61,451 nt of DNA from an uncultured Acetobacteraceae bacterium. Its GTDB lineage: Bacteria > Pseudomonadota > Alphaproteobacteria > Acetobacterales > Acetobacteraceae. The DNA lies in assembly GCA_903900905.1 (NCBI GenBank), contig CAIUPC010000584.1:1-61451 (forward strand), written 5' to 3'. Positions 1 through 61,451 of the stretch are shown here, in pieces. Each line of letters starts with the position of its first letter. Positions within the stretch are counted from its first letter, which is position 1. The position numbers were made by a program, and so were the translations under genes. The notes under the pieces are model-generated. The model searched no databases. It saw only the letters and a program-made list of their open reading frames with translations, and was not told the origin of the DNA.

Positions 1-361
1 CCGCCTCCGCCTCCGCCGCCCACGCCGCCTCTGCCACTTCTTGCAAATCAACGGTATCGTCGCCTGCCGCCCACCGGTCCAGGTCGGCCAGATACGGCGG
101 CACGGCGGCACCACACAGGGCACTGTGGCAGGCGGGGAGCAGAACGCCCCGCAGGACGCGGCGGCGCAGGGCGATGTCCTCGGCCCACGGCAGCAACCGC
201 AGACACCAGAGCGCGTCCGCCGCGCCGTTACTGCGGGCGATGTCCGCCAGCGTCAGCGGACGGTCCACGTCGGGGCCGTGCGCCGCAAGCGCGGTGCGGT
301 AGCCGGACGCGCACGCACCTGCGTCACGGGCTTGACGCAGGGTGAAGGTGTAAGTGGTCAT
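1..361 (-). CDS. Phage protein with Ala/Trp-rich repeats, N-terminal part (runs off window start; C-terminus appears at 61307-61451)
   Basis: ATG at 361 overlaps the stop of the upstream gene; reads MTTYTFTLRQARDAGACASGY...DALWCLRLL...EAAWAAEAEA with no stop before base 1. Confidence 0.7.
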   Translation of the reverse strand, partial: MTTYTFTLRQARDAGACASGYRTALAAHGPDVDRPLTLADIARSNGAADALWCLRLLPWAEDIALRRRVLRGVLLPACHSALCGAAVPPYLADLDRWAAGDDTVDLQEVAEAAWAAEAEA

Positions 362-870
362 GGCGTGCCTCCGTAGCGGCGGGCGAGGGCTCTGACCACG
401 CACATAATTCCAGTGCGGCTTTTTGCGTCCAGATACGATTTCATAACCCGCACCACATCCGCATCCAGCGCCGCAACCCGGCGGCGCTCGGTGGCAACGG
501 CGCGGAGATACTTAGCCATCGCGTCCCGTGGCGCGTGTTCACTGGCCGCCGCCTCGGCCAGCGCGGCCAGATCGGCAGGCGCGGACGCGCTCGGGGCCAC
601 ATGTGCGCTAACGCCTTGGTCGCGCTCCGCGCTGGAAACTGAATGCTGCGGCCCGACGTGGCGCAGGACGGCGGCAGCAGCTTCCCAACTGCCTTCATCG
701 CGAGACATTGCTCTGCTGTATGCGGCGTGTGCATCCCGCCACATCGCGTCCGTCACCACGAGCGGCGGGCACGCCGCGTTGTAGTGGTAAATGACCGTCG
801 CACACGCGCTTGGCGCGATGCCGGTCGCGTTTGACGTCGCGATCAGCGCGGCTTTGTCCAGTTCGATCAT
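358..870 (-). CDS. Hypothetical phage protein
   Basis: 170-aa ORF with start/stop overlaps to both neighbours in the leftward operon. Confidence 0.6.
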   Translation of the reverse strand: MIELDKAALIATSNATGIAPSACATVIYHYNAACPPLVVTDAMWRDAHAAYSRAMSRDEGSWEAAAAVLRHVGPQHSVSSAERDQGVSAHVAPSASAPADLAALAEAAASEHAPRDAMAKYLRAVATERRRVAALDADVVRVMKSYLDAKSRTGIMCVVRALARRYGGTP

Positions 871-1442
871 CGTGCGTTCTCCGCTCGCGTTCCTGTCTCG
901 ATGCCGCCGCGCTTCACGGCGGCCAGAATGTGCCGGATGTGGCGTGTGTTGCTGACGCCGACTTGCAAGAAGGCGTCGATCACTGTCAGGCCGTGCTCGC
1001 GCACCAACGAGCGCAACGGCTGCGGCATCGCGTCAACGCGCGCCATGCGAACCGCCGCGCGCTCTCGCTGGTCCGTGTCATGCACGCCCGGATGCGCCAC
1101 GGGCGGAGGCGGTTGCACGATGCCGCGCACCTGCAACGCCTGTTCCAGAACGTCCATCGCTTCGTGCCACGCGCGGGCGGCATTGCGCTCACCTAGTACT
1201 TTCATGTCAGGCGCGCGGCCGTTTTCGCCCCACACGCGCAGCATGGCCACATGCGTCATCGTGATGCGCTTTTGCCGGTACAGCCGGTCGAGTTCATTGA
1301 CCACATCATCCGGCTCGCACGGTCGCGGCGGCCCGTCAGGCTGGCGCTGATGGCCTTCGTAGCGTGCTCTCAGTGAGGCAATTGTCCACAGCCACGCATC
1401 GTCAGCGGTGGCAAACAGTTCGACGGGGCGCGCTGCGTTCAT
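867..1442 (-). CDS. Conserved alphaproteobacterial hypothetical protein
   Basis: Start trimmed to MNAARPVELF (TGATG overlap at 1442); motif AWLW...RPCEPDDVV..LDRLYRQKRI...LRVWG resembles Rhodospirillales hypothetical proteins. Confidence 0.65.
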   Translation of the reverse strand: MNAARPVELFATADDAWLWTIASLRARYEGHQRQPDGPPRPCEPDDVVNELDRLYRQKRITMTHVAMLRVWGENGRAPDMKVLGERNAARAWHEAMDVLEQALQVRGIVQPPPPVAHPGVHDTDQRERAAVRMARVDAMPQPLRSLVREHGLTVIDAFLQVGVSNTRHIRHILAAVKRGGIETGTRAENAR

Positions 1443-1708
1443 CAAGCCCGCCTCCGCACGCACCGGGCGTCTTCCAGATCGTCCACCACCGGGCGAAGCA
1501 CGGCTTGCACGATCAGCCGCATCTCCAGCGACGATTCCAGCGCGCCCAGCACCGCCAGTGCGTCGGCGATGCCTTCCAGCCGCGCGAGGCCGACGCGCGC
1601 CACGCTCAACCGCTGCACGCGCGGATACTCGGACGCGGGCACCGGCCACGCGGCACGCGGATCGGCAACCGCGACTGCGCCTGCCAAGCTGGGCCATGCG
1701 GCGATCAT
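1442..1708 (-). CDS. Hypothetical protein
   Basis: 88-aa ORF translationally coupled on both sides. Confidence 0.5.
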   Translation of the reverse strand: MIAAWPSLAGAVAVADPRAAWPVPASEYPRVQRLSVARVGLARLEGIADALAVLGALESSLEMRLIVQAVLRPVVDDLEDARCVRRRA

Positions 1709-2025
1709 GTGCAGCCCGCCAGTGCGCCGTTGATAGCGCGTGCAACCGCCCGGCCTTCGTCGGTCGGCATGACCACCACAAGCCGCCGATCCTCGGGGTC
1801 CGTGGCGCGCTGCAACAGGCCGTGCAGCGACAGGCGATCCAGCGCGCGGGTCACGACCGGCTTTTGCACGGCGAGCGCCTTGGCGATTTCGCGCACGCCC
1901 AGCCGGGGCACCGTCGCATGGGGTCGTGAGCCGTACACCGCCTCCATGACAGCCAGTTGCCGCAGCGACAGATCAAGAGGCGCGATTTTCTCGTGGCGCA
2001 CCAGCGCACAGAACGGGGTTTTCAA
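1705..2025 (-). CDS. MarR-family winged-HTH transcriptional regulator
   Basis: TTG start overlapping the gcrA stop; LSLRQLAVM...GVREIAKALAVQKPVVTRALDRL...GLLQRATDPEDRR is a MarR signature. Confidence 0.8.
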   Translation of the reverse strand: MKTPFCALVRHEKIAPLDLSLRQLAVMEAVYGSRPHATVPRLGVREIAKALAVQKPVVTRALDRLSLHGLLQRATDPEDRRLVVVMPTDEGRAVARAINGALAGCT

Positions 2026-2546
2026 GCGAGATCTCCTTTGGATTGATTGTCGCGCATGTCGCGCACCGGCACGTAGGCAACGCGCATGTGATCCGGGCAG
2101 TACGGTCGCCCCGGCACGCCTGCGGCTTCGCAGAACCGAAACGCCGGGGTTCCGGGGTCGCCAAGCGGGAAACAGCAGGGCTGCGGCTTGACCGATTGGA
2201 ACACCACGGGCGGCGGTGGCGGCGGTTCGGGCGGTGCCTGGATCACCGGGCGCGTGGCGCGACGTGGCGCGGCGTAAGATGCGACCTGCGGTAGCGTGGC
2301 GCTGCCCTTGGGCACGCGCTGCACGGCGATCTTCTTGGGCGTTCCGGGTGGCGGGATGGGCGAAGGCCGAGGCGTCAGGCCGAGGCGATGCGCCTTGCCC
2401 ACCACGGCGCTCTTGCTGCACCCCAACGCGCGGCCGATGACTGAGCCTGAATGGCCTTCCTCCCACATCTCGCGCAATTTGGCCTCGTGCTTCGCCCAAT
2501 CGACCGTCTCGATGGCGTGCGTCCGCTTTGCGTTGAGCGCCATCAC
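2022..2546 (-). CDS. gcrA: GcrA-family cell-cycle regulator homologue
   Basis: N-terminal W...LREMWEEGHSGSVIGRALGCSKSAVVGKAHRLGL and C-terminal CCFPLGDP..FRFC...GRPYCPDH..AY. Confidence 0.88.
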   Translation of the reverse strand: MMALNAKRTHAIETVDWAKHEAKLREMWEEGHSGSVIGRALGCSKSAVVGKAHRLGLTPRPSPIPPPGTPKKIAVQRVPKGSATLPQVASYAAPRRATRPVIQAPPEPPPPPPVVFQSVKPQPCCFPLGDPGTPAFRFCEAAGVPGRPYCPDHMRVAYVPVRDMRDNQSKGDLA

Positions 2547-4261
2547 TCGTCTCCCTCGTTGTCCGCCTCGGGCACATCACCTTCCTCGTCCCACGCTGCG
2601 GCGCTTGCACGCGGCTTGAACGGCGGTGCGTCAAACAGTGCGGGCGCCGGTCGCCAGTCGGGCAGCTTGCCTTCCAGCGCCTTGCGCATGGCGGAAACCT
2701 GCACCGGCACGGCGATGTCGGCCTCGCGGGCGGCGCGCGTCAGTTCCTCGCCTTTCAGCACGCCCAGCATTTCCGCGTCGTCGAGGCGCGGCGGGTCGAT
2801 GTCCAGCAGCGCGCCCACCCAATCCGCCATCGGGCCGCTGCTGGTGAACACGCCGGGCCCCGGACAGACCAGCACGCGGGCGATCATCTGGCACGCGATG
2901 TCCGTCACGTTGTCAGGCACCATTACGCGCCCATCTGCGTTGAAAAACGCGGGCAGCAGGTCATCGAAGCGCCCGCTGTGACCGTTGGGGTGCGGTGCGC
3001 CCCGGATCGACACATTCCGCGCCGCCAGCGTCAGGCACAGCGCGGCCAGCAACGTGCTGGGCCGAGTGCCCGGCTGATGTTCCAGCCCGGCCCGCAGCAT
3101 CGCATCCTTGCGCGCGGCGATCAGGTCGAGTGCTTTCTTCGTGTAGGCGTTGGTCGGTTCGCCTTCGCCGGCGTCGGGTGCATCTGTCGCCTGCGCTGCG
3201 GGCTTTGCCTTGGCCGATTTCTCGGCCATCGGCAGCGCGTAGCGGCGCACGATTGCTCCCATGTTCCAGCCGCTATCCACCACGGCGGTCACGATCTTGC
3301 CGGGGTCGCCCTTCTTGAGCGGCTTGGTGATGTCGATGTTGGTATATGCGAGTTCCCACCCGGCAGGCGGCTGCAACTGGCCGTCTTTCATCGTGCCCAG
3401 CAGCGGGCGCTTGCTTGCGGCAAGACGCTGCACGTCCTCGCGCAGCGCGGCAGTCTGGCAGTGCAAGAATTTTTCGGTGTCGGTGGTGGTAAATTGCTCG
3501 TCCGAGCCGGGTTCCGCGAACAGGTCTTCCTCGAACGTCAGGCCCACGGTGGCCTGGGCGGTAGCAGCGTCAAAGATTGCCCGTTTGAGCGGAATGCGGG
3601 TGCGTCGGCACGCCTGTTCAATCTGCCACCAAAGCGGTTCGTTGGCATTGCTGCGTTCCGCCCAAACCGCCGCTTGCACGTCGAGTGGCGCGTTGGCGAT
3701 GGTTGCCAGCGTGGAGAGCTTGGGCATGTCGCGGGCTGGCAATGCTGCCATCGCGTCCAGCATTGCGGGCAGAATGCGGCCCAGCACGCTCATGCGCCTC
3801 AAGTGCGCCTCGCCCATGCCCAGCGCCATTGCTGCCGTCTCTGGCGCGCAACCCTGCGCCACCATGCGCTGCACGGCGCGCCACTGGTCCACCGGGTGCA
3901 TCGGTGCCCGGACCATGTTCTCGGCGGCCTGCGACAGCGACGCATCGCCCGCCCGTTCGGCGACCAGCACCGCCATGATGTCCGTCCAGCCCAGCGCGCG
4001 GGCCGCACGCACGCGGCGGTGGCCGAATACCACCTGATGCCGCCCGGTCAGCGCATCGGCGGGCCGCAGCCCCACCGGCTGCAACAGGCCCAGCATGGAC
4101 ATGCTGGCGCGTAGCCCGGCGTCGGCATCGCCATCGGCTGCCACCCGGCGCACGTTGCCGGGGTCGTCGTCGATCAGCACCAGCGGCACGGTCCATGCCG
4201 CGGCGGGCGGTGCCGATGCGAAAGACCCCGCATCGGCTTCGGCTTGTGTGATGGTCAGCAT
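2543..4261 (-). CDS. ParB/RepB/Spo0J-family protein (ParB CTPase N-domain plus HTH, long C-terminus)
   Basis: NVRR...LRASM..LGLLQPVGLR...VVFGHRRVRAA...ENMVR motifs; start MLTIT at 4261 overlaps the stop of the Tas-like gene. Confidence 0.85.
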   Translation of the reverse strand: MLTITQAEADAGSFASAPPAAAWTVPLVLIDDDPGNVRRVAADGDADAGLRASMSMLGLLQPVGLRPADALTGRHQVVFGHRRVRAARALGWTDIMAVLVAERAGDASLSQAAENMVRAPMHPVDQWRAVQRMVAQGCAPETAAMALGMGEAHLRRMSVLGRILPAMLDAMAALPARDMPKLSTLATIANAPLDVQAAVWAERSNANEPLWWQIEQACRRTRIPLKRAIFDAATAQATVGLTFEEDLFAEPGSDEQFTTTDTEKFLHCQTAALREDVQRLAASKRPLLGTMKDGQLQPPAGWELAYTNIDITKPLKKGDPGKIVTAVVDSGWNMGAIVRRYALPMAEKSAKAKPAAQATDAPDAGEGEPTNAYTKKALDLIAARKDAMLRAGLEHQPGTRPSTLLAALCLTLAARNVSIRGAPHPNGHSGRFDDLLPAFFNADGRVMVPDNVTDIACQMIARVLVCPGPGVFTSSGPMADWVGALLDIDPPRLDDAEMLGVLKGEELTRAAREADIAVPVQVSAMRKALEGKLPDWRPAPALFDAPPFKPRASAAAWDEEGDVPEADNEGDE

Positions 4262-5307
4262 TCGATTGATTCCCCTTCGGAGGTGTTGGCAGCGCACGCC
4301 TTCCATGCCCGCCATAGATGTTCGACAAGCGCCTTGGTCATGACGCGCCGCGCGTCAGCATCCCGGTGGCCCAGCGTCCAATCGCGGCCTTCGGTCGCAG
4401 CCTTTCGACGGGCATATATTTCGCCGTAGATGCTGATGGCATGGGCGGGCGCATCGTCTTTGGCGCCGCGCCATTGGTGGCGGAAGAAGCTGTCCGCAAC
4501 GGCCCAAATTTCCGCACGGCGGGCCGGGCTGTAGCCATGCTCTTTGGCCGCGTCCGCGCCGGACTTGCGCTGTTGGCGTTCACCGTTGATGACGGCGAGG
4601 CCGAGGCGCTTCCACAACTTTTCGACGGTGGCGTAGTTGGACAGGTCGCCTGCTTCACCGACGATGATCGCAACGCCCTTCGGGCCGAGGCCGCGCACGC
4701 CCGATGCCCACGCCCAGACGGGCAGCGACTTCGCCAGCACTTCCATGCGCTTTTCGGTTTGCGTGCGGTGCGCGTCCCACGATTGGCGGGCTTGCGCGGA
4801 CAGCAGAATTAGCGGGGCGGCATCGGCATGTTGCCCTTGTCTGTTGCCAGCATGATCCTCACGGCCGATGCCGCCCTTCTCCACCTCGCGGCGGATGCGT
4901 TGCGCTTCGGCGAATGCCGCCTTGCGCTGTTTTTCATCTTGCTCGGCGTTGAACCCCAGACCGCGCGCAATGAACGACTCAATGGATCGGTCGCACCGGC
5001 TTTGGGATTTGATGCAGAAGCGCCGCTGCGATTGCAGTTCGCGCATCTCGGCAATGATGGCGGCTAGGTCATGTGCATTGTGGCTCGAACGAGCAACTAG
5101 TCCGTGGACCTGACCGCCGGGGGGCATTTCTTGATTGGCCGCGCTCTGTGGCAGCATATCAACGGCCCCCGTCTCGGAATTGGTGGCGATGGAAGCACTC
5201 GCTGTGCGGCGCTTGCGCGCACCCCTTCCGTGGCCTCCATCGCCTTGGGGCATCGCTTCAATGGCCGGATTAACCGGCATTGGGTGCTCGGCCCCAATCT
5301 CAAACAT
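4255..5307 (-). CDS. TasA-like Nop/IS110-Tnp-domain RNA-binding protein without an N-terminal RuvC/HNH nuclease
   Basis: Coiled coil (MRELQSQRRFCIK...RTQTEKRMEVLAKSLP) then GVRGLGPKGVAIIVGEAGDLSNY.TVEKLWKRLGL...YGEIYARRK...HRDADARRVMTKALVEHLWRAW, typical of the IS110/Nop C-terminal fold. No DEDD domain. AAGGAG RBS before the ATG at 5307; alternative ATG at 5046. Adjacent to and containing guide-like units. Confidence 0.8.
   Translation of the reverse strand: MFEIGAEHPMPVNPAIEAMPQGDGGHGRGARKRRTASASIATNSETGAVDMLPQSAANQEMPPGGQVHGLVARSSHNAHDLAAIIAEMRELQSQRRFCIKSQSRCDRSIESFIARGLGFNAEQDEKQRKAAFAEAQRIRREVEKGGIGREDHAGNRQGQHADAAPLILLSAQARQSWDAHRTQTEKRMEVLAKSLPVWAWASGVRGLGPKGVAIIVGEAGDLSNYATVEKLWKRLGLAVINGERQQRKSGADAAKEHGYSPARRAEIWAVADSFFRHQWRGAKDDAPAHAISIYGEIYARRKAATEGRDWTLGHRDADARRVMTKALVEHLWRAWKACAANTSEGESIEC
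4815..4876 (-). ncRNA. TIGR-like stem-loop guide unit 8 (inside the Tas coding region)
   Basis: GGGCGGCATCGG-CCG-TGAGGATCA-TG-CTGGCAACAG-ACA-AGGGCAACA-TG-CCGATGCCGCCC; perfect 12-bp outer stem. Confidence 0.8.
5059..5297 (-). ncRNA. TIGR-like stem-loop array, units 4-7
   Basis: Four units at 5245-5297, 5185-5244, 5120-5170 and 5059-5118, each stem-CC(A/G)-N9-TG-hairpin(10 or 13 nt)-CC(A/G)-N9-TG-complementary stem. Confidence 0.9.
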
Positions 5308-6037
5308 CGCCGTTCTCCTTCGCCTGTTCGTACAGCCGCGCCGCTTCTTCGCCCGTGCGGTATGTTCGGATCGGTAGGTGCGGCGGCAGGTTCGCGGTCA
5401 GCAGGCGGACAAAACGAACGTCTCGTGCGTGGCTGTCCGCCCACGCATTCGCTTCCGCCGATGTCAGGTCGCCAATCGGCATTCCGTTCGCCTTGAACGT
5501 GTCCAGCAGCGACTTGGCAGCAACGGCACCAACGGCGGCCATGCCCGCAGTGCCTTTGGCAGCACCGCCCGGCAGCGCGCGGGAATGCGCCGTGACGGCT
5601 ACAGGTTTGACGGAGGGGGCATATGCACATTGGCCAGTGTCGGCAGCGTTTTGTTGGCCCCCTCCGTCGTCCGAGGCGTGCGGCATAGGCGTAGCGGCCT
5701 TGCCGGGCACCCGGTCATCGGCCGCACGCTCGGAATTTTGGGAAGGGGCAGCCTGCTTCTGGCCAGTATTGGCAGCCAGCCTCTGGCCCCTTCCCGCTTC
5801 CCGCTGCAACGTCGCCGCTGCCTCGGTCAGCAACCTATCCAGCGCAGTGTATCGGTAATGCTGAAACAACGCGCGCAGCAGCGCCGCATCGGTTTCCACC
5901 GCCGCCCACACCACGTTGGCCGCTTCTGTGCGCGCCGGGTGACGCGCCAGTGCGTCGATAGCAATCTGGCGTAGCGTGTCCACCGATGCTTTGTAGCCCG
6001 CTGCGATGAACGCCTCGCGCATCGTTGTGTCAGTCAT
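5300..6037 (-). CDS. Hypothetical protein whose central linker is encoded by guide units 1-3
   Basis: 245-aa ORF with protein-like N-terminal (helical) and C-terminal (SLLDTFKANGMPIGDLT) parts flanking the array; coupled to both neighbours. Confidence 0.7.
   Translation of the reverse strand: MTDTTMREAFIAAGYKASVDTLRQIAIDALARHPARTEAANVVWAAVETDAALLRALFQHYRYTALDRLLTEAAATLQREAGRGQRLAANTGQKQAAPSQNSERAADDRVPGKAATPMPHASDDGGGQQNAADTGQCAYAPSVKPVAVTAHSRALPGGAAKGTAGMAAVGAVAAKSLLDTFKANGMPIGDLTSAEANAWADSHARDVRFVRLLTANLPPHLPIRTYRTGEEAARLYEQAKENGDV
5609..5795 (-). ncRNA. TIGR-like stem-loop array, units 1-3
   Basis: Units at 5740-5795, 5676-5729 and 5609-5668, e.g. GGGAAGGGG-CCA-GAGGCTGGC-TG-CCAATACTGG-CCA-GAAGCAGGC-TG-CCCCTTCCC. 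Confidence 0.9.
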
Positions 6038-6039
6038 CG

Positions 6040-7755
6040 TTATGCGCCCCGCTGGTTGAACTCGGCGCGCAGCGCCGAGGCGTGGTTGCGCAGGCGGGTT
6101 TTCAGCGTCACGGGCAGCAGCGCCATTTCGGCGTTGAACTCCGTCTCGTTGCCGAGCGCGGTCAGGTGATCCGCGTTGCCGCAGGCATTCACGCGCTGCA
6201 TCAGGCGCAGGAACGCCGGGCCGTGCTCGCCTAGATCCTCGGCGGGCTGGGGCGCGTCGTCAGGCTGCGCAGGCGGGGCGCTGGCCGGTTGTGCCGCCAC
6301 ATGCTGCCGAGAGGCTCCCAGCGCATCGCCACGATCCGCGATGGCCTTCTGCGAGGCCTTGCGGGTCACGCTGGGCAGCGTTCCGATGACGCCCGCGTTG
6401 AGGTTGGACCACGCGGCCAGATCGTCTGCCGTGTTGATTGCGGCCAGATGGTCCGCCACCAGCGCCAGATAGCCGCCCAGATCGGGCTTGCCGCCCTTGG
6501 TGGGCACCGTCAGCGGTGCGGGCGCTTTCGCTTGCTGTGCGGCGGGTGCGCCCACCAGCGCCGCAACGTCGGCATCGAACGCCTCTCCCGCTTTCGGGTT
6601 CGCTCGCCGTGCCGCGTCGATTTCATCGGCGTTGTTCTCCATCAAGGCGGGCACGTTGCGGCTGGTCAGCGCCATGTTGGACAGCGCACGCAGATACACG
6701 GCGGGGTCGCGGAAATGGCTGTTGCCCTCCGCCAATTCCCCGAACTCGTCCACCAGGTATGCCTCGTATGGGCCGGGGTCGGGCTCGCGCGGCGCATGGG
6801 GCTGGGCAGGCGCGGCGGCGTGCGTCTCAGCCTCGGGCCGCACGTCCGGTGCGGTAGCAGCGGGGGCCTGAGCGGCGGGCTGTGCGGCCGCCTGCATGGC
6901 GCGTGCGGCTTGTTCGGCAGCGAGGCGGGGCGGGTTCTGCTCCACAATGCCGTTGGGCATCATCACGCGCAGCGATTCCGCAGCACGGCGGAATTCGGCT
7001 TCGCCACCGGCCCGCGTTGCGTCGCCCAGCCCGCTGATCTGGTCCAGCGTCAGCGCTTCGACGAGGCGGCGATCAATGGGCACCGACTTCGATGCAGCGA
7101 ACCGCAGCACTTGCGACCGCTTTTCCTCCAACACGGAGTCGGTGATCACATCGTCTTTGCCGAGTGCCAGCATCTTGTGCTTCCACTCGAGTTGCACGGC
7201 TTGGTCAATAATCGCCAGCACCGCGTTGCGGTACGCCTTCGCCTCGGCAATCACGCTGTAATGCGGCCGGGCAAATTTTGACCCGTCGCGCCGCGATTCC
7301 AGCGCCGACTCGCGCTTGCGGACTTGCAGCGTGTTGCCCGTCTTGATGTCCGTCACTTCGACAAGGACTTCGTAGTAGTCGTCCTCGGCCTTGAGCGCGT
7401 CGATCAACTTCACATCGACATTCATCGGCACGCCGTCAGCCGGGTAGCTGGTGAACGTGAACAGCGCGCCGATTTTCGTCACGCTCGCCAGCAGGCGATG
7501 CTTGATGCCGCCATAATGCGAGGCCAGATGGCGCGCACCGATCACGCTAATGCCGGTGACTTCGGTGCCGCTCACCTTGAACGAATAGACGAACTTGCTG
7601 CTGCCGCTGCCGTGGATGATTTCCTGCGCGATCAGGGCATTGTCGCGCTCGTCCATAACGTGCCAAGCGTCCACGTCGAAGCTGCCGCTGGCGTTGCGTA
7701 CGGCTTCCAGTGTTTGGGTGCGCGCTCGTGTCGGCGCGTTGCCAAAACCGCTCAT
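6040..7755 (-). CDS. Hypothetical protein, possibly recombination/ssDNA-annealing related
   Basis: 571 aa with a globular N-terminal domain and Ala/Pro-rich linkers; function inferred only from early-operon position. Confidence 0.5.
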   Translation of the reverse strand: MSGFGNAPTRARTQTLEAVRNASGSFDVDAWHVMDERDNALIAQEIIHGSGSSKFVYSFKVSGTEVTGISVIGARHLASHYGGIKHRLLASVTKIGALFTFTSYPADGVPMNVDVKLIDALKAEDDYYEVLVEVTDIKTGNTLQVRKRESALESRRDGSKFARPHYSVIAEAKAYRNAVLAIIDQAVQLEWKHKMLALGKDDVITDSVLEEKRSQVLRFAASKSVPIDRRLVEALTLDQISGLGDATRAGGEAEFRRAAESLRVMMPNGIVEQNPPRLAAEQAARAMQAAAQPAAQAPAATAPDVRPEAETHAAAPAQPHAPREPDPGPYEAYLVDEFGELAEGNSHFRDPAVYLRALSNMALTSRNVPALMENNADEIDAARRANPKAGEAFDADVAALVGAPAAQQAKAPAPLTVPTKGGKPDLGGYLALVADHLAAINTADDLAAWSNLNAGVIGTLPSVTRKASQKAIADRGDALGASRQHVAAQPASAPPAQPDDAPQPAEDLGEHGPAFLRLMQRVNACGNADHLTALGNETEFNAEMALLPVTLKTRLRNHASALRAEFNQRGA

Positions 7756-8546
7756 GCCACCACCGCCTTCCGCTCGGCCACGACCCGGATGCCCGGTATC
7801 GTGATCTGCGGCACGCCCGCCTTCTTCGGGGCGGTGCGGATCGCGGCGCGGACCATCTGCTCGTTTACCAGCAGATAGCTGGGCGGCACTTTGCTGATGT
7901 CCTCGACCTCGAACGTGTACGTGGTGCGCAGCGACGACACGCCGCCCAGATCGCCGCGCGTGCGGGACAGTGCAGCGGCAGGCGTTGCCTGCGCCGCGGC
8001 CAGCAGGTTTTCCGATTCCTGTTCGGCGGCCACCGCGCGGTTCAGCAGCGCCGGGCTATTGTTGACCTCGGCTTGTGCCGCCAGCCGCACCGCTTCGTCG
8101 GCCTTGCGCTGCGCTTCGGCGGCCATTTCCTCGCGGCGGCGGCGTTCCTTGTCCTCGGCGTGGCGCGTCAGCACCTTGAGCGCACCGGCGCGGATGTCGG
8201 CCAACTGGTCGGTCATGCCCTTGAAGAACGCATCGACGGCCCGGCCAGCGGCCAGCGGCGCGTCTTTCTCGGCGGTGCGTGCCGCGTCGATGCGCTGGCT
8301 GAGGCTGGAAAGCTGCTTCGCCCAATCGGCGTAGCGGGCCGCCGCATCGTCGTCGGCAACGCCGGTGGCGGTCGCTTCGGCGAACCGGGCCTGTGCGGCA
8401 ATGTGCTGCCCGACGAGGTTCAGATGGTTAGCGTACCGCTCGGACAGGCCGGTGTGCAGTTTGTCCAGGTCGATGACGATCAGCGGCGGCTGGGCCGAAC
8501 TGTTGTGCCCAATAGCGGGCGAGGCGGTGGACGTGAGCGCGTTCAT
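7752..8546 (-). CDS. Coiled-coil phage protein (recombination-module type)
   Basis: Long coiled coil ending TYTFEVEDISKVPPSYLLVNEQMVRAAIR...IPGIRV, a common phage C-terminal motif. Confidence 0.6.
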   Translation of the reverse strand: MNALTSTASPAIGHNSSAQPPLIVIDLDKLHTGLSERYANHLNLVGQHIAAQARFAEATATGVADDDAAARYADWAKQLSSLSQRIDAARTAEKDAPLAAGRAVDAFFKGMTDQLADIRAGALKVLTRHAEDKERRRREEMAAEAQRKADEAVRLAAQAEVNNSPALLNRAVAAEQESENLLAAAQATPAAALSRTRGDLGGVSSLRTTYTFEVEDISKVPPSYLLVNEQMVRAAIRTAPKKAGVPQITIPGIRVVAERKAVVA

Positions 8547-8567
8547 GCAGGTGCTTTCTCGGTTGGG

Positions 8568-8897
8568 TCAGATGACGGGAGGAAGATTCGGCAGGTCGAT
8601 GCGATCACGCGGACGCGCTGCCGGATGCGCGGGGGCGTGCTTGGCCGCCCAAGCCTGCAATTGCAGGCGGTAGCGGTATTCGGTTTCGGTGCAGGTTCGC
8701 CCGCCGTGCCAGATGCGGAACACGTCAGGCGCGAACGCGGGATCTGCGTGCGCCTCGCGCGGCTCGCCGTTGATCACGGCCTGCCACTGCAGGCCGTCGA
8801 ACATGATGGCGGCGGGCACATGCGGACCACCGCGCACCAGCCGCAGCAGGAAGAAGCCGGGTGCAGGCTGATCGACGCGGCGCGGGGTTTCGGTCAC
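8568..8897 (-). CDS. Hypothetical phage protein
   Basis: 109 aa, PGFFLLRLVRGGPHVPAAI motif; coupled to the upstream gene. Confidence 0.6.
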   Translation of the reverse strand: MTETPRRVDQPAPGFFLLRLVRGGPHVPAAIMFDGLQWQAVINGEPREAHADPAFAPDVFRIWHGGRTCTETEYRYRLQLQAWAAKHAPAHPAARPRDRIDLPNLPPVI

Positions 8898-9103
8898 AAG
8901 CCGATGCCCGCATACATTTCCGGCTCCCGCGCCAGCGCCGGGTCGGCCATCGTCAGGACTTCGGCCTCGCTGGCGATGACCTCGAGTTGCAGGGCGATCA
9001 GCCGCAGGCGGGATTTCAGCCGTTCATTGGCCGGGTCCACCGCACATGCTGCGGCGAGCAAGTCGCGATTTTCGGCGCGGATGCGCTGTGCGATGTCGTG
9101 CAT
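8894..9103 (-). CDS. Hypothetical protein, first gene of the leftward early operon
   Basis: 69-aa ORF downstream of an AT-rich intergenic region. Confidence 0.5.
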   Translation of the reverse strand: MHDIAQRIRAENRDLLAAACAVDPANERLKSRLRLIALQLEVIASEAEVLTMADPALAREPEMYAGIGL

Positions 9104-9139
9104 GTGCTGACATTACGCACGCTTGCGACGCAATGACAA

Positions 9140-9152
9140 GCGAAAATTTCGC
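9140..9152. promoter_or_regulatory. Putative repressor operator (GCG-N7-CGC) upstream of the leftward operon
   Basis: Palindrome GCGAAAATTTCGC; related sites at 10018, 10076, 16897 and 20237. Confidence 0.55.
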
Positions 9153-9247
9153 ACATTGTGCGATCATATAATGCAATTGTGAACAGCAATCAGACCGGCG
9201 CGCGGAAGGCTTGGGACGCTACCCCCCCCGCAACTTCCGTGCCAGTG

Positions 9248-9979
9248 TTATTGGAAGCCCAGCGCCTCGGGCCACTCGATCACGCGCAATACTTCTGCGA
9301 CATCATCGCTCGGAAATTGCTCTGTAGCGTCGGGCCGGTATTGGCTCAGCGTCAGCGCCTCGGCGGTGCGGCCGACCAACAGCCTGAGAAGCCAGACGTT
9401 TGCCGACCGCAGCCGAACGATGACGTGACAGCCGGGCGCAGCTTGGCGGGCGGGCTGCACCATCACCAGCTCGCCGGGCCGCCGCCACGGGGCCATGCTG
9501 TCGTCCGTCGCATAAAAGGCGAACGCCGTCTGCGACCCGTCCAGCGCGGGCGGGCGCGCTGTGAACTGGCCGGTGGCCTGCGCGAGGCTCATCGAGAAAC
9601 CCCGCTGGGCCGGCGTGGCGTGATAGACCGGTAAATCCCGGACCAGGTGCAACGACGCGAACGAGACGGGCAATGCAGCAGATCGCACATTCGAGGCTCC
9701 GCCAAATGACGCGCTGACCAGACTGGTCATACTGTCACTAGCTGGCGCGCCTGCCAATGCCAAAACCTCGCGATCCTGAATAGGCGGATTGCCGCGCCCC
9801 ACCAGCGCCGGGAGAAGATCGCGGACGAACTTCATTGGCAGCCATGGTTGCTTATAGTTCGACCGCTCATAAGAATTGTAGGTCGAAAAAGGCACGTTCA
9901 TTGCATCCGCGATGCCACGGATTGACCAACCCGCCCGCTGTCGCAGCAACTTGAGTTGCGCGGAAACTGAATCTGTCAT
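9248..9979 (-). CDS. CI-like repressor (XRE HTH plus S24-like domain)
   Basis: LKLLRQRAGWSIRGIADAMNVPFSTYNSYE HTH; C-terminal AFAFYATDDSMAP..RPGELVMV; divergent from the cro-like gene. Confidence 0.85.
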   Translation of the reverse strand: MTDSVSAQLKLLRQRAGWSIRGIADAMNVPFSTYNSYERSNYKQPWLPMKFVRDLLPALVGRGNPPIQDREVLALAGAPASDSMTSLVSASFGGASNVRSAALPVSFASLHLVRDLPVYHATPAQRGFSMSLAQATGQFTARPPALDGSQTAFAFYATDDSMAPWRRPGELVMVQPARQAAPGCHVIVRLRSANVWLLRLLVGRTAEALTLSQYRPDATEQFPSDDVAEVLRVIEWPEALGFQ

Positions 9980-10017
9980 CGCTGCTTCGCCTACCTGACA
10001 CCGTGCGCTGAACATGT

Positions 10018-10088
10018 GCGAAATTTCCGCATTAAAGTAGTTGCCACATTTCGCTTGCCTTGACGTGCGAACGTCGCGTAAATTTCGC
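10018..10088. promoter_or_regulatory. Immunity switch region with two operators
   Basis: GCGAAATTTCCGC (10018-10030), GCGTAAATTTCGC (10076-10088) and TTGACG at 10060, between the divergent cI and cro genes. Confidence 0.55.
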
Positions 10089-10093
10089 ACACC

Positions 10094-10417
10094 ATGTCAT
10101 CATACGTATCCCGCGTGCTCGCCGCGTTCGGCGGCCCCCGTCCCACTGCCCGGTTGCTCGGGCTACCCGAGTCCACGGTCTATACGTGGCGGCGCAAGGG
10201 TTCGATCCCGGCCCGCCGCCAGCGTCAGTTGCTCGCACTAGCGACCGAGCAAGGGCTCGCGCTTGAGCCGCGAGATTTCTTCCGCGACGACGATCCCGAA
10301 GACGACGTGTTGGTGCTGAAAGCAAAGGTCGCCCGCCTTGAGGCGCAGCTTGCGCGCACCCGTTCGTCGAACCCCGCCGCCGCCAACATAGCGCAAGCGG
10401 ACAGCATCGGTTCGTAA
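10094..10417 (+). CDS. Cro-like HTH regulator
   Basis: VLAAFGGPRPTARLLGLPESTVYTWRRKGSIP; divergent from CI. Confidence 0.8.
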   Translation: MSSYVSRVLAAFGGPRPTARLLGLPESTVYTWRRKGSIPARRQRQLLALATEQGLALEPRDFFRDDDPEDDVLVLKAKVARLEAQLARTRSSNPAAANIAQADSIGS

Positions 10418-10478
10418 CTTTTCTTGTGATGCCGCGCGCCCCGGCATCGCATTTCGACCGGGCGCGAAGGACTACCCA

Positions 10479-11087
10479 ATGGCAGAAAAACTCGCACCAC
10501 CTGTCACGTCCAATCTGACGCCCAACACGTTTCTCGGGCTGTACCGCGAGATCGCCACCGCGCAGCGTGAAATCGAAGCAGCGACCGGCCGCAAGCGCGC
10601 GATCCTCAAGCGAGCGAAGGGCGCGGGCGTCGATCTGGACGCGCTGGCGCTGATGCAGCGCTTGGCGAACCTTGAGCCCGAGGACGCTGAAATGCGTCTG
10701 CGCAACCTCGTCCGTTACTCGCATTGGGCGGACATGCAGATCGGCGCACAGGCTGACCTGTTCGGGGCAACCGACGACCAGCACCCGAACGACAAGGCGC
10801 GCGGCGAGCATCTGGAATTTCAGGCCGACGATGCGGGCTACCGCGCTGGCTATGCTGGCGACGCCATCGACACGAACCCGCATCAGGCGGGCACGCCGGT
10901 TTTCGACCGTTGGCGGCAGGGCTGGCACAACGGCCAGGCCGCGCTCGTCGCCAAGATGGCCGCGGCAGGCGATGACGACGAGAAGCCCGGCGCCGGCGAG
11001 GCGAAGCCCAAGGATGACAAGCCGAAGATCGCCAAAGTGCAGACCGGCCGCCGCAAGACCGGCGCGGAAAACCGGGCGGGCCTGTGA
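10479..11087 (+). CDS. GapR/DUF2312-like DNA-binding protein with an RMF-like C-terminal motif
   Basis: RKRAILKRAKGAGVDLDAL...RLANLEPED...LVRY, then GYRAGYAG...NPH...WRQGWHNGQ. Confidence 0.55.
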   Translation: MAEKLAPPVTSNLTPNTFLGLYREIATAQREIEAATGRKRAILKRAKGAGVDLDALALMQRLANLEPEDAEMRLRNLVRYSHWADMQIGAQADLFGATDDQHPNDKARGEHLEFQADDAGYRAGYAGDAIDTNPHQAGTPVFDRWRQGWHNGQAALVAKMAAAGDDDEKPGAGEAKPKDDKPKIAKVQTGRRKTGAENRAGL

Positions 11088-11560
11088 CCTACAAGTCCAT
11101 CCTCGCGCTGGACCTCGCCAGCACAACAGGATGGTGCTGGGGCGAGCCGGGGCAGCGGCCTTGGCTCGACTCAGTGCAACTCGCGCCGGGCGGCAGCGTC
11201 GGTGAGCGATGCTGCGCGCTGGTCGATTGGCTGGACGATTCCAGTCAGACCTTCCGGCCCGATCTGATCGTGTTCGAGGCGCCGCTGCCACGCGGACAGC
11301 ACAGCGGCATTCAGGCCGGGCGCATCGCGCTCGGTCTGGCCGCCGCCTGCGAGATGTTCGGCGTGCGCAAGGCCATCCGCTGCACCGAGGGCAACGTCAA
11401 TCAGGCCCGCAAGCATGTGCTGGGCCGGGGCAACGCCACCAAGGACGACGCCGTTGCAGCGTGCCGCGCTGCCGGGCTGACGCCATCGACGCACGACGCA
11501 GCCGATGCGTGGGTGCTCTGGCGGTTCGCCGTGATGATGCGCGGGCGGGTGCAGCCATGA
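11084..11560 (+). CDS. RuvC-like Holliday junction resolvase
   Basis: ILALDLASTTGW...IVFEAP...HDAADA catalytic acidic residues. Confidence 0.8.
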   Translation: MTYKSILALDLASTTGWCWGEPGQRPWLDSVQLAPGGSVGERCCALVDWLDDSSQTFRPDLIVFEAPLPRGQHSGIQAGRIALGLAAACEMFGVRKAIRCTEGNVNQARKHVLGRGNATKDDAVAACRAAGLTPSTHDAADAWVLWRFAVMMRGRVQP

Positions 11561-11763
11561 GCGCACAGATCATCCCGTTCCTCGGCCCGCATGTCGCGCG
11601 CACCGCGCCGACCGCGCCGCACATCGAGTTCTTCGCCAAGCGCCGCGACATGAATGCCGCGCTGCTTCGGTGGCTTGCGACGCATCCCGACCCGCAGGCG
11701 GTCAATGACGAAATTCGGGCAACCATCAACGTCCTTGCGGAACTGGTGAAACTCTATGGGTGA
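11557..11763 (+). CDS. Hypothetical protein
   Basis: MSAQIIPF start with ATGA overlap; coupled to dnaB. Confidence 0.5.
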   Translation: MSAQIIPFLGPHVARTAPTAPHIEFFAKRRDMNAALLRWLATHPDPQAVNDEIRATINVLAELVKLYG

Positions 11764-13186
11764 AGGATTGCTCGGCCTATCGCAACGCCTGCCGCCTGCC
11801 AACGTGCCCGCCGAACAAGCGCTGCTCGGCGCACTCATGGCGAACAACAAGGCTTTCGACCGTGTGGCCGGGTTCCTGCTGCCCGAGCATTTTGCCGATC
11901 CGATTCATGGTCGCGTCTATGACGCGATAGCGCGCCGGGTGGGCGCGGGCAAAGTGGCCGACGCCATAACGCTCCGGCGTGACTTCGAGGCAACCGGCCT
12001 GCTGGACGATGCGGGCGGCACCGCCTACCTCGCGCAACTGCTGACCGCGATGGTGGGCATCATCAACGTGACGGACTACGCGCGGGCAATCCGCGATGCT
12101 TGGCACCGCCGCGAGATGATCGAAATTGGCGAGCAGTTGGTCAACAACGCCTTCGCGCCGGGCTTGGACGACGCCGCCAGCATCCAGACGCAGATCGAGG
12201 CCAAACTGTCCGCGCTGGTGGAACGCGGTAGCGACCGGCCGATGGTCACAATGGATCAGGCACTCGACGCCGCTCTGGCCGCAGCCGACCGGGCAAAGCA
12301 ATCCGAGGGCGTGACCGGCCTGCAGACCGGCTTCGCCAAGATCGACAAGGCCATCGGCGGAATGCAGCGGCAGGCGGTGACGCTGCTGGCGGGCAGGCCC
12401 GGCATGGGCAAGTCGGCACTCGGGATGCAGATGGCGGTGGCCGCAGCGATGCAGGCCCGGGCCGACAAGGCGCTTGGCGGCGTGTTCGTCGCATCGCTGG
12501 AAATGAGCGCCGAATCACTTGGGCAGCGAATCCTGTCGGCCTACAGCGCGGTCGATGCGCTGCGCCTGCGCGACGGGCGGCATGGCGATTGGCGTTATCA
12601 GCTTGATCTGGCCCGCGCCGAACTGGCCGACTTGCCCATCCTGATTGACGACGCGGGCGGCCTGTCGATCACGCAAATCAGGGCCCGGGCACGCGAGGCC
12701 AGCCGCAAGTTCGGCGGCCTGTCGCTGGTGATGATCGACCATCTGCACATCGTCCGGCCCGATCCGGGCATCCTCAAATCAGCCGGGATGGTCATGGCGC
12801 TGGGCGACATCAGCGCGCAGGCGAAGGAACTCGCCAAGCACCTCAACTGCCACGTTCTGGCGCTGGCGCAACTCTCCCGCGAAGTCGAGAAGCGCGAGGA
12901 CAAGCGGCCGCAAATGGCCGACCTGCGCGGCAGCGGAAATCTTGAACAAGACGCCGATAACATCGCGTTCGTCTTTCGGCCTTCCTACTACCTCGAAAAA
13001 GACCCGCAGAAGAACCCCGGCGAAGGCGACGCGCAATACCAAGCGCGCTGCCGGGCGCATGACGAAGCCAAGGCGAATGCCGAGGGCCGGGGCGAGGTCA
13101 TCTTTGAGAAAATTCGCGGCGGTCGCAATCAGACTGTCCTGCTCCGCTTCAAACCCGAAACCGTCATGTTCGAGGATTGGTCCTGA
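11756..13186 (+). CDS. dnaB: Replicative DNA helicase DnaB
   Basis: AEQALLGAL N-domain, Walker A GRPGMGKS, SLEMS, VMIDHL, LAQLSREVEKREDKRP...DLRGSGNLEQDAD. Confidence 0.95.
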   Translation: MGEGLLGLSQRLPPANVPAEQALLGALMANNKAFDRVAGFLLPEHFADPIHGRVYDAIARRVGAGKVADAITLRRDFEATGLLDDAGGTAYLAQLLTAMVGIINVTDYARAIRDAWHRREMIEIGEQLVNNAFAPGLDDAASIQTQIEAKLSALVERGSDRPMVTMDQALDAALAAADRAKQSEGVTGLQTGFAKIDKAIGGMQRQAVTLLAGRPGMGKSALGMQMAVAAAMQARADKALGGVFVASLEMSAESLGQRILSAYSAVDALRLRDGRHGDWRYQLDLARAELADLPILIDDAGGLSITQIRARAREASRKFGGLSLVMIDHLHIVRPDPGILKSAGMVMALGDISAQAKELAKHLNCHVLALAQLSREVEKREDKRPQMADLRGSGNLEQDADNIAFVFRPSYYLEKDPQKNPGEGDAQYQARCRAHDEAKANAEGRGEVIFEKIRGGRNQTVLLRFKPETVMFEDWS

Positions 13187-13187
13187 C

Positions 13188-14327
13188 ATGGACACACAAC
13201 CACCGCCAGCAACACGATCACAGCGCGCCTGGTATAAGCGATACCCCGCCGATGCGCTGAACGGGATGCAGGACTTATCCTGCGAGGAGAAGGGGGCGTA
13301 CAACACCGTCCTCGACCTCATCTACATGCGCGGCGGTCCGATTGAGGATGACCCGCAGTATATCGCTCGCAGGTGCGGTTGCTCGACGCGGCGATGGAAT
13401 CAGCTTCGCCAACGCCTGATCGACCTCGGCAAACTGGTGCTCACGGACACGGGCCGCCTCAGTAACCCGCGCAGCGAACGGCAGATTCGAGCGGAAGCCC
13501 GCGAGGCCGAGGCGTTCCAAGCCAACGGGCACAAAGGCGCGGAAAAAAAACGCGAAAATTCGGAAAATATCAAAGATCACAACGAAGTAGCGGAAAAAGG
13601 GCTTCGTTTGGTCGAACAAGCCCCGGAATCGCCCGAAATCGCTCGCCCGGCCCCCTCCGGGAAATTTATCTGGGGAAAAACGCGAGAACAAGACGAGATT
13701 AAGTCGGGAAAAAACGCGCTTAATCTCGCTGAAAATCCGACAGAAACGCACGAAATCAACGATGTAGCCGAAAAAGGGCTTGCAAAAAACGGGCTTTTTT
13801 TGGACGAAAAAAGCCAGCATCGCGGGCGCGTACTCAGAAAGAAAGAAAGAGAAGAGTCTTCTAGTACCTCGTTAGTACCAGATGCCGCGTGCGCGGACGT
13901 GAACGTAACGGCGCTTTCGCAAGCGAAAGACGAGCCGCCACCCGACGCAGCGCCCGAACCGCGCAAGCACGAGCCGCTGATCGACATGCGTTTCATGCCG
14001 CCACGGTCCGCCGGGCTGAAAGCATGGCGGCCTTTCGCCACCAGTTGGGAAAAGCCGTCGCCCATCGAACCGGAGATACCCTGCGCCGGGCGATACCAAA
14101 TCCCGTTCGCCGTCGAGGCGGTCTGTCAGGCCGCGCGCTACCACAACCCGCACCACCGCACCGACTGGTCGCCCCTCATCCGCTGGATGCGTGACGGCAT
14201 CGACCTGCACGCGGTGATCCTGCCGGTCATCCGGCACATGGCGTCACTGCCCGGCTACCAGCCGCCGACATGGCTGAGCGCCTTCGACAAGACCATCCGC
14301 CAGTCCGCCGCCAGCCGCGCCGCGTAA
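13188..14327 (+). CDS. Phage replication initiator (DUF1376/YdaU-like N-terminus)
   Basis: WYKRYPADALNGMQDLSCEEKGAYNTVLDLIY; internal AT-rich repeat region. Confidence 0.75.
   Translation: MDTQPPPATRSQRAWYKRYPADALNGMQDLSCEEKGAYNTVLDLIYMRGGPIEDDPQYIARRCGCSTRRWNQLRQRLIDLGKLVLTDTGRLSNPRSERQIRAEAREAEAFQANGHKGAEKKRENSENIKDHNEVAEKGLRLVEQAPESPEIARPAPSGKFIWGKTREQDEIKSGKNALNLAENPTETHEINDVAEKGLAKNGLFLDEKSQHRGRVLRKKEREESSSTSLVPDAACADVNVTALSQAKDEPPPDAAPEPRKHEPLIDMRFMPPRSAGLKAWRPFATSWEKPSPIEPEIPCAGRYQIPFAVEAVCQAARYHNPHHRTDWSPLIRWMRDGIDLHAVILPVIRHMASLPGYQPPTWLSAFDKTIRQSAASRAA
13580..13812. repeat. Putative origin of replication with iteron-like repeats
   Basis: CAACGAAGTAGCGGAAAAAGGGCTT (13580-13604) and CAACGATGTAGCCGAAAAAGGGCTT (13757-13781) in an A-tract-rich segment of the initiator gene. 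Confidence 0.55.
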
Positions 14328-14356
14328 TCCCGCAACCTGCAACCCGAGGCCGCCCC

Positions 14357-14551
14357 ATGACGCCGCTCGCATTCTCGCCGCCGCCGCAACCCGACCTGCC
14401 GCCGATCCCGCCCGTCAGCCTCCGGTGGTGGGTTGTCGCCATCGCCGCAGTCGTCGTGCTGGCGCTGCTGTGGTCGTCCATTCTCGGCCTGTCATGGGCC
14501 ACGGGCCGGGCGCTGGAATACGGCATCGCACACCTGCAGATCGAACCGTAG
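14357..14551 (+). CDS. Small membrane protein
   Basis: Hydrophobic WWVVAIAAVVVLALLWSSILGL segment. Confidence 0.5.
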   Translation: MTPLAFSPPPQPDLPPIPPVSLRWWVVAIAAVVVLALLWSSILGLSWATGRALEYGIAHLQIEP

Positions 14552-14583
14552 CGCCGCCATCCGCAACCACCCGGAGACGCCCG

Positions 14584-15285
14584 ATGCCTGAAACCGTAAT
14601 CCGAATCGAGCAGACCGACCTCGCGACATTCAGCGCCGCGCTGGCACCGGCGGTGCAACTGCTGACCAGCGTGGCTGAAGGCATCGCAATGCTGGCCGAC
14701 ATGCTGCGCGCCATCGACGGCAGGCTGGCCGCACTCGAGTCGCAAGGCGCCGCGCCGGTCATGATCCGCGTTCCCGGGCCACCGCTTGTGCTGGACACGT
14801 CCTTGCGCACGCCAGCGCGCGAAGCGACGCTGCGGACGTATTGGAGCAAAAGGCACGCCCCGCGAGCCATCATTTTTCAGTTGAACAACTTGGAAGGCCC
14901 ACCGTGGCCGCCCGGTGATTACGGCGCAAACCTGCTGCAAGCATGGGTCGATGAACTCGGCCTGCCACGCGGCCACGCGCAAACCGACCCGTTCCAGCCG
15001 CCACCGCCCACCACAGGCGGCGCAGACGCACCCGCCCCGCAAGGTGACAGCAGCCCGCCCGTTGCACCGCCTCCAGCGGCCACGCCTGACGCCGCACGCC
15101 CCATGCCCGGCAGGTACCCGCGATGCCAGAAAGCGAACTGGCCCGAGATTGAAAACTGGGCCGCATCACGCGGCATGGCCGTGGACAGCGACCTCGAAAC
15201 CATCAACGCGCTGCGCGTCAAGGCAGGCTTCATGCCGTTCGCGCTGGCCGAAGCCGGGCACACGCGGCCGGCGAAGGCGAACTAA
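14584..15285 (+). CDS. Hypothetical protein
   Basis: GGAG RBS before MPETVIRIE. Confidence 0.55.
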   Translation: MPETVIRIEQTDLATFSAALAPAVQLLTSVAEGIAMLADMLRAIDGRLAALESQGAAPVMIRVPGPPLVLDTSLRTPAREATLRTYWSKRHAPRAIIFQLNNLEGPPWPPGDYGANLLQAWVDELGLPRGHAQTDPFQPPPPTTGGADAPAPQGDSSPPVAPPPAATPDAARPMPGRYPRCQKANWPEIENWAASRGMAVDSDLETINALRVKAGFMPFALAEAGHTRPAKAN

Positions 15286-15287
15286 TC

Positions 15288-15506
15288 ATGGCGCGCACTC
15301 CACCTCCGCCCGTGCCCGACAACCTCGAAGCCCGCCCGCTCGTCGAGCAGATCGCCTACTGGTACGAGCGCGGCGACAACTTCCCAGCCGGGCCGGATCG
15401 CGCCGCCTGCTACGCCAAGGCCAAGCAGATGGTGGCCGAGCGCAACGCCGCCAGCCAGGCACGCAGGCAGTCATTCCGCCACCTCGGGCCGAGGCTCAAG
15501 CCATGA
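15288..15506 (+). CDS. Hypothetical protein
   Basis: 72-aa ORF in the operon. Confidence 0.5.
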   Translation: MARTPPPPVPDNLEARPLVEQIAYWYERGDNFPAGPDRAACYAKAKQMVAERNAASQARRQSFRHLGPRLKP

Positions 15507-16147
15507 AGCAGCGCAAAGCCACGCACGCCCCGCCGCTCACCGAAGCCGTCGATCTCGGCCCCGCCATCCGCCGCGTGCCGATCTACGCCGCCGATGGCGC
15601 ACTGCTGCGCGATGCCACCACAGCGCAGGCCGAGTGGGCCGATCCGCACGACACCAATCCGCAGCGCCGCGAAGCGCGCCGCGTCAGCGCCAGCCGTGCC
15701 GCCGATCCGCTGGTGGCGATGATGCAGCGCGGCAAGCTGATCACCGACCGGCACATCAAGGCCGCGGGCAAACTGCTGGACGATTGGGAGTGCGGCGTGC
15801 TTGGCGCAAAGCCGGGCGGCGGCAAGGCGTTCGGCAGCGGTGCAAGCGGTGGCTTCCAGGCGGCGCAATATCCCGAGGAAGCCCGGCTCGCCCACCTGTC
15901 CAGCGCCCGCGCTGCACAGGCCGCAGTCGGCGTGACCGGGTTCAGGATACTCGCTCACGTCGTGCTGGGCATCCCGTCGCCGGAAAACCGCAGCGTGCGT
16001 GCCTATGCCGTGCGGCACGACATGCACGAGCAAACCGCCACCGGGCTGCTGTTCGCTTCGTTGGAGCGGCTGGCCGAGCACTATAACCCGCGCGGGCGCA
16101 ACGGGATTGCAGACGAAAACGAACAAAAAGCGCGCTCGGCTGAGTGA
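15503..16147 (+). CDS. DUF6456-like protein, candidate late-gene activator/antiterminator
   Basis: ADPLVAMMQRGKLITDRHIKAAGKLLDDWE...LERLAEHY; last gene of the replication operon (Q-like position). Confidence 0.55.
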   Translation: MKQRKATHAPPLTEAVDLGPAIRRVPIYAADGALLRDATTAQAEWADPHDTNPQRREARRVSASRAADPLVAMMQRGKLITDRHIKAAGKLLDDWECGVLGAKPGGGKAFGSGASGGFQAAQYPEEARLAHLSSARAAQAAVGVTGFRILAHVVLGIPSPENRSVRAYAVRHDMHEQTATGLLFASLERLAEHYNPRGRNGIADENEQKARSAE

Positions 16148-16187
16148 CTGAGCGCGCCAGTTTTTGCCCGCTAGAAATCGCCGGTAG

Positions 16188-16361
16188 TCAGCCCAGCGTT
16201 TCGTCGTCCAGCGGGCCGATCAGCGCGATAATTGCAGACCGTGTGAGGCCGGACATTTGGCAAAGCGCCGCCGTCACATCGTGCGCCGAGAACTCGACAT
16301 CGCGCTGCTTGAAGCCGCACAGCACCGAGCATTCCAGTTCGAGTAGCAATTCAGCGGTCAT
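16188..16361 (-). CDS. Hypothetical protein
   Basis: MTAELLLELE start, ATGA overlap with the upstream gene. Confidence 0.4.
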   Translation of the reverse strand: MTAELLLELECSVLCGFKQRDVEFSAHDVTAALCQMSGLTRSAIIALIGPLDDETLG

Positions 16362-16558
16362 GGCGTCACCGGCTTGGCGCGCAGGGCCACGCCGATCACG
16401 GCGGGCTTGTCGCCACCGATGGCGGGCAATCGCAGGCCAAGCCGGTCGCCCAGCGCGCACAGTTGCCAAGACGGCATCGCGCACAAGCGGCGGTCGGCTT
16501 CATGCACGTCCAGCTTGCGAAGTTCGGCAATCGTGTAGTCGCAGAGTGCGGGGTTCAT
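16358..16558 (-). CDS. Hypothetical protein
   Basis: GGAGG RBS before MNPALCDYT. Confidence 0.5.
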   Translation of the reverse strand: MNPALCDYTIAELRKLDVHEADRRLCAMPSWQLCALGDRLGLRLPAIGGDKPAVIGVALRAKPVTP

Positions 16559-16559
16559 C

Positions 16560-16802
16560 TCAGGCCTCCAATTCGGCGCAAACACTCTCGGCGGCGGCAA
16601 TCTCTTGCCCGAGCAAAATGGACGCATCGAAGCCGTGGACGGCCTGCGCGCGGGCAATGGTGTTGCAAAGGCACTTGAGGCCCAACGCGGAGCGGCAGGC
16701 CGCTTCGTGCCGCCGCTGGGACATCAGCTTGCGGATGTGCGCAATCGTCTCGGCAATAAATGCCGCAGTCTCAACGAAGTCGGCTCCGGTCAGGGTGGTC
16801 AT
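16560..16802 (-). CDS. Hypothetical protein
   Basis: GAGGGG RBS; TTGCCC-N16-TATTGT promoter upstream on the minus strand. Confidence 0.55.
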   Translation of the reverse strand: MTTLTGADFVETAAFIAETIAHIRKLMSQRRHEAACRSALGLKCLCNTIARAQAVHGFDASILLGQEIAAAESVCAELEA

Positions 16803-16986
16803 CGGGTTTTCCCCTCGTAGCGCCGGGCGGAATGCCCTTGCGCATCGACACAATACGCGCACGCAGGACGCGGGCAATCGAAAATGTGCGAAACGTGCGA
16901 AAAAACCGCTTGCACGCCCCGCTGACCCCGCATAACGTCGTGATCAAGCGAGGGCACGTCGCCCCGCCGGAACGAGGTCAACCCCG

Positions 16987-17334
16987 ATGTCCTACCTCAG
17001 CACCCAGTACGACGCCGCCGACCGCGCCGAGCGCGACCGTTGCAGCATGTCCGAAGCTCGCGACCGGCACGACGACAACCGCCATCACAAGTTGCGGCTC
17101 TGGACCGCCCGGCCCGGCGCATTCGGCGTTGCCTGCCGCATGGCCGACCTGGCCGGTTTTGACTGCGACGTGATCGTGGGCGAGCTGCTGCTGCTGCGCC
17201 GCCAGCGTGACAGCCACCTCAGCCGCGCTCGATTGCTCGCGCTGCGGGGTGACACGGCCTCGGCTCAATTTCACGTCCGCCGCGCTCGCAGTGCCAACCG
17301 CTGCGCCATGAGTTGGGCGCGCAGCCTCGCCTGA
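16987..17334 (+). CDS. Hypothetical protein
   Basis: GAGG RBS; divergent promoter with TTGCAC at 16910. Confidence 0.5.
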   Translation: MSYLSTQYDAADRAERDRCSMSEARDRHDDNRHHKLRLWTARPGAFGVACRMADLAGFDCDVIVGELLLLRRQRDSHLSRARLLALRGDTASAQFHVRRARSANRCAMSWARSLA

Positions 17335-17433
17335 CGCGGACCTAGCCAGGCGGTTCCGACCGCCCGGCTCAGCCTGCGCCAGACCGCACAGGGCCGAGGG
17401 CATCCCGCCCCGGTATTATCAGGAGCCCACCGT

Positions 17434-18615
17434 ATGAACGCGATTTCTCCCGCCACCGCGACCGGCTACAAGGTCGATCCCCGCAAGGGCGGCCACAATG
17501 GCCGCGTGTCGAGCGAGTGGTACAACCGCCCCGCCGATCAGCGCTTCATGTCGCTGGACGACCTGATGGCGTCGGTCAGCAGCCGCGCCGAGCGTTGCAC
17601 CACGCGCACCGTCGAGACCAAGGCGCTGCGGGTCAGCGCCACGCGCGGCGACAACACTCGCCTGATGCTGTCCGCCCCGGGCCGCGATGTCGAACTGGCC
17701 CCGACTCACTGGTCCTTCGGGCAGCTTTGCTCGCAGGTCAGCGCGCCGGCGTCCTATCTGCGCAACCTGCCCGCGCCGATTGCGGCCATCAACCTGCAGC
17801 ATGGGTTGCTCAACCACCGCGGCGAATTGCTCAAGACGCTGGAGCACGATGACGGCACCAGCGAGTTGCGCGCCGTGACCGGCCCCGACTACGGGCGCAT
17901 CTATGACCACGAGCTTGTGGGCGCGGTGCAGAAGATCGCGGGCAACGGCACCGGCGACACGCGCTGGAAAATCCCCGGCGTGCTGGACTGGGGCACCAAC
18001 ATCTACAACCCCAACGCGCCGGTCACGCGCGAATCGACCACGCTCTACGCCAGCGACCGCGATGTGTTCTTGTTCCTCGTCGATGACCTCAACCCGATTG
18101 AGGCGGGCCGCCTGCCGAACGGCGACCCCGATCTGTTCTTCCGGGGCTTCTACTGCTGGAACTCGGAAGTCGGCGCCAAGACGCTGGGCATCGCCACATT
18201 CTACCTCCGCGCCATCTGCCAGAACCGCAACCTGTGGGGCGTCGAGGATTTCTCGGAGATGACCATCCGGCACAGCAAATACGCCGCTGACCGCTTTGCC
18301 GCCGAAGCCGCGCCTGCGCTGCTCACCTACGCCGAATCGTCGCCGCTGCCGTTCGTCAATACGATCACCGCCGCGCGTGACCGGATCGTGGCGAACGATG
18401 ACGACGAGCGCAAGGACTTCCTGCGCAAGCGCAAGTTCTCGAGGACCGACACGCAAGCGGTCATCGACGCCGTGCTGAACGAAGAAGGCCACCCGCCCGC
18501 GTCCATTTTTGACTTCGTGCAGGGCATCACTGCCGTTGCGCGCGATCAGAAGCATCAGGATGCGCGCCTCGACATGGAAGGCATTGCCCGCGACTTGCTG
18601 GCCGTTGCCGCTTAA
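17434..18615 (+). CDS. DUF932-family protein
   Basis: GRVSSEWYNRPADQRFMSL...THWSFGQL...YGRIYD...LYASDRDVFLFL...RGFYCWNSEVG...CQNRNLWG; AGGAG RBS. Confidence 0.8.
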   Translation: MNAISPATATGYKVDPRKGGHNGRVSSEWYNRPADQRFMSLDDLMASVSSRAERCTTRTVETKALRVSATRGDNTRLMLSAPGRDVELAPTHWSFGQLCSQVSAPASYLRNLPAPIAAINLQHGLLNHRGELLKTLEHDDGTSELRAVTGPDYGRIYDHELVGAVQKIAGNGTGDTRWKIPGVLDWGTNIYNPNAPVTRESTTLYASDRDVFLFLVDDLNPIEAGRLPNGDPDLFFRGFYCWNSEVGAKTLGIATFYLRAICQNRNLWGVEDFSEMTIRHSKYAADRFAAEAAPALLTYAESSPLPFVNTITAARDRIVANDDDERKDFLRKRKFSRTDTQAVIDAVLNEEGHPPASIFDFVQGITAVARDQKHQDARLDMEGIARDLLAVAA

Positions 18616-18665
18616 CTTCAACCCCAACGCAGGAGGCGGGGCCGGGCAACCGGCCTCGCGACAAC

Positions 18666-19019
18666 ATGCAGAAAAATATGCCCGCCGTCGTAGGGCACAC
18701 TCCGGGGCCGTGGGCCGCAGTTCGCAACGGCTCGTTTTGGCAATTCAACGATGCATCGGGCAACGAAATAGGCGACGTGTGCGCGTCGTTGTTCTTACGC
18801 ACCAGCGGGCACGGGCCGGTGAATGCGGAGGATTGGGCGACATCTGAGGCCAACGTCCGCCTGATCGTCGCCGCGCCGGATCTGTTGGAGGCGCTGACCT
18901 TGCTGTTGGAGTGCCGGGACGCAGAGACGGGACGCAGCACTATGTGCCGCGCCTCTTACGAGGCAGCGGAGCGCGAAGCGCGCGCTGCCATCGCGAAAGT
19001 CACAGGAGGCGCGCCATGA
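18666..19019 (+). CDS. Conserved phage hypothetical protein
   Basis: HTPGPW...EANVRLIVAAPDLLEAL...ARAAIAK motif. Confidence 0.7.
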   Translation: MQKNMPAVVGHTPGPWAAVRNGSFWQFNDASGNEIGDVCASLFLRTSGHGPVNAEDWATSEANVRLIVAAPDLLEALTLLLECRDAETGRSTMCRASYEAAEREARAAIAKVTGGAP

Positions 19020-19285
19020 CCGAAGCGGAGATGGACGCCGACCTAGCCGAAGCGCGCACATGGCTTCCGCGCGGCAGGTTCACCGCCGAACGCTGCCGCC
19101 ACGCCACCGTCCATGAGACGGCGCTGTGGGTCTATGACGGCCAGCAGCAAATCGGCGCAATCTGCCGCGAGGACGGCGGCTGGCGGACCTCGGCCATACG
19201 CAACGGAATGCCCACCACCCGGCAGATGTTCGTGTCGCTGGAAGCGGCGGTCGATCACGTCACACGTCGCGCGGAGGCAGCATGA
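19016..19285 (+). CDS. Hypothetical protein
   Basis: AGGAGG RBS, ATGA overlap. Confidence 0.55.
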   Translation: MTEAEMDADLAEARTWLPRGRFTAERCRHATVHETALWVYDGQQQIGAICREDGGWRTSAIRNGMPTTRQMFVSLEAAVDHVTRRAEAA

Positions 19286-19560
19286 GCACGCACAACCAGT
19301 GGCGCGCGGACGGCACGCGCGTATTCGACGCCAGAAGCATCCAAGTTGCGCGGTGCAACTTCACCGAAGACGCCGCCGCCATCGCGAAGCTGCCCGCGCT
19401 GGCCGCCGCGCTGGCGTTCATGGTCAGCCAGATCGACAACCCCGGCATGGCCTCGGTGACGTTAAGCGCCTACCGGAACACCGAAGGCATGAACCGAGCG
19501 CGCGAGGCGCTGGCGGGCCTTGAGGGTGTCATTGCCGAAACTGTAGCGGGGCTTCCATGA
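19282..19560 (+). CDS. Hypothetical protein
   Basis: GGAGG RBS, ATGA overlap. Confidence 0.55.
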   Translation: MSTHNQWRADGTRVFDARSIQVARCNFTEDAAAIAKLPALAAALAFMVSQIDNPGMASVTLSAYRNTEGMNRAREALAGLEGVIAETVAGLP

Positions 19561-19910
19561 CGCCGCATTGCAGGACGTGCGGCCAGCGACTCAATCAGCC
19601 GCACCCGACCGCCTCCATCGACTGCGGCGGCGATTGCATGGGCTGCATGGCCGTCGTGTTCAACGATCCCGATTGCGCGGCGGCGCTCGCCCCGCTGCCG
19701 CTAGACCGGCACCCGCACAACAACACGGATCGAACGTCGGTGCTTGTGTCGCCGCTCGGCGCGGTCGGCTGGGAAGTGTTCAGGCTCACGGCGGGCTATC
19801 TCGCCTGCCTGCCTGACGCTACCGCGCTGCCCGGTCTGTTTCCCACGTACGACGCCGCCAAGGCAGCGCAAGTGCAAGCCTGGGCGCCGCTGAAAGGCCC
19901 GCTGCCGTGA
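19557..19910 (+). CDS. Cys-rich hypothetical protein
   Basis: CRTC...DCGGDCMGC motif. Confidence 0.55.
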   Translation: MTPHCRTCGQRLNQPHPTASIDCGGDCMGCMAVVFNDPDCAAALAPLPLDRHPHNNTDRTSVLVSPLGAVGWEVFRLTAGYLACLPDATALPGLFPTYDAAKAAQVQAWAPLKGPLP

Positions 19911-20221
19911 CCGCACGCTTGCCCGCGCGGGCCGGGCCGGGCATCGTGCGCCTCATGTCCGGACACGATCCCACCAGCGACGCCAGCCGCCTCCGCGCTG
20001 CACTCGACGTGCTGGGCTGGTCGCAACGCTATCTGGCGTGGCGGCTGTTCACGCCCGATCCCACCATCCGCAAGATGGCCCGAGGCAGCGCGGCGGTGCC
20101 GCCCGAACTGCTGGCGTGGCTCGAATCGGCCGCCACGCCGCTGCGGCTCCACCCGCTGCCCGAGGGCTGGCAGAACGGCAGCGACGAGCCGCCGCGCACG
20201 GGCGAGGCTCCCGCCGCCTGA
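19907..20221 (+). CDS. Small HTH (XRE-like) protein
   Basis: LRAALDVLGWSQRYLAWRL...TIRKMARG...VP. Confidence 0.6.
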   Translation: MTARLPARAGPGIVRLMSGHDPTSDASRLRAALDVLGWSQRYLAWRLFTPDPTIRKMARGSAAVPPELLAWLESAATPLRLHPLPEGWQNGSDEPPRTGEAPAA

Positions 20222-20321
20222 CACTGTGCGATGTGTGCGACGATTTCGCTTGACCGCGCCAAATCTCGTAGGCATGAATTTCGCCATGCTGGTTCGGGGC
20301 GTCACCAGTGCGCTCGGGGTC

Positions 20322-20385
20322 TGCTCCTTGGACGTTTCCTCCCTCGACTGGCCGCCCGGCGTCACCGCTTGGCGGCCTCTTTTTT
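20322..20385 (+). ncRNA. suhB/MmgR-like small RNA or late-leader RNA ending in an intrinsic terminator
   Basis: CTCCTTGGACG-TTTCCTCCCT-CGACT followed by the GGCCGCC...GGCGGCC hairpin and TCTTTTTT; TTGACC at 20250 upstream; 5' end uncertain. Confidence 0.55.
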
Positions 20386-20394
20386 GGCAGCAAA

Positions 20395-21006
20395 ATGGCA
20401 GCGCGACGCAAGGCACCAGCACCAGCGACGCCGCCCGCAACTGCCGGGTTGAGCATCGAATACCGCGCGCTCGCCACACTCGCCCCGTATGAGCGCAACG
20501 CACGCACGCACAGCGCCGCACAGGTGGCGCAGATCGCGGCGTCAATCAAAGAGTTCGGCTTCACCAATCCGCTGCTGATCGGCGAAGCGGGCGACCTGAT
20601 AGCCGGGCATGGGCGACTGGCCGCGGCTCATCTGCTTGAGATGGCGACCGTGCCGGTCATCGTCCTGCGCGGCCTGAGTGACGCGCAGCGCAAGGCGCTC
20701 CGCATTGCCGACAACCGGCTGCCGTTGAGCGCCGGATGGGACGAGGCGCTGCTGGCCGCCGAGATCGAAGACTTGAAACTCGAGGAATATAACCTCGACG
20801 TTATGGGCTTTGACGCCGCCGAACTTGAACATGTGCTGAACGGCTGGGCACCGAACATGGATGCCATCAACAAAACCCCGGCAGAAAATGCCGCAATGCT
20901 GGCGACGATCAAGGTGAAATGCTTTCAGAGCGTCGCTGGCATTGTGTCGGAAGCGGTCAAGGCGGCAGTGGACGCACTTAGCCTGGACGGCGTCACCGTT
21001 GAATAG
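20395..21006 (+). CDS. ParB/Srx N-terminal domain protein
   Basis: LAPYERNARTHS.AQVAQIAASIKEFGFTNPLL...IAGHGRLAAA...IADNRL...WD. Confidence 0.85.
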   Translation: MAARRKAPAPATPPATAGLSIEYRALATLAPYERNARTHSAAQVAQIAASIKEFGFTNPLLIGEAGDLIAGHGRLAAAHLLEMATVPVIVLRGLSDAQRKALRIADNRLPLSAGWDEALLAAEIEDLKLEEYNLDVMGFDAAELEHVLNGWAPNMDAINKTPAENAAMLATIKVKCFQSVAGIVSEAVKAAVDALSLDGVTVE

Positions 21007-21886
21007 CAAACAGCCGCCGAAAACCAATGTCTTGGTGGCATGGCCTTACTGCAACGCGGAAGCCCAGCGCAGCATTATTGAACTAGGAGAAAATGCCAGA
21101 GTTCTTATAGATAGCGGTGCCTTTACGGCATTCAAAGCGAAGAAAACTTTGCTGGTATCGGATTACTGTCAATTTCTAAGTGCATTGCCGTTCAAGCCGT
21201 GGCGCTATTTTGCGCTGGATGTAATTGGCGATCCGGCAGGCACCGACCGCAATTATCAGACCATGTTGGATCGTGGGTTCCGCCCGGTGCCTGTGTTTAC
21301 AAGAGGCGCGTCGCTTGATGCGCTGGACAAGCTGTATGAGACGAGCGATGTCGTTGGTCTAGGCGGCGTTGCCGGTGCAGATAAGTCCGCCTATGCTTGG
21401 ACACGATTTGTGATGCACCACGTTGCAGGACGAAAGGTTCACATTCTAGGTTTTACCAACCTGAATTGGATCAAGCATCTTCGGCCTTATTCGGTAGATG
21501 CGTCGTCTTGGAAATCTGCGGGCCGCTACAAAACGGCAGAAGTTTACCGCGGATTTGGCCGCATGGAGCGCATCACCGCCGCTGACATTCGCGCGGGCAA
21601 GCGGCCGTCCAGCGGCGCGGTTACTGCCTTGCGCACCCTTGGATACGACGCCGCTCACTTGGCCGGGCAGTCCGCATGGGTCGGGATGGACGGGCTTCAT
21701 TGCGCGCAAGTTGCATCGACGCGCAGTTGGGTCGCATGTTCGGCGGACATGGAGCGCAATGTAGGCGTGCGGATGTTCTTCGCGTCAGATGGAAAAGCGG
21801 ACATCACGAGGATTAAAGCCGCGCGCACTGCCCTTGAAAACATGGGCCATCCCGCCATGCAGCCGTACAAACATGCGTCGGATTAA
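20999..21886 (+). CDS. dpdA: DpdA/TGT-like guanine transglycosylase (7-deazaguanine insertion into DNA)
   Basis: VLIDSGAF, LDVIGD, VPVF, GLGG, VHILG and SVDASSW TGT-barrel motifs next to que genes; TTG start assumed. Confidence 0.75.
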   Translation: MNSKQPPKTNVLVAWPYCNAEAQRSIIELGENARVLIDSGAFTAFKAKKTLLVSDYCQFLSALPFKPWRYFALDVIGDPAGTDRNYQTMLDRGFRPVPVFTRGASLDALDKLYETSDVVGLGGVAGADKSAYAWTRFVMHHVAGRKVHILGFTNLNWIKHLRPYSVDASSWKSAGRYKTAEVYRGFGRMERITAADIRAGKRPSSGAVTALRTLGYDAAHLAGQSAWVGMDGLHCAQVASTRSWVACSADMERNVGVRMFFASDGKADITRIKAARTALENMGHPAMQPYKHASD

Positions 21887-21900
21887 ATTGGAAGAATGCC

Positions 21901-22686
21901 ATGAGTAATGCTTGCGTGATTCTTTCAGGCGGCCAAGACAGCACGACTTGCTTGTTCTGGGCGCGGCAGCACTTCGCCGAGGTTCACGCGGTCACGTTCG
22001 ACTACGGGCAGAAGCACCGCATCGAACTGGACGCTGCGCGCGAGGTGGCTGAGATGGCGGGCGTCGCGTCCCATGAAGTGATCGCTGTGCCGGGCATCCT
22101 GCATGGCCGCTCGCCGCTGGTGAACGCCGCCGAGGCGCTGGAAACCTACGACAGCTTCGCCAGCATGGATCAGATCATCGGCGAGCGCGTAGAGCGGACA
22201 TTTGTGCCGATGCGCAATCTGCTGTTCCTTGTGCTAGCCGCCAACCGTGCGATTTGCGCCAACATCCGGGATCTGGTGACCGGCGTATGCCAGGCCGACA
22301 ATGCCAATTATCCGGACTGCCGCGCCTCGTTTGTCTCGGGCGCAGAGAGCGCGATCACGCTGGCACTCGGCCTCGACAAGCCGGGCTTCGGGCCGGGGTT
22401 CACGGTTCACACGCCGCTGATCGACATGAGCAAGGCCGACAGCATCCGGCTGGCGCAATCGCTGCCGGGCTGCATGGACGCGCTCGCCTACAGCCACACC
22501 GCCTACGATGGCACCTATCCGCCGGTCAGCATGGATCATGCCAGCGTGCTCCGCGCGCACGGCTTCGAGCAAGCAGGCGTCCCGGACCCGCTCGTGCTTC
22601 GCGCGTGGCGCGAGGGCCTGATGCCGCTGCCAGCGACCGCCAATTACGCCGCCCAGCGCGCGCAGCCAGGGCTTGCCTTCGCGTAG
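21901..22686 (+). CDS. queC: 7-cyano-7-deazaguanine synthase
   Basis: SGGQDSTTC PP-loop, FDYGQKH..EL, TFVPMRN, YPDCR. Confidence 0.92.
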   Translation: MSNACVILSGGQDSTTCLFWARQHFAEVHAVTFDYGQKHRIELDAAREVAEMAGVASHEVIAVPGILHGRSPLVNAAEALETYDSFASMDQIIGERVERTFVPMRNLLFLVLAANRAICANIRDLVTGVCQADNANYPDCRASFVSGAESAITLALGLDKPGFGPGFTVHTPLIDMSKADSIRLAQSLPGCMDALAYSHTAYDGTYPPVSMDHASVLRAHGFEQAGVPDPLVLRAWREGLMPLPATANYAAQRAQPGLAFA

Positions 22687-22786
22687 CAGCGCCGTACAGC
22701 GCGCTTCGCACCGGCCCGCGCCTGTCGGGGCTTGCGTCGCTGGGAACGCTGCGTGCGCTCAGCGGAGCAGCGGGCAGCACACATGC

Positions 22787-22818
22787 AAAAGCCCCACCCG
22801 ATTGCTCGGATGGGGCCC
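22787..22818 (-). terminator. Intrinsic terminator of the minus-strand insert
   Basis: GCCCCA(T)CCGA...TCGG(G)TGGGGC hairpin followed by TTTT on the minus strand. Confidence 0.55.
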
Positions 22819-22836
22819 TGATGCGGCGCGGCAGAA

Positions 22837-23058
22837 TTAGCGGCGAGAACGCGCGGCGTTGAATCGGTCATGCAGCGGCGACCACAGTTTGAGATGGTCG
22901 CGTAGCGGGCGGAAGACGCAAAGTGTGCCACGCGGCATCGGCGGGCCGTCATTTTCACCTTTGAGCAGGTCGCGGCGTTCGGCAGGCGTCATCGGCGGTT
23001 GGCGGCGCGACAACGGGAACGCAAAGCGATATAGTCCGGATTGGTTGCGCATGGTCAT
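22837..23058 (-). CDS. Hypothetical protein
   Basis: AGGAGG RBS before MTMRNQ. Confidence 0.35.
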   Translation of the reverse strand: MTMRNQSGLYRFAFPLSRRQPPMTPAERRDLLKGENDGPPMPRGTLCVFRPLRDHLKLWSPLHDRFNAARSRR

Positions 23059-23093
23059 CCTCCTGTGATGCGGTGCAGCAGCGTAGCCGAGTC

Positions 23094-23285
23094 TCAGCGG
23101 CGCGGCTCCGGCATGTAGTCGATGTCCCAGAACCAGCCACGCGGGCTGACGTGCAGGCGGATCACGTTGCGCCACGCGGGGCCGTTGGCAGCCGCGGCCG
23201 CAGCAGCGTCGCGCAGCACGTCAGCAAGCCCCGGACCGATTTGATGGTGTTCGGGCGGGTCGAAGTCGGGATCGAAAGCGGTCAT
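23094..23285 (-). CDS. Hypothetical protein
   Basis: GAGG RBS before MTAFDPDF; leader hairpin at 23302-23319. Confidence 0.5.
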   Translation of the reverse strand: MTAFDPDFDPPEHHQIGPGLADVLRDAAAAAAANGPAWRNVIRLHVSPRGWFWDIDYMPEPRR

Positions 23286-23364
23286 GGCAACCTCATGTAA
23301 CGCGGGGCGGACTGCCCTCGCTGTCGCGACCTTGGCCGGGCCGTTGGAGCATGTCTCCGCTCCC

Positions 23365-23402
23365 AAACAAAGAAAGCCCCGCCCAATTGCTCGGGCGGGG
23401 CT
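23365..23402 (-). terminator. Intrinsic terminator
   Basis: AGCCCCGCCC...GGGCGGGGCT followed by TTCTTTGTTT on the minus strand. Confidence 0.75.
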
Positions 23403-23417
23403 GCTGGGCAGTAGGTG

Positions 23418-24320
23418 CTATTTGGCAGCGATCAGCCGATAGACGGTGTTTCCGCCCTTTTCGCGCTCGCTGCTGAACGTGTAGCCGAACTTCTCCGCAG
23501 CGTCCTTGAGCATCTGCGTCCACGGCTGGGCCTTGTCGCTGATTTCGGCGGCCAGCTGCGGGCGGGTCACGCCCTCGGGGCGCAACGCCAGTTCGATCAT
23601 CTTGGCCGTCTTGGCGTTCGGTCCGGTCGCCTTGGGCGCGCGCTCGCCCTTGGCTGCGGCGGGCTTCGGCTCCTTGCGCGGCTTGCCGCCGACGATGGCC
23701 GCCTTGGCGCGCTTGCCCTTCGGCGTGCCGACCATCTCCGTGCCGGTCGGCGACGTGACCATGATCGAGAAGCCCAATTTCCGGGCGTAGTCTTGCGCCG
23801 CGTTCAGCGCGAGATGATCGGCGGCGCGTTCGATGGTGAACGAGCAGCGGTAGGCGCGGGCGGGATTGAGCATCGCTTCCTCCTCGTTGAACAATGCGAG
23901 CGCTTCGGCTTGCGTCAGGTCGGCGACCGTCTTGGCGGCGACCGCCTGATCAGCGGCCACGCTGTCGATCATGGCGTCCAGCGTGCCGGGCTGCACGATG
24001 TCGCCGCTGCGGTCGTCATATGTCAGCGGCGCGGCCAGTTCGGCTTCGCCGGGCACGGCGACCGCCTGCGAGTCCGTCATGTCCTCGTCGGCCAGCCACG
24101 CGGCGGTCTCGGCTGAGAGGCGAGCGCGCATCTGGTCGGGCGTCTCGGCTTCAACGGCGACCGGCGCGGGTTCGACGGACTCGGCGGCAGCGACCGGCGC
24201 GGCGGCGGCGTAAGTCCAAGTCATGCCGTCCTGCACGAACGTCAGCGCGATGACATCAAGGCCAGCGCGGCGAGCGCCACGGATAGCGGAAGCCTTGGAG
24301 CCGTAGGTTTGGATGGTCAT
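23418..24320 (-). CDS. DUF3489-like C-terminal winged-helix protein
   Basis: KTAKMIELALRPEGVT...YTFSSEREKGGNTVYRL; GAGGA RBS before MTIQTYG. Confidence 0.6.
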   Translation of the reverse strand: MTIQTYGSKASAIRGARRAGLDVIALTFVQDGMTWTYAAAAPVAAAESVEPAPVAVEAETPDQMRARLSAETAAWLADEDMTDSQAVAVPGEAELAAPLTYDDRSGDIVQPGTLDAMIDSVAADQAVAAKTVADLTQAEALALFNEEEAMLNPARAYRCSFTIERAADHLALNAAQDYARKLGFSIMVTSPTGTEMVGTPKGKRAKAAIVGGKPRKEPKPAAAKGERAPKATGPNAKTAKMIELALRPEGVTRPQLAAEISDKAQPWTQMLKDAAEKFGYTFSSEREKGGNTVYRLIAAK

Positions 24321-24456
24321 TCGAGTGATCCTCTGCACTGCGGGGCGACATGCCCTCGCTGAGTCGGACATTCGCCCACAGTTAAAAGCCGGGCAAGCCA
24401 GATATTCGCTGAATATCGGTCAAAATCGGGCGTTATCCGGCGAGTTTGCGCAATAA

Positions 24457-25143
24457 ATGGAACCACCCTACGTGACAACGGCTGACACGATTATTGGGCG
24501 GCTTGCAGCAGCGGGCGTTCCATATCTAGCAAACTCCAACATTTCCAACGTGCTGGAGCCGGGCGACGTGGCCGCAATCGAGGCCGAAGCAGAACAGCAC
24601 TTGCTGGCGCTCCTGCGCTGCTTGGTCATCGACGTGGATCACGACCACAATACGCGCGACACAGCCGCCCGCGTGGCGCGGATGTTCGTTCGTGAAGTGT
24701 TCGCGGGCCGCTATCAGCCGCAGCCCCGCTTGACCTCGTTCCCGAACGTGAACCAAGTCGATCAGTGCTACGCAGTCGGACCGATCACCGTGCGCTCGGC
24801 CTGCTCGCACCACCTCGTGCCCATCCACGGCCAGGCATGGGTGGGCGTGATACCGGGCGAGCGCCTGATAGGACTGAGCAAATTCCACCGTTTGGTGGAA
24901 TGGGTAATGGCGCGGCCGCAAATCCAAGAGGAAGCCGCGAACCAGCTTGCCGACGCCATCGAGCAGGCGGTTCAGCCCCGGGCGCTGGCGGTCATCGTGC
25001 GGGCTTCGCACATGTGCTGCGAGTGGCGAGGCGTGCGGGATAACGGCTCCCTGATGACCACCAGCGTCATGCGCGGCCTGTTCAAGCAGGACAGCGACGC
25101 ACGGCGCGAGTTCCTGACCCTCATTCGCGGAATGCAATACTGA
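24457..25143 (+). CDS. folE: GTP cyclohydrolase I
   Basis: DTAARVARMF, SACSHHL, GLSKF.R, RPQIQE, HMCCEWRG. Confidence 0.95.
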   Translation: MEPPYVTTADTIIGRLAAAGVPYLANSNISNVLEPGDVAAIEAEAEQHLLALLRCLVIDVDHDHNTRDTAARVARMFVREVFAGRYQPQPRLTSFPNVNQVDQCYAVGPITVRSACSHHLVPIHGQAWVGVIPGERLIGLSKFHRLVEWVMARPQIQEEAANQLADAIEQAVQPRALAVIVRASHMCCEWRGVRDNGSLMTTSVMRGLFKQDSDARREFLTLIRGMQY

Positions 25144-25577
25144 TGGCCTACCGCATCACGCGCCGCCACGAAATCCACTGCGGCCACCGTGTCACCGGCC
25201 ACGAGTCCAAATGCGCGCACTTGCATGGGCACGCCTATGTGTTCGATCTGACGTGCGAGGCAGCCGAACTTGACCCGCTTGGCCGCGTAATCGACTTCGC
25301 CGTTATCAAGGAGCGCGTGTGCCGCTGGCTTGAGGATGTGTGGGACCATCGGATGCTGCTGTGGCAGCACGACCCGATGTTGCCGGGCCTGCGCGCGCTG
25401 GACCCGTCTGTCGTCGCCGTGCCGTTCAACCCGACCGCCGAGAATATCGCGCGGTTCGTGGTCGATGTGGTCGGGCCGCAGACACTCGAAGGCACCGGCG
25501 TTCGGCTCGTCGCCGTGTCGGTGCAAGAGACCAGCAAGTGTTCCGCGCAGTATGAAGCGCCGCGCCATGACGCCTGA
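25143..25577 (+). CDS. queD: 6-carboxy-5,6,7,8-tetrahydropterin synthase
   Basis: GHRV..HESKC.HLHGH, VIDF, WDH, NPTAEN, ET. Confidence 0.92.
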   Translation: MAYRITRRHEIHCGHRVTGHESKCAHLHGHAYVFDLTCEAAELDPLGRVIDFAVIKERVCRWLEDVWDHRMLLWQHDPMLPGLRALDPSVVAVPFNPTAENIARFVVDVVGPQTLEGTGVRLVAVSVQETSKCSAQYEAPRHDA

Positions 25578-26253
25578 CCCCGACGAACTGCCGGTCAACG
25601 AACTGTTCGACACGATTCAGGGTGAGGCGACGTGGGCCGGCACGCCCAGCACGTTCGTTCGATTGCAAGGCTGCGCAGTCGGTTGCCCATGGTGCGATAC
25701 CAAGCACACCTGGGCGTGCGACCCGCAGAAAGCGCGCACGTTCGTTGAAATCCTGCACAAGGACGGCGACGCGGCCAGTTATGCGATGGTTCGCCTGTCG
25801 TTCTTGCTGAACGAGATGCACCACCGCAAGCCGCGGCATGTGGTGATCACCGGCGGCGAGCCATGCGAGCATGACCTGACGCAACTAACCGCAGGCATCG
25901 CGCGGCTGTCGGCGCGGGCGCAAATCGAAACCAGCGGCACCAGCCCGATTCGCGCAGCCCCGAGCGCGTGGGTCACGCTGTCGCCGAAGTTGGACATGCC
26001 GGGCGGAAAGCCGGTGCTGGCCGATAGCGTCCAGCGCGCGGACGAGATCAAGATGCCGGTCGGCAAGGCCGCTGACATTGAAAAACTGGCGGCATTCCTG
26101 CGCGAGCATCGCAGTGACCGCGTGCGGCAGATACCTGTGTGGCTTCAACCGCTGTCGATGAGCAAGGCAGCCACGGCGCTGTGCGTGCAGGCCTGTTTCG
26201 AGCATGGCTGGCGCGTGTCGGTGCAGACGCACAAGTTCATGGGGCTGCGATGA
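25567..26253 (+). CDS. queE: 7-carboxy-7-deazaguanine synthase (radical SAM)
   Basis: ELFDTIQGE...FVRLQGCAVGCPWCDT, ITGGEP, IETSG, SPK, SVQTHK. Confidence 0.93.
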   Translation: MTPDPDELPVNELFDTIQGEATWAGTPSTFVRLQGCAVGCPWCDTKHTWACDPQKARTFVEILHKDGDAASYAMVRLSFLLNEMHHRKPRHVVITGGEPCEHDLTQLTAGIARLSARAQIETSGTSPIRAAPSAWVTLSPKLDMPGGKPVLADSVQRADEIKMPVGKAADIEKLAAFLREHRSDRVRQIPVWLQPLSMSKAATALCVQACFEHGWRVSVQTHKFMGLR

Positions 26254-26609
26254 AGCGGCGCGCAAAATACGCACGCGAAGGGCGGCCGGAGCATGTGCCC
26301 ACCGAGGCCAATCGCAAGTTGATCATGATCGCGATTGGCATGGGCGCGACGCAAGACGATGTGGCCGAAGAAATCGGCATCGCCAAGCACACGCTGGCGA
26401 AGCACTACCGCGAAGATTTGGACATGGCGACCGCGCGCTTTCAGACCAAGTTGCGCATCCGCGCTGGCGTGAAGGCGCTGGCAGGCGACCGGACCATGCA
26501 AATCTTCCTGCTGAAAACCAAATGCGGGTTCCGAGAAACGAGCGAGGTCGTCGGTGAGAACGGCGGCCCCGTCCAGATCATCATCAGCGGCGACGACGCC
26601 AAACTTTAG
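26250..26609 (+). CDS. Terminase small subunit
   Basis: GRPEHVPT...IGIAKHTLAKHYREDL...IFLLKTKCGFRET; directly upstream of TerL. Confidence 0.8.
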   Translation: MKRRAKYAREGRPEHVPTEANRKLIMIAIGMGATQDDVAEEIGIAKHTLAKHYREDLDMATARFQTKLRIRAGVKALAGDRTMQIFLLKTKCGFRETSEVVGENGGPVQIIISGDDAKL

Positions 26610-27891
26610 CCTCACGGATCGGCAGGTCGAGGCAAACCGCCTGCTGGGCAGCAACGCCACTCACATCATGCTGCGCGGCGGCAGCCGGTCGGGCAAGACG
26701 TTCCTGATCTGCCGGGCCATCGCCGTCCGCGCGCTGCGCAAGACCAGTTCGCACGCCATCCTCCGGTTCAAGCGCGACCATCTCAAGCAGTCGGTCGTGA
26801 TGGATACCTGGCCCAAGATGTGGCGCCTGTGCTTTCCGAATGCGGGCTACACGCTGAACAAGTCGGAACTGTCGATCACGGTTCACGGCACCGGCAGCCG
26901 CATCCTGTTCGGCGGGCTGGACGACGCGGAACGCACCGAGAAAATTCTTGGGCAAGAGCACTCGACGATGTATCTCAACGAGTGCTCGCAGATCAGCTAC
27001 GACGCGCGCAACAAGGCGGTCACTCGTCTGGCGCAAAAATCCGGCCTGCCGCTGCGGTTCTACTACGACTGCAACCCGCCCAGCGTCGGCCACTGGACCT
27101 ATCAACTGTTCGAGCGCGGCGTTGAACCACGCTCGCGCCGCCCGCTGATTGATCCGTCGAACTATGCGTCGATGATGCTCAACCCGCGCGACAACCTCGC
27201 CAATCTACCGGCCGAAGTGATCGCCGAGTTGCAGCAGTTGCCCGAGAAGGACCGGCTGCGGTTTCTGGAAGGGCAATATCTGGCGCAAGTCGATAATGCG
27301 CTGTGGACGTACGACCGCCTCGACGCCTGCCGCGTGGGGCGCGAGCAAGTGCCTGACCTCAAGCGCGTTGTGGTGGCCGTGGACCCGTCAGGGTGCAGCG
27401 GCCCCGAAGATCAGCGCAGCGACGAGATCGGCATCGTGGTGGCAGGCATCGACCGCGCCAATCGCGGCTACGTGCTGGAAGATGTCTCAGGCCGCTACTC
27501 GCCGGAAGGCTGGGCCAGTGTCGCATTGGCCGCGCTGGACCGGCACAAGGGCGACCGCATCATCTGCGAAAGCAACTTCGGCGGTGCGATGGTCGAGAAC
27601 ACCATTCGCGCCGTGCGCAAGTCGGCACCCGTCAAGCTGATCGCCGCCAGCCGCGGCAAGGTGCAGCGGGCCGAGCCGGTCGCGGCGCTGTATGAAACCA
27701 AGCAAGTCGCGCACGTCGAATCGTTCCCGGACCTCGAAGAACAACTCTGCAACTTCTCGACCGCTGGCTACCAAGGCCCGCGCTCGCCTGACCGGGCCGA
27801 CGCCGCAATCTGGGCGCTGACCGAATTGTGCATCGGCCTTGAGCCGCCGCCTGCCGCCCGCATCGCCCGCATCGCCATGCTGGGCCGCTAA
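26554..27891 (+). CDS. Terminase large subunit (start uncertain, see findings)
   Basis: Walker A GGSRSGKT, Walker B YLNE, CNP, nuclease VAVDP...DRADA. Confidence 0.92.
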   Translation: MRTAAPSRSSSAATTPNFSLTDRQVEANRLLGSNATHIMLRGGSRSGKTFLICRAIAVRALRKTSSHAILRFKRDHLKQSVVMDTWPKMWRLCFPNAGYTLNKSELSITVHGTGSRILFGGLDDAERTEKILGQEHSTMYLNECSQISYDARNKAVTRLAQKSGLPLRFYYDCNPPSVGHWTYQLFERGVEPRSRRPLIDPSNYASMMLNPRDNLANLPAEVIAELQQLPEKDRLRFLEGQYLAQVDNALWTYDRLDACRVGREQVPDLKRVVVAVDPSGCSGPEDQRSDEIGIVVAGIDRANRGYVLEDVSGRYSPEGWASVALAALDRHKGDRIICESNFGGAMVENTIRAVRKSAPVKLIAASRGKVQRAEPVAALYETKQVAHVESFPDLEEQLCNFSTAGYQGPRSPDRADAAIWALTELCIGLEPPPAARIARIAMLGR

Positions 27892-27991
27892 CCGCCGACC
27901 CGCCGCGAGACGCGGCATGACCAAAGCGCCGCGCGATGCGGATCACTGACCCTGCCAACATGGGCTGACCGCCCGCATCTGGAGAAACCCA

Positions 27992-29491
27992 ATGGCGTTC
28001 CAAAACCTCACCTCGGGGACGGTCTATCTCGCGCTGGGCACGGCGCTGTCCGCCACCGGCGTGTTCACCGAACTGACCGGCACCGGCTACGCGCGGCAGG
28101 CCATCACGGCGCAGTATGACGCCGTGGCAGGCGTGATCGTGTTCCCGGCTGGCGTCACCTTCACCGCCGGTGGCACATGGTCCGCCAGCAACTACGCGGC
28201 GATCTTCGACTCGCTGAATGGCGGCAGCCTGCTGATGGTATGGGCCGCCCCGGGCACGGCGCTCGCCAGCGGTGCCACGCTCGCCATCGCGGCGCAGGCG
28301 TACAACATCACGGTGAGCGCCAGCGTGATGGGGCCGAACAAGTCGGTCACGAACTTCACCGCCATCGGCAGCATCACCGGCACATCCATTCTGGCGCAAG
28401 GCGCGCTGGTCTATTCCGGCGTGCCGATTGGCATGAGCGCCACCGGCGTGCTGTCGCCCACTGCTTCCAGTTATTCGCCCCTGACGCAGCCCGCCGTGGT
28501 GTTCCGCGACGTGCTGGACGGCGGCGATATGACGGTCAACCCGTTCCAGCGCAACATCCCGGGCCTGGCCACCGCTGGCGTCGCAAGCGCCGTGGCGAGC
28601 AATACGCCGGTCTATTTCGCGGATCGCTGGTTCGCCGTGGGCGGCGCTTCGTCCTCGATCACGCAAGCGGTCGTCGCCAACACCAGCCTGACCGGCTTCA
28701 ACCAGACGCTGCAATGGGGTCGCACGGCCAGCAATGCCAACACCGCCCCAATTTTTCTCGGTCAGGTGATCGAACCCATCGACGTTGTGCGCCTGCAGGG
28801 CCAGTTGATGACGCTGAGCTTCTACGCGCTGGCGGGTGCCAACTTCTCGGGCGGCACGCTGACGGCATCGGTCGTGTCCGGCACCGGCAACGCCGCCAAT
28901 ACCACGGCGGCGAACCTTGCCACCGGCGCATGGACGGGTGCCACCACGCTGGCAACGTCGCCGTTCACGCTGACCACCACGGCGCAGCGCTTCCAGATGA
29001 CCGTGCCGCTGGTGCCGGCCAACGCGGTCCAGTTGGGCGTTCTGTTCAGCTACACGCCGAGCGGCACGGCGGGTGCCAGTGACAACGTGCAGTTCTTCGA
29101 CATCGACCTGAGCCTGGGCAGCCCGGCCAGCCCGGCCGAGCGCCGCGACATCCAGTTGGAACTCGAACTGGCGCAGCGCTTCTGCTGGGTCATCGCCGAG
29201 CCCGCCAACGGCGTGCTTGTGGCTCCGGGCACCACGACCGCCGCCAATACGCAAAGCTACTACCTCGCAACCCCGGTGCAGTTCCGCGCCGCTCCGACGC
29301 TGACTGTGGCCACCGGCAGCTTCAAGGTGGCGGCGGGCGCCGCAGCCGCCTTGGCGACAATCTCGGCTGGCGGCACGCACACCATCAACGCCATCAGCCT
29401 GACCAGCGCGGTCACGGCGGCGGCGGGCGTTGGCGCGTTGGTCGTCGGCGGCGGTGGCTCCGGCTACGTCATCGCCAGCGCGGACTACTAA
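27992..29491 (+). CDS. Virion fibre/decoration-like protein
   Basis: GYARQAI N-terminal domain; DGGDMTVNPFQR...ADRWF...TLSFYA...ELELAQRF as in phage fibre carbohydrate-binding-like domains. Confidence 0.55.
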   Translation: MAFQNLTSGTVYLALGTALSATGVFTELTGTGYARQAITAQYDAVAGVIVFPAGVTFTAGGTWSASNYAAIFDSLNGGSLLMVWAAPGTALASGATLAIAAQAYNITVSASVMGPNKSVTNFTAIGSITGTSILAQGALVYSGVPIGMSATGVLSPTASSYSPLTQPAVVFRDVLDGGDMTVNPFQRNIPGLATAGVASAVASNTPVYFADRWFAVGGASSSITQAVVANTSLTGFNQTLQWGRTASNANTAPIFLGQVIEPIDVVRLQGQLMTLSFYALAGANFSGGTLTASVVSGTGNAANTTAANLATGAWTGATTLATSPFTLTTTAQRFQMTVPLVPANAVQLGVLFSYTPSGTAGASDNVQFFDIDLSLGSPASPAERRDIQLELELAQRFCWVIAEPANGVLVAPGTTTAANTQSYYLATPVQFRAAPTLTVATGSFKVAAGAAAALATISAGGTHTINAISLTSAVTAAAGVGALVVGGGGSGYVIASADY

Positions 29492-29499
29492 GCCGCGCC

Positions 29500-30966
29500 A
29501 TGTTTGACACGCTGGCCGAGAAAGTCCCGCAGGACAAAGACTTGCCCGTGCGGGCTTGGCGGCTGGCGGTCATGCGGCGCGTGCTGCAAGGCACGCTCTA
29601 TGACGTGCTCAAGCAGCAATTCCACGACGAACGGAACGGCAGCGGCGAATATGTGCCGCTGCGCCAACGCAAGCCCTCGGTGCGGTACAACCTGTGCCGC
29701 ATCGTGGTGCGCGATACCGTCTCGATGCTGTTCGGTGACGGGCACTTCCCGGCCATCGAATGCGGCAACCCCGATCAGCGCACCCAACTGACCGCGCTGC
29801 TGGCCGATGCCAAATTGGCCTCGGTGATGTCGGACGCCGCCTATCGCGGATCGGTCGGGTCAATCGCCGTGCGAATGCGCGTGCTGGAAAGCCGGTTGTT
29901 CTTCGACGCGATGGACACCGACTACCTCACGCCGGCCTATAAGGCCGACGCACCCGACACGCTGGAAAAGGTGGTGGAGCGCTACAAGGTGCTCGGTCGC
30001 GAACTGGCAGCACGCGGCTACACCATCCCGGACGAACATCTCGACGCGGCATGGTGGTTCCAGCGCGAATGGACCGACAGCGCCGAAAACTGGTACATGC
30101 CGAAGCGCGTCAATGACGAGGACAAGACGCCGCCCGCGCTGGACGAGCAAAACACCGTGTACCACGGCCTCGGGTTCGTGCCGCTGGTCTGGATCAAGAA
30201 CATGCCGGGCGGCGACGGCATCGACGGCGAATGCACCTTCCGGCCCGCTGTCGAAACCAGCATCGAGATTGACTACCAGCTATCGCAGGCCGGGCGGGGG
30301 CTGAAATACTCGTCCGACCCGCTGCTGATGATCCGCGAACCTGCAGGGGCAGAAGGCGAGATGATTCGCAGCGCCGGTAATGCGCTGGTCGTCTCGGAAA
30401 AGGGCGATGCCAAATTGCTGGAAATCGACGGCACGGCTTCCAGCGCGGTCATCGAATACGTGCGCTTCCTGCGCGAAGTCGCGCTTGAGAGCATCCAAGG
30501 CAATCGCAGCAGCGCCGACAAGCTGGCCGCCGCACAATCCGGCCGCGCTTTGCAAATGCTGCACCAATCGCTGATCTGGCTGACCGACGACTTGCGCACC
30601 AGCTACGGCGACAATGGCGTGCTCAAACTGGCCCGCATGGTCGCTGCCGCCGCGCAGATATTCCCGCTGAAAACCGCAGACGGCGTCGCGCGCAAGATCG
30701 CGCCCAATTTGCCGATCTCGCTGCGCTGGCCCGCGTGGTTCCACCCGACCGAGTTGGACAAGCGGGAGCAGGCATCGACGCTCTCCGACTTGCGCGAATC
30801 CGGCCACATCAGCCGCCGCACGGCGGTCAGCGTGCTGGCCGACAGCTACGGCATCGACGCCGTGGACGACGAACTCGCCCGCATCATTGAGGACGAGGTT
30901 GCTGCCGACGCGCGCGACGCGGCGCGAGCCGCGCAGACCAAGGCCGTGGAAACACCGCCGGGCTAG
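29500..30966 (+). CDS. Portal protein
   Basis: 488 aa downstream of TerL; YNLCRIVV...LFG, HGLGFVPLVWIKN, SGRAL motifs of SPP1-like portals. Confidence 0.8.
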   Translation: MFDTLAEKVPQDKDLPVRAWRLAVMRRVLQGTLYDVLKQQFHDERNGSGEYVPLRQRKPSVRYNLCRIVVRDTVSMLFGDGHFPAIECGNPDQRTQLTALLADAKLASVMSDAAYRGSVGSIAVRMRVLESRLFFDAMDTDYLTPAYKADAPDTLEKVVERYKVLGRELAARGYTIPDEHLDAAWWFQREWTDSAENWYMPKRVNDEDKTPPALDEQNTVYHGLGFVPLVWIKNMPGGDGIDGECTFRPAVETSIEIDYQLSQAGRGLKYSSDPLLMIREPAGAEGEMIRSAGNALVVSEKGDAKLLEIDGTASSAVIEYVRFLREVALESIQGNRSSADKLAAAQSGRALQMLHQSLIWLTDDLRTSYGDNGVLKLARMVAAAAQIFPLKTADGVARKIAPNLPISLRWPAWFHPTELDKREQASTLSDLRESGHISRRTAVSVLADSYGIDAVDDELARIIEDEVAADARDAARAAQTKAVETPPG

Positions 30967-31034
30967 CCCGCGATGGGCACCGCCGCCGGGCGCATCCGGC
31001 ACACGGCCCGTGACGGGCACAATCAGGAGCCGAG

Positions 31035-31622
31035 ATGGCTGACGATCCCCCCCCCAACATCGACACGCTGACGGCGCAACTGGCTGCGGCGAGCGCCGAA
31101 CTGGCAAACGCCAAGGCGCGCATCAGCGAGTTGAACAACGAAGCCAAGGGCCACCGGCTCAACGGCGACAACCACAAGCGGGCAGCCGAGGAAGCCGCGG
31201 TCGCGCGTGACGCCGCGATTGCCGACAAGGCCGCGAAGTTGGCCGAACTGGAAGCCGCGAAGGCAGAAGCGATCAAGGCCGCTGAAACCAAAGCGGCCGA
31301 GGCGCTGAGCAAGGCCGAGCAGCGCGCGATCAATGCGGACTTGCGCATCGCCGCCAAGGACGCGGGCGCACACGACGCATCCGACATTCTGGCACTGCTG
31401 GACCGCAGCAAGGTCAAGACCAACGACGCGGGCGATGTGACCAACGCCGCCGATCTGATGGCCGAACTGAAAAAGGCCAAGCCGCATCTCTTCGGCGCGA
31501 CCAGCACCAGCAACCCGAAAGACCCGCCCAAGCCCAAGGATCCCGCCGCCAAGAAAGTCAGCGAGATGACCGACGCAGAATACGAAGCGTCGAAGCGGAA
31601 TCGGGCGTGGCGCAACAATTGA
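31035..31622 (+). CDS. Capsid scaffolding protein
   Basis: Ala/Lys/Glu coiled coil ending KKAKPHLFG; located between portal and capsid. Confidence 0.75.
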   Translation: MADDPPPNIDTLTAQLAAASAELANAKARISELNNEAKGHRLNGDNHKRAAEEAAVARDAAIADKAAKLAELEAAKAEAIKAAETKAAEALSKAEQRAINADLRIAAKDAGAHDASDILALLDRSKVKTNDAGDVTNAADLMAELKKAKPHLFGATSTSNPKDPPKPKDPAAKKVSEMTDAEYEASKRNRAWRNN

Positions 31623-31750
31623 TCTCCTCCGGTCGGCGCGTGCGCCGGGGAGACGACTGACCCAGCGCACGCCGCCGCCCTTTTGTCCCTTGGGCAAGGA
31701 CAACAACCGACGCCGCAAGGCGCGGGCACTCTTTGACATGGAGCCTCACG

Positions 31751-33178
31751 ATGGCACTCAACGACCTTCCCGCCGCACTTCAGTCGGTGATCCAGGCGGG
31801 CTATCTGGAACGCGAGTTCAAGAAGCCGCTGCAAGCGAAGCTGGGCTTCCGCATGGTGGCCGACCGCGAGCCGTTTGCCGCAGGCATTGGCGAGACGATC
31901 ACCAAGACCCGCACCGGCTTGCTGCCCGCCGTGACCGCGCCGATGGCCCCGGCCAGCGTGACGGATTTCACCAGCGGCCTGACGCCGCAGAACTATTCGA
32001 CCGAGCAGTACACGCTGGGCGTGGCGCAGTATCCCGGCGTGATGATGCTCAACATCGCCACCGCTCGCGTTGCCATCGACGATCTGTTCCTGCGCAATGC
32101 GTTTACGCTGGGCGAGCAGGCGGCCCGCTCGGTGGACACGCTGGCACAGCGCGCGCTGTTCGATCAGTACATGGGCGGCAACACCCGCGTCATCACCACG
32201 CTCGGCTCGCCCGCCACCACGCTGCGCGTCGATGACGTGCGCGGCTTCTTCAACACGCTGAACACGGCGGGTCAGCCGGTTGTGGTTTCGTCCTCGTTCA
32301 CGCTGGCCGTCCAGGTCGGCAGCAACATCTACACGCTGACCGGCGTGCAGGCGGACGGCGCGGCCCCGGCCTCGCTCAACCCGTGGATGGCGAACCTCGC
32401 GTTTTCGGGCAGCAACACCAACATCAGCACCGCGCCGGGCGGCTATTCCGGCGTGCTGACCTTCAGCAGCAACGTCAGCGTGGCGGACGGCACCGCTGGC
32501 AACGCCGTGGTGGCGGGCACCGCGCCTGCCATCTTCCGGCCGATCATCGGCACATCGTTCAGCACCGGCACGCAATGCGCCACCACGGCTGCCATCTCCG
32601 CCGCTGCCGACTACAACGCCGGTCGCCTCGGGATGCAGCAAATCCTGACCGCCAAGGCCACGTTGAGCGCCAACGGCGTGCCGCCCGTCGATGCCACCGG
32701 CAACTATCACCTGTACGCCGACCCCATCCACCTGACCGGCCTCTACGCCGATCCGCAGTTCCAGTTGTTCTTCCGCGGCAAGCCCGACACGTCCGAGTAC
32801 AAGCGCGGTGTCGTATCCGAACTGCTGGGCGTGACGATCATCGAAACCAACCTCAACCCCGTGCAGGCGCTGGCCGGCGTGGGCACCGTGCGCCGCGCCG
32901 CGCTGTGCGGCCAGGGCGCGCTGGTCGAAGCGGAGTTCACCCGCACCGGCTATGCCGAGGCCAGCAAGGTGGACGATGCGGACGGCATGATGGTCGTGGT
33001 CGATGGCATCGCGCACATCACACGCGAGCCCATCGACGCGCTCAAGCAGGTTGTCACGCAGGCGTGGTCCTACATCGGCGGCTTCGTCGCGCCCACCGAT
33101 GCGACCACCAACCCGAACACCGTGCCCACCGCCAGCAACGCCGCGCTCAAGCGCGCTGCGATCCTCGAAAGCCTGTGA
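31751..33178 (+). CDS. Major capsid protein
   Basis: GGAG RBS, MALNDLPAALQSVIQAGYLEREF...GETITKTR; follows the scaffold gene. Confidence 0.8.
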   Translation: MALNDLPAALQSVIQAGYLEREFKKPLQAKLGFRMVADREPFAAGIGETITKTRTGLLPAVTAPMAPASVTDFTSGLTPQNYSTEQYTLGVAQYPGVMMLNIATARVAIDDLFLRNAFTLGEQAARSVDTLAQRALFDQYMGGNTRVITTLGSPATTLRVDDVRGFFNTLNTAGQPVVVSSSFTLAVQVGSNIYTLTGVQADGAAPASLNPWMANLAFSGSNTNISTAPGGYSGVLTFSSNVSVADGTAGNAVVAGTAPAIFRPIIGTSFSTGTQCATTAAISAAADYNAGRLGMQQILTAKATLSANGVPPVDATGNYHLYADPIHLTGLYADPQFQLFFRGKPDTSEYKRGVVSELLGVTIIETNLNPVQALAGVGTVRRAALCGQGALVEAEFTRTGYAEASKVDDADGMMVVVDGIAHITREPIDALKQVVTQAWSYIGGFVAPTDATTNPNTVPTASNAALKRAAILESL

Positions 33179-33381
33179 ACCCTCGTCCGAAGCTGGTGGC
33201 GGCGCACTCCGCGCCGTCACCAGTGGCGTTGCCTGCCCGCGTGCGCGTGCAGCACCGCTACGGCTACATCGACGAAGAAACCGGCCGCTCGCGCATGTGG
33301 GAGGCCGGTGATATGATCGTCGATGCCGGGGAAATTGCGCTGCTGGTCGGTCGCGGCGCACCGCTTGACGTGATCGAGTAG
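33175..33381 (+). CDS. Small head-associated protein
   Basis: GTGA overlap; YGYIDEETGRSRMWEAGD. Confidence 0.55.
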   Translation: MNPRPKLVAAHSAPSPVALPARVRVQHRYGYIDEETGRSRMWEAGDMIVDAGEIALLVGRGAPLDVIE

Positions 33382-33388
33382 CGCCGCC

Positions 33389-33784
33389 GTGGCCTTCACC
33401 GCCTACACCTTCACCGACACGCAACTGACCGACATCCGCCGCTTCTGCGGCTTCGGCATGTATGGTGACGGGTCAGTTGTGGGCGGCGCGCCGTGGATGA
33501 TGACCTACTATCTGGCGCTGGAATACAAGCTCCAGCACATGAGCACCGCCGAAGGCGCGGTCGTCGTCGCCCGGCTGGCTGACCTGAACACGCTGGAAGC
33601 GGCGATCCCGGCTGCAAGCAGCACGCTCAACGTGGCGCAAGCCGGGCCGTTCACGCGCAACGCGAACGAAATCCGCGACCGGATGGCGCTGTTCAACACA
33701 TGGCGGCGCGAGTTGTGCGCCTTCCTGATGATTCAACCCGGGCCGGGCTTGCCTGCCGCCGGTGGCATCAAGCTGGTGGTCTGA
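33389..33784 (+). CDS. Head-tail adaptor
   Basis: DIRRFCGF...RRELCAFL..PGPGL; position after the capsid gene. Confidence 0.6.
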   Translation: MAFTAYTFTDTQLTDIRRFCGFGMYGDGSVVGGAPWMMTYYLALEYKLQHMSTAEGAVVVARLADLNTLEAAIPAASSTLNVAQAGPFTRNANEIRDRMALFNTWRRELCAFLMIQPGPGLPAAGGIKLVV

Positions 33785-34452
33785 TGACCGGCACCACCAT
33801 CGCGCCGGTTTTTCAGATTGCGCCGCGCACCGTGGCCGCCGTGCTGGGCTTGCCGATGGCGCAATACCGGCCATCCAGCGCGGGGGCGGTGATCGCGGGC
33901 GGCAACTTGCTGCGCACGCTGCCGGTCTGGATCACAGGCGACAAAAAGGGCATGGGCACCACGCCGTTCGACTATGAGCAGCCGGTTGCCTATGCGAGCG
34001 TCGATCCGGCGTTGACCTCCATCGGTGATTATCTGGTGGGCGCGATCTGGCCGGGCGGCACCAGCCAGACTTTCTTCATCTCGTCGATGGACTTGCCCGC
34101 GCCGATTCAGGTTGTGAACTGCAACCGCGTGCTGACCTTTTCCCGGCCAAGCGGACAGAACCCCGGGCCCTCGTACTACGGCGGCGACATAGCAGCGACG
34201 GAAACGCCGCTGTTGACCGCGTGGCCCGCCGCCGTGGCGGCCAAGGGCAAGCGGCAATCCGGCGAAGTGCGCCTGCCGGGCGACATGGATTTGCCGTGGT
34301 ATGAGATCCTGCTGCCGCCTTCGGTGCCGGTGCAACTGCTGTCGATGGATGTCGTGATGGACGATCAGGCCATCCCGGTGCGCTACGTGGTGAGCGAGAC
34401 GGAACAGACGACGCTGGGCTGGCGATTGTCGGCACGCGCGGCGGTGCCCTGA
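33784..34452 (+). CDS. Head closure/neck protein
   Basis: Position and beta-rich composition; TGATG coupling. Confidence 0.5.
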   Translation: MTGTTIAPVFQIAPRTVAAVLGLPMAQYRPSSAGAVIAGGNLLRTLPVWITGDKKGMGTTPFDYEQPVAYASVDPALTSIGDYLVGAIWPGGTSQTFFISSMDLPAPIQVVNCNRVLTFSRPSGQNPGPSYYGGDIAATETPLLTAWPAAVAAKGKRQSGEVRLPGDMDLPWYEILLPPSVPVQLLSMDVVMDDQAIPVRYVVSETEQTTLGWRLSARAAVP

Positions 34453-35477
34453 TGGCCGATCTGGCAGATGTCGAGAATGCGCTTGTGGCGGTGATCGCCA
34501 ACGCGCTGTTCGCGCAGAACCTTGTGACCGAGGGCGGCACGCTGATCGTCACGGAAGGCGGCGTGAGCCTGACGACGGAAGGCGGGGGCGGCACCGGCTA
34601 TCTGCCGGGCGCTTACACCACCAGCGGCGTGTACTGGGCGTGGCCGCCGATTGTCTCCGGGGCGCCCGGCACACCGGCTGCGGGCACCATCAAGCTGTAT
34701 CGCGGCTGGCCGGAAAGCGCGAACCTGATGACGGATCTGGCCGCAGGCCGGGCACATGTCAGCGTGTTCCCGGAAAGCGGCATGGCGCGCAATACCACCC
34801 GGTACGCCCCGGCTTGGGGTGCCACGACTGCGGTTGCCTCGACGCTGGCCGCCGTCGTCAGCGACCTGACCATCACATTCAGCGGCACGCCCGCCGTGGG
34901 CCAAACCATCGGCGTGCAGACCGGCAATCCGCTGACCGGTGTGGGTGCGCCGGGTTTCGGCACTGCGGCCTATGCCTACGCCGTGCAGGCGGGCGACACG
35001 CTGACCATCATCGCTGCGGCTGTGGCCGCGCTGATCGCGGGCGCTTCGGCCAGCGGGGGCGTGGTGACGATGCCGACGCGGCTCACCGTGGTGAACATCG
35101 GCATGGCGCAGACCGCCGCGCTGATCTCGCGCCAACAGCAACAGACATTTCGCGTTTCATGTTGGGCGCCGTCGCCTGCAGCCCGTGATGCTGTGGCGCA
35201 GGCGGTCGATCAGGCGCTCGCCGCCATCGAACTCGCCGGGCGCTTCACCACGCCTGACAATTCATCCTGCCGCCTCATGTTCGCCGGCGTGTTCGTGGAC
35301 GACAGGCCGAGCAAAGACCGCGTGTGGCGGCGGGACATGCGCTACTCGGTGGAATATCCGACGCTGATGATCCAAACGCAGGCCGAGATGTCGGCTGGCA
35401 TTCTGAACCTGACGCCAAGCGGGCCGACTGCGGCCACCAGCCCGGCGTATCCGCCCGCAATCCTGCTGCCCTACTAG
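34452..35477 (+). CDS. Tail completion/terminator protein
   Basis: MADLADVENAL...YRGWP...RRDMRYSVEYPT; upstream of the sheath. Confidence 0.55.
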   Translation: MADLADVENALVAVIANALFAQNLVTEGGTLIVTEGGVSLTTEGGGGTGYLPGAYTTSGVYWAWPPIVSGAPGTPAAGTIKLYRGWPESANLMTDLAAGRAHVSVFPESGMARNTTRYAPAWGATTAVASTLAAVVSDLTITFSGTPAVGQTIGVQTGNPLTGVGAPGFGTAAYAYAVQAGDTLTIIAAAVAALIAGASASGGVVTMPTRLTVVNIGMAQTAALISRQQQQTFRVSCWAPSPAARDAVAQAVDQALAAIELAGRFTTPDNSSCRLMFAGVFVDDRPSKDRVWRRDMRYSVEYPTLMIQTQAEMSAGILNLTPSGPTAATSPAYPPAILLPY

Positions 35478-35486
35478 GAGCCGTTC

Positions 35487-35648
35487 ATGGCAACTCATCT
35501 CGTGGTCAGCGAGCCGTTTGGCTCGCGCCAGCGTGGCGACACGATCACCGACCCCGCCGAAGTGGCGGCGCTGCTGGCCGCTCCCGAATCGGTGTTCGTG
35601 CGCCGGGTGGAAGCGCCCGACGCGCCGCCCGAGCAGCCCGCGCAGTAA
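35487..35648 (+). CDS. Small virion-module protein (53 aa, below the ORF-track cut-off)
   Basis: AGGAG RBS; MATHLVVSEPFGSRQRGDTITDPAEV... Confidence 0.55.
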   Translation: MATHLVVSEPFGSRQRGDTITDPAEVAALLAAPESVFVRRVEAPDAPPEQPAQ

Positions 35649-35681
35649 TCCCGCCCCACCTGACCGCCCGGAGACACCAGC

Positions 35682-37262
35682 ATGAGCATCGTCCAACAGG
35701 GCGCGCTGAACACCACCGCCCTTGTGGTGCCCGATCTGTATGTGCAGATCGTGGCCCCGCAAAACCTCGTGCTGAACGGCGTGCCCACGAACATTCTGGG
35801 CGTCGTCGGCTCCGCGCAATGGGGGCCGGTCGGCCAGCCGGTCATCGTGTCCAGCATGGCGGACTATGCGCGCAACTTCGGCGCGATCCAGAACCGCACC
35901 TATGACATGGGCACGCAGGTTGCCACCGCCGTCATGCAGGGTGCCAGCAACTTCCGCTGTGTGCGTGCCACGGACGGCACCGATGCGGCAGCAACGAGCT
36001 TGGTGCTGACCAACTGCATCACCTTCACAGCGGCCTATACCGGCACGCTGGGCAACAGCCTGACCGCCACCATCACCAACGGCACGAAGGCCAGCAGCTA
36101 CAAGTTGGTTCTCGGCCTGCCGGGCCAGGTGCCCGAGGTGTACGACAACCTGACCGGCGCTGGTAACGCGCTGTGGGTGGCAATGGCCGCCGCCGTGAAC
36201 GCCGGTAGCGGCGCGCTGCGCGGCCCGTCGCTGCTCTGCACCGCTGCGGCGGGCGCGGGCGTCACAGCACCGACCGGCATCCTCAACACCGCGCAGGCGT
36301 TCAGCGGTGGCAGCGATGGCGTGACCTCGATGACCGCTGCTGTCTGCATTGGCGTGGACACGATCCCGCGCAAGGGCATGTATGCGCTGCGCGGGCAGGG
36401 CTGCACCATCGGCCTCATCTGCACGGCGGATGACTCCTACGCCAACAACTATGCGACGTGGACCACGCAGGCGACCTTCGGGCTGTCCGAAGGCATCTAC
36501 ATGATCACATGCGGGCCGAGCGGCGACAGCATTGCCACCGCCGTTGCCAACAAGGCCACCGCCGCGCTGGACAGCTACGCGGTCAAGCTGATGTTCGGCG
36601 ATTGGTGCTATTGGTCCGATCCGGTCAACGCCCTGATGCGTCTGGTCAGCCCGCAAGGCTTCGTGGCCGGGCGGCTGGCGAACCTGTCGCCGCAGAACTC
36701 GTCGCTCAACAAGCCGATTTATGGCATCGTGGACACGCAGAAATCCGGCCTGAACCCGGCGCAGAACACCGCCTATTCGACGGCGGAATTGACCACGCTG
36801 TTTCAAGCGGGCATCGACGTGATCTCCACCCCGCAGCCGGGCGGCTCGTACTACGGCTGCCGCCTCGGGCACAATTCCAGCAGCAATGCGGCGATCAACG
36901 GCGACAACTACACGCGCATGACCAACTACGTGGCCGCCACGATCAATGCGGGCATGGGCCTGTATGTCGGCCAGGTCATCAACTCGACGCTGTTCCAGCG
37001 CATCCGCAGCACGCTGCTGGGCTTTTTCCAGAACTTGTTTCAGCAGGGCTTGCTCGGCTCGCTGGATGGCACGTCGCTGCCGTTCTCGGTGGTCTGCGAC
37101 ACCAGCAACAACCCGTTCAGCCGCACGTCGCTCGGCTACGTGCAGGCCGACTGCCAAGTGCAGTATCAGGCCATCAACGAGAAGTTCCTCGTGAACATCG
37201 AGGGCGGCCAGACGGTCAACGTGCTGAAGCAGACGACCAGCAGCGGCCAGACCACGGCCTAA
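35682..37262 (+). CDS. Contractile tail sheath protein
   Basis: VPDLYVQI...GVVGSAQWGPVGQP...SPQGFVAG...SSLNKP...VVCDTSNN. Confidence 0.88.
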   Translation: MSIVQQGALNTTALVVPDLYVQIVAPQNLVLNGVPTNILGVVGSAQWGPVGQPVIVSSMADYARNFGAIQNRTYDMGTQVATAVMQGASNFRCVRATDGTDAAATSLVLTNCITFTAAYTGTLGNSLTATITNGTKASSYKLVLGLPGQVPEVYDNLTGAGNALWVAMAAAVNAGSGALRGPSLLCTAAAGAGVTAPTGILNTAQAFSGGSDGVTSMTAAVCIGVDTIPRKGMYALRGQGCTIGLICTADDSYANNYATWTTQATFGLSEGIYMITCGPSGDSIATAVANKATAALDSYAVKLMFGDWCYWSDPVNALMRLVSPQGFVAGRLANLSPQNSSLNKPIYGIVDTQKSGLNPAQNTAYSTAELTTLFQAGIDVISTPQPGGSYYGCRLGHNSSSNAAINGDNYTRMTNYVAATINAGMGLYVGQVINSTLFQRIRSTLLGFFQNLFQQGLLGSLDGTSLPFSVVCDTSNNPFSRTSLGYVQADCQVQYQAINEKFLVNIEGGQTVNVLKQTTSSGQTTA

Positions 37263-37292
37263 ACCTGACCCCTCACGCCCGGAGTTCTGCCA

Positions 37293-37742
37293 ATGCCTCT
37301 AGTCCAATCCACCGGGTCTTACTCGGTCGGTCGCGATTGTCAGGTGGTGCTCATGCACCCGCTTGCGCCGGGTGGCCGCGTGGACCTTCCCAACGTGACC
37401 GGATTCATGGCGAATCAGGTGACGGTCAACGTGAAATCCGACCGGCTGGACGGCGTGCAACTGGCCGCCGAACTGCCGAAAGGCTGGGCCGGCGAGTTCG
37501 ATGCGGATCGCGGCAATAATGGGCTGGACGTGCTGTTCGCCGCAATCGAAGCCGCGTGGTATTCGACCGGCAACACGCCAACGGCCATAATTTTCCAGTA
37601 TGTGCTTGAGCCGGATGGCAGCACGACGACCTTCCAGTACACGCAGGCGTCGCTGAAACTGTCGGCGGCCGGGCATTGGCAGGGTGATCAGATCGTCAAG
37701 CAGAAAATCTCGTTCGAGGCGTGGCGGCGCAACAAGGTATGA
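37293..37742 (+). CDS. Tail tube protein
   Basis: 149-aa beta-rich ORF right after the sheath. Confidence 0.75.
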   Translation: MPLVQSTGSYSVGRDCQVVLMHPLAPGGRVDLPNVTGFMANQVTVNVKSDRLDGVQLAAELPKGWAGEFDADRGNNGLDVLFAAIEAAWYSTGNTPTAIIFQYVLEPDGSTTTFQYTQASLKLSAAGHWQGDQIVKQKISFEAWRRNKV

Positions 37743-38047
37743 GCGGTGAGCCTTTGACCGCCACCGATGCGGCCGGGCGCAAGTTCACACTGCGCACGCT
37801 GGACCCGTCCGACATGCTTGACCTGATCGAAGCGGCGGGCGCTGGCGTCACATCCGAATGGCTGCGGTTCGCGCAAGCAATCGTCAGCGTGTCGGAGATC
37901 GACGGCGTGCCGGTGCCGATGCCCAACACCAAGAACGCCATCCGCGCGCTGGCAAAGCGCGTTGGCAATGACGGGCTTATCGCCATCTACGAGGCAATGC
38001 GGCCCGCCGAAGTGCCGGATAGCGTCGCGGCCACGGCGGGAAACTGA
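37739..38047 (+). CDS. Tail assembly chaperone (gpG-like)
   Basis: TDAAGRKFTLRTL motif; ends in the slippery sequence G GGA AAC TGA. Confidence 0.75.
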   Translation: MSGEPLTATDAAGRKFTLRTLDPSDMLDLIEAAGAGVTSEWLRFAQAIVSVSEIDGVPVPMPNTKNAIRALAKRVGNDGLIAIYEAMRPAEVPDSVAATAGN

Positions 38048-38220
38048 GCCGGGCACCCGGCTTGCGGGATGCGCTGTATCTCGTGAGCAAAGGGGTGCCC
38101 TACCGCGAGGCGATGCGAATGTCTCCCGCCCGCCGCATGGCCTACTCGGTGATCTTTGGCGAACTCGACGGCGGCTCGTTCGATTGGTCCACACTTCGCT
38201 GGCGGGATGTCAAATCATGA
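38038..38220 (+). CDS. -1 frameshift extension of the tail chaperone (gpGT-like)
   Basis: GGGAAAC at 38038-38044; the -1 frame reads KLSRAPGLRDALYLVSKGVPY...GELDGGSFDWSTLRW to TGA at 38220. Confidence 0.7.
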   Translation, partial: GKLSRAPGLRDALYLVSKGVPYREAMRMSPARRMAYSVIFGELDGGSFDWSTLRWRDVKS

Positions 38221-38741
38221 GGCGCTTTGACGATCCGGCGCAATTCCTGCGCTTCATGCAGGGGATGCCGCAGCGGCTACGCACCGCCGCCCATGCCGGG
38301 CTGACGGACGGCGCGCGGATCATCCAGCACGAAGCCACGGCCGAGATCGGGCACTACCAGGGCGAAGCCGGGCCGTTCCCGGCGTGGGAAGAACTCGACA
38401 AAGACACCAAGGCGCAGCGCGTTGCGCTGGGCTTCACCGAGAACGACCCGCTGCTGCGCACGGGCGCTCTACGCGATCACATCGACATGACGGCGGGCGC
38501 CGAAAAGGCTACAATCGGCGTTCCCCATGAGGTCGTCGGCGATGGCTCGAAGGCAAACCCGATCCGGGACATTGGCGACGTTGCGACGTATCTCGAACTT
38601 GGCACATCGCACATGCCACCCCGGTCATTCCTCGGCGGCGCTGCCGTTCGCAAGACCTCGCAGGCGGTCGATGCAGCGGCAGGGGCCGTTGCAGCGGCTC
38701 TTGCTGGCTTGCCTCCGAGGCGCACTCCCGGCGCACGTTAA
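38217..38741 (+). CDS. Virion morphogenesis protein (HK97 gp10-like)
   Basis: PLLRTGALRDHI...YLELGTSHMPPRSFLG. Confidence 0.7.
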   Translation: MRRFDDPAQFLRFMQGMPQRLRTAAHAGLTDGARIIQHEATAEIGHYQGEAGPFPAWEELDKDTKAQRVALGFTENDPLLRTGALRDHIDMTAGAEKATIGVPHEVVGDGSKANPIRDIGDVATYLELGTSHMPPRSFLGGAAVRKTSQAVDAAAGAVAAALAGLPPRRTPGAR

Positions 38742-38797
38742 TTCGGTGCTGTGGCTACTGTCGGCGCTGTTCCGCGTTCGCTGACCGAGTGCGCGGC

Positions 38798-39211
38798 CTA
38801 CAGTTCGCCGGCGGCGATCTTGCCCAGCACAGGCAGCAACCCCGGCGCGGCATCGGCGCACCATTGCGGGGTGACGTGCTTGCCTTGCGCGCTGGCTTGA
38901 TCGACAGCGGAGAACGCCCGCCAGAGTGACGCGGCGTGCATCCGGCGATCATCGTCGGTGCTGGTTTCGCGCGGCCAGAGCCGATTGGCGATGGCGGCGA
39001 TCTTGGTTTCCAGTTGCGCGTTGACCTGCCGCGCCCATTCGGGCGCTTCCAGCCCGCAAGTCACCAGCCCCGCCGCGGGCTCCGCCATGTCGGCCAGCCT
39101 ATGTGCTTGCGCCGCAAAGAGTTCCGCCCGGTTATCGGCCTGTGCGCGGGCAGGACATGCGACGGCGCACGACAGCGCCGCGCACACAGCGATCAGTTTG
39201 AGCATTCGCAT
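38798..39211 (-). CDS. Exported protein (moron) with a signal peptide
   Basis: MRMLKLIAVCAALSCAVACPARA-Q; antisense within the tail operon. Confidence 0.55.
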   Translation of the reverse strand: MRMLKLIAVCAALSCAVACPARAQADNRAELFAAQAHRLADMAEPAAGLVTCGLEAPEWARQVNAQLETKIAAIANRLWPRETSTDDDRRMHAASLWRAFSAVDQASAQGKHVTPQWCADAAPGLLPVLGKIAAGEL

Positions 39212-39285
39212 CTCCGTTTCGCGCGCGACGCTAGACGCGCTCACCGCCGGAAAGCAACGACGATCAGCACCGCAGGACGGCCCCG

Positions 39286-41358
39286 ATGATTCAAGCCTAC
39301 GCCATCGGCGTCGATCTGGTCATGGACCCGCGCAAGGTGCTCGGCCCGCTCGGTCAGGTGCTGGACGGCTTCGAGCGGCTGATGAAGGCGCAGCGCGATG
39401 CGCAAGCCGGTCTGAATGAGTTCGCGGCTGGCATTCGGGCGGCAGCGAAGGCAACCGACTCACTGGCGCAGGCGTGGCGCAACGTGGCGTCTGCAACGCA
39501 GGCGGCGGCAGCGGCGGCAAAGGCAAGCGCCGCTGCGGCTGCGGCCGCATCTGGTGCACCGGCCGCAGCAGGCCCGCGCGTGTCGTCCGGTCCGCGCCTT
39601 GCGCTGATGCCCGCGCCGTTGCTGCTGGCCGCACCGCCTTCTGGTGGCGGCATGACCGTCACTGGCGGCGGGTTTTTTGGCGGTGGCGGGGGCGGTGGCG
39701 GCACGGGCATCGGACGGTGGGGAACGCCGGTCTGGCCGAACGGCGCGGGCGGTGGCGGTGGCCCCGGCCTTGTGCCGTTTGGCGGTGGCGGTGGCGGTGG
39801 TTTCGGAATGCCGCCGCTGACCGTGCCCCCGCTTGGCGGTGGCGGCGGTGCCGGTGGCGGCTTGAGCATGGCTAGCCTGTCGCGTGCGTGGTACGGCATC
39901 GAATTGCTGGATCAGGTAATCACCTCGCTTGGCCGTCTCGTCGAGGCGGGCGCCGGGTTCAATGACCAATTGGCCCGCCTGCAGCAGCGCGGCGTGACCA
40001 GCGCGCAGATCGGCGGCGTCGAGTCCGCGGTGTTCTCTGCCGCCCAAAACGTGCCCGGCGTCAGTCTGGAAAAAGCAACCCGCGATGTCGGCGCATTGCG
40101 CGCCGTGCTGGGCCTGTCGGCCGACAACAATGGGCCGGACGCGCTGAACATCGTCAACGGGCAGTTGCAGCACTACGAAATGGTGTCCGCCGCGCTGGCG
40201 GCATCTACCGGCACGTCGTCTGAAGCGGCGATGGACATGCTGAGCCGGGCGGTTGAAGTCACGGGCGGCGCGATGGACCCCAAGACGGGCAAATTGTCTG
40301 CGCCACGATTCTCAGCAGCATTGGACGCGGCCTATCGCGCGCTGATGGTCGTCGCACCCGTGGGCAAGGCGAATGACCTGTTGCGGCTGGCGCAGCAAGG
40401 GTCGCTGATCGCCAAGACAATGGACCCGGCAGACTTCTTCGCCATGATGCAGGCGGCGGTGTTGGATCAAGGCGGCAGCCGGTCTGGCACGTCGCTGCAA
40501 GCCATTGGCCGCGCTTGGTATGGCGGCGTCGTCAGCAAGAAAGTCGCGCAGGAGATGGAGCGCGTGGGCATGGTGCCCGAAGGCTCGTACGAAGTGACGG
40601 GCGGCGCGAACGGTGGCCGGTTGAGCAAGAACGCCATCAACCACCTCGACGAGCAGATTGCGGCGGCGGGCGGCGTGTTCGGTTATGTGGACAAGGTGCT
40701 GCGCCCGCTGCTCGAAGCGAAAGGCATCACATCTCCCGACGCACAGACCAAGGAAATCTTCACGCTGCTGCCCACCGATACCGCTCGCCGCCTCGTCTCG
40801 CTGTTCTTGGAGCAGGCGGATCAGGTGACGAAGGAAATCGTGCTGAACAAAAATGTGCCGTCGCCGGAAGCGGCGCTGGCAATCGCTGGCAAGTCCAACA
40901 TCATGTTCAACTTGCAGGCAATGGAAACTTCATTCACCAACTTCTTGGAGACGGTCGAGAAGGTGAATGCGCCGGTGGTCATCGACGTGCTCAATCATGT
41001 GCGCGAGTTCTTCGATTTCTGGTCTAAGGTTGTCGAGAAGGACATCGGCGGGATGCCCAAAGGCGCGCCGGGCGGCGCATACAGCTACACGGTGCCGGGC
41101 ATCATGGAGCGGATGCTCAAGACGTTCGGCATTGACCTTGGCACCGGCACATCAACGGCGCCCGAGTCCAACATTCACCGCGAATCGTTCAGGCCGGGCG
41201 GCAGCGGCGGCGCGGTCCATCTGCGCGGCGACATCATCATGGACGGCAAGAAAGTCGGCAGCGTGATCGCGGCCAGCATGGCGGGTGCATTCAGCGCCGC
41301 GCCGCGTGGCGCTGCATCGTTCGATGGCCGCACGCTTCCGGCGCTGCAAGCCACATGA
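39286..41358 (+). CDS. Tape measure protein
   Basis: 690 aa, MIQAYAIGVDL start, helical Ala-rich with a Gly-rich segment; between chaperones and baseplate genes. Confidence 0.75.
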   Translation: MIQAYAIGVDLVMDPRKVLGPLGQVLDGFERLMKAQRDAQAGLNEFAAGIRAAAKATDSLAQAWRNVASATQAAAAAAKASAAAAAAASGAPAAAGPRVSSGPRLALMPAPLLLAAPPSGGGMTVTGGGFFGGGGGGGGTGIGRWGTPVWPNGAGGGGGPGLVPFGGGGGGGFGMPPLTVPPLGGGGGAGGGLSMASLSRAWYGIELLDQVITSLGRLVEAGAGFNDQLARLQQRGVTSAQIGGVESAVFSAAQNVPGVSLEKATRDVGALRAVLGLSADNNGPDALNIVNGQLQHYEMVSAALAASTGTSSEAAMDMLSRAVEVTGGAMDPKTGKLSAPRFSAALDAAYRALMVVAPVGKANDLLRLAQQGSLIAKTMDPADFFAMMQAAVLDQGGSRSGTSLQAIGRAWYGGVVSKKVAQEMERVGMVPEGSYEVTGGANGGRLSKNAINHLDEQIAAAGGVFGYVDKVLRPLLEAKGITSPDAQTKEIFTLLPTDTARRLVSLFLEQADQVTKEIVLNKNVPSPEAALAIAGKSNIMFNLQAMETSFTNFLETVEKVNAPVVIDVLNHVREFFDFWSKVVEKDIGGMPKGAPGGAYSYTVPGIMERMLKTFGIDLGTGTSTAPESNIHRESFRPGGSGGAVHLRGDIIMDGKKVGSVIAASMAGAFSAAPRGAASFDGRTLPALQAT

Positions 41359-42221
41359 GCGAGTCTCTCTCGGTCGTCCAGGCCACGAACCAGATCACAG
41401 GCGCGACCGGCACGCTCAACAGCGGCGTCTCGGGTGCGCTGTCTGCGGTGGGTGCCATTTTGTTCGGCGGCGGTGGCCCGGTCGTGCTGGGCAGCGTGGC
41501 GTTCGACGGGTTCGAGGTTCCCAGCACAATCGGGTGGGGCGGCGCGCAACGGCTGACGGTTCACAAATACCCCGGCGGCGCACGCACAATCGACGCGATG
41601 GGGCCGGATGACCGGGATCTGTCGTGGTCCGGCATCTTCCTCGGCTTCGATGCGGTCAGCCGGGCGCGGGCGGTCGATGCCATCCGCATCGCGGGCGTGG
41701 CCGTGCCGCTGGTCTGGGCTGACTTCGCCTATACCGTGGTCGTGCAGACGTTCGAGGCGGACTACCGCGAGCAAGGCCATGTGCCTTACCGGCTGTCGTG
41801 CGTCGTGCTGGTCAACACCACCACGCAGCAAGACCCCGCGCAGGTTGACCCGGCGCAGGCGGTGGCGTCGGACGTGTTCTCCGCGCTCGGCCTGACCACG
41901 GACAGCAGCACCATCAGCGCACTCACATCGGCGGCTTCGGCTGTGTCTGCGGCCATCCCGACCGGCTTGATCCTCGGCAGCAGCACATACACCGCCGCCA
42001 ACGTGTCGCTGCGCTCGGCGCTGTCCGTTTGCGGCAGCACGCAATCGGCGGCGGATGCGGTGTTGCTGGCACAGTCCGTGGCGGCATCCGGTACAGGCCT
42101 GATAAGCGGCTCGGGCGGGCTGACGCTGGCGCTCGCGGCGGCGCAGACCAGCGCGCAGCAGGTGGCGGCCTTGGGCTACATCGGGCGGGCCGTGGCGAAC
42201 GCAACCATAGGGGCGTCCTGA
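41355..42221 (+). CDS. Tail tube initiator/baseplate protein
   Basis: FEVPSTIGWGGAQRLTVHKYPGGAR.IDAMG; follows the tape measure gene. Confidence 0.65.
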   Translation: MSESLSVVQATNQITGATGTLNSGVSGALSAVGAILFGGGGPVVLGSVAFDGFEVPSTIGWGGAQRLTVHKYPGGARTIDAMGPDDRDLSWSGIFLGFDAVSRARAVDAIRIAGVAVPLVWADFAYTVVVQTFEADYREQGHVPYRLSCVVLVNTTTQQDPAQVDPAQAVASDVFSALGLTTDSSTISALTSAASAVSAAIPTGLILGSSTYTAANVSLRSALSVCGSTQSAADAVLLAQSVAASGTGLISGSGGLTLALAAAQTSAQQVAALGYIGRAVANATIGAS

Positions 42222-42424
42222 TGGCGGTCGTCGCCTATCCCAGCATCACCGTCGTCGGCGGCGACCTGTTCCACCTCGCCGCGCGCTATCTGGGCGACGC
42301 CACGCAGGCGGTCCGCATCGCGCAACTCAACGGGCTGACTGATTTCTACCTGACCGGCACGAACACCATCCTGCTGCCGCCGGTCAACGCGGCGTTTACG
42401 GGCGGCGTTCCCTCGCAGACATGA
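42221..42424 (+). CDS. LysM/tail-X-like baseplate protein
   Basis: GDLFHLAARYLGDATQAVRIAQLNGL. Confidence 0.7.
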   Translation: MAVVAYPSITVVGGDLFHLAARYLGDATQAVRIAQLNGLTDFYLTGTNTILLPPVNAAFTGGVPSQT

Positions 42425-43545
42425 CGCAGACACTCAACGCGCTGACGATCCAGCCCACGGCGCGCTTGCCGCGCCTGCGCGTGCTGGTCAACGGCACCGC
42501 ATCGCCCGCCGCCGTCTCGTTCAGCGTCACGAATAACAACTGGTATCAGTCGGACACGTTCGAGGTCACGTTCGCGGACAATGCCGACCCGGCGCTATCG
42601 GCGTCGTGGTGGGCGGATCAGCAGATTGTGCAACTCGACGTGCGCGCCAGCCTCGACGGTGGGAAAAGCTGGACCAGCCTGATTGTCGGCAACGTCGATG
42701 ACATCCAATGGTCGCCCGACACGCACCTGATCCGCGCGACGGGCCGCGATCTGTCCTCGCTGCTAATCGAGGCACCGACCAAAGAGCAATTCGTCAATCA
42801 GACCGCCAGCCAGGTTGCAACCACGTTGGCCGGGCGGCATGGCCTCACGCCGGTTGTCACCGCCACCACGGCGCAGATTGGCCGGTATTTCGAGATTGAC
42901 CACGATCACACCACACTCGGGCGCGGGCATTACACGACGACCGAATGGGATCTGTTGACCTTTCTCGCCAAGGTGGAAGGCTTCGACTGCTACGTGTCCG
43001 GGCAATCGCTGTATTTTCAGCCACCCACGGCCACCAGTGCGCTGCCCTATGCCGTGGCGGTGGTGTTGTCGCCGTCCTATTCGGCCAACGTCACCTCGCT
43101 GGAATTGCAGCACCACAAGACGCTGGCGCGGGCGATCACCGTCGAAGTGCGCAGCTTCACCTCCAAAACCGGCAAGACGGTCACGGCCACGGCCACCAGC
43201 GGCGGCACCGGGGCGGCCAACAAATACGACGACGCGACCCGCACGCAGGTCTATCGCTACATTTTCCCGAACCTGTCGCAGCAGATGGCGCAGCAGCGGG
43301 CCACGGCGTTGCTCACGCAACTCAAGCAGCACGAGCGCAGCCTGACCTTCTCCGCGCCGGGCGATCTGACGCTGACGCCGCGCTCGGTGGTGCAGTTGAG
43401 CGGCACCGGCACGGCGTTTGACCAGACCTACTATGCCGACGCAGTGACCCGCGAAATGTCCTTCGACGGCGCTTTCATGATGCAGGTCGGGGCCAAGAAT
43501 CGCGATCAGCGCGGCCAGGTATCCGCCAGCGGGGCGCAGTCATGA
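42421..43545 (+). CDS. Baseplate hub (late control D/gp27-like)
   Basis: GRDLSSLLI...TEWDLLTFLA..EGF...PGDLTLTP. Confidence 0.75.
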   Translation: MTQTLNALTIQPTARLPRLRVLVNGTASPAAVSFSVTNNNWYQSDTFEVTFADNADPALSASWWADQQIVQLDVRASLDGGKSWTSLIVGNVDDIQWSPDTHLIRATGRDLSSLLIEAPTKEQFVNQTASQVATTLAGRHGLTPVVTATTAQIGRYFEIDHDHTTLGRGHYTTTEWDLLTFLAKVEGFDCYVSGQSLYFQPPTATSALPYAVAVVLSPSYSANVTSLELQHHKTLARAITVEVRSFTSKTGKTVTATATSGGTGAANKYDDATRTQVYRYIFPNLSQQMAQQRATALLTQLKQHERSLTFSAPGDLTLTPRSVVQLSGTGTAFDQTYYADAVTREMSFDGAFMMQVGAKNRDQRGQVSASGAQS

Positions 43546-44153
43546 GTTTTGACCGCATGATGAACGCGCTCAAGCGCCACATCGGCGCGGCCATTGACGA
43601 CATCCCGCAACCGCGCTGGGGCGTAGTTCAATCGGTGGACCCGAACCGGCCTGCCGTGAAGGTGCTGTTTCAGCCCGAGGGCGTGCTGTCCGGCTGGCTG
43701 CCGGTGGCGCAGCCGAGTGCGGCCAGTGGCGTCACGGTGTTGCCGCCGATCATGCCGGGCGCGCTGGCGTTCTGTGTGCCCGAGGCGGGCGCTCGGGGCG
43801 CTGACTATGTGGTGACGGGCTTCGCGCACAGCGATGCTGCGCCGCCGCCTGCCATCCCATACCAGAACGGCACAGGCGGCACGCCGTCCACCAACACATC
43901 ATCGTGGCAGGCGTCCGAGTGGGTCATCGTCGCCAACGGTTCCACCGTGCGGCTTCGGCCCAATGGCAACATCTTCCTGCAACCGGCCAGCGGCCTTGTG
44001 CAGATCGACGGATCGCTGGCGTGCAATGGCGACGTGTCCGACCGCCACGGCTCGCTTGATCGGCTGCGGGGCAACTACGACGCGCACACGCACGGCGGCG
44101 TGGTGCCGGGTGGCAGCAGCACCGGCACAACCTCCAACCCCGACCCGGAGTAG
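43542..44153 (+). CDS. Baseplate central spike (gpV-like)
   Basis: OB-fold GVVQSVDP...SGWLPV and C-terminal HTHGGV iron-binding motif. Confidence 0.85.
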   Translation: MSFDRMMNALKRHIGAAIDDIPQPRWGVVQSVDPNRPAVKVLFQPEGVLSGWLPVAQPSAASGVTVLPPIMPGALAFCVPEAGARGADYVVTGFAHSDAAPPPAIPYQNGTGGTPSTNTSSWQASEWVIVANGSTVRLRPNGNIFLQPASGLVQIDGSLACNGDVSDRHGSLDRLRGNYDAHTHGGVVPGGSSTGTTSNPDPE

Positions 44154-44156
44154 CGC

Positions 44157-44522
44157 ATGACCGACATCGCGCAATGGTTCGGCAATGATTTGTCAGTTGG
44201 CCCGTCCGGTGATCTGGCCGTGGCAACCGGCTCGTTCGAGGTCAAGCAGCGCATTTTGCGCGCTCTGATGACCGTGCCGGGCGATTACATCTGGTATCTC
44301 GGCTTCGGGGCTGGGCTGCCTGCAATGGTGGGCCAGCCTGCCAATCCGCAGCGCACGGCGGCGATCATCCGCGCGCAAGTGCTGGCCGATCCCGGCGTTG
44401 CCATGTCGCCACCGCCTCGCGTGGCGGTGTCTGCCACGTCAGATGGCGTGGTCACGGCCAACATCACCTATTCCGACGCCACGACTGGCGCTGTGCAAAC
44501 CCTGTCCGCTCCGGTGTTCTGA
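44157..44522 (+). CDS. Baseplate wedge protein (gpW/gp25-like)
   Basis: GDLAVATG...QRILRALMT.PGDYIW...FGAGL. Confidence 0.75.
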   Translation: MTDIAQWFGNDLSVGPSGDLAVATGSFEVKQRILRALMTVPGDYIWYLGFGAGLPAMVGQPANPQRTAAIIRAQVLADPGVAMSPPPRVAVSATSDGVVTANITYSDATTGAVQTLSAPVF

Positions 44523-45655
44523 TGGCGCTGCAACTGCAAACCTTCTCAGGCTGGACGAATCAGTTCGCCGCCGCCGTGCAGTCGTCGGCATCGGCGCTGC
44601 TCAATTTCGCGGCGGGCACCGTGCTACAGGCGCTCGCGCAGGCGAATGCTTCGGTGGCGCTGTGGTTTCAATGGCTGCTGCTGCAACTGCTGGCGCGCAC
44701 GCGGGCATCGACCAGCACGGGCACGGACCTTGATAGCTGGATGACCGACTACAGCCTGACGCGGCTGGCGGCTGTGGCGGCAACCGGCAACGTCACTTTC
44801 AGCCGGTTCACCGCCACGGGCACGGCGCTTGTGGTGCCGTATTTCAGCGCCTCGGGCGCGGTGAACACGGCAGGCGCGCTGGTGCAGACGGCGGACGGGA
44901 CGCAGCAATTCGGCGTCACCACCAACACCTCAAGCGGCTATTGGAACGCAGGGCAGGGCGGCTATCTGATCCCGATTGCCACCACGCAGGCCGTCTTGCC
45001 GGTGCAGGCGCTGACGGCGGGCACAGGCGGCAACGTGCAGGCCACCGCAATCAGCCTGCTGGCTTCGGCGGTGCCGGGCATCGACTACGTGAGCAACGGC
45101 GTGGCTTTCAGCAACGGCGTGGCTGCCGAATCGGATGCGGCGTTGCGTGCCCGATTCGCGCTCTACATGGCGTCCTTGTCCAAGGGCACCGTCGCCGCGC
45201 TGCAATATGCCGTGCTGAGCGTGGCGCAGAACTTGACCAGCACCGTCCAGGTGGGCACGGGCACGGTCACAGTGACCGTCGATGACGGCACCGGCTCGCC
45301 TTCGGGTGCCACCATCGCGTTGTGCTCAACCGCTGTGCAGGCGGTGCGGGCTGCGGGCGTGATGGTCACGGTGCAAGGGCCGACCGTGATCACCGCCGCC
45401 GTTTCGTTCACTCTGACCGCGGCCAGCGGCTACACCAAGGCCAACATGATCCCGCCGATTTCGACGGCGCTCGCGGCCTACATCAACGCGCTGCCGATGG
45501 GCGCGGCGCTGCCGTATTCGCGGGTGGCGCAGGTCATCTACGATGCAACGCCCGGCGTGGCGAACGTCACCGCCCTGACATTGAACGCCGCCACGGCGGA
45601 CCTCGGCGGCGGCGCGGCGCAGTGCGTGCGCGCCGGCGCGATCACGGTGAGCTGA
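44522..45655 (+). CDS. Baseplate J-like protein
   Basis: TGTDLDSW...AATGNVTFSR...GTGGNV...ESDAALRARF. Confidence 0.85.
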   Translation: MALQLQTFSGWTNQFAAAVQSSASALLNFAAGTVLQALAQANASVALWFQWLLLQLLARTRASTSTGTDLDSWMTDYSLTRLAAVAATGNVTFSRFTATGTALVVPYFSASGAVNTAGALVQTADGTQQFGVTTNTSSGYWNAGQGGYLIPIATTQAVLPVQALTAGTGGNVQATAISLLASAVPGIDYVSNGVAFSNGVAAESDAALRARFALYMASLSKGTVAALQYAVLSVAQNLTSTVQVGTGTVTVTVDDGTGSPSGATIALCSTAVQAVRAAGVMVTVQGPTVITAAVSFTLTAASGYTKANMIPPISTALAAYINALPMGAALPYSRVAQVIYDATPGVANVTALTLNAATADLGGGAAQCVRAGAITVS

Positions 45656-45656
45656 C

Positions 45657-46382
45657 ATGGCAACCGGCGATCAATCCGACTTCATCGGCCGCCTGCGGGC
45701 GGCATTGCCGGGCCGGTGGTTCGCGCCATCGCCCAACACCGCCACGTCCGCCACGCCAATTCTCGACGCCGTGCTGGCGGGCTTCGCCTCTACGTGGGCC
45801 AGCCTCTACACGATGTACGGCTACGTCTCGGCACAGGCGCGCATCGCCACGGCCTTTGGCGTGCTGCTGGACATGATCTCAGCCGATTTCTTCGGCGTCG
45901 GCCTGCCGCGCCTGAGCAACGAGACGGACGCAGTGTTCCGCGCTCGCATCCGCGCCAATCTGTTCGCCTCCAACGTCACGCGGGCGGCCATTCTGGCCCG
46001 GCTGCTGGCACTGACCGGCAAGCAGGCCGCGATCTTCGAGCCGTCCTACGCGGCGGACACCGGCAGTTGGGGCGCGGCGGGCAGCACGGCATGGGGCGGC
46101 CTGGCCTATGGCTATGCGGGCGGCTACGGCTCGTACGCACTGCCCGCGCAGCTATTCGTGATCGCGCACCGGCCTGCTATTGCAGGCATCCCCAGCGTGG
46201 CGGGCTATGGCTCGGCCATTGGCGGCTACGGCAACGGCGGCAGCAACACCTACGTCAGCCCGACCATCGAGTATGGCAGCGTGCTCGGTGCCACGGGTGC
46301 GTGGACTGATTCGCTGATCTACGCCGCTGTCGCCAATGCCGAAGCGGCAGGCGTCACGGCGTGGGTGCAAATCCAGAACTAA
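45657..46382 (+). CDS. Baseplate wedge protein (gpI-like)
   Basis: RIATAFGVLLDMISADFFG..LPR..NETDAVFRARI. Confidence 0.7.
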   Translation: MATGDQSDFIGRLRAALPGRWFAPSPNTATSATPILDAVLAGFASTWASLYTMYGYVSAQARIATAFGVLLDMISADFFGVGLPRLSNETDAVFRARIRANLFASNVTRAAILARLLALTGKQAAIFEPSYAADTGSWGAAGSTAWGGLAYGYAGGYGSYALPAQLFVIAHRPAIAGIPSVAGYGSAIGGYGNGGSNTYVSPTIEYGSVLGATGAWTDSLIYAAVANAEAAGVTAWVQIQN

Positions 46383-46426
46383 GCCTGCGCTTCGGCGCGC
46401 TCTGCAAAACCTGACAGTGAGGCACC

Positions 46427-47929
46427 ATGGACCGCGTAATGGTCTATCCGGGCGCGATTCCGCTCGACAGCGACATGCTGAACACAAACCGCAACATCCA
46501 AGATGTGATCGGCGCGCTCGCGGCGGCCACCATCGGCGTCAACAGCGGCGCGCTGTGGGTGGACGGGTTCACGCTGACGCAAAGCGCCGTCGCCAACATG
46601 CAAGTCACCGTGGGTGCGGGCGCGATTTTCAGCCTGCAAAACCGCGACAACACGGCATACGGCTCGCTGGCCAGCGACACGAGCAACACCATCGTCAAGA
46701 TCGGCCAGAACTTCGCGCCGACCGTGCTGACGCTGACCGCGCCGGGCACTGTCGGCTGGTCGCAAAACTATCTGATCGAGGCGTCTTTCAGCGAGACGGA
46801 CACCGGCTCAACCGTGCTGTCCTATTACAACGCCAGTAACCCGACCTTGCCTTATTCGGGGCCGGGCGGCGCTGGCACGTCAAACAACACCGTTCGCCAG
46901 CAGCGGGCGCTCATAACGCTCAAGGCTGGCACGGCGGCGGCCACCGGATCGCAGACCACGCCTGCCGTCGATGCGGGCAACGTGGCGCTGTATGTGCTCA
47001 CCATCGCCAACGGCCAGACGCAGATATTCCAGGCGCAGTGCAACACGGCGAGCGTCGGCAATATCCCGCAAATCCCGGTCAAGATCACGCAGATGCGGCG
47101 GCGCTTGAGCGCCAACGTGGTGGTCTATGTCACCACGACCGGCAACGACAACAACGACGGCCTGACCATCAATACGCCGTTCCAGACGCCGCAGCGGGCT
47201 TACAACTATCTGGCGAACTCGGTCGATTTCAACGGGTTTAGCGCCACCATTGCGCTCGGTCCGGGCACATACAATTCCGGCATCGCCATCAACGGCACGC
47301 CGGTCGGCATCAGTTCGGGCAACGGCCTGACGATTCAGGGCTACACCAGCAACGCCTTCACAACCACGGTCACGACATCGACGGTGGGTGGCGCCAGCAA
47401 TCCGACCATCAGCACGACCAACGCCAACGGCATCGCTATATGGGGCTTCGACGGGCCGGTGACGGTGGCGGGCATGGCGCTTGCCACGGCGACCAGTGGC
47501 AACAGCCTCGGGGCCACATCCGGCACGCAGATGACGCTGGGCGTGGGCATGACGTTCGGCGCGTGCGCGGGTTGGCAAATGGTGGTCAATCTCGGTGGGC
47601 AAATCTACATCCCGGTCGCCTACACGATCAGTGGCGGCGCACAGGCGCACCTCAACGCCTACGAAAACGGCTGGGTGGTCTATGCCAGCAGCCCCACCGT
47701 CACGGTGAGCGGCACGCCTGCTTTCAGTGTGGCATTCGCGCAGGCATTGCAGGGCGGCGGCATCACGGCGGCGTCTGTCACCTATTCGGGCAGCGCCACC
47801 GGCACACGCGCGCTCGTCAACCGGCTGGGCTTGATCGACACGGGCACCGGCGTAGCGATCACGGCCAGTTCGTATTTCCCCGGCAATGCGTTCGGCGTCG
47901 CCAACACCACCGGGGGCATCTACGCATGA
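46427..47929 (+). CDS. Tail fibre/spike protein (baseplate-anchored)
   Basis: MDRVMVYPGAIP N-terminus; YVTTTGNDNNDGLT.NTPF.T beta-helix entry motif; no signal peptide. Confidence 0.75.
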   Translation: MDRVMVYPGAIPLDSDMLNTNRNIQDVIGALAAATIGVNSGALWVDGFTLTQSAVANMQVTVGAGAIFSLQNRDNTAYGSLASDTSNTIVKIGQNFAPTVLTLTAPGTVGWSQNYLIEASFSETDTGSTVLSYYNASNPTLPYSGPGGAGTSNNTVRQQRALITLKAGTAAATGSQTTPAVDAGNVALYVLTIANGQTQIFQAQCNTASVGNIPQIPVKITQMRRRLSANVVVYVTTTGNDNNDGLTINTPFQTPQRAYNYLANSVDFNGFSATIALGPGTYNSGIAINGTPVGISSGNGLTIQGYTSNAFTTTVTTSTVGGASNPTISTTNANGIAIWGFDGPVTVAGMALATATSGNSLGATSGTQMTLGVGMTFGACAGWQMVVNLGGQIYIPVAYTISGGAQAHLNAYENGWVVYASSPTVTVSGTPAFSVAFAQALQGGGITAASVTYSGSATGTRALVNRLGLIDTGTGVAITASSYFPGNAFGVANTTGGIYA

Positions 47930-49491
47930 TCCGGCGCGCTGCACTCGCGGCGCTCGGCCTGCTGCTTGCGGCAGGAGCGCACGCACAATCGACCATCGGT
48001 GATCTGCCCGCAGCGTCGTCGCTCAACACCACGGACAAGGTGCTGGTGCAGCAGGGCTACGTGAACAGCGGCAACAAGGGCAACGTCCGCAACGCCACGC
48101 TGGCACAGGTGCTGGCGCTGACGCTGCAACCGTCGAACAACCTGTCCGACCTGACCAACGCGGCCACCGCGCGCAGCAACCTCGGCCTGTCCGGTGCGCT
48201 GGCAACGCTGAACGTCGGCACAGGACTTGTGAGCGGCGGCGGCAACCTGTCCGTCTCGTTCGGAACGGGCGCGGGCAACGTCGCGCAGGGCAACGACAGC
48301 CGAATCACGGGGGCGCTGCAAACCACGGGCGGCACGATGGCGGGCACGCTGGCGATGGGCAGCAACGCCCTGACCGGCAGCAACCTGCAAATGACAGGCG
48401 GCACGCTGACGGGTGCCACGCTCGGCCTAACGGCTCCCGCGTGGACGAACACCACGGCGGATCAAGCGCCAATCACGCTCAACTCGACGTTCGCCGGCAC
48501 CACCACGGCGGCCAAATCCGGGCTGGGCATCTGGCTCAAAGCGACCGACAACAGCAGTTGCGAAAGCACCGCCACCAGCAATTGCAACGGCGCCTACGTT
48601 CAGGTCGATTTGACGGGCGGCACATCCGGCCACCGCAAGGCTGGATATTTCATCCTCAACATCACCGCCCCGACGCTTAACACGACTGGTTATCAATACT
48701 CGGGACTGACCGGCAAATGCAACGTGCTGGCGCTTGATGCGCCATCTGGCACGCCGTATCCAGGCCCGTATTGCTTCGGCATTGACAGCGTAGCGCACAT
48801 CAAAGCTGGCATGACCGCGAGCCAAATCGTTGGCGCGGAGTTCGACACATGGTCCGAAGCTACAGCGGTCATGAGAGACCGAATCGGCGTGCAGATTGTC
48901 GATGTAACCGGGTCAACGTACGGCCAGCAGGCCACCGGCGATGACGTGGGCCTGTCAATCAATTCGCAGTACGCCACCAGCACCGGCCTCGGCTACAAAA
49001 TCGGCCTTGAGTTTGGCCGCTACGGCGGTGGTGGCATCGGCGTCGCGACTGATGGAACGCTGATCTACGGCCAAGGCAACCTCGGCACGGGGTTCACCGT
49101 CGCCAAAGGCATCGACTTCAGTTTGGGCACCGCCACCGCGCAGTGGCTCAATCTCGGCGGCGTGTTCACCGTGTCGGGCACGGGGGCTGCGAAAGCCGCG
49201 TCCTACGCGACCTCGGGGGCTTCGGTCAGTGCTGCCGGGTCCAGTCAGGGCACGGCCACGGTGCTGACCGCGCAGGAGGTGATCGTCACCGGCGGCACCG
49301 GCGGGGTGCAGGCGTGGTGCGTGGTCAATGCGCCGCAAGTCATCATCAACCGCAGCGGCGTGGCCATCACCGTCTATCCCTGCACCGGGGCCGCGTTTGA
49401 AAGCAGCGGCACCAACACCGGCATCACGCTGGCCAACGCCGCCGCGCATCACGTCAACATGACATCCAGCACGCAGGGGTATGTGTATTGA
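47926..49491 (+). CDS. Fibre-like protein with a Sec signal peptide
   Basis: MIRRAALAALGLLLAAGAHA-Q; NNLSDLTNAATARSNLGL and GNVAQGNDSRI fibre repeats. Confidence 0.7.
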   Translation: MIRRAALAALGLLLAAGAHAQSTIGDLPAASSLNTTDKVLVQQGYVNSGNKGNVRNATLAQVLALTLQPSNNLSDLTNAATARSNLGLSGALATLNVGTGLVSGGGNLSVSFGTGAGNVAQGNDSRITGALQTTGGTMAGTLAMGSNALTGSNLQMTGGTLTGATLGLTAPAWTNTTADQAPITLNSTFAGTTTAAKSGLGIWLKATDNSSCESTATSNCNGAYVQVDLTGGTSGHRKAGYFILNITAPTLNTTGYQYSGLTGKCNVLALDAPSGTPYPGPYCFGIDSVAHIKAGMTASQIVGAEFDTWSEATAVMRDRIGVQIVDVTGSTYGQQATGDDVGLSINSQYATSTGLGYKIGLEFGRYGGGGIGVATDGTLIYGQGNLGTGFTVAKGIDFSLGTATAQWLNLGGVFTVSGTGAAKAASYATSGASVSAAGSSQGTATVLTAQEVIVTGGTGGVQAWCVVNAPQVIINRSGVAITVYPCTGAAFESSGTNTGITLANAAAHHVNMTSSTQGYVY

Positions 49492-51182
49492 TCCGCGTTC
49501 TGCTTGCCCTGCTGCTGGTGCTGCCGCTGGCCGCACGGGCGCAGCCGTTCGGCGCATTGTATTCCGGCGCGCTGCCCAATGCCGCCACCACCGCCCCGTT
49601 GTGCGGCAGCGGGGCGCAGGGTGCGGCCACGGCCTGCACCTCCACCGTGGTGCTACCCGCGCTCAATCTGGCGGGCAGCAAGAACGTGTCGTCTTTACCT
49701 GTCTATGCCAACGGCACCGGCTTTGTGTTTGGCACCAATGCATCGCCGATCACGCCGTATTATTTCACGTTGTCCGATCAGGCCAATGTGCCGTTTTCCA
49801 GCCTGTTCAATTTCTTCGCGGCCGTCGGTGGCGGCAGCTATTCGGGCGGCCGTAATCTGGCAAACTTCAACATCCACAATGCAGGCTCGCTGCCCAGCGG
49901 CAATGGCGGCATTCTGGTGGCCGATCAGAACTACGCCTATTCGGCGCTCACCAGCGGCGGTGTCAGCGGCAGCGTCTCACCTTTCAGCTACACGGGCAGC
50001 CTGTTCGGCGGCGATGACAACGTGTACCTGACCGCCAGCAAGGGCTGGCAGGGGCTGTATTCCCGCGAATTCGACATGGCCATCGACTCGAATTCGTCGG
50101 CCGCCATCAAGAACGGCATCAACGTCGTGCTGACCAGCAACGATGCACGGCGCGGCGAAGTCAGTGACGCGGCCATCACCATCAACGCGCAAAACGGCTC
50201 CGTCACCCAAGGCTGGCGCTGCGGCCTGTGTTACGGCGCCAGCACGTCCGATTGGTCCTTCGGCACCGACTCCGTGCTGATCGGGATTGAACAGCGCGCC
50301 TATTCCGGCAGCGTCATCACGCCGGTCGCGGCCTATGGCACGGACTGGCGCGCCCTCACCGTCACCGCTGGTGGTGCCGCGTTCACGTCACAGGGCTTCG
50401 GTGTCGATCCCACCGGCAACACCAGCGCGGCCTCGCTGACCACCGCAGGCAGCGTCACGGCGCAGACCGCCACGGTGTCCGGAATCACCATCACCGATGG
50501 CGGTGCCTGGGACGCCATCCCTAGCCTGACCATTCAGGCCCCGCCATCCGGCACCACGGCGATCGCCGCCGTGTCCGGCATGGGACTGTCCAGCGATGCT
50601 GGTAACGGCGTCTTTGCCATCATCAGCAACGGCACCAGCGGCTGCACCAACGGGGCCACCGTCAGCGTGGTGGGCGGCACCGCCAGCGTCACCGCCACCG
50701 CCACTATCACGGTTGCGGGTGGCGTGGTGACAAGCGCGGCGGTGGCCACGCCGGGCACCTATACCGCGCTGCCATCCAACCCCGCCACGCTGTCCGGCAG
50801 CGGCTGCTCGGGCGCACTGACGGCCACGCTCACCTGGGGCATTACCGGCATCAACGTCAGCAACGCAGGCAGCGGCTATCTGGCCAAGGTACCGCCGCTG
50901 GTCACGGCCACGTTTGCGAAATACCACGCCGCCACGCTGACCGCCGCCATGGCCACCGTCGCGGCACCGCTGGCGCTTGGCGGCTCGCTGGTCTCGGTCA
51001 GCGCGTTGCTGTCGCTGCAACAGTTCACCGTGGCCGGGCTGGCCACCTGCAACGCCGGGAACAAGTTCAAGATCGCCGAAGTGTCGGACGCAACATCTCC
51101 GACGTTCCTTGCCACCGTGACAGGCGGCGGTGCGGTTGCCGTGCCGGTGATGTGCAACGGCACGAACTGGGTCTCGTTCTAA
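49488..51182 (+). CDS. Fibre/adhesin-like protein with a Sec signal peptide
   Basis: MIRVLLALLLVLPLAARA-Q; Ser/Thr/Gly beta-rich; C-terminal VTGGGAVAVPVMCNGTNW. Confidence 0.7.
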   Translation: MIRVLLALLLVLPLAARAQPFGALYSGALPNAATTAPLCGSGAQGAATACTSTVVLPALNLAGSKNVSSLPVYANGTGFVFGTNASPITPYYFTLSDQANVPFSSLFNFFAAVGGGSYSGGRNLANFNIHNAGSLPSGNGGILVADQNYAYSALTSGGVSGSVSPFSYTGSLFGGDDNVYLTASKGWQGLYSREFDMAIDSNSSAAIKNGINVVLTSNDARRGEVSDAAITINAQNGSVTQGWRCGLCYGASTSDWSFGTDSVLIGIEQRAYSGSVITPVAAYGTDWRALTVTAGGAAFTSQGFGVDPTGNTSAASLTTAGSVTAQTATVSGITITDGGAWDAIPSLTIQAPPSGTTAIAAVSGMGLSSDAGNGVFAIISNGTSGCTNGATVSVVGGTASVTATATITVAGGVVTSAAVATPGTYTALPSNPATLSGSGCSGALTATLTWGITGINVSNAGSGYLAKVPPLVTATFAKYHAATLTAAMATVAAPLALGGSLVSVSALLSLQQFTVAGLATCNAGNKFKIAEVSDATSPTFLATVTGGGAVAVPVMCNGTNWVSF

Positions 51183-51205
51183 CCTTCTATTTCGGACACC
51201 CCATC

Positions 51206-51490
51206 ATGAAGCGACTGATTCTGGCCGTGGCGCTGCTCGCCACCGGCCCGGCGCTGGCGGCTGACGCCAATCCCGACACGCTGCGCCTGCCGACGCAACT
51301 CGTCTCGGCACTGGCGGGCTACCTCAAGCGCCAGCCGTACGAGGACGTGGCGACGTTGATGCAGGCGTTGCAGGCGTGCGTGTCGGTTCAGGTGTCGCAG
51401 GGCGGCGCGGCTGCCGATCACGGCCAGTGCCCGGCTGTCAGCGCCACGATGCAGCCGCCCGCTCCGCCTGCCGCATCCACCAAACAATAG
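51206..51490 (+). CDS. Small exported protein (possible fibre chaperone)
   Basis: MKRLILAVALLATGPALA-A; YLKRQPYEDVATLM motif. Confidence 0.6.
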   Translation: MKRLILAVALLATGPALAADANPDTLRLPTQLVSALAGYLKRQPYEDVATLMQALQACVSVQVSQGGAAADHGQCPAVSATMQPPAPPAASTKQ

Positions 51491-51500
51491 GAGGCCGCAC

Positions 51501-51935
51501 ATGCTGCGATGGATCACCGGCGCTGCGCTCGCTGCGTTGGCGCTGTGGCTGCCCGCCGAGGCGCGGGCGCAAAGCTACGTGAACCCGCTCAATCTGACGC
51601 CCGTGGCGTGCAAAGGCGGCACAGCCAGCGCGATCACGTCGGTCGGCACGACCGCGATCACCGTCTGCGCTGCGGCCAGTGCAACGGCACAGAGTGGCGT
51701 GCGGCAGTTGTGGCGCATCACGGCGGTCGGCGGCACGGCAGGACAGATCGCGCTGCTCTGCACGGATGACGGCAGCACGCCGAGCGCGAGCAATTACAAC
51801 CAGATTGTCTATGCACTGGGCATGACGGACTCGGGCGGGCAGGCGGTCGTCTCGCCAGCCGCGATCCAGTGCATCTCAAACACCGGTGGCAGCGTGACGA
51901 TCACGGCTTATGCCGTGCAGGTCGGTGTGCCGTGA
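51501..51935 (+). CDS. Exported beta-rich protein
   Basis: AGGAGG RBS; MLRWITGAALAALALWLPAEARA-Q; four Cys. Confidence 0.65.
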   Translation: MLRWITGAALAALALWLPAEARAQSYVNPLNLTPVACKGGTASAITSVGTTAITVCAAASATAQSGVRQLWRITAVGGTAGQIALLCTDDGSTPSASNYNQIVYALGMTDSGGQAVVSPAAIQCISNTGGSVTITAYAVQVGVP

Positions 51936-53128
51936 TGGCGCGCTTTCCGTCGCTGCTGCGGGCCGTTGGGCTTGCAGTGGCGCTGTTCACCGCTGGCGGC
52001 GGGCTGCCAGCCAGCGCCTACACGGTCGGCCCCATTGCGCCGGTCACCGATCTGTTTGCGCCGATGTTCGGCAATGGGTCGGACGGCGCGGTGACGTGCT
52101 CCGGTGCCAATACCCTGACCCGGAACATGAATTACACCACGCTTACGGCTGCGGCGGGGTGCGCGCTTAAAACAAACGGGTTCATGGTCTTTACGTGGGT
52201 GCTTGACATTTCAGCCGCTCCGGCTGGCGCATTTCAAGCAAACGGAATCGCGGGCAACAACGCCAGCGGCGCAGCGGGTGGAACTGGCGGCGCAAGTGCA
52301 TATACCGGCGCGGGCGGCTCGCCAGTCACACTGCCCGGAATTGGCGGATTTAACGGCGGAACTGGCGGCACCGGCAACGCGACGACCGGCACCAATCCAA
52401 CTGCTTCCGGCAGTGGCACAAATTTTGGCGCGGGTGGAACATCGGCAACCGGCGCAACCGGCGGCAATGGCGTAAGTGCCGGGGCGACCGGCGGAACCAC
52501 GTTAAGCTCATGGATTTGGGCAACATCGCTTCCTCCGCTGAATTACTATCAAACCGCTTTCATCGCATACGCTGGCGGCAATTCTAACAATCCGCTTCCT
52601 ATTGCTCCCGGCGCATTCGGCGGTGCGGGTGGGCAGGGTGGCGGTGACGGGACATTCCTTGGCGGCGGTGGCGGCGGCGCTCCCGGTGGCGGTGGGTGGC
52701 TTGCAATCTACGCGCGGACCATCGTTCGCGGCAGCAACGCCACCGCCGCGATCTTTCAAGCCAAAGGCGGAATCGGCGGCAATGGCGGCGCTGCCACTGG
52801 CGGCAACGCTGGCGGTGGTGGCGCGGCTACCGGTGCGGGCGGCGGCGCAGTTTACCTGTGTTTCGAGACGCTGCTTGGCAGCACCATTGCCAACGCCATC
52901 GACGTGAGCGGCGGCAACGGCGGCGTGGGTGGCAACGGCGTCGGGACCGGCATCGGCGGCGGTGGCGGCAAAGGCGGCAACAGCGGCAGCGTGCAAAAAT
53001 ACCAGATCGGATCGCCGGGCAGTTACAGCGCCAGCACGTTTAATCAGGCGGGCGCGGTGGGCGGCGCGGCCAGCGGCGTAACGGGCGGCACGTCAGGCGC
53101 GGGCGCAACCTTGCAAGTGGGGCTGTGA
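51935..53128 (+). CDS. Gly-rich fibre-like protein with a signal peptide
   Basis: MARFPSLLRAVGLAVALFTAGGGLPASA-Y; FGNGSDG followed by GGxGGxGG repeats. Confidence 0.65.
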   Translation: MARFPSLLRAVGLAVALFTAGGGLPASAYTVGPIAPVTDLFAPMFGNGSDGAVTCSGANTLTRNMNYTTLTAAAGCALKTNGFMVFTWVLDISAAPAGAFQANGIAGNNASGAAGGTGGASAYTGAGGSPVTLPGIGGFNGGTGGTGNATTGTNPTASGSGTNFGAGGTSATGATGGNGVSAGATGGTTLSSWIWATSLPPLNYYQTAFIAYAGGNSNNPLPIAPGAFGGAGGQGGGDGTFLGGGGGGAPGGGGWLAIYARTIVRGSNATAAIFQAKGGIGGNGGAATGGNAGGGGAATGAGGGAVYLCFETLLGSTIANAIDVSGGNGGVGGNGVGTGIGGGGGKGGNSGSVQKYQIGSPGSYSASTFNQAGAVGGAASGVTGGTSGAGATLQVGL

Positions 53129-53129
53129 T

Positions 53130-53369
53130 ATGAAGCGGTTATTCCTTGCACTGCTGCTGGCGGCGCTGACATCGAGCGCGGCATGGGCGCTGACCGCCAC
53201 CGACAGCTACGGCCGCACAATCACCTACGACGCGGCGGGCAACTACACCGTCACCGGCCACGATGGCGTCGAACTAACCGGGCAGAACCCGGGTGGCATC
53301 GAAGCAATCCTGACCACGGTGAACGCCATGCCGCCATCTTCCGCGATGGCTCAACCGCCCGGCCAATAG
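53130..53369 (+). CDS. Small exported protein
   Basis: MKRLFLALLLAALTSSAAWA-L. Confidence 0.6.
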   Translation: MKRLFLALLLAALTSSAAWALTATDSYGRTITYDAAGNYTVTGHDGVELTGQNPGGIEAILTTVNAMPPSSAMAQPPGQ

Positions 53370-53517
53370 CCCGAGGCGGCCCGGCGCACCGCTACCAACG
53401 GCGCTGCCGGGCCTGACCCGCTACCCGCACAACCAGGTCGCAGGCTCATGACAGCAAACCGCATCGCGGGGGTTGCGGGCCATGCACAATTTTCGTGATC
53501 GCAAAGGGCCGCCGCAC

Positions 53518-53877
53518 ATGCAGGAAGATACGACGCCCGGCTTGCTGGAAGCCGGTATCGCCGCAGTGGGCGCATTCGCGGCCTTTATCGGCGGCTGGCT
53601 GCACATCCGCCACAACAGCCATGAGCGGGTGCATCGGGCGGACGTAGCGGCACTGCACAAGCGGATCGACGATGAGCGCGCGGCGCAGAGCGCGGCACGC
53701 GATGCGGGCGAGACGAAGATCTGGGATCGCCTGACCAGCATGGCCGACAAGGCCGCCGAGGCGCACCGCGACATCCTCAGCAAGTTGGGGCACGTTGCCA
53801 CCCGCGAGGACATTCAGGCGCTCACCGTGCGCCTTGATCACATGCGCGACCGGCATCCGCCGCACGCGGGAGAGTGA
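53518..53877 (+). CDS. Putative holin/membrane protein
   Basis: One N-terminal TM segment plus coiled coil, directly upstream of the endolysin. Confidence 0.45.
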   Translation: MQEDTTPGLLEAGIAAVGAFAAFIGGWLHIRHNSHERVHRADVAALHKRIDDERAAQSAARDAGETKIWDRLTSMADKAAEAHRDILSKLGHVATREDIQALTVRLDHMRDRHPPHAGE

Positions 53878-53878
53878 C

Positions 53879-54340
53879 ATGAGCGCCATCGCACTCGCCA
53901 CGACACTGCTGCGGCAGTTCGAGGGCTTCCGCGCCGCGCCATATCAGGACAGCGCGGGCATCTGGACCATCGGCTACGGCACGATCCGCATCGACAGCCA
54001 TCGGGTCACTGCCGCCACGCCGCCGGTCACGGAAGAACAGGCCGAAGCGTTGCTGCAGGCCGAATTGCAACCCACCGCCGATGCCGTCGATGCAGCGGTG
54101 CTGGTGGACCTGACCGACGCGCAGCGGGCCGCGCTCTACTCGTTCGCGTACAACGAGGGCATTTTCGCGTTTCGTTCGTCCACGCTGCTGCGGCGGTTGA
54201 ACGCAGGCGACTACGCGGGCGCTGCACAGCAATTCGACCGCTGGGTGTACGCGGGCGGCCATGTCGTGCGCGGGCTGGTCAACCGCCGCGCCGCCGAGCG
54301 TGCGCTGTTCGAGGGCACCGCCGAGCCGCCGTCCACCTAA
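53879..54340 (+). CDS. Endolysin, GH24 lysozyme
   Basis: FEGFRAAPYQDSAGIWTIGYGT (E-x8-D-x5-T), SFAYN.G, GLVNRRAAE. Confidence 0.92.
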   Translation: MSAIALATTLLRQFEGFRAAPYQDSAGIWTIGYGTIRIDSHRVTAATPPVTEEQAEALLQAELQPTADAVDAAVLVDLTDAQRAALYSFAYNEGIFAFRSSTLLRRLNAGDYAGAAQQFDRWVYAGGHVVRGLVNRRAAERALFEGTAEPPST

Positions 54341-54355
54341 TCGCCCGAGGCTTCC

Positions 54356-54796
54356 ATGACCACGCAAGACATCGGCGTCCTCGTGGCGCTGGCTCTGCAC
54401 GTCCTGCACGGACTGCACATGCGCCGCCCCGCTGCGCCCGCTTCACCGCTGCCGCCGGTTCCCGCGGCTATCCCACCACGGAGTCCGACCATGAGTGACA
54501 ACCCGTTGACTGCGGCCCAGAGCGATCAGGCCGCGCATCAGGAAAACACCGTCAGCAATTGGGTGCACTGGGCCTTCGCAGGCCTTGAGCACTTCGCCGC
54601 CACGGTCGGCAACAATTGGGCGGCGGTCAAGCAGAGCCCGGAATATGCGCTGCTCGCGCCGATGGCCGAAAAGGCCGTGTTGAGCGAACTGACCGCGATG
54701 GGCATCCCGCCGCAGGGTGCGACTGACATCGGCATGGCCATCGGCGCCGGTCTGGACCGCCTGGCTGCGCTGCACCCGGACATCACCACGCACTAA
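54356..54796 (+). CDS. Lysis-module hypothetical protein
   Basis: Short hydrophobic N-terminus; internal GGAG-ATG at 54491 may be a second start. Confidence 0.45.
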   Translation: MTTQDIGVLVALALHVLHGLHMRRPAAPASPLPPVPAAIPPRSPTMSDNPLTAAQSDQAAHQENTVSNWVHWAFAGLEHFAATVGNNWAAVKQSPEYALLAPMAEKAVLSELTAMGIPPQGATDIGMAIGAGLDRLAALHPDITTH

Positions 54797-54824
54797 GCGC
54801 CTGCCACAGCCACAGGAGTTGCCC

Positions 54825-55307
54825 ATGAATTCCTCTGCAATATCCCGCCGCCATCTGTGCGGCTTTGCGTCTATGCTGCTCGCTGCCGTTGCGCTCGAGG
54901 CGTGCGGCAGCGTCACGCCGTCACAGGCGGCCACCGATGCCGGGCTGATTGCCTCGGGTCTGGCGTCTGCCGTCGCCGCGCTCTCGGCCATGCCGGGCAT
55001 TCCGGCCGACAAGTTGGCGCTGGTGCAAACCGCGCTCGCGGACATCAAGGCGGCCTCGGCCTCGCTGGCGTCCAGCACGGCGGGCGTCGATGCCACCACG
55101 GTCAAGGGCATTGCGACGCTGGTCACACAGATTGCCGTGACCGTGCTGCCGTTCGTGCCGGGCGGTGCGCCCATTGCGGCAGTGATCGCGGCAGCGCAAT
55201 CGCTGGTGCCTGTGCTGCTGGCTGCGGCGGGCATCGCGGGCGCGGCAACTGCGGCCGCGCGCTTCTCGCCTGCCGAAGCCCGTGCGCTGCTCAAGGCGGG
55301 CGTCTGA
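54825..55307 (+). CDS. Lipoprotein, candidate spanin
   Basis: AGGAG RBS; lipobox LEA-C; hydrophobic C-terminal segment. Confidence 0.55.
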   Translation: MNSSAISRRHLCGFASMLLAAVALEACGSVTPSQAATDAGLIASGLASAVAALSAMPGIPADKLALVQTALADIKAASASLASSTAGVDATTVKGIATLVTQIAVTVLPFVPGGAPIAAVIAAAQSLVPVLLAAAGIAGAATAAARFSPAEARALLKAGV

Positions 55308-56002
55308 TGCGGCTGGGCAGGCTGCCGCACGACCCGGATACTGTCGCGTTCGCGCCGCAGCACCGGATGGCGGCAGCAAGCCCGGTGCCGGCGAAACTCG
55401 TCCGCGCTCACATCCCGTTCGCGCCGGGGCTGTACGACAACGACACGCTGCCCGATTGCACGGCGGCGGGCCTTGCCAATGCGGCCTCGGCGTTCGGGCT
55501 GGTGCGGTCAGGCGCACCGCCGGTGATCGACCCGGCCAGCGTGCCGCGCTTCTACGCCGCGTGCGTGGACAATCCGCCCGATCTGGCGGCCAGCAACGGC
55601 GCGGTCATGCAGGACGTGTTGCAGCGGGCCGAGGCGGGCGGCGTGGACTTCGGCCAGCAAGTGCCGCTTCTGCCGACCCACGCCGCGTGCGATGCGCGCA
55701 GCCGCGAGCAGCTTGCCCACGTCATGCTAATCTATGGCGCCGGATATTGGGGCCTTGATCTGACCGAGCGCGACATGGCGCAGATGGGCCGCCCGCTGCT
55801 GGACGATGACGGCAGCGACCGCAGCGATGTGGTGGGCGGGCATTGCGTAGTCGGCTGGGCCTATGACGGCCTTGGCGATGACGACCGGGTGCAGATTGCC
55901 ACATGGGGGCGCTTGCAGGCGGTGACGTGGCGCTGGCTGGGCTTGCGTCTGCATGAGGCGTGGGCGGTGTCCTGGCCGCAGCTTGTGGGGCCGTCTGCCT
56001 GA
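55307..56002 (+). CDS. Papain-like (C1-fold) cysteine peptidase
   Basis: LGRLP...NDTLPDCTAAG...GGHCVVGWAYD...IATWG. Confidence 0.65.
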   Translation: MRLGRLPHDPDTVAFAPQHRMAAASPVPAKLVRAHIPFAPGLYDNDTLPDCTAAGLANAASAFGLVRSGAPPVIDPASVPRFYAACVDNPPDLAASNGAVMQDVLQRAEAGGVDFGQQVPLLPTHAACDARSREQLAHVMLIYGAGYWGLDLTERDMAQMGRPLLDDDGSDRSDVVGGHCVVGWAYDGLGDDDRVQIATWGRLQAVTWRWLGLRLHEAWAVSWPQLVGPSA

Positions 56003-56070
56003 TAACACATTGCCGGAACGTGTAAGGATCGCTCACACGTTCAGCGGTCAAGCATTCCTTGACAACTGCG

Positions 56071-56105
56071 AAGCGCCTCGGTCCTCACGGGCCGGGGCGT
56101 TTTTG
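56071..56105 (+). terminator. Intrinsic terminator at the end of the late operon
   Basis: CGCCTCGGTCC-TCAC-GGGCCGGGGCG followed by TTTTTT. Confidence 0.7.
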
Positions 56106-56284
56106 CGTTTCAGGGCGAAGTGTGTCCGCGCATCACCAGCATTTCGTCCAGCGCCGCTACGGTAGATCGCGCCTCGTCGATGTCGGTCATGTCTGCCACC
56201 GAATGTGCGGCCCAGCCGAGCGTTGCGGTCAGCACCTCGGCGGGGTGCCAGCCTGCATCCACCCGGATAACGCAAAACGCATGG

Positions 56285-57508
56285 CTAGCGCCTCGGCAGC
56301 GTCAGCAATGCCTCTGCATTGGGCATCCGGTCCAGCAGCAGATCGCCCCACGCCTGCGCCAGCGCGCGACGCCGCGACATGTGCGCCGCCCGGTTATAGG
56401 CCCGCTCCACCTGGTCCTTGGGCGAGTGCGCCAGCATCAGGTCGATCAGCGCGCGGTCGCTCGGCTCGCGCTCGTTCATGACGGTTGAGAACGTCGCCCG
56501 CCAGCCGTGCGGTACATGCTGCCCGGCATAGCCCGCCCGGTTCAGCAGGTAGCCTAAGGCATTCTCGCTCATCGGCTTGCGGCTGGACGTGAGCGACGGG
56601 AACACCATGACACCGCGGCCCGTCAGCACGCGCACAGCGGCCAGCACGGCGACGGCGTGCGTTGAGAGCGGCACGACATGATCGCGCGTGTCCGCCGCGC
56701 GCTCCCGCTTGTGCTTCATCCGTGCGGCCGGGATCGTCCAGACCGGCTCCGCGCCGTCCAGCCCCGAGAACTCGGCCCATTCGGCAGCGCGCAGTTCGCC
56801 CGGGCGCACGGCGGTCAGCGCCAGCAGCCGCAGCGCCAGCCGCGTCACGGGATGCGCGGGGATGGACTCGGCGCGCTCAAGCATGGTCCGCGCGTCGGCT
56901 AGGTCGAGCATGGCGGGCCGGTGCCGCTGCCGGATCACGGTACGCATGGCCCGCGCCAGCCCGGCTGCCGGGTTGCTCGTCACCACGCCCGCCGCAATCG
57001 CGTGGTCATAGGCGGCGTGTAGCCGCTGGCGCACCCGGTGCGCGGTATCGACCGCCCCACGGTCCTCGATCACGCGCAGCGCCGCCAGAACCATCGGCGC
57101 GGTGATTGTGTCCGCCGGCAAATCGCCCAGCGCCGGGAATATCTCGCGGGTCAGCGAGTCCAGCACGTCGGCGGCGTGGTGCGGCTTCCAGCGGTCGCGC
57201 TGCGTGTCGTGCCAGTCCGACACGATAGCCCGGAGTGGGGGCTTTGGCGGGGGCGGCTCGGGCACCGGCGGCGTCCCGGTCGAAAGTCCCGGCCTCGCGG
57301 CCTTGGCGGCTTTGCGGGCGGCGGCCAGCCCCATCGCCGGATAGGTGCCCAGCGTCATCAGGCGCTCGCGGTTGTCCGCCTGCACCCGCAGCCGCCAAGA
57401 CTTCGTGCCGGACGGCAGCACCAGCAGGTGCAGCCCGGCCCCGTCCGTCAGCTTGTAGCTGGTGGGGCGCGGCTGTGCGTTGCGGCATTCTGCGTCGGTC
57501 AGCGGCAT
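56285..57508 (-). CDS. int: Tyrosine integrase, P4/IntA-like with an arm-binding domain
   Basis: YKLTDGAGLHLLV..SGTKSW; catalytic RPGE, HGWR, LAH, AYNR. Confidence 0.95.
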   Translation of the reverse strand: MPLTDAECRNAQPRPTSYKLTDGAGLHLLVLPSGTKSWRLRVQADNRERLMTLGTYPAMGLAAARKAAKAARPGLSTGTPPVPEPPPPKPPLRAIVSDWHDTQRDRWKPHHAADVLDSLTREIFPALGDLPADTITAPMVLAALRVIEDRGAVDTAHRVRQRLHAAYDHAIAAGVVTSNPAAGLARAMRTVIRQRHRPAMLDLADARTMLERAESIPAHPVTRLALRLLALTAVRPGELRAAEWAEFSGLDGAEPVWTIPAARMKHKRERAADTRDHVVPLSTHAVAVLAAVRVLTGRGVMVFPSLTSSRKPMSENALGYLLNRAGYAGQHVPHGWRATFSTVMNEREPSDRALIDLMLAHSPKDQVERAYNRAAHMSRRRALAQAWGDLLLDRMPNAEALLTLPRR

Positions 57509-57529
57509 GGCCGGGAGTCCGTTTCCTCG

Positions 57530-57805
57530 TGTCCCGGCTCATATCCCGGCCTGATCTGTCCTGCCCTGTCAACGCACGGCGCTTTATGGCGGCGAAAATA
57601 GGCAAAAAGAAAGCCCCGTCAGGGGCTTACGACCGGCTCTGTCCTGTAGGGGGAACGCCGCGTGGCTCCCGGAGTTGGATTCACATCATCGGCGCATTGT
57701 GGCGGCTTTCTGCGGTCATTGCAGCATCAGGCGGCGGCTGTGTCCCGGCTTGTCCCGGCCTGCGCCGGGCGGTAGGCGGCTCGGGGGCGCGAACGTATCC
57801 AGGCC
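57530..57805. mobile_element. attP: tRNA 3'-end core flanked by arm-type repeats
   Basis: Core GAATCCAACTCCGGGAGCCA on the minus strand (57663-57682); T(G/A)TCC(C/A)GGC repeats at 57530, 57542, 57741, 57751 and 57796. Confidence 0.75.
57604..57628 (-). terminator. Terminator downstream of the att core
   Basis: AAGCCCC-TGAC-GGGGCTT followed by TCTTTTT on the minus strand. Confidence 0.7.
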
Positions 57806-57969
57806 GTCACCTCCGAGTCCAGCCATGCTACAGCCCGCGCGCCGATCTGCACAGGCTGCGGAAACGTGCCAGCGGCCACCCCGCGATAGACGAACTTTTC
57901 GCTCATGCCGATGCGCTGGCAGACCTCGGGCAGCCGCAACAGTGCTTCGGTGCGTGCGGCGTCAGACAT
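57727..57969 (-). CDS. AlpA-family excisionase/regulator
   Basis: LLRLPEVCQRIGMSEKFVYR....GTFPQPVQIGARAVAWLDSEV..WI. Confidence 0.9.
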   Translation of the reverse strand: MSDAARTEALLRLPEVCQRIGMSEKFVYRGVAAGTFPQPVQIGARAVAWLDSEVTAWIRSRPRAAYRPAQAGTSRDTAAA

Positions 57970-58047
57970 GGCGGCCTCCGGTTGGTGTGACAGTCACGCG
58001 CGCCAAGCGCAGTGTGAAGATCAGGCTGCTGCACTCGTCATCGCGGG

Positions 58048-58404
58048 TCATCGGGTTGCCTCCCTCGCCGCCGCTTCCAGTGCCGCGCGGGCCTCGGCTT
58101 CGGTGGCGTAAACGCCGACGTGATCGCCGCCGTTCAACACCGCGCGCCATCCGGGCGTCTCGTATTCCTCGGTGCCGTTCCAGATCACGCCGAACAGCAA
58201 CCGGCCAAGCGACATCTGTGATCCCGTCGAGTTCCACGCCATCTTGGTCAGCCGATCCACCCGCGCGGCCATCACATCGCGCTCGGCGGTCAGGCGTTCG
58301 ATGGCGTCTGCGGCCTCGCTGACCAACACGCGTCGGCTGATCGAGCCATACGGAACGACGTAGCTGCATACACGCAACTCGGCCACCAGATCAGCGTCTG
58401 TCAT
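58048..58404 (-). CDS. Hypothetical protein
   Basis: MTDADLVAELR...EAADAIERL phage motif. Confidence 0.6.
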   Translation of the reverse strand: MTDADLVAELRVCSYVVPYGSISRRVLVSEAADAIERLTAERDVMAARVDRLTKMAWNSTGSQMSLGRLLFGVIWNGTEEYETPGWRAVLNGGDHVGVYATEAEARAALEAAAREATR

Positions 58405-58850
58405 TTCCCGTCCTCCATTGCTCGCATCACCGCGATGCAGATCGCGTGCGCTGCGTTTGGTTTTAGCCCATTGGCATCACCTACCCAATAACGCGGTGGC
58501 GCTGAATAGATGTTAACGGTTACAGACCATTCACGTTTGCTGCTTCCATTCCATAATTGTTTCATTGAAACTCGCCAGTTGTCGCGAGCCAGCGTCAGCG
58601 CGGCGTCGATGCTGGATGTGTAGCGGGGCACGTCTTTATGCATATCCGTGCCGTGCAGACTGTCTAGTATAGGCGCGCCATTAGACATGACGCCTAAAAA
58701 ATCTTCCGGTGCAATCCACGCACCGCCAGATCGTTTTGCGTGGCGCGGTTCAACGCGATGCCAGCCCGCGTCTTTGGCAATCGTCGCATCCAACTCCCGG
58801 CTCGGCCCATCCGCCGCCTCAAGTGCGGCGATCAGTTCTTCGCGGGTCAT
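58401..58850 (-). CDS. Phage ABA-sandwich-like protein
   Basis: GPSRELDATIA...PRYTSSIDAALTL...AHAICIAVMRA. Confidence 0.6.
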   Translation of the reverse strand: MTREELIAALEAADGPSRELDATIAKDAGWHRVEPRHAKRSGGAWIAPEDFLGVMSNGAPILDSLHGTDMHKDVPRYTSSIDAALTLARDNWRVSMKQLWNGSSKREWSVTVNIYSAPPRYWVGDANGLKPNAAHAICIAVMRAMEDGK

Positions 58851-59194
58851 TTTGCGTCCTCCAGCGGGTTCTGCGCGGCGGTCAGCATTGAGCGGTAGAT
58901 GTCGCCCCAAAATTTATATGCATTCCACGATGCGAACCCGGCTTCTTTCATCGCCTTCGTCGCCTCACTCGGCACGATCCGCCACGCCGCGCCAGGTTCG
59001 CGGCTCAGGGCGCACAGAGCGTCGAGTGCGGCGGTGGCAAGTGCGCGGGTATCGTTCACGCGGTGCATCCCTTGATGGCCTTCCGCCACTAGTTGCGCCC
59101 ACATCGGCCAATCGTCGGGATACTGCTGTGCGGCGCGAAACGCCTCGTGCAATGCCGCCGCCATCGCCTCAATCGCCTGCTCGCGTGCGGTCAT
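58847..59194 (-). CDS. Hypothetical protein
   Basis: MTAREQAIEAMAAAL...VPSEATKAM..AG...YRSMLTAA. Confidence 0.6.
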   Translation of the reverse strand: MTAREQAIEAMAAALHEAFRAAQQYPDDWPMWAQLVAEGHQGMHRVNDTRALATAALDALCALSREPGAAWRIVPSEATKAMKEAGFASWNAYKFWGDIYRSMLTAAQNPLEDAK

Positions 59195-59721
59195 GGCGTG
59201 GCGCTCCCTGCGATCCGGCGAGCGCCGTAAATAACCGGCACCGCCGCCAATGCAGCCCACATTTTTCCGACGACCTGACCTGCCAGATAATCCAGAGAAC
59301 CAAACGCCAACCACAAAAACGCCACACTGTCCACGACAGCCCCGACGCAAGCCGACGCCACCACAGCTGCAATCAGACCGCGTCGTTGCAGCGGCGTGTA
59401 AACCGCGAAATCGGCCAATTCGGACACGGCGAACGCGGCGGCTGATGCAATTGCAATGTGCGGATCTGCCACAAGCCACGACAACGCGCACCCGACAGCG
59501 ACGGCAGCCAACGCCCACGATGCGCCTGCCACGCGCTGCACCATATCGCGAAGCACCAACGCAGCGCCGACGATCAGCACGCCGGATGGGGCATTCAGCC
59601 CGAACCCAACAGGCACCAAACACGGGCCTTGCGGAATGCAAACCGTGCCAACGTGGCCGATCACGTAATTAGCCAGCGGGACGCACACCAGATAAGTGGC
59701 GGCAATCAAAATGCGACGCAT
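59191..59721 (-). CDS. VUT/YhhQ-family putative queuosine-precursor transporter
   Basis: Multi-TM; LAN...APSGV...LVLRDMVQ...ASAAAFAVSELADFAVY...VDSVAFLWLAFG...GQVVGK. Confidence 0.75.
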   Translation of the reverse strand: MRRILIAATYLVCVPLANYVIGHVGTVCIPQGPCLVPVGFGLNAPSGVLIVGAALVLRDMVQRVAGASWALAAVAVGCALSWLVADPHIAIASAAAFAVSELADFAVYTPLQRRGLIAAVVASACVGAVVDSVAFLWLAFGSLDYLAGQVVGKMWAALAAVPVIYGARRIAGSATP

Positions 59722-59951
59722 ATGGTTTTCACTCCTGAGTGGTAGCCCTCTGTTTTCACTGTGCATCCAAGAACTGCCGCAAGCCGTTCCGTTATTTCCT
59801 CTTGGAATAAACGGTCTGGCATGTTCGCAACGGCTGACAATATATCTTCAACTTTGACAATCCTGCAACTTTCTACGGTCACATGATATGTGTCAAAATC
59901 GTCGTTGACCGGGCATTTGCATCTGTGGGTCAGTTCATACCGGACGATCAC
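59706..59951 (-). CDS. Minimal QueF-like (T-fold) protein
   Basis: CKCPVNDDFDTY (Cys...Asp spacing as in the QueF/QueF-L active site), FQEE, HSGV; lies between TGT-like and VUT genes. Confidence 0.55.
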   Translation of the reverse strand: MIVRYELTHRCKCPVNDDFDTYHVTVESCRIVKVEDILSAVANMPDRLFQEEITERLAAVLGCTVKTEGYHSGVKTICVAF

Positions 59952-60640
59952 GCGATCAACTCCAATTGTTCAACGGCGCGAGGCGAAAACCGCGCCGGGC
60001 ATTGCGCCTGATCCCAGCGGTCGGCCATTTTGCGAGGCGAGTGTTGCGGCAGATGGTGGTTCTGCGCGATGTCGGTGCTATCCACCGATGCAAACGGCCA
60101 CCGATGCCCACTGCATTGCATCCCGCGCAACATGTGGACTGGCGGCGTGCGCGCGAATGTCTGTGCCAATTGCGACCATGCCTCATCCATCCTGCGGCAC
60201 CATGCGTCGGACAAAACCACGGCGTATTCAGCGGTCGATCCGATGCACACGCGCGACCATCCGTCGTCCACCAACCGGCACAGTCGATAAATCGGTTCGT
60301 CCATGTGCCAGACTGGCGCGGCTTGTTTTTTGCCGTGCGGCCATTCGTTCAGCAGCGCGTCTTGCTCCTGCGATGGTGCGTCAATAACGTCTGGCGAGAT
60401 TGCCCATGTCGTCGGGTAGTCAAGCCACTGGTCGCACCATGCGTAATATTTCGGCCAGTTCGTCGGCTTACCGCGCCGCCATTGAGAGAATGCACCGTTA
60501 TCAAGCATCACGGATTGGCCTATGTCATGCACCCGGCGTGCGTCAGTAGGCGCAGCGTGCGACACACAGAAACACCGGCCTCGCAGTTCGTAGAGTGCGG
60601 ACATCGGGGTAATCGGGGTGCCGTGGTAGTGCAGGGTCAC
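59948..60640 (-). CDS. Second TGT/DpdA-like transglycosylase
   Basis: HYHGTPITP, MLDNGAFS, PDVID, PVWH, VCIGS, VHMLRG, SVDST; GTG start overlapping the upstream stop. Confidence 0.7.
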   Translation of the reverse strand: MTLHYHGTPITPMSALYELRGRCFCVSHAAPTDARRVHDIGQSVMLDNGAFSQWRRGKPTNWPKYYAWCDQWLDYPTTWAISPDVIDAPSQEQDALLNEWPHGKKQAAPVWHMDEPIYRLCRLVDDGWSRVCIGSTAEYAVVLSDAWCRRMDEAWSQLAQTFARTPPVHMLRGMQCSGHRWPFASVDSTDIAQNHHLPQHSPRKMADRWDQAQCPARFSPRAVEQLELIA

Positions 60641-60924
60641 GGCGGCGTCACGCTCTCTGCGATGTCTGGAAAATACGGCCTCAGAACTTTGTCGCAAGCT
60701 TCAGCAATGTCGTCCACAACGTATATCAGCGGTTCTGACTCGCGTTCATCGCACGCTTTGCAGTAAACGGTTTCCAGCGCCGCCCGCAGTCGCGCAATCT
60801 CGGCGTCCTGCGCGCGGATCTTCTCGCAATAGCGAGTCTCTGCTTTCAGAAGTTCGTTGATCCGCTCAAGCCGCTCTCGATTGGTCAGCAATCGCGGGTC
60901 GCCGTGGCGCATCTCGGCGCTCAT
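60637..60924 (-). CDS. Hypothetical protein
   Basis: AGGAG RBS; AEIARLRAALE motif. Confidence 0.55.
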   Translation of the reverse strand: MSAEMRHGDPRLLTNRERLERINELLKAETRYCEKIRAQDAEIARLRAALETVYCKACDERESEPLIYVVDDIAEACDKVLRPYFPDIAESVTPP

Positions 60925-61310
60925 GTTGTGTTCTCCTGCGGCGGGGCGGGGAGTGGCATCCAGTGCGTCGGATCATCCCAATACAGACGGGCTTCTTCCC
61001 CAAAGTCCGTGACCCACATGCCTTGATCGTGACAGCATTTTTCCACGCCCGATCCGCGCCGCCAACACGAACGTGGAAACCACAGCAAAACAGGCGTTCC
61101 GTCAGTCGGCGCGGTGCTGATGTCCTGCCACGCATCCGGCAGCGGCAGCGCGCGGATGGCGGCGGCAGCGTGCGTGTACGCCACAGCGAAAGCCGAAGCC
61201 GTGGCGCAACCGCGCGCATCGTGCAGTTGCAGCGAATCGGCGGTTCTGCGCGCCGATTCCGCCATTCCTTCACATAGGCTGGCCGCAGCCTCTCGCATTT
61301 CGGCGCTCAT
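60921..61310 (-). CDS. DUF551-family protein
   Basis: WQDISTAPTDGTPVLLW...PTHWMPLPAPP. Confidence 0.75.
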   Translation of the reverse strand: MSAEMREAAASLCEGMAESARRTADSLQLHDARGCATASAFAVAYTHAAAAIRALPLPDAWQDISTAPTDGTPVLLWFPRSCWRRGSGVEKCCHDQGMWVTDFGEEARLYWDDPTHWMPLPAPPQENTT

Positions 61311-61451
61311 GGCGTGCCTCCAAACTCCCTGATGATGTCGGTGCGTTGGGCTTTCAGTTCTTCCGCCTTCGCCGCATCCGCCGCCGCATCCGCCGCCGCA
61401 TCCGCCGCCGCCCACGCCGCCGCATCCGCCGCTTCCGCCGCCGCCCACGCC
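61307..61451 (-). CDS. C-terminal part of the Ala/Trp-repeat protein begun at 361
   Basis: AWAAAEAADAAAWAAADAAADAAADAAKAEELKAQRTDIIREFGGTP*. Confidence 0.65.
   Translation of the reverse strand, partial: AWAAAEAADAAAWAAADAAADAAADAAKAEELKAQRTDIIREFGGTP

Follow-up and report, generated by a model that had tools for sequence, protein, structure and literature searches.

A temperate phage carries a stem-loop TIGR-TasA system whose guides all lie inside protein genes

The window, that is, the whole stretch of 61,451 nucleotides analysed here (contig CAIUPC010000584.1 of assembly GCA_903900905.1, from an uncultured Acetobacteraceae bacterium), carries the locus within a near-complete temperate phage, a myovirus. 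The phage encodes an integrase; no terminal repeat, tRNA or att match of the phage to its genome bin, G000, was found. The link between phage and host is by binning only, with no att or spacer match, and G000 (scored 100% complete, in 922 contigs) may not be the true host. The locus comprises two overlapping genes, a ParB-like neighbour and eight guide units:

2543-4261, minus strand: ParB-like gene; its start and the tasA stop overlap; adjacent to the system but not one of its conserved components
4255-5307, minus strand: tasA, 350-aa Nop-domain protein without RuvC or HNH; coiled coil plus Nop C-terminal domain from residue 78
5300-6037, minus strand: companion gene, 245 aa; helical N-domain (about residues 1-89), guide-coded linker, conserved C-domain (about residues 175-241)
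5740-5795 (core 5749-5786), minus strand: unit U1, companion residues 84-97
5676-5729 (core 5684-5721), minus strand: unit U2, companion residues 106-118
5609-5668 (core 5620-5657), minus strand: unit U3, companion residues 127-140
5245-5297 (core 5251-5291), minus strand: unit U4, 13-nt loop, TasA residues 6-19
5185-5244 (core 5196-5233), minus strand: unit U5, TasA residues 25-38
5120-5170 (core 5125-5165), minus strand: unit U6, 13-nt loop, TasA residues 48-61
5059-5118 (core 5070-5107), minus strand: unit U7, one stem mismatch, TasA residues 67-80
4815-4876 (core 4827-4864), minus strand: unit U8, non-canonical second box ACA, TasA residues 148-161 in the coiled-coil tip loop

The earlier note had read the frame at 4255-5307 as a nuclease-less Tas-family Nop protein and had proposed a fold comparison. 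That comparison returned a Nop/IS110-type fold with TasR and TasH structures ranked above IS110, and PDB, Foldseek, VIA and NCBIfam searches concur on the reading. The sole PDB sequence match is TaTasR (9MTY, E 1.7e-8), Foldseek ranks 1-10 are all TasR or TasH, and the VIA Z scores are 15.2 for TasR, 14.6 for TasH and 12.6 for an IS110 recombinase, the next being 7.7. NCBIfam TIGR_Tas_endo matches with E 8e-24 and 84.8 bits, which is below its curated cut-off of 100. The protein carries W310-x3-H314 and R321-x3-K325 at the same spacing as the box-C residues W295/H299/R306/K310 of PlTasA, a correspondence by spacing and not by alignment; R321 and K325 are invariant across 114 homologues. An N-terminal DEDD/RuvC catalytic domain was sought and not found: residues 1-72, which are coded by guides U4-U7, are predicted to be disordered (pLDDT under 50), with helices from residue 78. 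Nor is there a C-terminal Y/H processing loop, as the 15 residues after W335 include no Tyr or His. These results support a Tas-family Nop-domain protein without a nuclease domain.

All eight guide units described earlier are present on the minus strand, with their boxes, TG ends and 10- or 13-nt loops, and the counts given for them hold: every one of the 16 spacers is 9 nt long, and the upstream box is CCA nine times, CCG six times and ACA once. Thus CCA or CCG stands at 15 of 16 boxes, and two 9-nt spacers lie between box C and box D (UG) in each unit. Most outer stems pair as they had been drawn, the exception being U7 with one C-A mismatch; the inner stems of U2 and U6 fell short of the drawing, each having no more than two consecutive pairs in addition to the box G-C pair. 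A strict scan for units (outer stem of at least 5 unbroken pairs, inner stem of at least 3) recovered five of the eight between 4700 and 5900, against none in 500 dinucleotide shuffles of the same region, and 6 in the whole window against a mean of 0.2 per shuffle (30 shuffles). Folding of every unit also beats shuffles (z -2.1 to -5.1).

The claim that the stems differ in sequence while their pairing is kept is borne out by covariation among the window units and those of a sister locus, L109. In six window units and two from L109, a set that left out the two 13-nt-loop units, 94% of the named stem pairs are kept, with both-side changes at 8 of 13 stem pairs (0-1 of 500 shuffles; slid controls 37-49%). 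We conclude that the eight units are real. Variable palindromic stems take the place of edge repeats in the window units, as in the stem-loop TIGR class. The hairpin loops are a recent, derived change common to the window and one sister locus; we did not press the idea of frame-preserving loop growth (from 4 to 10 and 13 nt), because the loop in L109 is 14 nt. The CUU motif is reported as frequent at stem bases of this class, and not as defining it; it occurs in none of the eight window units and, among 236 clade units, at the 5' base of 11 and the 3' base of 33. An Rfam search gave chance miRNA matches only.

Together, tasA and its guides are a stem-loop TIGR-TasA system of a published kind, and the system itself is not new. 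Precedents are PlTasA (Faure et al., 2025, PMC12045711; Guan et al., 2026, 10.64898/2026.08.11.744272) and BlTasA and MbTasA (Xu et al., 2026, 10.64898/2026.09.09.750476). What sets the locus apart is the placement of the guides, all of which are intragenic: U1-U3 fall in the open frame 5300-6037, in the linker of the conserved upstream companion gene, and the other five in tasA. The earlier note mentions neither this placement nor the companion gene or the clade-wide covariation of spacer ends. The U8 site at the coiled-coil tip is occupied by a unit in many relatives too.

The companion gene, whose stop is overlapped by the tasA start codon, is present in 46 of 50 close loci and is usually translationally coupled to tasA. 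Its family has no significant match in Pfam, PHROGs or NCBIfam, and its fold none in BFVD; the best Foldseek hit in the PDB was UvrA at E 0.39. VIA gave no Z of 5, in a search that barely tested the C-domain, and Atlas features gave nothing for the companion. The ParB-like gene behaves differently, being beside tas in none of 187 related loci, so that the window is the single case among 188.

Across the clade we collected 523 units in 188 tas loci, 79 of which have at least three units (duplicates included). Units cluster at tas, with 171 in 228 kb near the gene and 25 in 2.18 Mb elsewhere (81 sequences). The gene itself is rare: none of 100 drawn relatives and 2 of 400 family genomes yielded it. 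In the metagenome scan, a single-protein query gave no match and an alignment query gave matches. Of 279 comparisons at matching positions, 243 have a difference in both spacers and 24 retain both; in none is one spacer kept while its partner is wholly replaced. L109 likewise has the same stems with different spacers, and two further DNA runs of the same study held no spacer variants where they covered the locus.

The two spacers of a guide are also linked in sequence. Their last bases (A9 and B9) are complementary in 194 of 438 guides (44%, with 25% expected; z 9.1, next cell 3.6), and to a similar degree in downstream (28 of 69), tasA (110 of 243) and upstream (56 of 126) units. Spacers follow the genomic 4-mer bias (z 12; non-coding spacers z 5.6), and both covariation and word bias are seen only in the geometry of A plus reverse-complement B. 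The codon phase of complementary-end pairs fits a 1-bp overlap (z 2.9, shared bases left out; the 'control' rows repeat the test by symmetry and were not used), and abutting 18-mers show no codon coherence. By this sequence evidence, the complementarity suggests that part of the clade's guides have 17-bp targets with a shared central pair, rather than abutting 9+9 = 18 bp. One of the eight window guides has the end complementarity (P 0.07 under the clade rate). Faure et al. (PMC12045711) report no obvious spacer covariation; our literature searches met neither the companion gene nor the spacer-end overlap.

Searches of the phage, its bin and some 4.8 Mb of related DNA turned up no natural target. 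For the eight guides, neither the window nor G000 contains an exact site, whether in four geometries with gaps of 0-2 or with the central bases left free. Sets of 154, 416 and 438 guides, searched against phage loci plus G000 (2.3-3.7 Mb for 416-438), gave no excess over control geometries; none of the 194 complementary-end guides had an exact 17-mer site, and 60 prophage-containing regions of relatives (1.13 Mb) held no exact site in the expected geometry and no excess. Kin targeting through silent-codon variants was considered and rejected: there are 0 silent-only near-matches in window genes, and other loci give 7 among 255 guides against 3-5 per control geometry. Targeting of other phages' tas genes was also set aside, since its three near-matches at the WKRxGLAV motif (U5 among them) are equalled by controls.

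We consider it probable that the locus is a stem-loop TIGR-TasA of a temperate phage with in-frame guides, in which TasA binds DNA without cutting and likely represses competing phages or other mobile DNA. An early operon transcript would likely be cut into eight dual-spacer hairpin units, a predicted TasA dimer would likely take up a single unit at a time, and the loaded protein would bind a 17-18-bp site. TasA proteins in the literature bind DNA and act as repressors (Xu et al., 10.64898/2026.09.09.750476); by analogy with such work the complex would be 2:1 protein to RNA, processing and repression would follow, and spacer A would read one strand and spacer B the other. Expression, guide processing and DNA binding of this TasA are likewise expected from other TasA proteins. 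Both spacers of a guide may be taken from a single contiguous stretch, in many cases sharing its central base pair, subject to a filter against spacers that would close the reading frames. The targets are taken to be foreign because none matches in the phage or its bin. Against this explanation stand the failure to find a natural target, the end complementarity in a single one of the eight window guides, the absent CUU, the variant box of U8 and a host link by binning only.

The same ribonucleoprotein could instead silence genes on the host chromosome, such as those for defence, in infection or lysogeny, a role that Xu et al. (10.64898/2026.09.09.750476) name as possible. The window spacers, at 53% GC against 65-66% for phage and bin, and four one-mismatch G000 sites in the 1-bp-overlap geometry (0-2 in the other 14 cells) favour it, but four is a small count, G000 has no exact site, and 117 close-clade guides show no clear excess there; we regard this as unlikely. 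Less likely still is a complex directed at the phage genome itself, to regulate it, to assist integration or, with the ParB-like protein, to serve in partition. Although the ParB-like gene and tasA overlap at the tasA stop, an integrase is encoded by the phage, and Faure et al. (PMC12045711) report tasParB operons and suggest a role in assisting integrases, the 61-kb contig has no guide site with fewer than 3 mismatches in 18 and no silent-only near-matches in its genes, ParB is absent beside tas in the 187 other loci, and fast spacer turnover would go unexplained. We give the same small weight to a locus that is real and out of use, its guides stale or unprocessed and kept as linker-coding DNA: missing targets and CUU, one variant box and derived loops fit such decay, whereas intact stems and boxes in all eight units with compensatory changes, two open frames, retained box-C-binding residues and the different spacers on the same stems in L109 do not. 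That the protein is an IS110-like recombinase remnant, with hairpins that resemble bridge RNA or arise by chance in GC-rich coding sequence, is scarcely credible: a weak Pfam Transposase_20 match (E 0.055), the transposase label of PHROG 4285 and third place by fold are outweighed by the higher rank of Tas structures, the 0 of 500 shuffles that give a unit, and eight independent dual-spacer units in place of one two-loop RNA, and the missing DEDD/RuvC domain (residues 1-72 are disordered) refutes it unless supplied in trans.

A bolder proposal, which we find doubtful, is that the clade uses a two-protein system. The companion would be the missing guide-maturation or spacer-acquisition factor (or a repression cofactor), and each new guide would derive from a single contiguous 17-bp stretch whose central pair serves both spacers, replacing an existing hairpin core in frame. 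Spacer gain, stem-loop guide maturation and targets are open questions in both main papers (PMC12045711; 10.64898/2026.09.09.750476), and this 1.8-kb two-gene cassette, with a candidate accessory protein and set in a near-complete temperate phage, is a compact system in which to test them. The shared central base is a statistical rule that alters how one should look for natural targets, and might affect guide design for TasA repressors.

Among known systems, IS110 recombinases with bridge RNA (IS621, ISCro4) share the Nop-like RNA-binding fold (Z 12.6) and differ in their DEDD domain, single bridge RNA and transposon context. The tasA-tasParB operons (Faure et al., 2025, PMC12045711) also have a ParB-like gene after tasA, but with dual-repeat arrays and conserved linkage, whereas here the array is stem-loop, ParB is unique to the locus and the conserved partner is the upstream gene, unrelated to that ParB. 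Dual-repeat TIGR-TasR and TasH (TaTasR, 9MTY; SpTasH, 9W04/21KL) match in fold (Z 15.2 and 14.6), box C/D motifs and 9-nt spacers; unlike them, the present system has no nuclease, no edge or loop repeats and no C-terminal Y/H loop. The closest likeness is to stem-loop TIGR-TasA (PlTasA, BlTasA, MbTasA): a solo Nop domain with a disordered N-terminus and no Y/H loop, units whose variable stems enclose a pair of 9-nt spacers bounded by box C and box D, grouping into subarrays, guides within tas itself, and hairpin loops, which are known in some of its clades. Structures of that class used 9+9 targets, whereas A9/B9 complementarity is clade-wide here; the CCG box is common and CUU is absent from the stem bases; the internal guide sits at the coiled-coil tip and not, as in BlTasA, in the wedge loop; and all guides are intragenic, three of them in a second conserved gene.

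The earlier note had read ORF 4255-5307 as a nuclease-less, TasA-type protein served by eight dual-spacer stem-loop guides. The ORF lies in this run of genes:

2022-2546, minus strand: phage-encoded GcrA-like cell-cycle regulator (Pfam E 1.4e-22), in the same gene run
2543-4261, minus strand: ParB-like gene of 572 aa in this integrase-bearing phage; its start overlaps the tasA stop
4255-5307, minus strand: tasA
5300-6037, minus strand: companion gene, 245 aa
6040-7755, minus strand: gene of 571 aa, immediately upstream of the companion gene

Residues 90-350 of the tasA product found 654 relatives in a sequence search, and its only PDB sequence match was TaTasR (9MTY, E 1.7e-8). The predicted model has a mean pLDDT of 82, with residues 1-72 below 50, and a Foldseek search placed TasR or TasH in all of the first ten positions. 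VIA gave Z 15.2 against TasR (rmsd 2.6, 188 aligned), followed by TasH (Z 14.6), the IS110 recombinase ISCro4 (Z 12.6) and a next match at 7.7. The NCBIfam model TIGR_Tas_endo scored 84.8 bits, below its cut-off of 100, and neither a nuclease domain nor a C-terminal Y/H loop was found in the protein. W310, H314, R321 and K325 are spaced like the PlTasA box-C contacts listed in the available text of Guan et al. (2026; 10.64898/2026.08.11.744272). The Tas matches in sequence and fold, together with the missing nuclease domain, bear out the nuclease-less reading: the product is TasA, and the locus is a real stem-loop TIGR-TasA system of a kind already known.

Re-reading the sequence put the eight units (U1-U8, minus strand) where the earlier note had them, with 16 spacers all of 9 nt. 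Of the boxes, 15 are CCA/CCG and one is ACA; the loop is 10 nt long in six units and 13 nt in two. A strict scan of the unit region recovered five of the eight, and 500 shuffles of it yielded no unit. When six window units were aligned with two from the sister locus L109, 94% of stem cells paired (37-49% in slid controls) and 8 of 13 pairs had changes on both sides; because the aligned units are kin and also supplied the structure, this figure is not a probability. The covariation supports the predicted stem pairing.

Most close relatives have 4-nt loops. In a tree of 65 rows (excluding loci with fewer than two units or short matches), the window and L109 are sisters (support 98/93) nested among these relatives, and hairpin loops occur at both loci. 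Both extended loop hairpins, in other clades, and guides inside tas have been published before (Xu et al., 2026; 10.64898/2026.09.09.750476, available text).

Every window guide is intragenic: U1-U3 code the linker of the companion ORF, U4-U7 the disordered TasA N-terminus and U8 a loop at the coiled-coil tip. The tas frame of related loci holds 242 distinct units, and only 3 of them sit in the frame that would introduce a stop into 42 of the 69 non-coding units; coding therefore limits unit placement. A CCA/CCG-9-TG scan found no units in tas loci L006, L007, L088, L116, L118, L121, L128 and most of L038-L080, whose boxes or spacer lengths may differ. In L130:10001-10803, the viral-size relative nearest in segment identity (70%), the tas match is split between frames in the assembly, and its six units are intact. 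Locus L138 has nearly the same spacer B in three units, two of which also have spacer A in common, a recent unit duplication.

The companion C-domain profile matched just upstream of tas in 46 of 50 close loci (tas score at least 143 bits and flank at least 1.2 kb, a threshold picked after the list was inspected); among less closely related loci the count was 5 of 97. A tas-frame start codon lies at the companion stop in 38 of 45 distinct pairs, and units lie inside the companion in 24 of the 45. The reverse search found tas in five of seven viral loci; in L192 the sequence stops 300 bp beyond the companion, yet units are visible. The link is strong, not absolute, since L193:5524-6219 is a companion with a short linker, without tas or evident units nearby. 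Because kin loci are not independent, inherited synteny may account for the co-occurrence. At E <= 0.001 the family numbers 447 representatives, and both domains give good predicted models that matched no known family or fold; the C-domain resembles part of UvrA weakly and below significance. A ParB-like gene was not found beside tas in 187 other loci, which also hold no relative of the 571-aa gene; the latter has no Pfam, PHROG or NCBIfam match.

By gene content (terminase, portal, capsid, tail sheath, baseplate, integrase, CI-like repressor, DnaB, GcrA) the window, which is one entire contig of its bin, is a temperate myovirus. It also carries a 7-deazaguanine DNA-modification set (20942-26253 and 59948-60697: two tRNA-guanine-transglycosylase-like genes, QueC, GTP cyclohydrolase and QueE). 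The cassette sits downstream of the repressor gene in a leftward run that we take, from lambdoid layout, to be an early operon; one weak promoter-like site lies at 9183-9155 (two found in the scan, 1.1 expected). The phage-host link rests on binning, and no att core or long DNA common to phage and bin was found. RecA of the bin is 86-90% identical to that of five alphaproteobacterial genomes, with Acidiphilium and Acidisoma at the top, and Acetobacteraceae-related genomes hold most of the closest named tas loci.

Spacers were compared between similarly placed units whose stems are nearly identical. Of the 279 comparisons, 243 had both spacers widely different, 24 had both kept and 12 were intermediate; in none was one kept while the other was wholly replaced. 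Spacers show genomic word bias (z 12 overall; z 5.6 for 144 non-coding spacers) and so were likely copied from real DNA. No natural targets were found in the window, the bin or related DNA (about 4.8 Mb), and the sole, weak hint is four one-mismatch sites in the bin in overlap geometry. Matches to kin, and to the tas genes of other phages, stayed at control level. One guide (L173:10618, the same as in L097) has a predicted target that reads as WKRMGL, a conserved Tas motif, and differs from the L034 tas by one mismatch; its score tops the 438 distinct guides from related loci but is equalled by controls. With self and bin excluded and spacers turning over fast, foreign mobile DNA is the probable target. 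By analogy with the available accounts of published TasA systems (PMC12045711; 10.64898/2026.09.09.750476; 10.64898/2026.08.11.744272), guides would be processed to single units, a TasA dimer would sit on one guide RNA, pairing would be split between the two target strands, and bound TasA would repress the target.

Spacers A and B end in complementary bases in 194 of the 438 distinct pairs (44%, against about 25% from base counts; z 9.1, the next of 81 cells reaching 3.6). This holds across unit locations and loop types and is seen in the A plus reverse-complement-B geometry only. With the two end bases removed, the codon phase of complementary pairs agrees with a 1-bp overlap (z 2.9), and the remaining phases score negative. 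The numbers are consistent with a mixed population, about a quarter of whose guides read a 17-bp site. Alternatively, A9 and B9 could pair within the RNA at the complex centre instead of sharing a target base; the shared base and the RNA pair would both give a 17-bp footprint. Since only one of the eight window guides has the complementarity, we ascribe it to the clade and not specifically to this locus. In the published text consulted, we found no report of spacer-end overlap or of a companion gene with nested guides; supplementary tables of the TIGR-Tas papers may hold this clade. The available text of Faure et al. (2025; PMC12045711) describes no obvious covariation between spacers, with gaps tested and overlaps not, whereas the clade studied here has A9/B9 complementarity.

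Follow-up and report, generated by a model that had tools for sequence, protein, structure and literature searches.

The closest described relatives of the locus reported here are stem-loop TIGR systems of the BlTasA type. In the available text of a preprint by Xu et al. (bioRxiv 10.64898/2026.09.09.750476), stem-loop units are placed at the 5' end, at the 3' end or inside of tas with the frame intact, and tigRNAs from within tas are reported as sequenced for Bifidobacterium longum BlTasA. The same text leaves open what matures stem-loop tigRNAs and what role TasA plays in phage. Two further relatives appear in the accessible text of Faure et al. (Science 2025, PMC12045711): the stem-loop array of a Peromyscus gut TasA, with sub-arrays split by an intergenic region, and the tasParB-tasA operons, with dual-repeat arrays beside or between the genes.

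Our window is a whole contig of 61,451 bases, in which a partner gene and tasA, overlapping on the minus strand, carry seven guide-like hairpins. As in the BlTasA type, as far as Xu et al. is available, TasA is a solo Nop-domain protein whose long N-terminus is disordered, the boxes are CCA/UG, units stand in frame within tas, and extended loops fold into a second stem. Unlike the BlTasA type, whose units are described inside tas, the window has three units in an upstream gene that is distinct from tas and conserved, and its units show no evident CUU motif; by our own definition of the stem base, CUU was found near it in 28 of 213 strict units and in 0 of 6 window units examined. With the Peromyscus gut array, as given in the accessible text, the locus shares a nuclease-less Tas, multiple sub-arrays, and units in which a palindromic stem encloses a pair of 9-nt spacers, each running from a box C to a box D; in the window, however, the sub-arrays are coding. 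As in the tasParB-tasA operons of that text, a second gene is operonised with tasA, and a ParB-like gene (4315-2543, minus strand) directly follows tasA in the window, overlapping or abutting its end; unlike in those operons, the window partner gives no ParB match and the units lie in its linker. By the predicted Tas fold, the boxes, the spacers, and the variable closing stems, the locus belongs to stem-loop TIGR-TasA.

The contig codes for terminase, major head, tail sheath, baseplate, and integrase proteins, and for repressor, DnaB helicase, RuvC-like, and ParB-like proteins. Since structural genes, an integrase, and a repressor occur together, its gene content identifies it as a temperate phage or prophage. 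The partner gene and tasA sit in a minus-strand gene run after the repressor gene, and the same run holds a phage-borne GcrA homologue (2022-2546, minus strand; Pfam E=1.4e-22). No Rfam family was matched by the locus, and three DNA runs, consisting of contigs from a single lake-water study and possibly including the source, revealed no variants.

The seven TIGR-type stem-loop units follow the pattern CC[A/G]-N9-TG-loop-CC[A/G]-N9-TG, each inside a palindromic stem, and all are on the minus strand. Three lie in the linker of the partner gene: unit 1 (5740..5795, core 5786-5749, 9-bp stem), unit 2 (5676..5729, core 5721-5684, 8-bp stem, boxes CCG/CCG), and unit 3 (5609..5668, core 5657-5620, 11-bp stem). 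Four lie in the N-terminal part of tasA: unit 4 (5245..5297, core 5291-5251), unit 5 (5185..5244, core 5233-5196), unit 6 (5120..5170, core 5165-5125), which has the weakest fold and contains an in-frame ATG at 5157, and unit 7 (5059..5118, core 5107-5070), whose 3' stem arm encodes the opening residues of the conserved Tas helix. No unit of the locus is intergenic. All seven have 9-nt spacers and CCA or CCG as box C. From unit 1 to unit 7 the loops are 10, 10, 10, 13, 10, 13, and 10 nt long and the box-to-box distance is 24 or 27 nt throughout, as an initial sequence-only reading had given them. The stems comprise 4-11 contiguous pairs, with 4 in unit 7, and differ in sequence from unit to unit. 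Six of the seven units fold with z scores from -2.5 to -5.6, and unit 6 has z -1.5. In sequence terms these hairpins have the layout of TIGR guide RNAs.

The pattern is specific. In the 5.59-Mb assembly there were 17 strict matches with a stem of at least 5 bp, and the sole cluster among them (6 of the 17) is this locus. Over 116 loci, all 263 occurrences of the unit pattern fell on the tas strand, none on the opposite one, and patterns with 8- or 10-nt spacers gave 0 matches in 93 representative loci. A dual-repeat TIGR array was ruled out, as neighboring units are 58-68 nt apart with variable stems and loops, versus the identical repeats and 36-nt period of such arrays. The sequence-only reading had also taken the multiple-of-3 box spacing for a coding constraint, which did not survive comparison: 167 of 189 coding units have it, as do 108 of 124 others (p=0.73), and under the strict pattern the counts are 142 of 156 and 47 of 57 (p=0.09); kin loci are not independent, and p-values overstate. 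Coding units with 8- and 9-nt loops also exist. The spacing reflects the usual 18-nt geometry.

The downstream gene, tasA (4255..5307, minus strand), codes for a 350-aa Nop-domain protein with no nuclease domain, residues 1-80 of which are encoded by units 4-7. Its core profile matches the TasR chain 9MTY (E=1e-7), and the protein matches phrog_4285 (E=4.5e-20). The structure model (pLDDT 93.5) matches TasR and TasH structures with E values of 1.5e-6 to 3.6e-4, and the best 10 Foldseek matches are all TasR or TasH. At least 17 proteins in Table S1 of Faure et al. (PMC12045711), as far as that source is accessible, share the TasA core motif. A single-protein tas scan of viral contigs gave no match. 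From profile and model, the gene is tasA, predicted to code for an RNA-guided DNA-binding protein. An IS110 recombinase was ruled out: the N-terminal DEDD RuvC-like domain is missing and the model matches IS621 more weakly (E about 0.07). An N-terminal HNH or RuvC domain is likewise absent, and Pfam gives just a weak match to PF02371.

The two genes overlap by 8 nt at the junction (5300..5320, minus strand), where AAGGAG (5320-5315) stands 7 nt ahead of the tasA ATG (5307-5305) and the partner stop occupies 5302-5300. The first hairpin begins 10 nt past this ATG, which confirms the earlier placement of AAGGAG before ATG 5307 and of units 4-7 just after it. This arrangement suggests translational coupling from the partner gene to tasA. 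The sequence-only reading had named a start at ATG 5046, with units 4-7 as 5' UTR, as the alternative. That start does not fit the homologues, in which the column is internal. Of the 95 aligned rows, 8 are gapped at this column; among the other 87, the residue is Leu 58 times, Ile 25 times, and Met twice. The hydrophobic helix pattern continues upstream of Met 5046 into the stem of unit 7. The anti-SD duplex amounts to -8.8 kcal/mol at 5307 and +1.3 at 5046; it is -8.6 at ATG 5157 inside unit 6, from which a shorter TasA could possibly be made. N-terminal extensions of more than 30 aa, full of unit-like quasi-repeats, occur in 114 of 120 homologues as called by gene callers, which favor long ORFs.

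The same junction recurs among relatives, where the 8-nt overlap of the window is the commonest offset between partner and tas. The gap between the two genes is at least 90 nt in 71 of 79 pairs, and across these 71 gaps the tas frame is stop-free in 46 cases and the other two frames in 13 and 6. Among the 40 gaps that bear strict units, the tas frame is open in 31 and the other frames in 8 and 3, and 27 combine a start at the partner stop with an open tas frame.

The partner gene (5300..6037, minus strand) codes for 245 aa, or 240 aa if read from ATG 6022, arranged as a helical N-domain (about residues 1-93), a linker with units 1-3, and a small C-domain (about residues 164-243). Both domains are confident in the structure model and the middle is disordered; homologues likewise have an N-domain and a C-domain flanking a variable linker. 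Coordinates, homologue domains, and model agree with the earlier placement of units 1-3 in mid-ORF between two domains, and the quasi-repeat peptides quoted for these units are present in the translation.

Members of this family accompany tas widely. With an iterated C-domain profile, one was found beside 80 of 87 non-redundant tas loci (four of the 87 obtained solely via the partner), upstream of tas in 79. The seven remaining loci comprise three truncated ones, three with a plausible diverged gene as judged by eye, and one with unrelated genes. Three of the 14 loci obtained via the partner (L012-L014) have a partner-family gene and neither tas nor units. In these three, a small gene that looks HTH-like by eye closely follows the partner, with an ATGA/GTGA overlap in L012 and L014. 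On this gene order, the partner is a frequent, non-obligatory operon companion of tasA. The family comprises 2,075 clusters at E<=1e-10, and a unit-encoded peptide motif occurs in 74 of the best 150 members, compared with 4.0 in shuffles. Strict linker units are present in 26 of the 84 partner members having a start, or 28 with a relaxed pattern; 58 of the 84 carry no linker unit under the strict pattern. Among 35 strict linker units, 32 are in offset 2, 3 in offset 1, and 0 in offset 0. Two isolated phages have related arrangements. In Rhizobium phage RHph_X2_25, a partner (E=8e-18) is accompanied by a pair of units within tas and a single intergenic one. In Mycobacterium phage Rich, gp51 is a weak partner match (E=6e-4) with two units at its 5' end, and gp50 carries three units.

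Pfam and PHROGs hold no family for the window partner, and a PDB sequence search and Foldseek against PDB and BFVD gave no match. VIA-align gave a best Z of 4.9, to generic N-domain helices with the C-domain barely covered, and the Atlas gave no usable match. None of the 80 partner members matched ParB in Pfam or PHROGs at E<=0.01, and tasParB was ruled out as an identity for want of a ParB-like domain. A sample of 200 other genomes from the phylum yielded no partner, and neither did a tblastn search of the phage collection.

The proposal that both genes are coding through their arrays is supported by comparison with relatives. In all 27 loci with a match to a narrow N-domain profile (window included), 18 of which carry units, the N- and C-domains of the partner stand in one ORF, so that reading of ORF 5300-6037 through its array is favored as well; this profile was built from six database proteins alone, which makes the count non-circular and leaves 59 of 86 loci unmatched. 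The other two frames are stop-free over the linkers of these 27 loci in 9 of 36 cases. With a broad, partly circular profile, the domains share one frame in 83 of 84 cases with 49 distinct linker lengths. Both partner domains are under purifying selection, with pN below pS in 14 of 14 pairs, and the coupled tas start is conserved.

Taken by itself, the window has two of its three frames free of stops across the partner linker, and for seven units the absence of one frame has p=(2/3)^7=0.06, which is not significant, so both points rest on the homologues. The earlier observation that no unit sits in the frame in which the TG box would start a codon holds in the window, where the codon offsets are 2, 1, 2 for units 1-3 and 1, 2, 1, 2 for units 4-7, and extends to relatives, where 2 of 156 coding units use that frame. 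A TGA would arise there for 75 of the 156. It was rejected as the whole cause of the avoidance, as 2 of the 81 units without a would-be TGA are in the TG-first frame; inheritance from earlier units, or selection acting against paired Cys/Trp, may play a part. Spacers of coding units contain in-frame stops in 0 of 764 triplets versus 97 of 1,882 out of frame, a count that is partly circular since coding status was defined via the ORF.

Close relatives indicate how the units change. In an alignment of L024, L025, and L026, boxes and stems are kept and spacers are swapped in place. The units of L024 and L026 differ at about 40% of sites, whereas in their domains the share of changed sites is 2-3% (non-synonymous) and 21-32% (synonymous). 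The corresponding pN/pS values are 0.03/0.21 for the N-domain, 0.02/0.32 for the C-domain, and 0.37/0.48 for the units, which evolve fast among close relatives with pN near pS. This comparison points to in-place spacer replacement. Whole-unit indels had been expected to keep the frame, and this is partly so. The one whole-unit indel between L024 and L026 (54 nt) is in frame, and in relatives 29 of 55 adjacent unit pairs are in register; in the window, neighboring units are 65, 64, 58, 68, and 58 nt apart, none of these divisible by 3, so that deleting one unit from box to box would put the downstream sequence out of frame.

Embedding in coding sequence is optional rather than required, to judge from 9 of 40 unit-bearing partner-tas gaps that are closed in the tas frame and from Rhizobiales-type loci (L066-L085), whose mostly intergenic units stand ahead of the partner and in the partner-tas gap. 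These loci often have CG instead of the TG box. Frame breaks were also seen. In L003 and L011 the coupled tas ATG is out of frame, and the units fall in the TG-first frame and meet stops; in L096 the partner domains are in different frames just past a unit, and L004 has a break in the tas core. All of these breaks are at single-base runs and none is a whole-unit indel, and they could possibly reflect assembly error, decay, or slippage. The breaks at L003:4215-4245 (a G run) and near 1395 in L096 (an A run) are both beside units.

Units were also observed elsewhere in relatives. In the Tas core they occur at the tip of the coiled coil, at L002:5042-5073 and similarly in L003, L005, L007, L008, and L092, and 17 of 18 strict core units are in offset 2. 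The TasA of the window has no unit at this position, where its model is of low confidence. Arrays of 3-6 strict units lie downstream of tas at L024:3825-5165, L025:3807-4466, and L026:3825-4652, all in offset 1 within one open frame and with spacings divisible by 3; since they lack a consistent conserved flanking domain, their translation is uncertain. The frame goes along with the first base of the loop: a TGA context is seen in 64 of 103 offset-2 versus 11 of 51 offset-1 units, and this link could come from lineage history or from selection on the encoded peptide.

Taken together, we read the locus, with a probability of roughly three in four, as a stem-loop TIGR-TasA phage locus whose hairpins lie in two overlapping genes and are both translated and a source of guides. 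The array stretches of both genes would be translated as disordered protein, and one partner-tasA mRNA would serve as message and as guide precursor. By analogy with the family, the hairpins would be released singly as tigRNAs and loaded on a TasA dimer, and the complex would occupy 18-bp sites in target DNA, blocking transcription but leaving the DNA uncut. A processed molecule would lose its capacity as message for both genes. Embedding may be a tolerated form of genome compaction that saves space, in which any new or altered guide would have to stay out of the TG-first frame and create no in-frame stop, and the array peptides would be largely neutral filler in disordered regions. Searches with all seven units in both spacer arrangements found no target in the own assembly at 0-1 mismatches, and mismatched-pair controls there gave as many near matches as the real spacers. 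When all strict units were compared with the window and the 93 representative loci, just 6 matches came up, at 2 mismatches. In IMG/VR, two of the seven predicted targets were searched; one gave 4 records (2 distinct sequences; about chance level, as estimated without a control) and the other 0.

A skeptical alternative is that GC-rich DNA leaves these frames open by chance and that the arrays are untranslated, with units 4-7 a 5' UTR and ORF 6037-5300 unread. The two stop-free frames over the window linker, the near equality of pN and pS in the units, and third-position GC, which falls from about 0.74 in the domains to 0.61-0.64 in the arrays, are all consistent with it. The continuity of the domains in all 27 loci of the narrow profile and 83 of 84 of the broad one, the purifying selection on both domains, and a start conserved at the coupled ATG and not at Met 5046 nevertheless make it very improbable. 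It is also improbable, if less so, that internal promoters make the guides as separate small RNAs, so that the overlap is one of DNA and no mRNA is sacrificed. Processing and internal transcription are indistinguishable in the data given in the text of Xu et al. (10.64898/2026.09.09.750476). Against such promoters, no sigma-70-like site was found on the minus strand in 4200-7600 (a weak test in a GC-rich phage), and many would be needed, as units of relatives stand at three or more separate coding positions including the Tas coiled-coil tip.

Other alternatives give the partner or the shared message a function of its own. It is, in our view, less likely than not that the partner is a dedicated second component, such as a processing factor, a co-repressor, or a loading aid, which carries guides through co-evolution with TasA. 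Its presence at 80 of 87 tas loci, 79 times upstream and often overlapping the tas start, is consistent with this, as is its occurrence with tas in the two isolated phages, strong in RHph_X2_25 and weak in Rich. This idea is weakened by L012-L014, where a partner without tas or units is coupled to the small HTH-like gene, and by the 80-member alignment, which has no invariant residue and hence no obvious catalytic site. Moreover, other TasA proteins are described, in the sources as far as available, as binding processed guides and repressing in E. coli, with constructs that may include a partner-like gene. A feedback circuit as raised in the sequence-only reading, in which TasA-dependent cutting of the partner-tasA message limits synthesis of TasA and the partner, seems rather unlikely to us. 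The geometry would permit it, with four hairpins that start 10 nt past the tasA start codon and three more in the gene coupled to it upstream. Dual-repeat systems need Tas for detectable tigRNA according to the accessible text of Faure et al. (PMC12045711), and a link between maturation and Tas translation is suggested in that of Xu et al. (10.64898/2026.09.09.750476). On the other hand, stem-loop Tas proteins are reportedly without the Y/H processing dyad, a host RNase may mature the guides, and relatives work with intergenic units. TasA of the window ends about 15 residues past the last conserved Trp, in a tail that has no Tyr or His. A wider proposal strikes us as doubtful too: the partner family would be the missing second component of stem-loop TIGR-TasA (a co-repressor, say, or a factor for guide maturation), with a linker that also serves as guide array, and competition between translation and processing on the one coupled partner-tasA message would set the system's level. 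The reading that both genes are translated through their hairpins and also yield guides remains the one that we prefer.

As to whether the arrangement was previously uncharacterised, that claim does not stand for units inside tas, which the available text of Xu et al. (10.64898/2026.09.09.750476) already describes; it may stand for units in the partner gene, in that we found no account in the literature of units in a non-tas gene or of the partner family, where figures or supplements may show such loci. The isolated phage Rich, whose laboratory host is Mycobacterium smegmatis and which has units in both genes, makes testing practical. The coding flanks provide a clock for spacer change, which bears on spacer acquisition in TIGR systems. 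The partner family is a candidate for both questions left open in the available text of Xu et al., the maturation of stem-loop tigRNAs and the role of TasA in phage. Array finders limited to intergenic DNA or to tas would miss guides in neighboring genes, and the guide repertoires of these systems are therefore likely undercounted.

Follow-up and report, generated by a model that had tools for sequence, protein, structure and literature searches.

Stem-loop TIGR-TasA systems, of which PlTasA, BlTasA and MbTasA have been described, combine a Nop-only Tas protein with guides in which box C and box D surround two 9-nt spacers and the unit is closed by stems (Faure et al., 2025, PMC12045711; Guan et al., 2026, bioRxiv 10.64898/2026.08.11.744272; Xu et al., bioRxiv 10.64898/2026.09.09.750476). 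In these systems, guides lie within the tas coding sequence, where the frame is unbroken and the hairpin sits in an extended loop, and a CUU motif is described at the stem base of stem-loop guides (Xu et al., bioRxiv 10.64898/2026.09.09.750476). The published sites are 18 bp long with abutting halves, and the structure of PlTasA, a stem-loop TasA, has 9 + 9 bp (Guan et al., 2026, bioRxiv 10.64898/2026.08.11.744272). Natural TasA targets cannot yet be determined according to Xu et al. (bioRxiv 10.64898/2026.09.09.750476), and neither such targets nor an overlapping site geometry were found in the portions of the published TIGR literature that were searched. The locus described here lies in a 61,451-nt stretch of DNA (the window) and shares the Nop-only protein, the boxes, the stems and the in-frame guides; relatives with the same Tas motif are present in Table S1 of Faure et al. 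(PMC12045711). Judged by sequence and structure model, the system appears to be a stem-loop TIGR-TasA of an already published kind. It differs in a putative targeting variant at the level of the clade. Whereas published sites consist of abutting halves, the clade of the window has covariation between the ninth bases of the two spacers (A9:B9), a 17-bp match signal and candidate targets. The window differs further in that three of its guides are encoded within a conserved partner gene upstream of tasA.

The tasA gene (4255..5307, minus strand) encodes a 350-aa Nop-domain Tas protein without a nuclease. A profile search of the PDB returned the TasR structure 9MTY as the sole match (E 1.1e-5), and the ten best Foldseek rows for the AlphaFold2 model were all TasR or TasH, so the protein has the coiled coil and Nop domain of Tas proteins. 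The model has a pLDDT of 78; residues 1-74 fall below 50, and the folded part begins at residue 77. Residues 1-75 are disordered and are coded by the DNA of guides U4-U7, while the DNA of guide U8 codes for a low-confidence stretch near residue 150. TasA is considered nuclease-free because residues 1-74 are unstructured and guide-encoded, and no RuvC or HNH nuclease family was found for it in Pfam or PHROGs. A total of 952 TasA homologues were found.

Eight guide units run on the minus strand from 5795 to 4815, in frame inside the partner gene and tasA. Each has a box C (CCA or CCG), a 9-nt spacer A, a loop of 15 or 18 nt, a 9-nt spacer B, a box D (TG) and a closing stem, which is the arrangement of stem-loop TIGR-TasA (two spacers of 8-12 nt flanked by boxes C and D, closed by a stem and repeated near tas). 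U1 (5740..5795) has spacer A at 5783-5775, a 15-nt loop and spacer B at 5759-5751, with C:C at A9:B9 and a fold z of -2.8. U2 (5677..5728; A 5718-5710, B 5694-5686; G:A; z -1.9) is predicted to depart from the unit fold, and U3 (5609..5668; A 5654-5646, B 5630-5622; C:A) has the lowest z (-5.9). The guides inside tasA begin with U4 (5245..5297; A 5288-5280, 18-nt loop, B 5261-5253; A:A; z -3.6), U5 (5189..5240; A 5230-5222, B 5206-5198; G:G; z -2.0) and U6 (5120..5170; A 5162-5154, 18-nt loop, B 5135-5127; C:A; z -2.6). U7 (5067..5111; A 5104-5096, B 5080-5072; z -0.8) has a short stem and is the sole guide whose A9:B9 bases pair (U:A). U8 (4815..4876; A 4861-4853, B 4837-4829; A:A; z -5.3) lies in the structured part of tasA, and its second box C is degenerate (ACA). 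The eight 18-mers made of spacer A and the reverse complement of spacer B were recovered letter for letter as first read. Predicted RNA folds contain the unit-type stem in seven of the eight guides. A scan of the whole window for further units gave no good one and a single weak candidate at 44916. In relatives, 383 units lie near tas, compared with 3 in 1.42 Mb elsewhere. The hairpins are probably guides that are released as separate RNAs from the operon transcript. Among close relatives, spacers differ by point changes.

The window is a temperate phage, with an integrase, a CI-like repressor, a terminase, a portal and a tail sheath in the PHROG annotation, and the 61-kb phage is probably complete. 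Its contig belongs to a 5.59-Mb bin of 922 contigs. The host family is likely Acetobacteraceae, because the named prophages that carry the closest Tas relatives are mostly from this family. The CI-like repressor (9248..10090, minus strand; HTH and Peptidase_S24 in Pfam, phrog_4) heads a leftward early gene run that holds a 245-aa gene, tasA and a ParB-like gene. The 245-aa gene (5300..6037, minus strand) lies upstream of tasA and overlaps its start. Its modelled protein has two folded parts joined by a linker, and the linker encodes guides U1-U3. The C-terminal part was found in 52 fetched loci and stands just upstream of tas in 51, the loci being partly redundant; the full-length protein had no family or fold match in Pfam, the PDB or a fold search. 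From its sequence and position, the gene appears to be a conserved partner of tas, and a description of it was not found in the accessible TIGR literature on stem-loop TasA. A sequencing run of the same study (X2) spans U3-U8 with no difference listed, and run X1 may be the source. The ParB-like gene (2543..4315, minus strand) is directly downstream of tasA and is assigned by Pfam (ParB_N, E 2.2e-7) and PHROG. A ParB-like gene also accompanies tasA in the tasParB-tasA operons, but the arrays there are of the dual-repeat type (Faure et al., 2025, PMC12045711).

Two other kinds of guided system resemble this locus. The initial annotation drew an analogy with both TIGR and the IS110 bridge RNA. 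The TIGR half of it holds, in that the locus pairs dual-spacer guides of TIGR type with a nuclease-free binder. IS110/IS621 elements also use two-part guides that read both strands, and the C-terminal domain of TasA is their distant fold relative (Foldseek E 0.03; Pfam Transposase_20 E 0.055). However, the N-terminal RuvC-like (DEDD) domain of IS110 is absent from TasA, the gene is a single copy in a phage early operon, and the guides are an array of short hairpins rather than one bridge RNA. Viral mini-CRISPR arrays and type IV and V-M systems allow mobile elements to guide non-cutting interference at related elements. Their protein and guide are unrelated to those described here, and no adaptation module was seen in the window. 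Types IV and V-M are named in the discussion of Faure et al. (PMC12045711).

Guides were collected from 159 fetched loci with Tas relatives and one more locus. The unit finder required 9-nt spacers and a stem of at least 3, and allowed loops from 9 to 21 nt in increments of three; it recovered seven of the eight window units, and U7 was added by hand. Removal of identical guides left 295, and removal of guides alike at 14 of 18 positions left 284. A second scan with another alignment added 285 new guides from 35 loci, for a pooled set of 569. Among the 81 pairs of spacer positions in the 284 guides, A9 x B9 had the strongest coupling (z 11.8; 7.9 within loci), followed by A7 x B1 (z 3.4-4.0). 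The bases form Watson-Crick or G-U pairs in 158 of the 284 first guides and in 356 of all 569. The new guides replicated the pairing (198/285, compared with 118.5 expected globally or 127.6 within locus; 0/2000 permutations), while other positions paired in 96-127 of them, and it is also present in the 22 closest loci with the window left out (48/87 vs 33.1). U-U is nearly absent (1 vs 15.5 expected), and the neighbouring A8 x B8 positions have no signal. An origin of the A9/B9 junction as natural contiguous DNA was considered and rejected; the table fits pairing and loss of U-U, not a dinucleotide bias. That only A9 and B9 are coupled supports the order first proposed, spacer A followed by the reverse complement of spacer B. 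According to Faure et al. (2025, PMC12045711), spacers A and B are without obvious covariation and an overlap is considered unlikely; the oligo table of that study includes a substrate with a 1-bp overlap.

Coupled ninth bases suggest that the two spacers meet at one base pair, and match searches in kindred phages favor this spacing. Sites were modelled as A1-8, d bases and the reverse complement of B1-8, with d from 0 to 4; d = 1 gives a 17-bp site with a 1-bp overlap and d = 2 gives the 18-bp site. Re-paired spacer halves served as the control. For the first guides in 1.75 Mb, those with 14/16 matches at homologous places in at least two loci numbered 13 at d = 1 (5.6 in the control; 0/100) and only 3 at d = 2. 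The d = 1 spacing had been suggested by the covariation, and the cluster statistic was picked after other statistics had proved weak, which makes the new guides the fairer comparison. Of these, 15 had clustered matches at d = 1 (8.4 in the control; 1/25), with 5 in at least three loci (1.1; 0/25), compared with 8 and 1 at d = 2. For the pooled 569 guides in 2.50 Mb near tas, d = 1 gave 82 guides with a match of at least 15/16 (60.9; 0/100), 30 guides with homologous sites in at least two loci (15.2) and 9 in at least three (2.6; each 0/100). The corresponding counts at d = 2 were 67, 12 and 1. The initial annotation proposed a search for adjacent half-sites of 18-bp targets, with gaps of 0-2 nt and no overlap. 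No clustered 18-bp excess over re-paired halves was found with the 569 guides, and an excess appears at the 1-bp overlap instead.

The d = 1 matches fall in tas, the partner gene, RecT, YqaJ and an N6/N4 methylase of kindred phages. One methylase gene of two other phages (L020/L096) is matched by two independent guides, one of L114 (16/16) and one of L116 (15/16, 14/16), and a guide of L416 matches the tas of L414 at 16/16. A guide of L422 matches the tas codons for PAKLWKR in 11 loci, guides of L431 and L412 match YqaJ and RecT genes, and a guide of L141 matches the LDTFK codons of the partner gene. In the phages that carry the guides, the corresponding copies of four such sites differ from the guide at 2-4 positions. 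Guide and site encode the same peptide in 6 of 24 evaluable d = 1 clusters (control 0.9, maximum 3), and 19 of the 24 are antisense (control about 7 of 12.6), a bias that the first guides did not show against the operon database. The excess at d = 1 amounts to about 15-20 guides of the 569, exact 16/16 matches number 3 vs 1.6, and part of the listed clusters must be chance, about half of the count being expected. A tas-rich database favors tas clusters, a bias that the control shares, and related loci are not independent. Other spacings are also raised in the pooled set (d = 0, 76 vs 60.3, 2/100; d = 4, 23 vs 14.5, 4/100), as are d = 0 in the new guides (42 vs 31.6, 0/25) and d = 2 in sense orientation (11 vs 5.7, 2/60). 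In view of the increases at d = 0 and d = 4, the re-paired control may be somewhat lenient. A crude peptide 5-mer test yielded no signal at 17 bp and counted 33 vs 22.8 at 18 bp; low-complexity words and poor gene calls dominated its output. In held-out phage DNA more than 10 kb from tas (1.40 Mb), there was no excess at any spacing with old or new guides, which fits targets in early genes, though it was unpredicted. No own-locus d = 1 match of 15/16 was found among the first 284 guides; own-locus matches of at least 14/16 numbered 21 vs 12.6 within locus (539 guides), a weak excess, and d = 4 was also raised under the looser control. In this clade, the covariation is well supported and the sites are moderately supported, while the variant is unproven for the eight window guides.

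The covariation could also arise within the guide RNA if A9 and B9 paired with each other across the two-fold axis instead of reading DNA, leaving a site of 8 + 8 bp with free spacing. The inclusion of G-U and the near absence of U-U (1 vs 15.5) are RNA-like, and d = 0 is mildly raised. However, the clustered and same-peptide matches prefer d = 1 over d = 0, A8 x B8 has no signal, and A9 is identical to the centre base in 32 of the 82 best d = 1 matches (about 20 by chance). We consider a pair inside the guide very improbable. Palindromic targets were rejected, since they showed no excess.

The array of the window is an outlier in its clade. A9:B9 pairing occurs in only one of its eight guides, compared with a mean rate of 63% (p 0.005), B9 is A in six of the eight, and pairing is over-dispersed among loci (chi2 66.7 on 42 df). 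Its loops of 15-18 nt also differ from the 9 nt found in 256 of the 284 guides, so its lineage may differ. Its halves could therefore abut on 18-bp sites, as in TaTasR and PlTasA, in phages or plasmids outside the collections searched here, a geometry that published structures have (9 + 9 bp; PMC12045711). Against this, other long-loop guides pair in 21 of 30 cases, the closest relative (L110) pairs in all three of its detected units, and the clustered-match tests lack an 18-bp excess. We regard 18-bp sites as unlikely for this array. In the exact matches of the L114 and L416 guides, A9:B9 is unpaired and A9 equals the centre base. Because L110 and the long-loop kin pair, and these unpaired guides match the centre through A9, 17 bp is the best guess for the window array, as an extrapolation from its kin.

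Direct searches with the 18-mers led to no convincing site. The initial annotation had seen no perfect match in the window by eye, and the guides are indeed not directed at the phage itself: the best match outside the tas region is 12-15/18 in either order. No match of at least 16/18 was found for the eight guides in the contig (both orders, gaps -1 to 2) or, as gap-free A plus reverse-complement B, in the 922-contig bin. With both orders and gaps -1 to 2, the bin held no 18/18 match and one of 17/18 (U1, 1-nt gap, G+C-rich). Exact scans of IMG/VR with three of the eight guides found U3 in 4 contigs (2 distinct sites), U6 in 7 and U8 in 5 (3 distinct), in DNA of 30-59% G+C and nearly all inside open frames. 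Kinship of these contigs to the bin extended to nothing beyond one 28-nt match, and the presence of 18-mer matches in unrelated DNA speaks against the abutting geometry. About 280 U6 matches with 16 fixed bases imply about 17 with 18, an estimate made from the scan itself rather than a shuffled scan, and 7 were seen. The matches of U3, U6 and U8 look like chance. The U3 18-mer occurred with at most one mismatch in 1 of 201 relative genomes, a distant one of 1.1 Mb, and U6, with at most two mismatches, had 5 sites spread over 2 of the 77 genus genomes searched, compared with 0 in the control; none of these sites is convincing. For the 295 guides, the bin held 133 two-mismatch and 5 one-mismatch matches, compared with 112-156 and 4-7 for re-paired guides. 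In the fetched loci, gap 0 gave 0 matches of at least 17/18 (1.2 in the control) and 42 of at least 16/18 (33.2), and the 1-bp overlap gave 6 vs 2.0.

At 17 bp, the best self match of the eight guides is 13/16. Related phages gave single 15/16 matches for U4 (in L003) and U6 (in L411), about chance for eight guides. Exact 17-mers of U7 numbered 0 in IMG/VR, and the roughly 280 for U6 lie in DNA of low G+C (1 of 120 at 55% or more). In the bin, d = 1 gave four 15/16 matches, compared with 0.9 per eight re-paired guides and with 0, 0 and 1 at other spacings, a small signal that keeps host targets in play. The guides could thus silence host genes of defence or metabolism through 17-bp sites during infection or lysogeny; repression of a chromosomal gene is possible with MbTasA/CsTasR (Xu et al., bioRxiv 10.64898/2026.09.09.750476). 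From their translations, the four bin sites presumably lie in genes for a urea ABC binding protein, an Ile-tRNA ligase, a CoA-transferase subunit and an FkbH-like protein. They are inside unrelated coding genes, with no promoter, no defence gene and no exact match among them; an exact 17-bp site for U4 is absent from 77 genomes of the genus, and it is uncertain that the bin represents the host. Host genes are distinctly unlikely targets on these grounds, and the host defence genes named in the initial annotation gained no match.

That the searches with the eight guides gave no target could also mean that their spacers are old and drifted, and that the hairpins persist as in-frame linker DNA with no present target. 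The loss of A9:B9 pairing, the short stem of U7, the degenerate box of U8 and the point changes among close relatives would agree with decay. Yet all eight guides retain intact boxes and stems, tasA is whole, and the rivals of this phage are thinly sampled (0.38 Mb of close prophages). We find drift highly doubtful.

The initial annotation described the predicted targets as A+T-richer than the phage. Spacer G+C is 76/144 (53%), as first counted, and lies below the 65.9% of the window (binomial p 0.0008); a G+C this low occurs in 2.1% of the 144-nt stretches of the phage. The deficit is mainly at the spacer ends: positions 1, 2 and 9 have 20/48 G+C and positions 3-8 have 56/96 (p 0.07). This is clade-wide, since in 62 loci with at least three guides each the mean G+C is 0.485 at the ends, 0.596 in the core and 0.626 in the locus, and spacers are below their own locus in 54. 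The low spacer G+C more likely reflects the nature of spacer ends and gives little indication of A+T-rich targets. The promoter-like appearance attributed to U3 and U6 was not borne out either. Agreement with the -35 hexamer at 5/6 positions occurs in U6 alone (1 of 8 guides, compared with 0.73 in shuffles), and U3 matches the hexamers at 4/6 and 3/6. Sigma-70 hexamers are not in excess in the predicted sites of the 569 clade guides compared with shuffles (-35, 49 vs 48.8 expected; -10, 17 vs 27.1).

The reading that we prefer, though only at about even chances, is that the eight hairpins are TIGR guides which steer TasA to 17-bp sites in early genes of kindred phages and so block transcription. 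Processing of the operon transcript would release the hairpins as individual guide RNAs. A TasA dimer would open the 17-bp site, where spacers A and B would pair with opposite strands and both reach the same central base pair. The bound complex may then block RNA polymerase, by analogy with MbTasA, for which binding and repression have been shown (Xu et al., bioRxiv 10.64898/2026.09.09.750476). Binding and repression by the TasA of the window would follow the same analogy, and the 17-bp rule of the clade presumably extends to its eight guides. Kindred phages that share the host would be affected through their early genes, the TIGR operon among them. Silencing of rival phages rather than host promoters is likely, because the guides of relatives best match early genes of kindred phages. 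Of the silencing role first suggested, the part concerning competing phages thus agrees with the clade-level matches. The part concerning promoters does not; the hexamers are at chance, and the translated clustered matches are in open frames.

Tentatively, and at somewhat less than even chances, this branch of TasA may serve phage-versus-phage silencing in which both spacers read a shared centre. Its guides would be taken from early operons of kin, chiefly tas and the partner gene, so that TIGR systems silence one another; where B9 is an unpaired A, spacer A alone would read the centre. Both main papers (PMC12045711; bioRxiv 10.64898/2026.09.09.750476) name as open questions what TIGR guides naturally target and what a nuclease-free TasA does. 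For the eight window guides the analysis yields a corrected reading and a few candidates rather than a target. Specific guide-site pairs are available in the L114 and L116 guides on the methylase gene and the L416 guide on the tas of L414. The corrected target rule would explain why 18-mer searches failed in this branch of TasA, and it would be relevant to the programming of small TasA repressors.

By its gene content, the window is a temperate phage with a contractile tail, encoding terminase, portal, head, tail sheath, baseplate and integrase proteins together with a CI-like repressor (9248-10090, 26554-45655 and 56285-57508; repressor at 9248-10090). One CCG-rich repeat occupies both contig ends (1-60 and 61363-61451), so this is probably a circular phage genome recovered in full and opened at the repeat. 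Among the 922 contigs of its bin, none is longer. The contig may lie outside the binned genome, and the host of the bin is not necessarily the host of the phage. The phage also carries a GcrA-like cell-cycle regulator (2022-2546, minus strand; Pfam E 1.4e-22), which lies downstream of a ParB-like gene.

The loops of the eight TIGR guides of the window (U1-U8; 4815-5795, minus strand) all measure 15 or 18 nt, lengths divisible by three, and contain an inner hairpin, whereas 256 of the 284 guides in the first non-redundant set from loci of Tas relatives have a 9-nt loop. In nearly all coding units, the first base of spacer A falls at codon position 2 or 3. Where guides of related phages are almost identical (loci L013/L141, L048/L143, L138/L139 and L135), the differences fall mostly at positions 1-3 of spacer B. 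These positions would form the outer end of the site, and variation there fits relaxed pairing. Besides the A9 x B9 coupling, a second, weaker one links A7 and B1 (z 3.4-4.0 among the first 284 guides).

Candidate sites were scored over A1-8 and the reverse complement of B1-8, read as a 17-bp site whose halves overlap by one base. U6 matches the related locus L411 near 4254 at 15/16 (16/17 counting A9), and the one base that differs would pair as a U-G wobble. This site lies just inside a small gene, a few bases past its start codon; the gene is 4 kb upstream of the L411 tas. The match is single and at chance level. It is the best candidate site. U4 has a single 15/16 match in a close relative (L003, position 4273), near a tail gene. 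The abutting 18-mer of U6 has four two-mismatch matches (L181-L184) in one genus genome, G219, compared to zero for the control. A weak, solitary unit-like sequence at 44916 (minus strand), with a 5-bp stem and a degenerate box C, is probably due to chance; its best self match is 13/16.

Directly upstream of tasA is a conserved two-domain gene (5300-6037, minus strand) with guides inside its linker. It is also a candidate target of a relative's guide. Pfam, PDB and fold searches of its protein returned no known family and no fold match. Among the fetched, partly redundant clade loci, 51 of 52 matches to this gene sit directly upstream of tas. The gene is possibly a dedicated TIGR partner.
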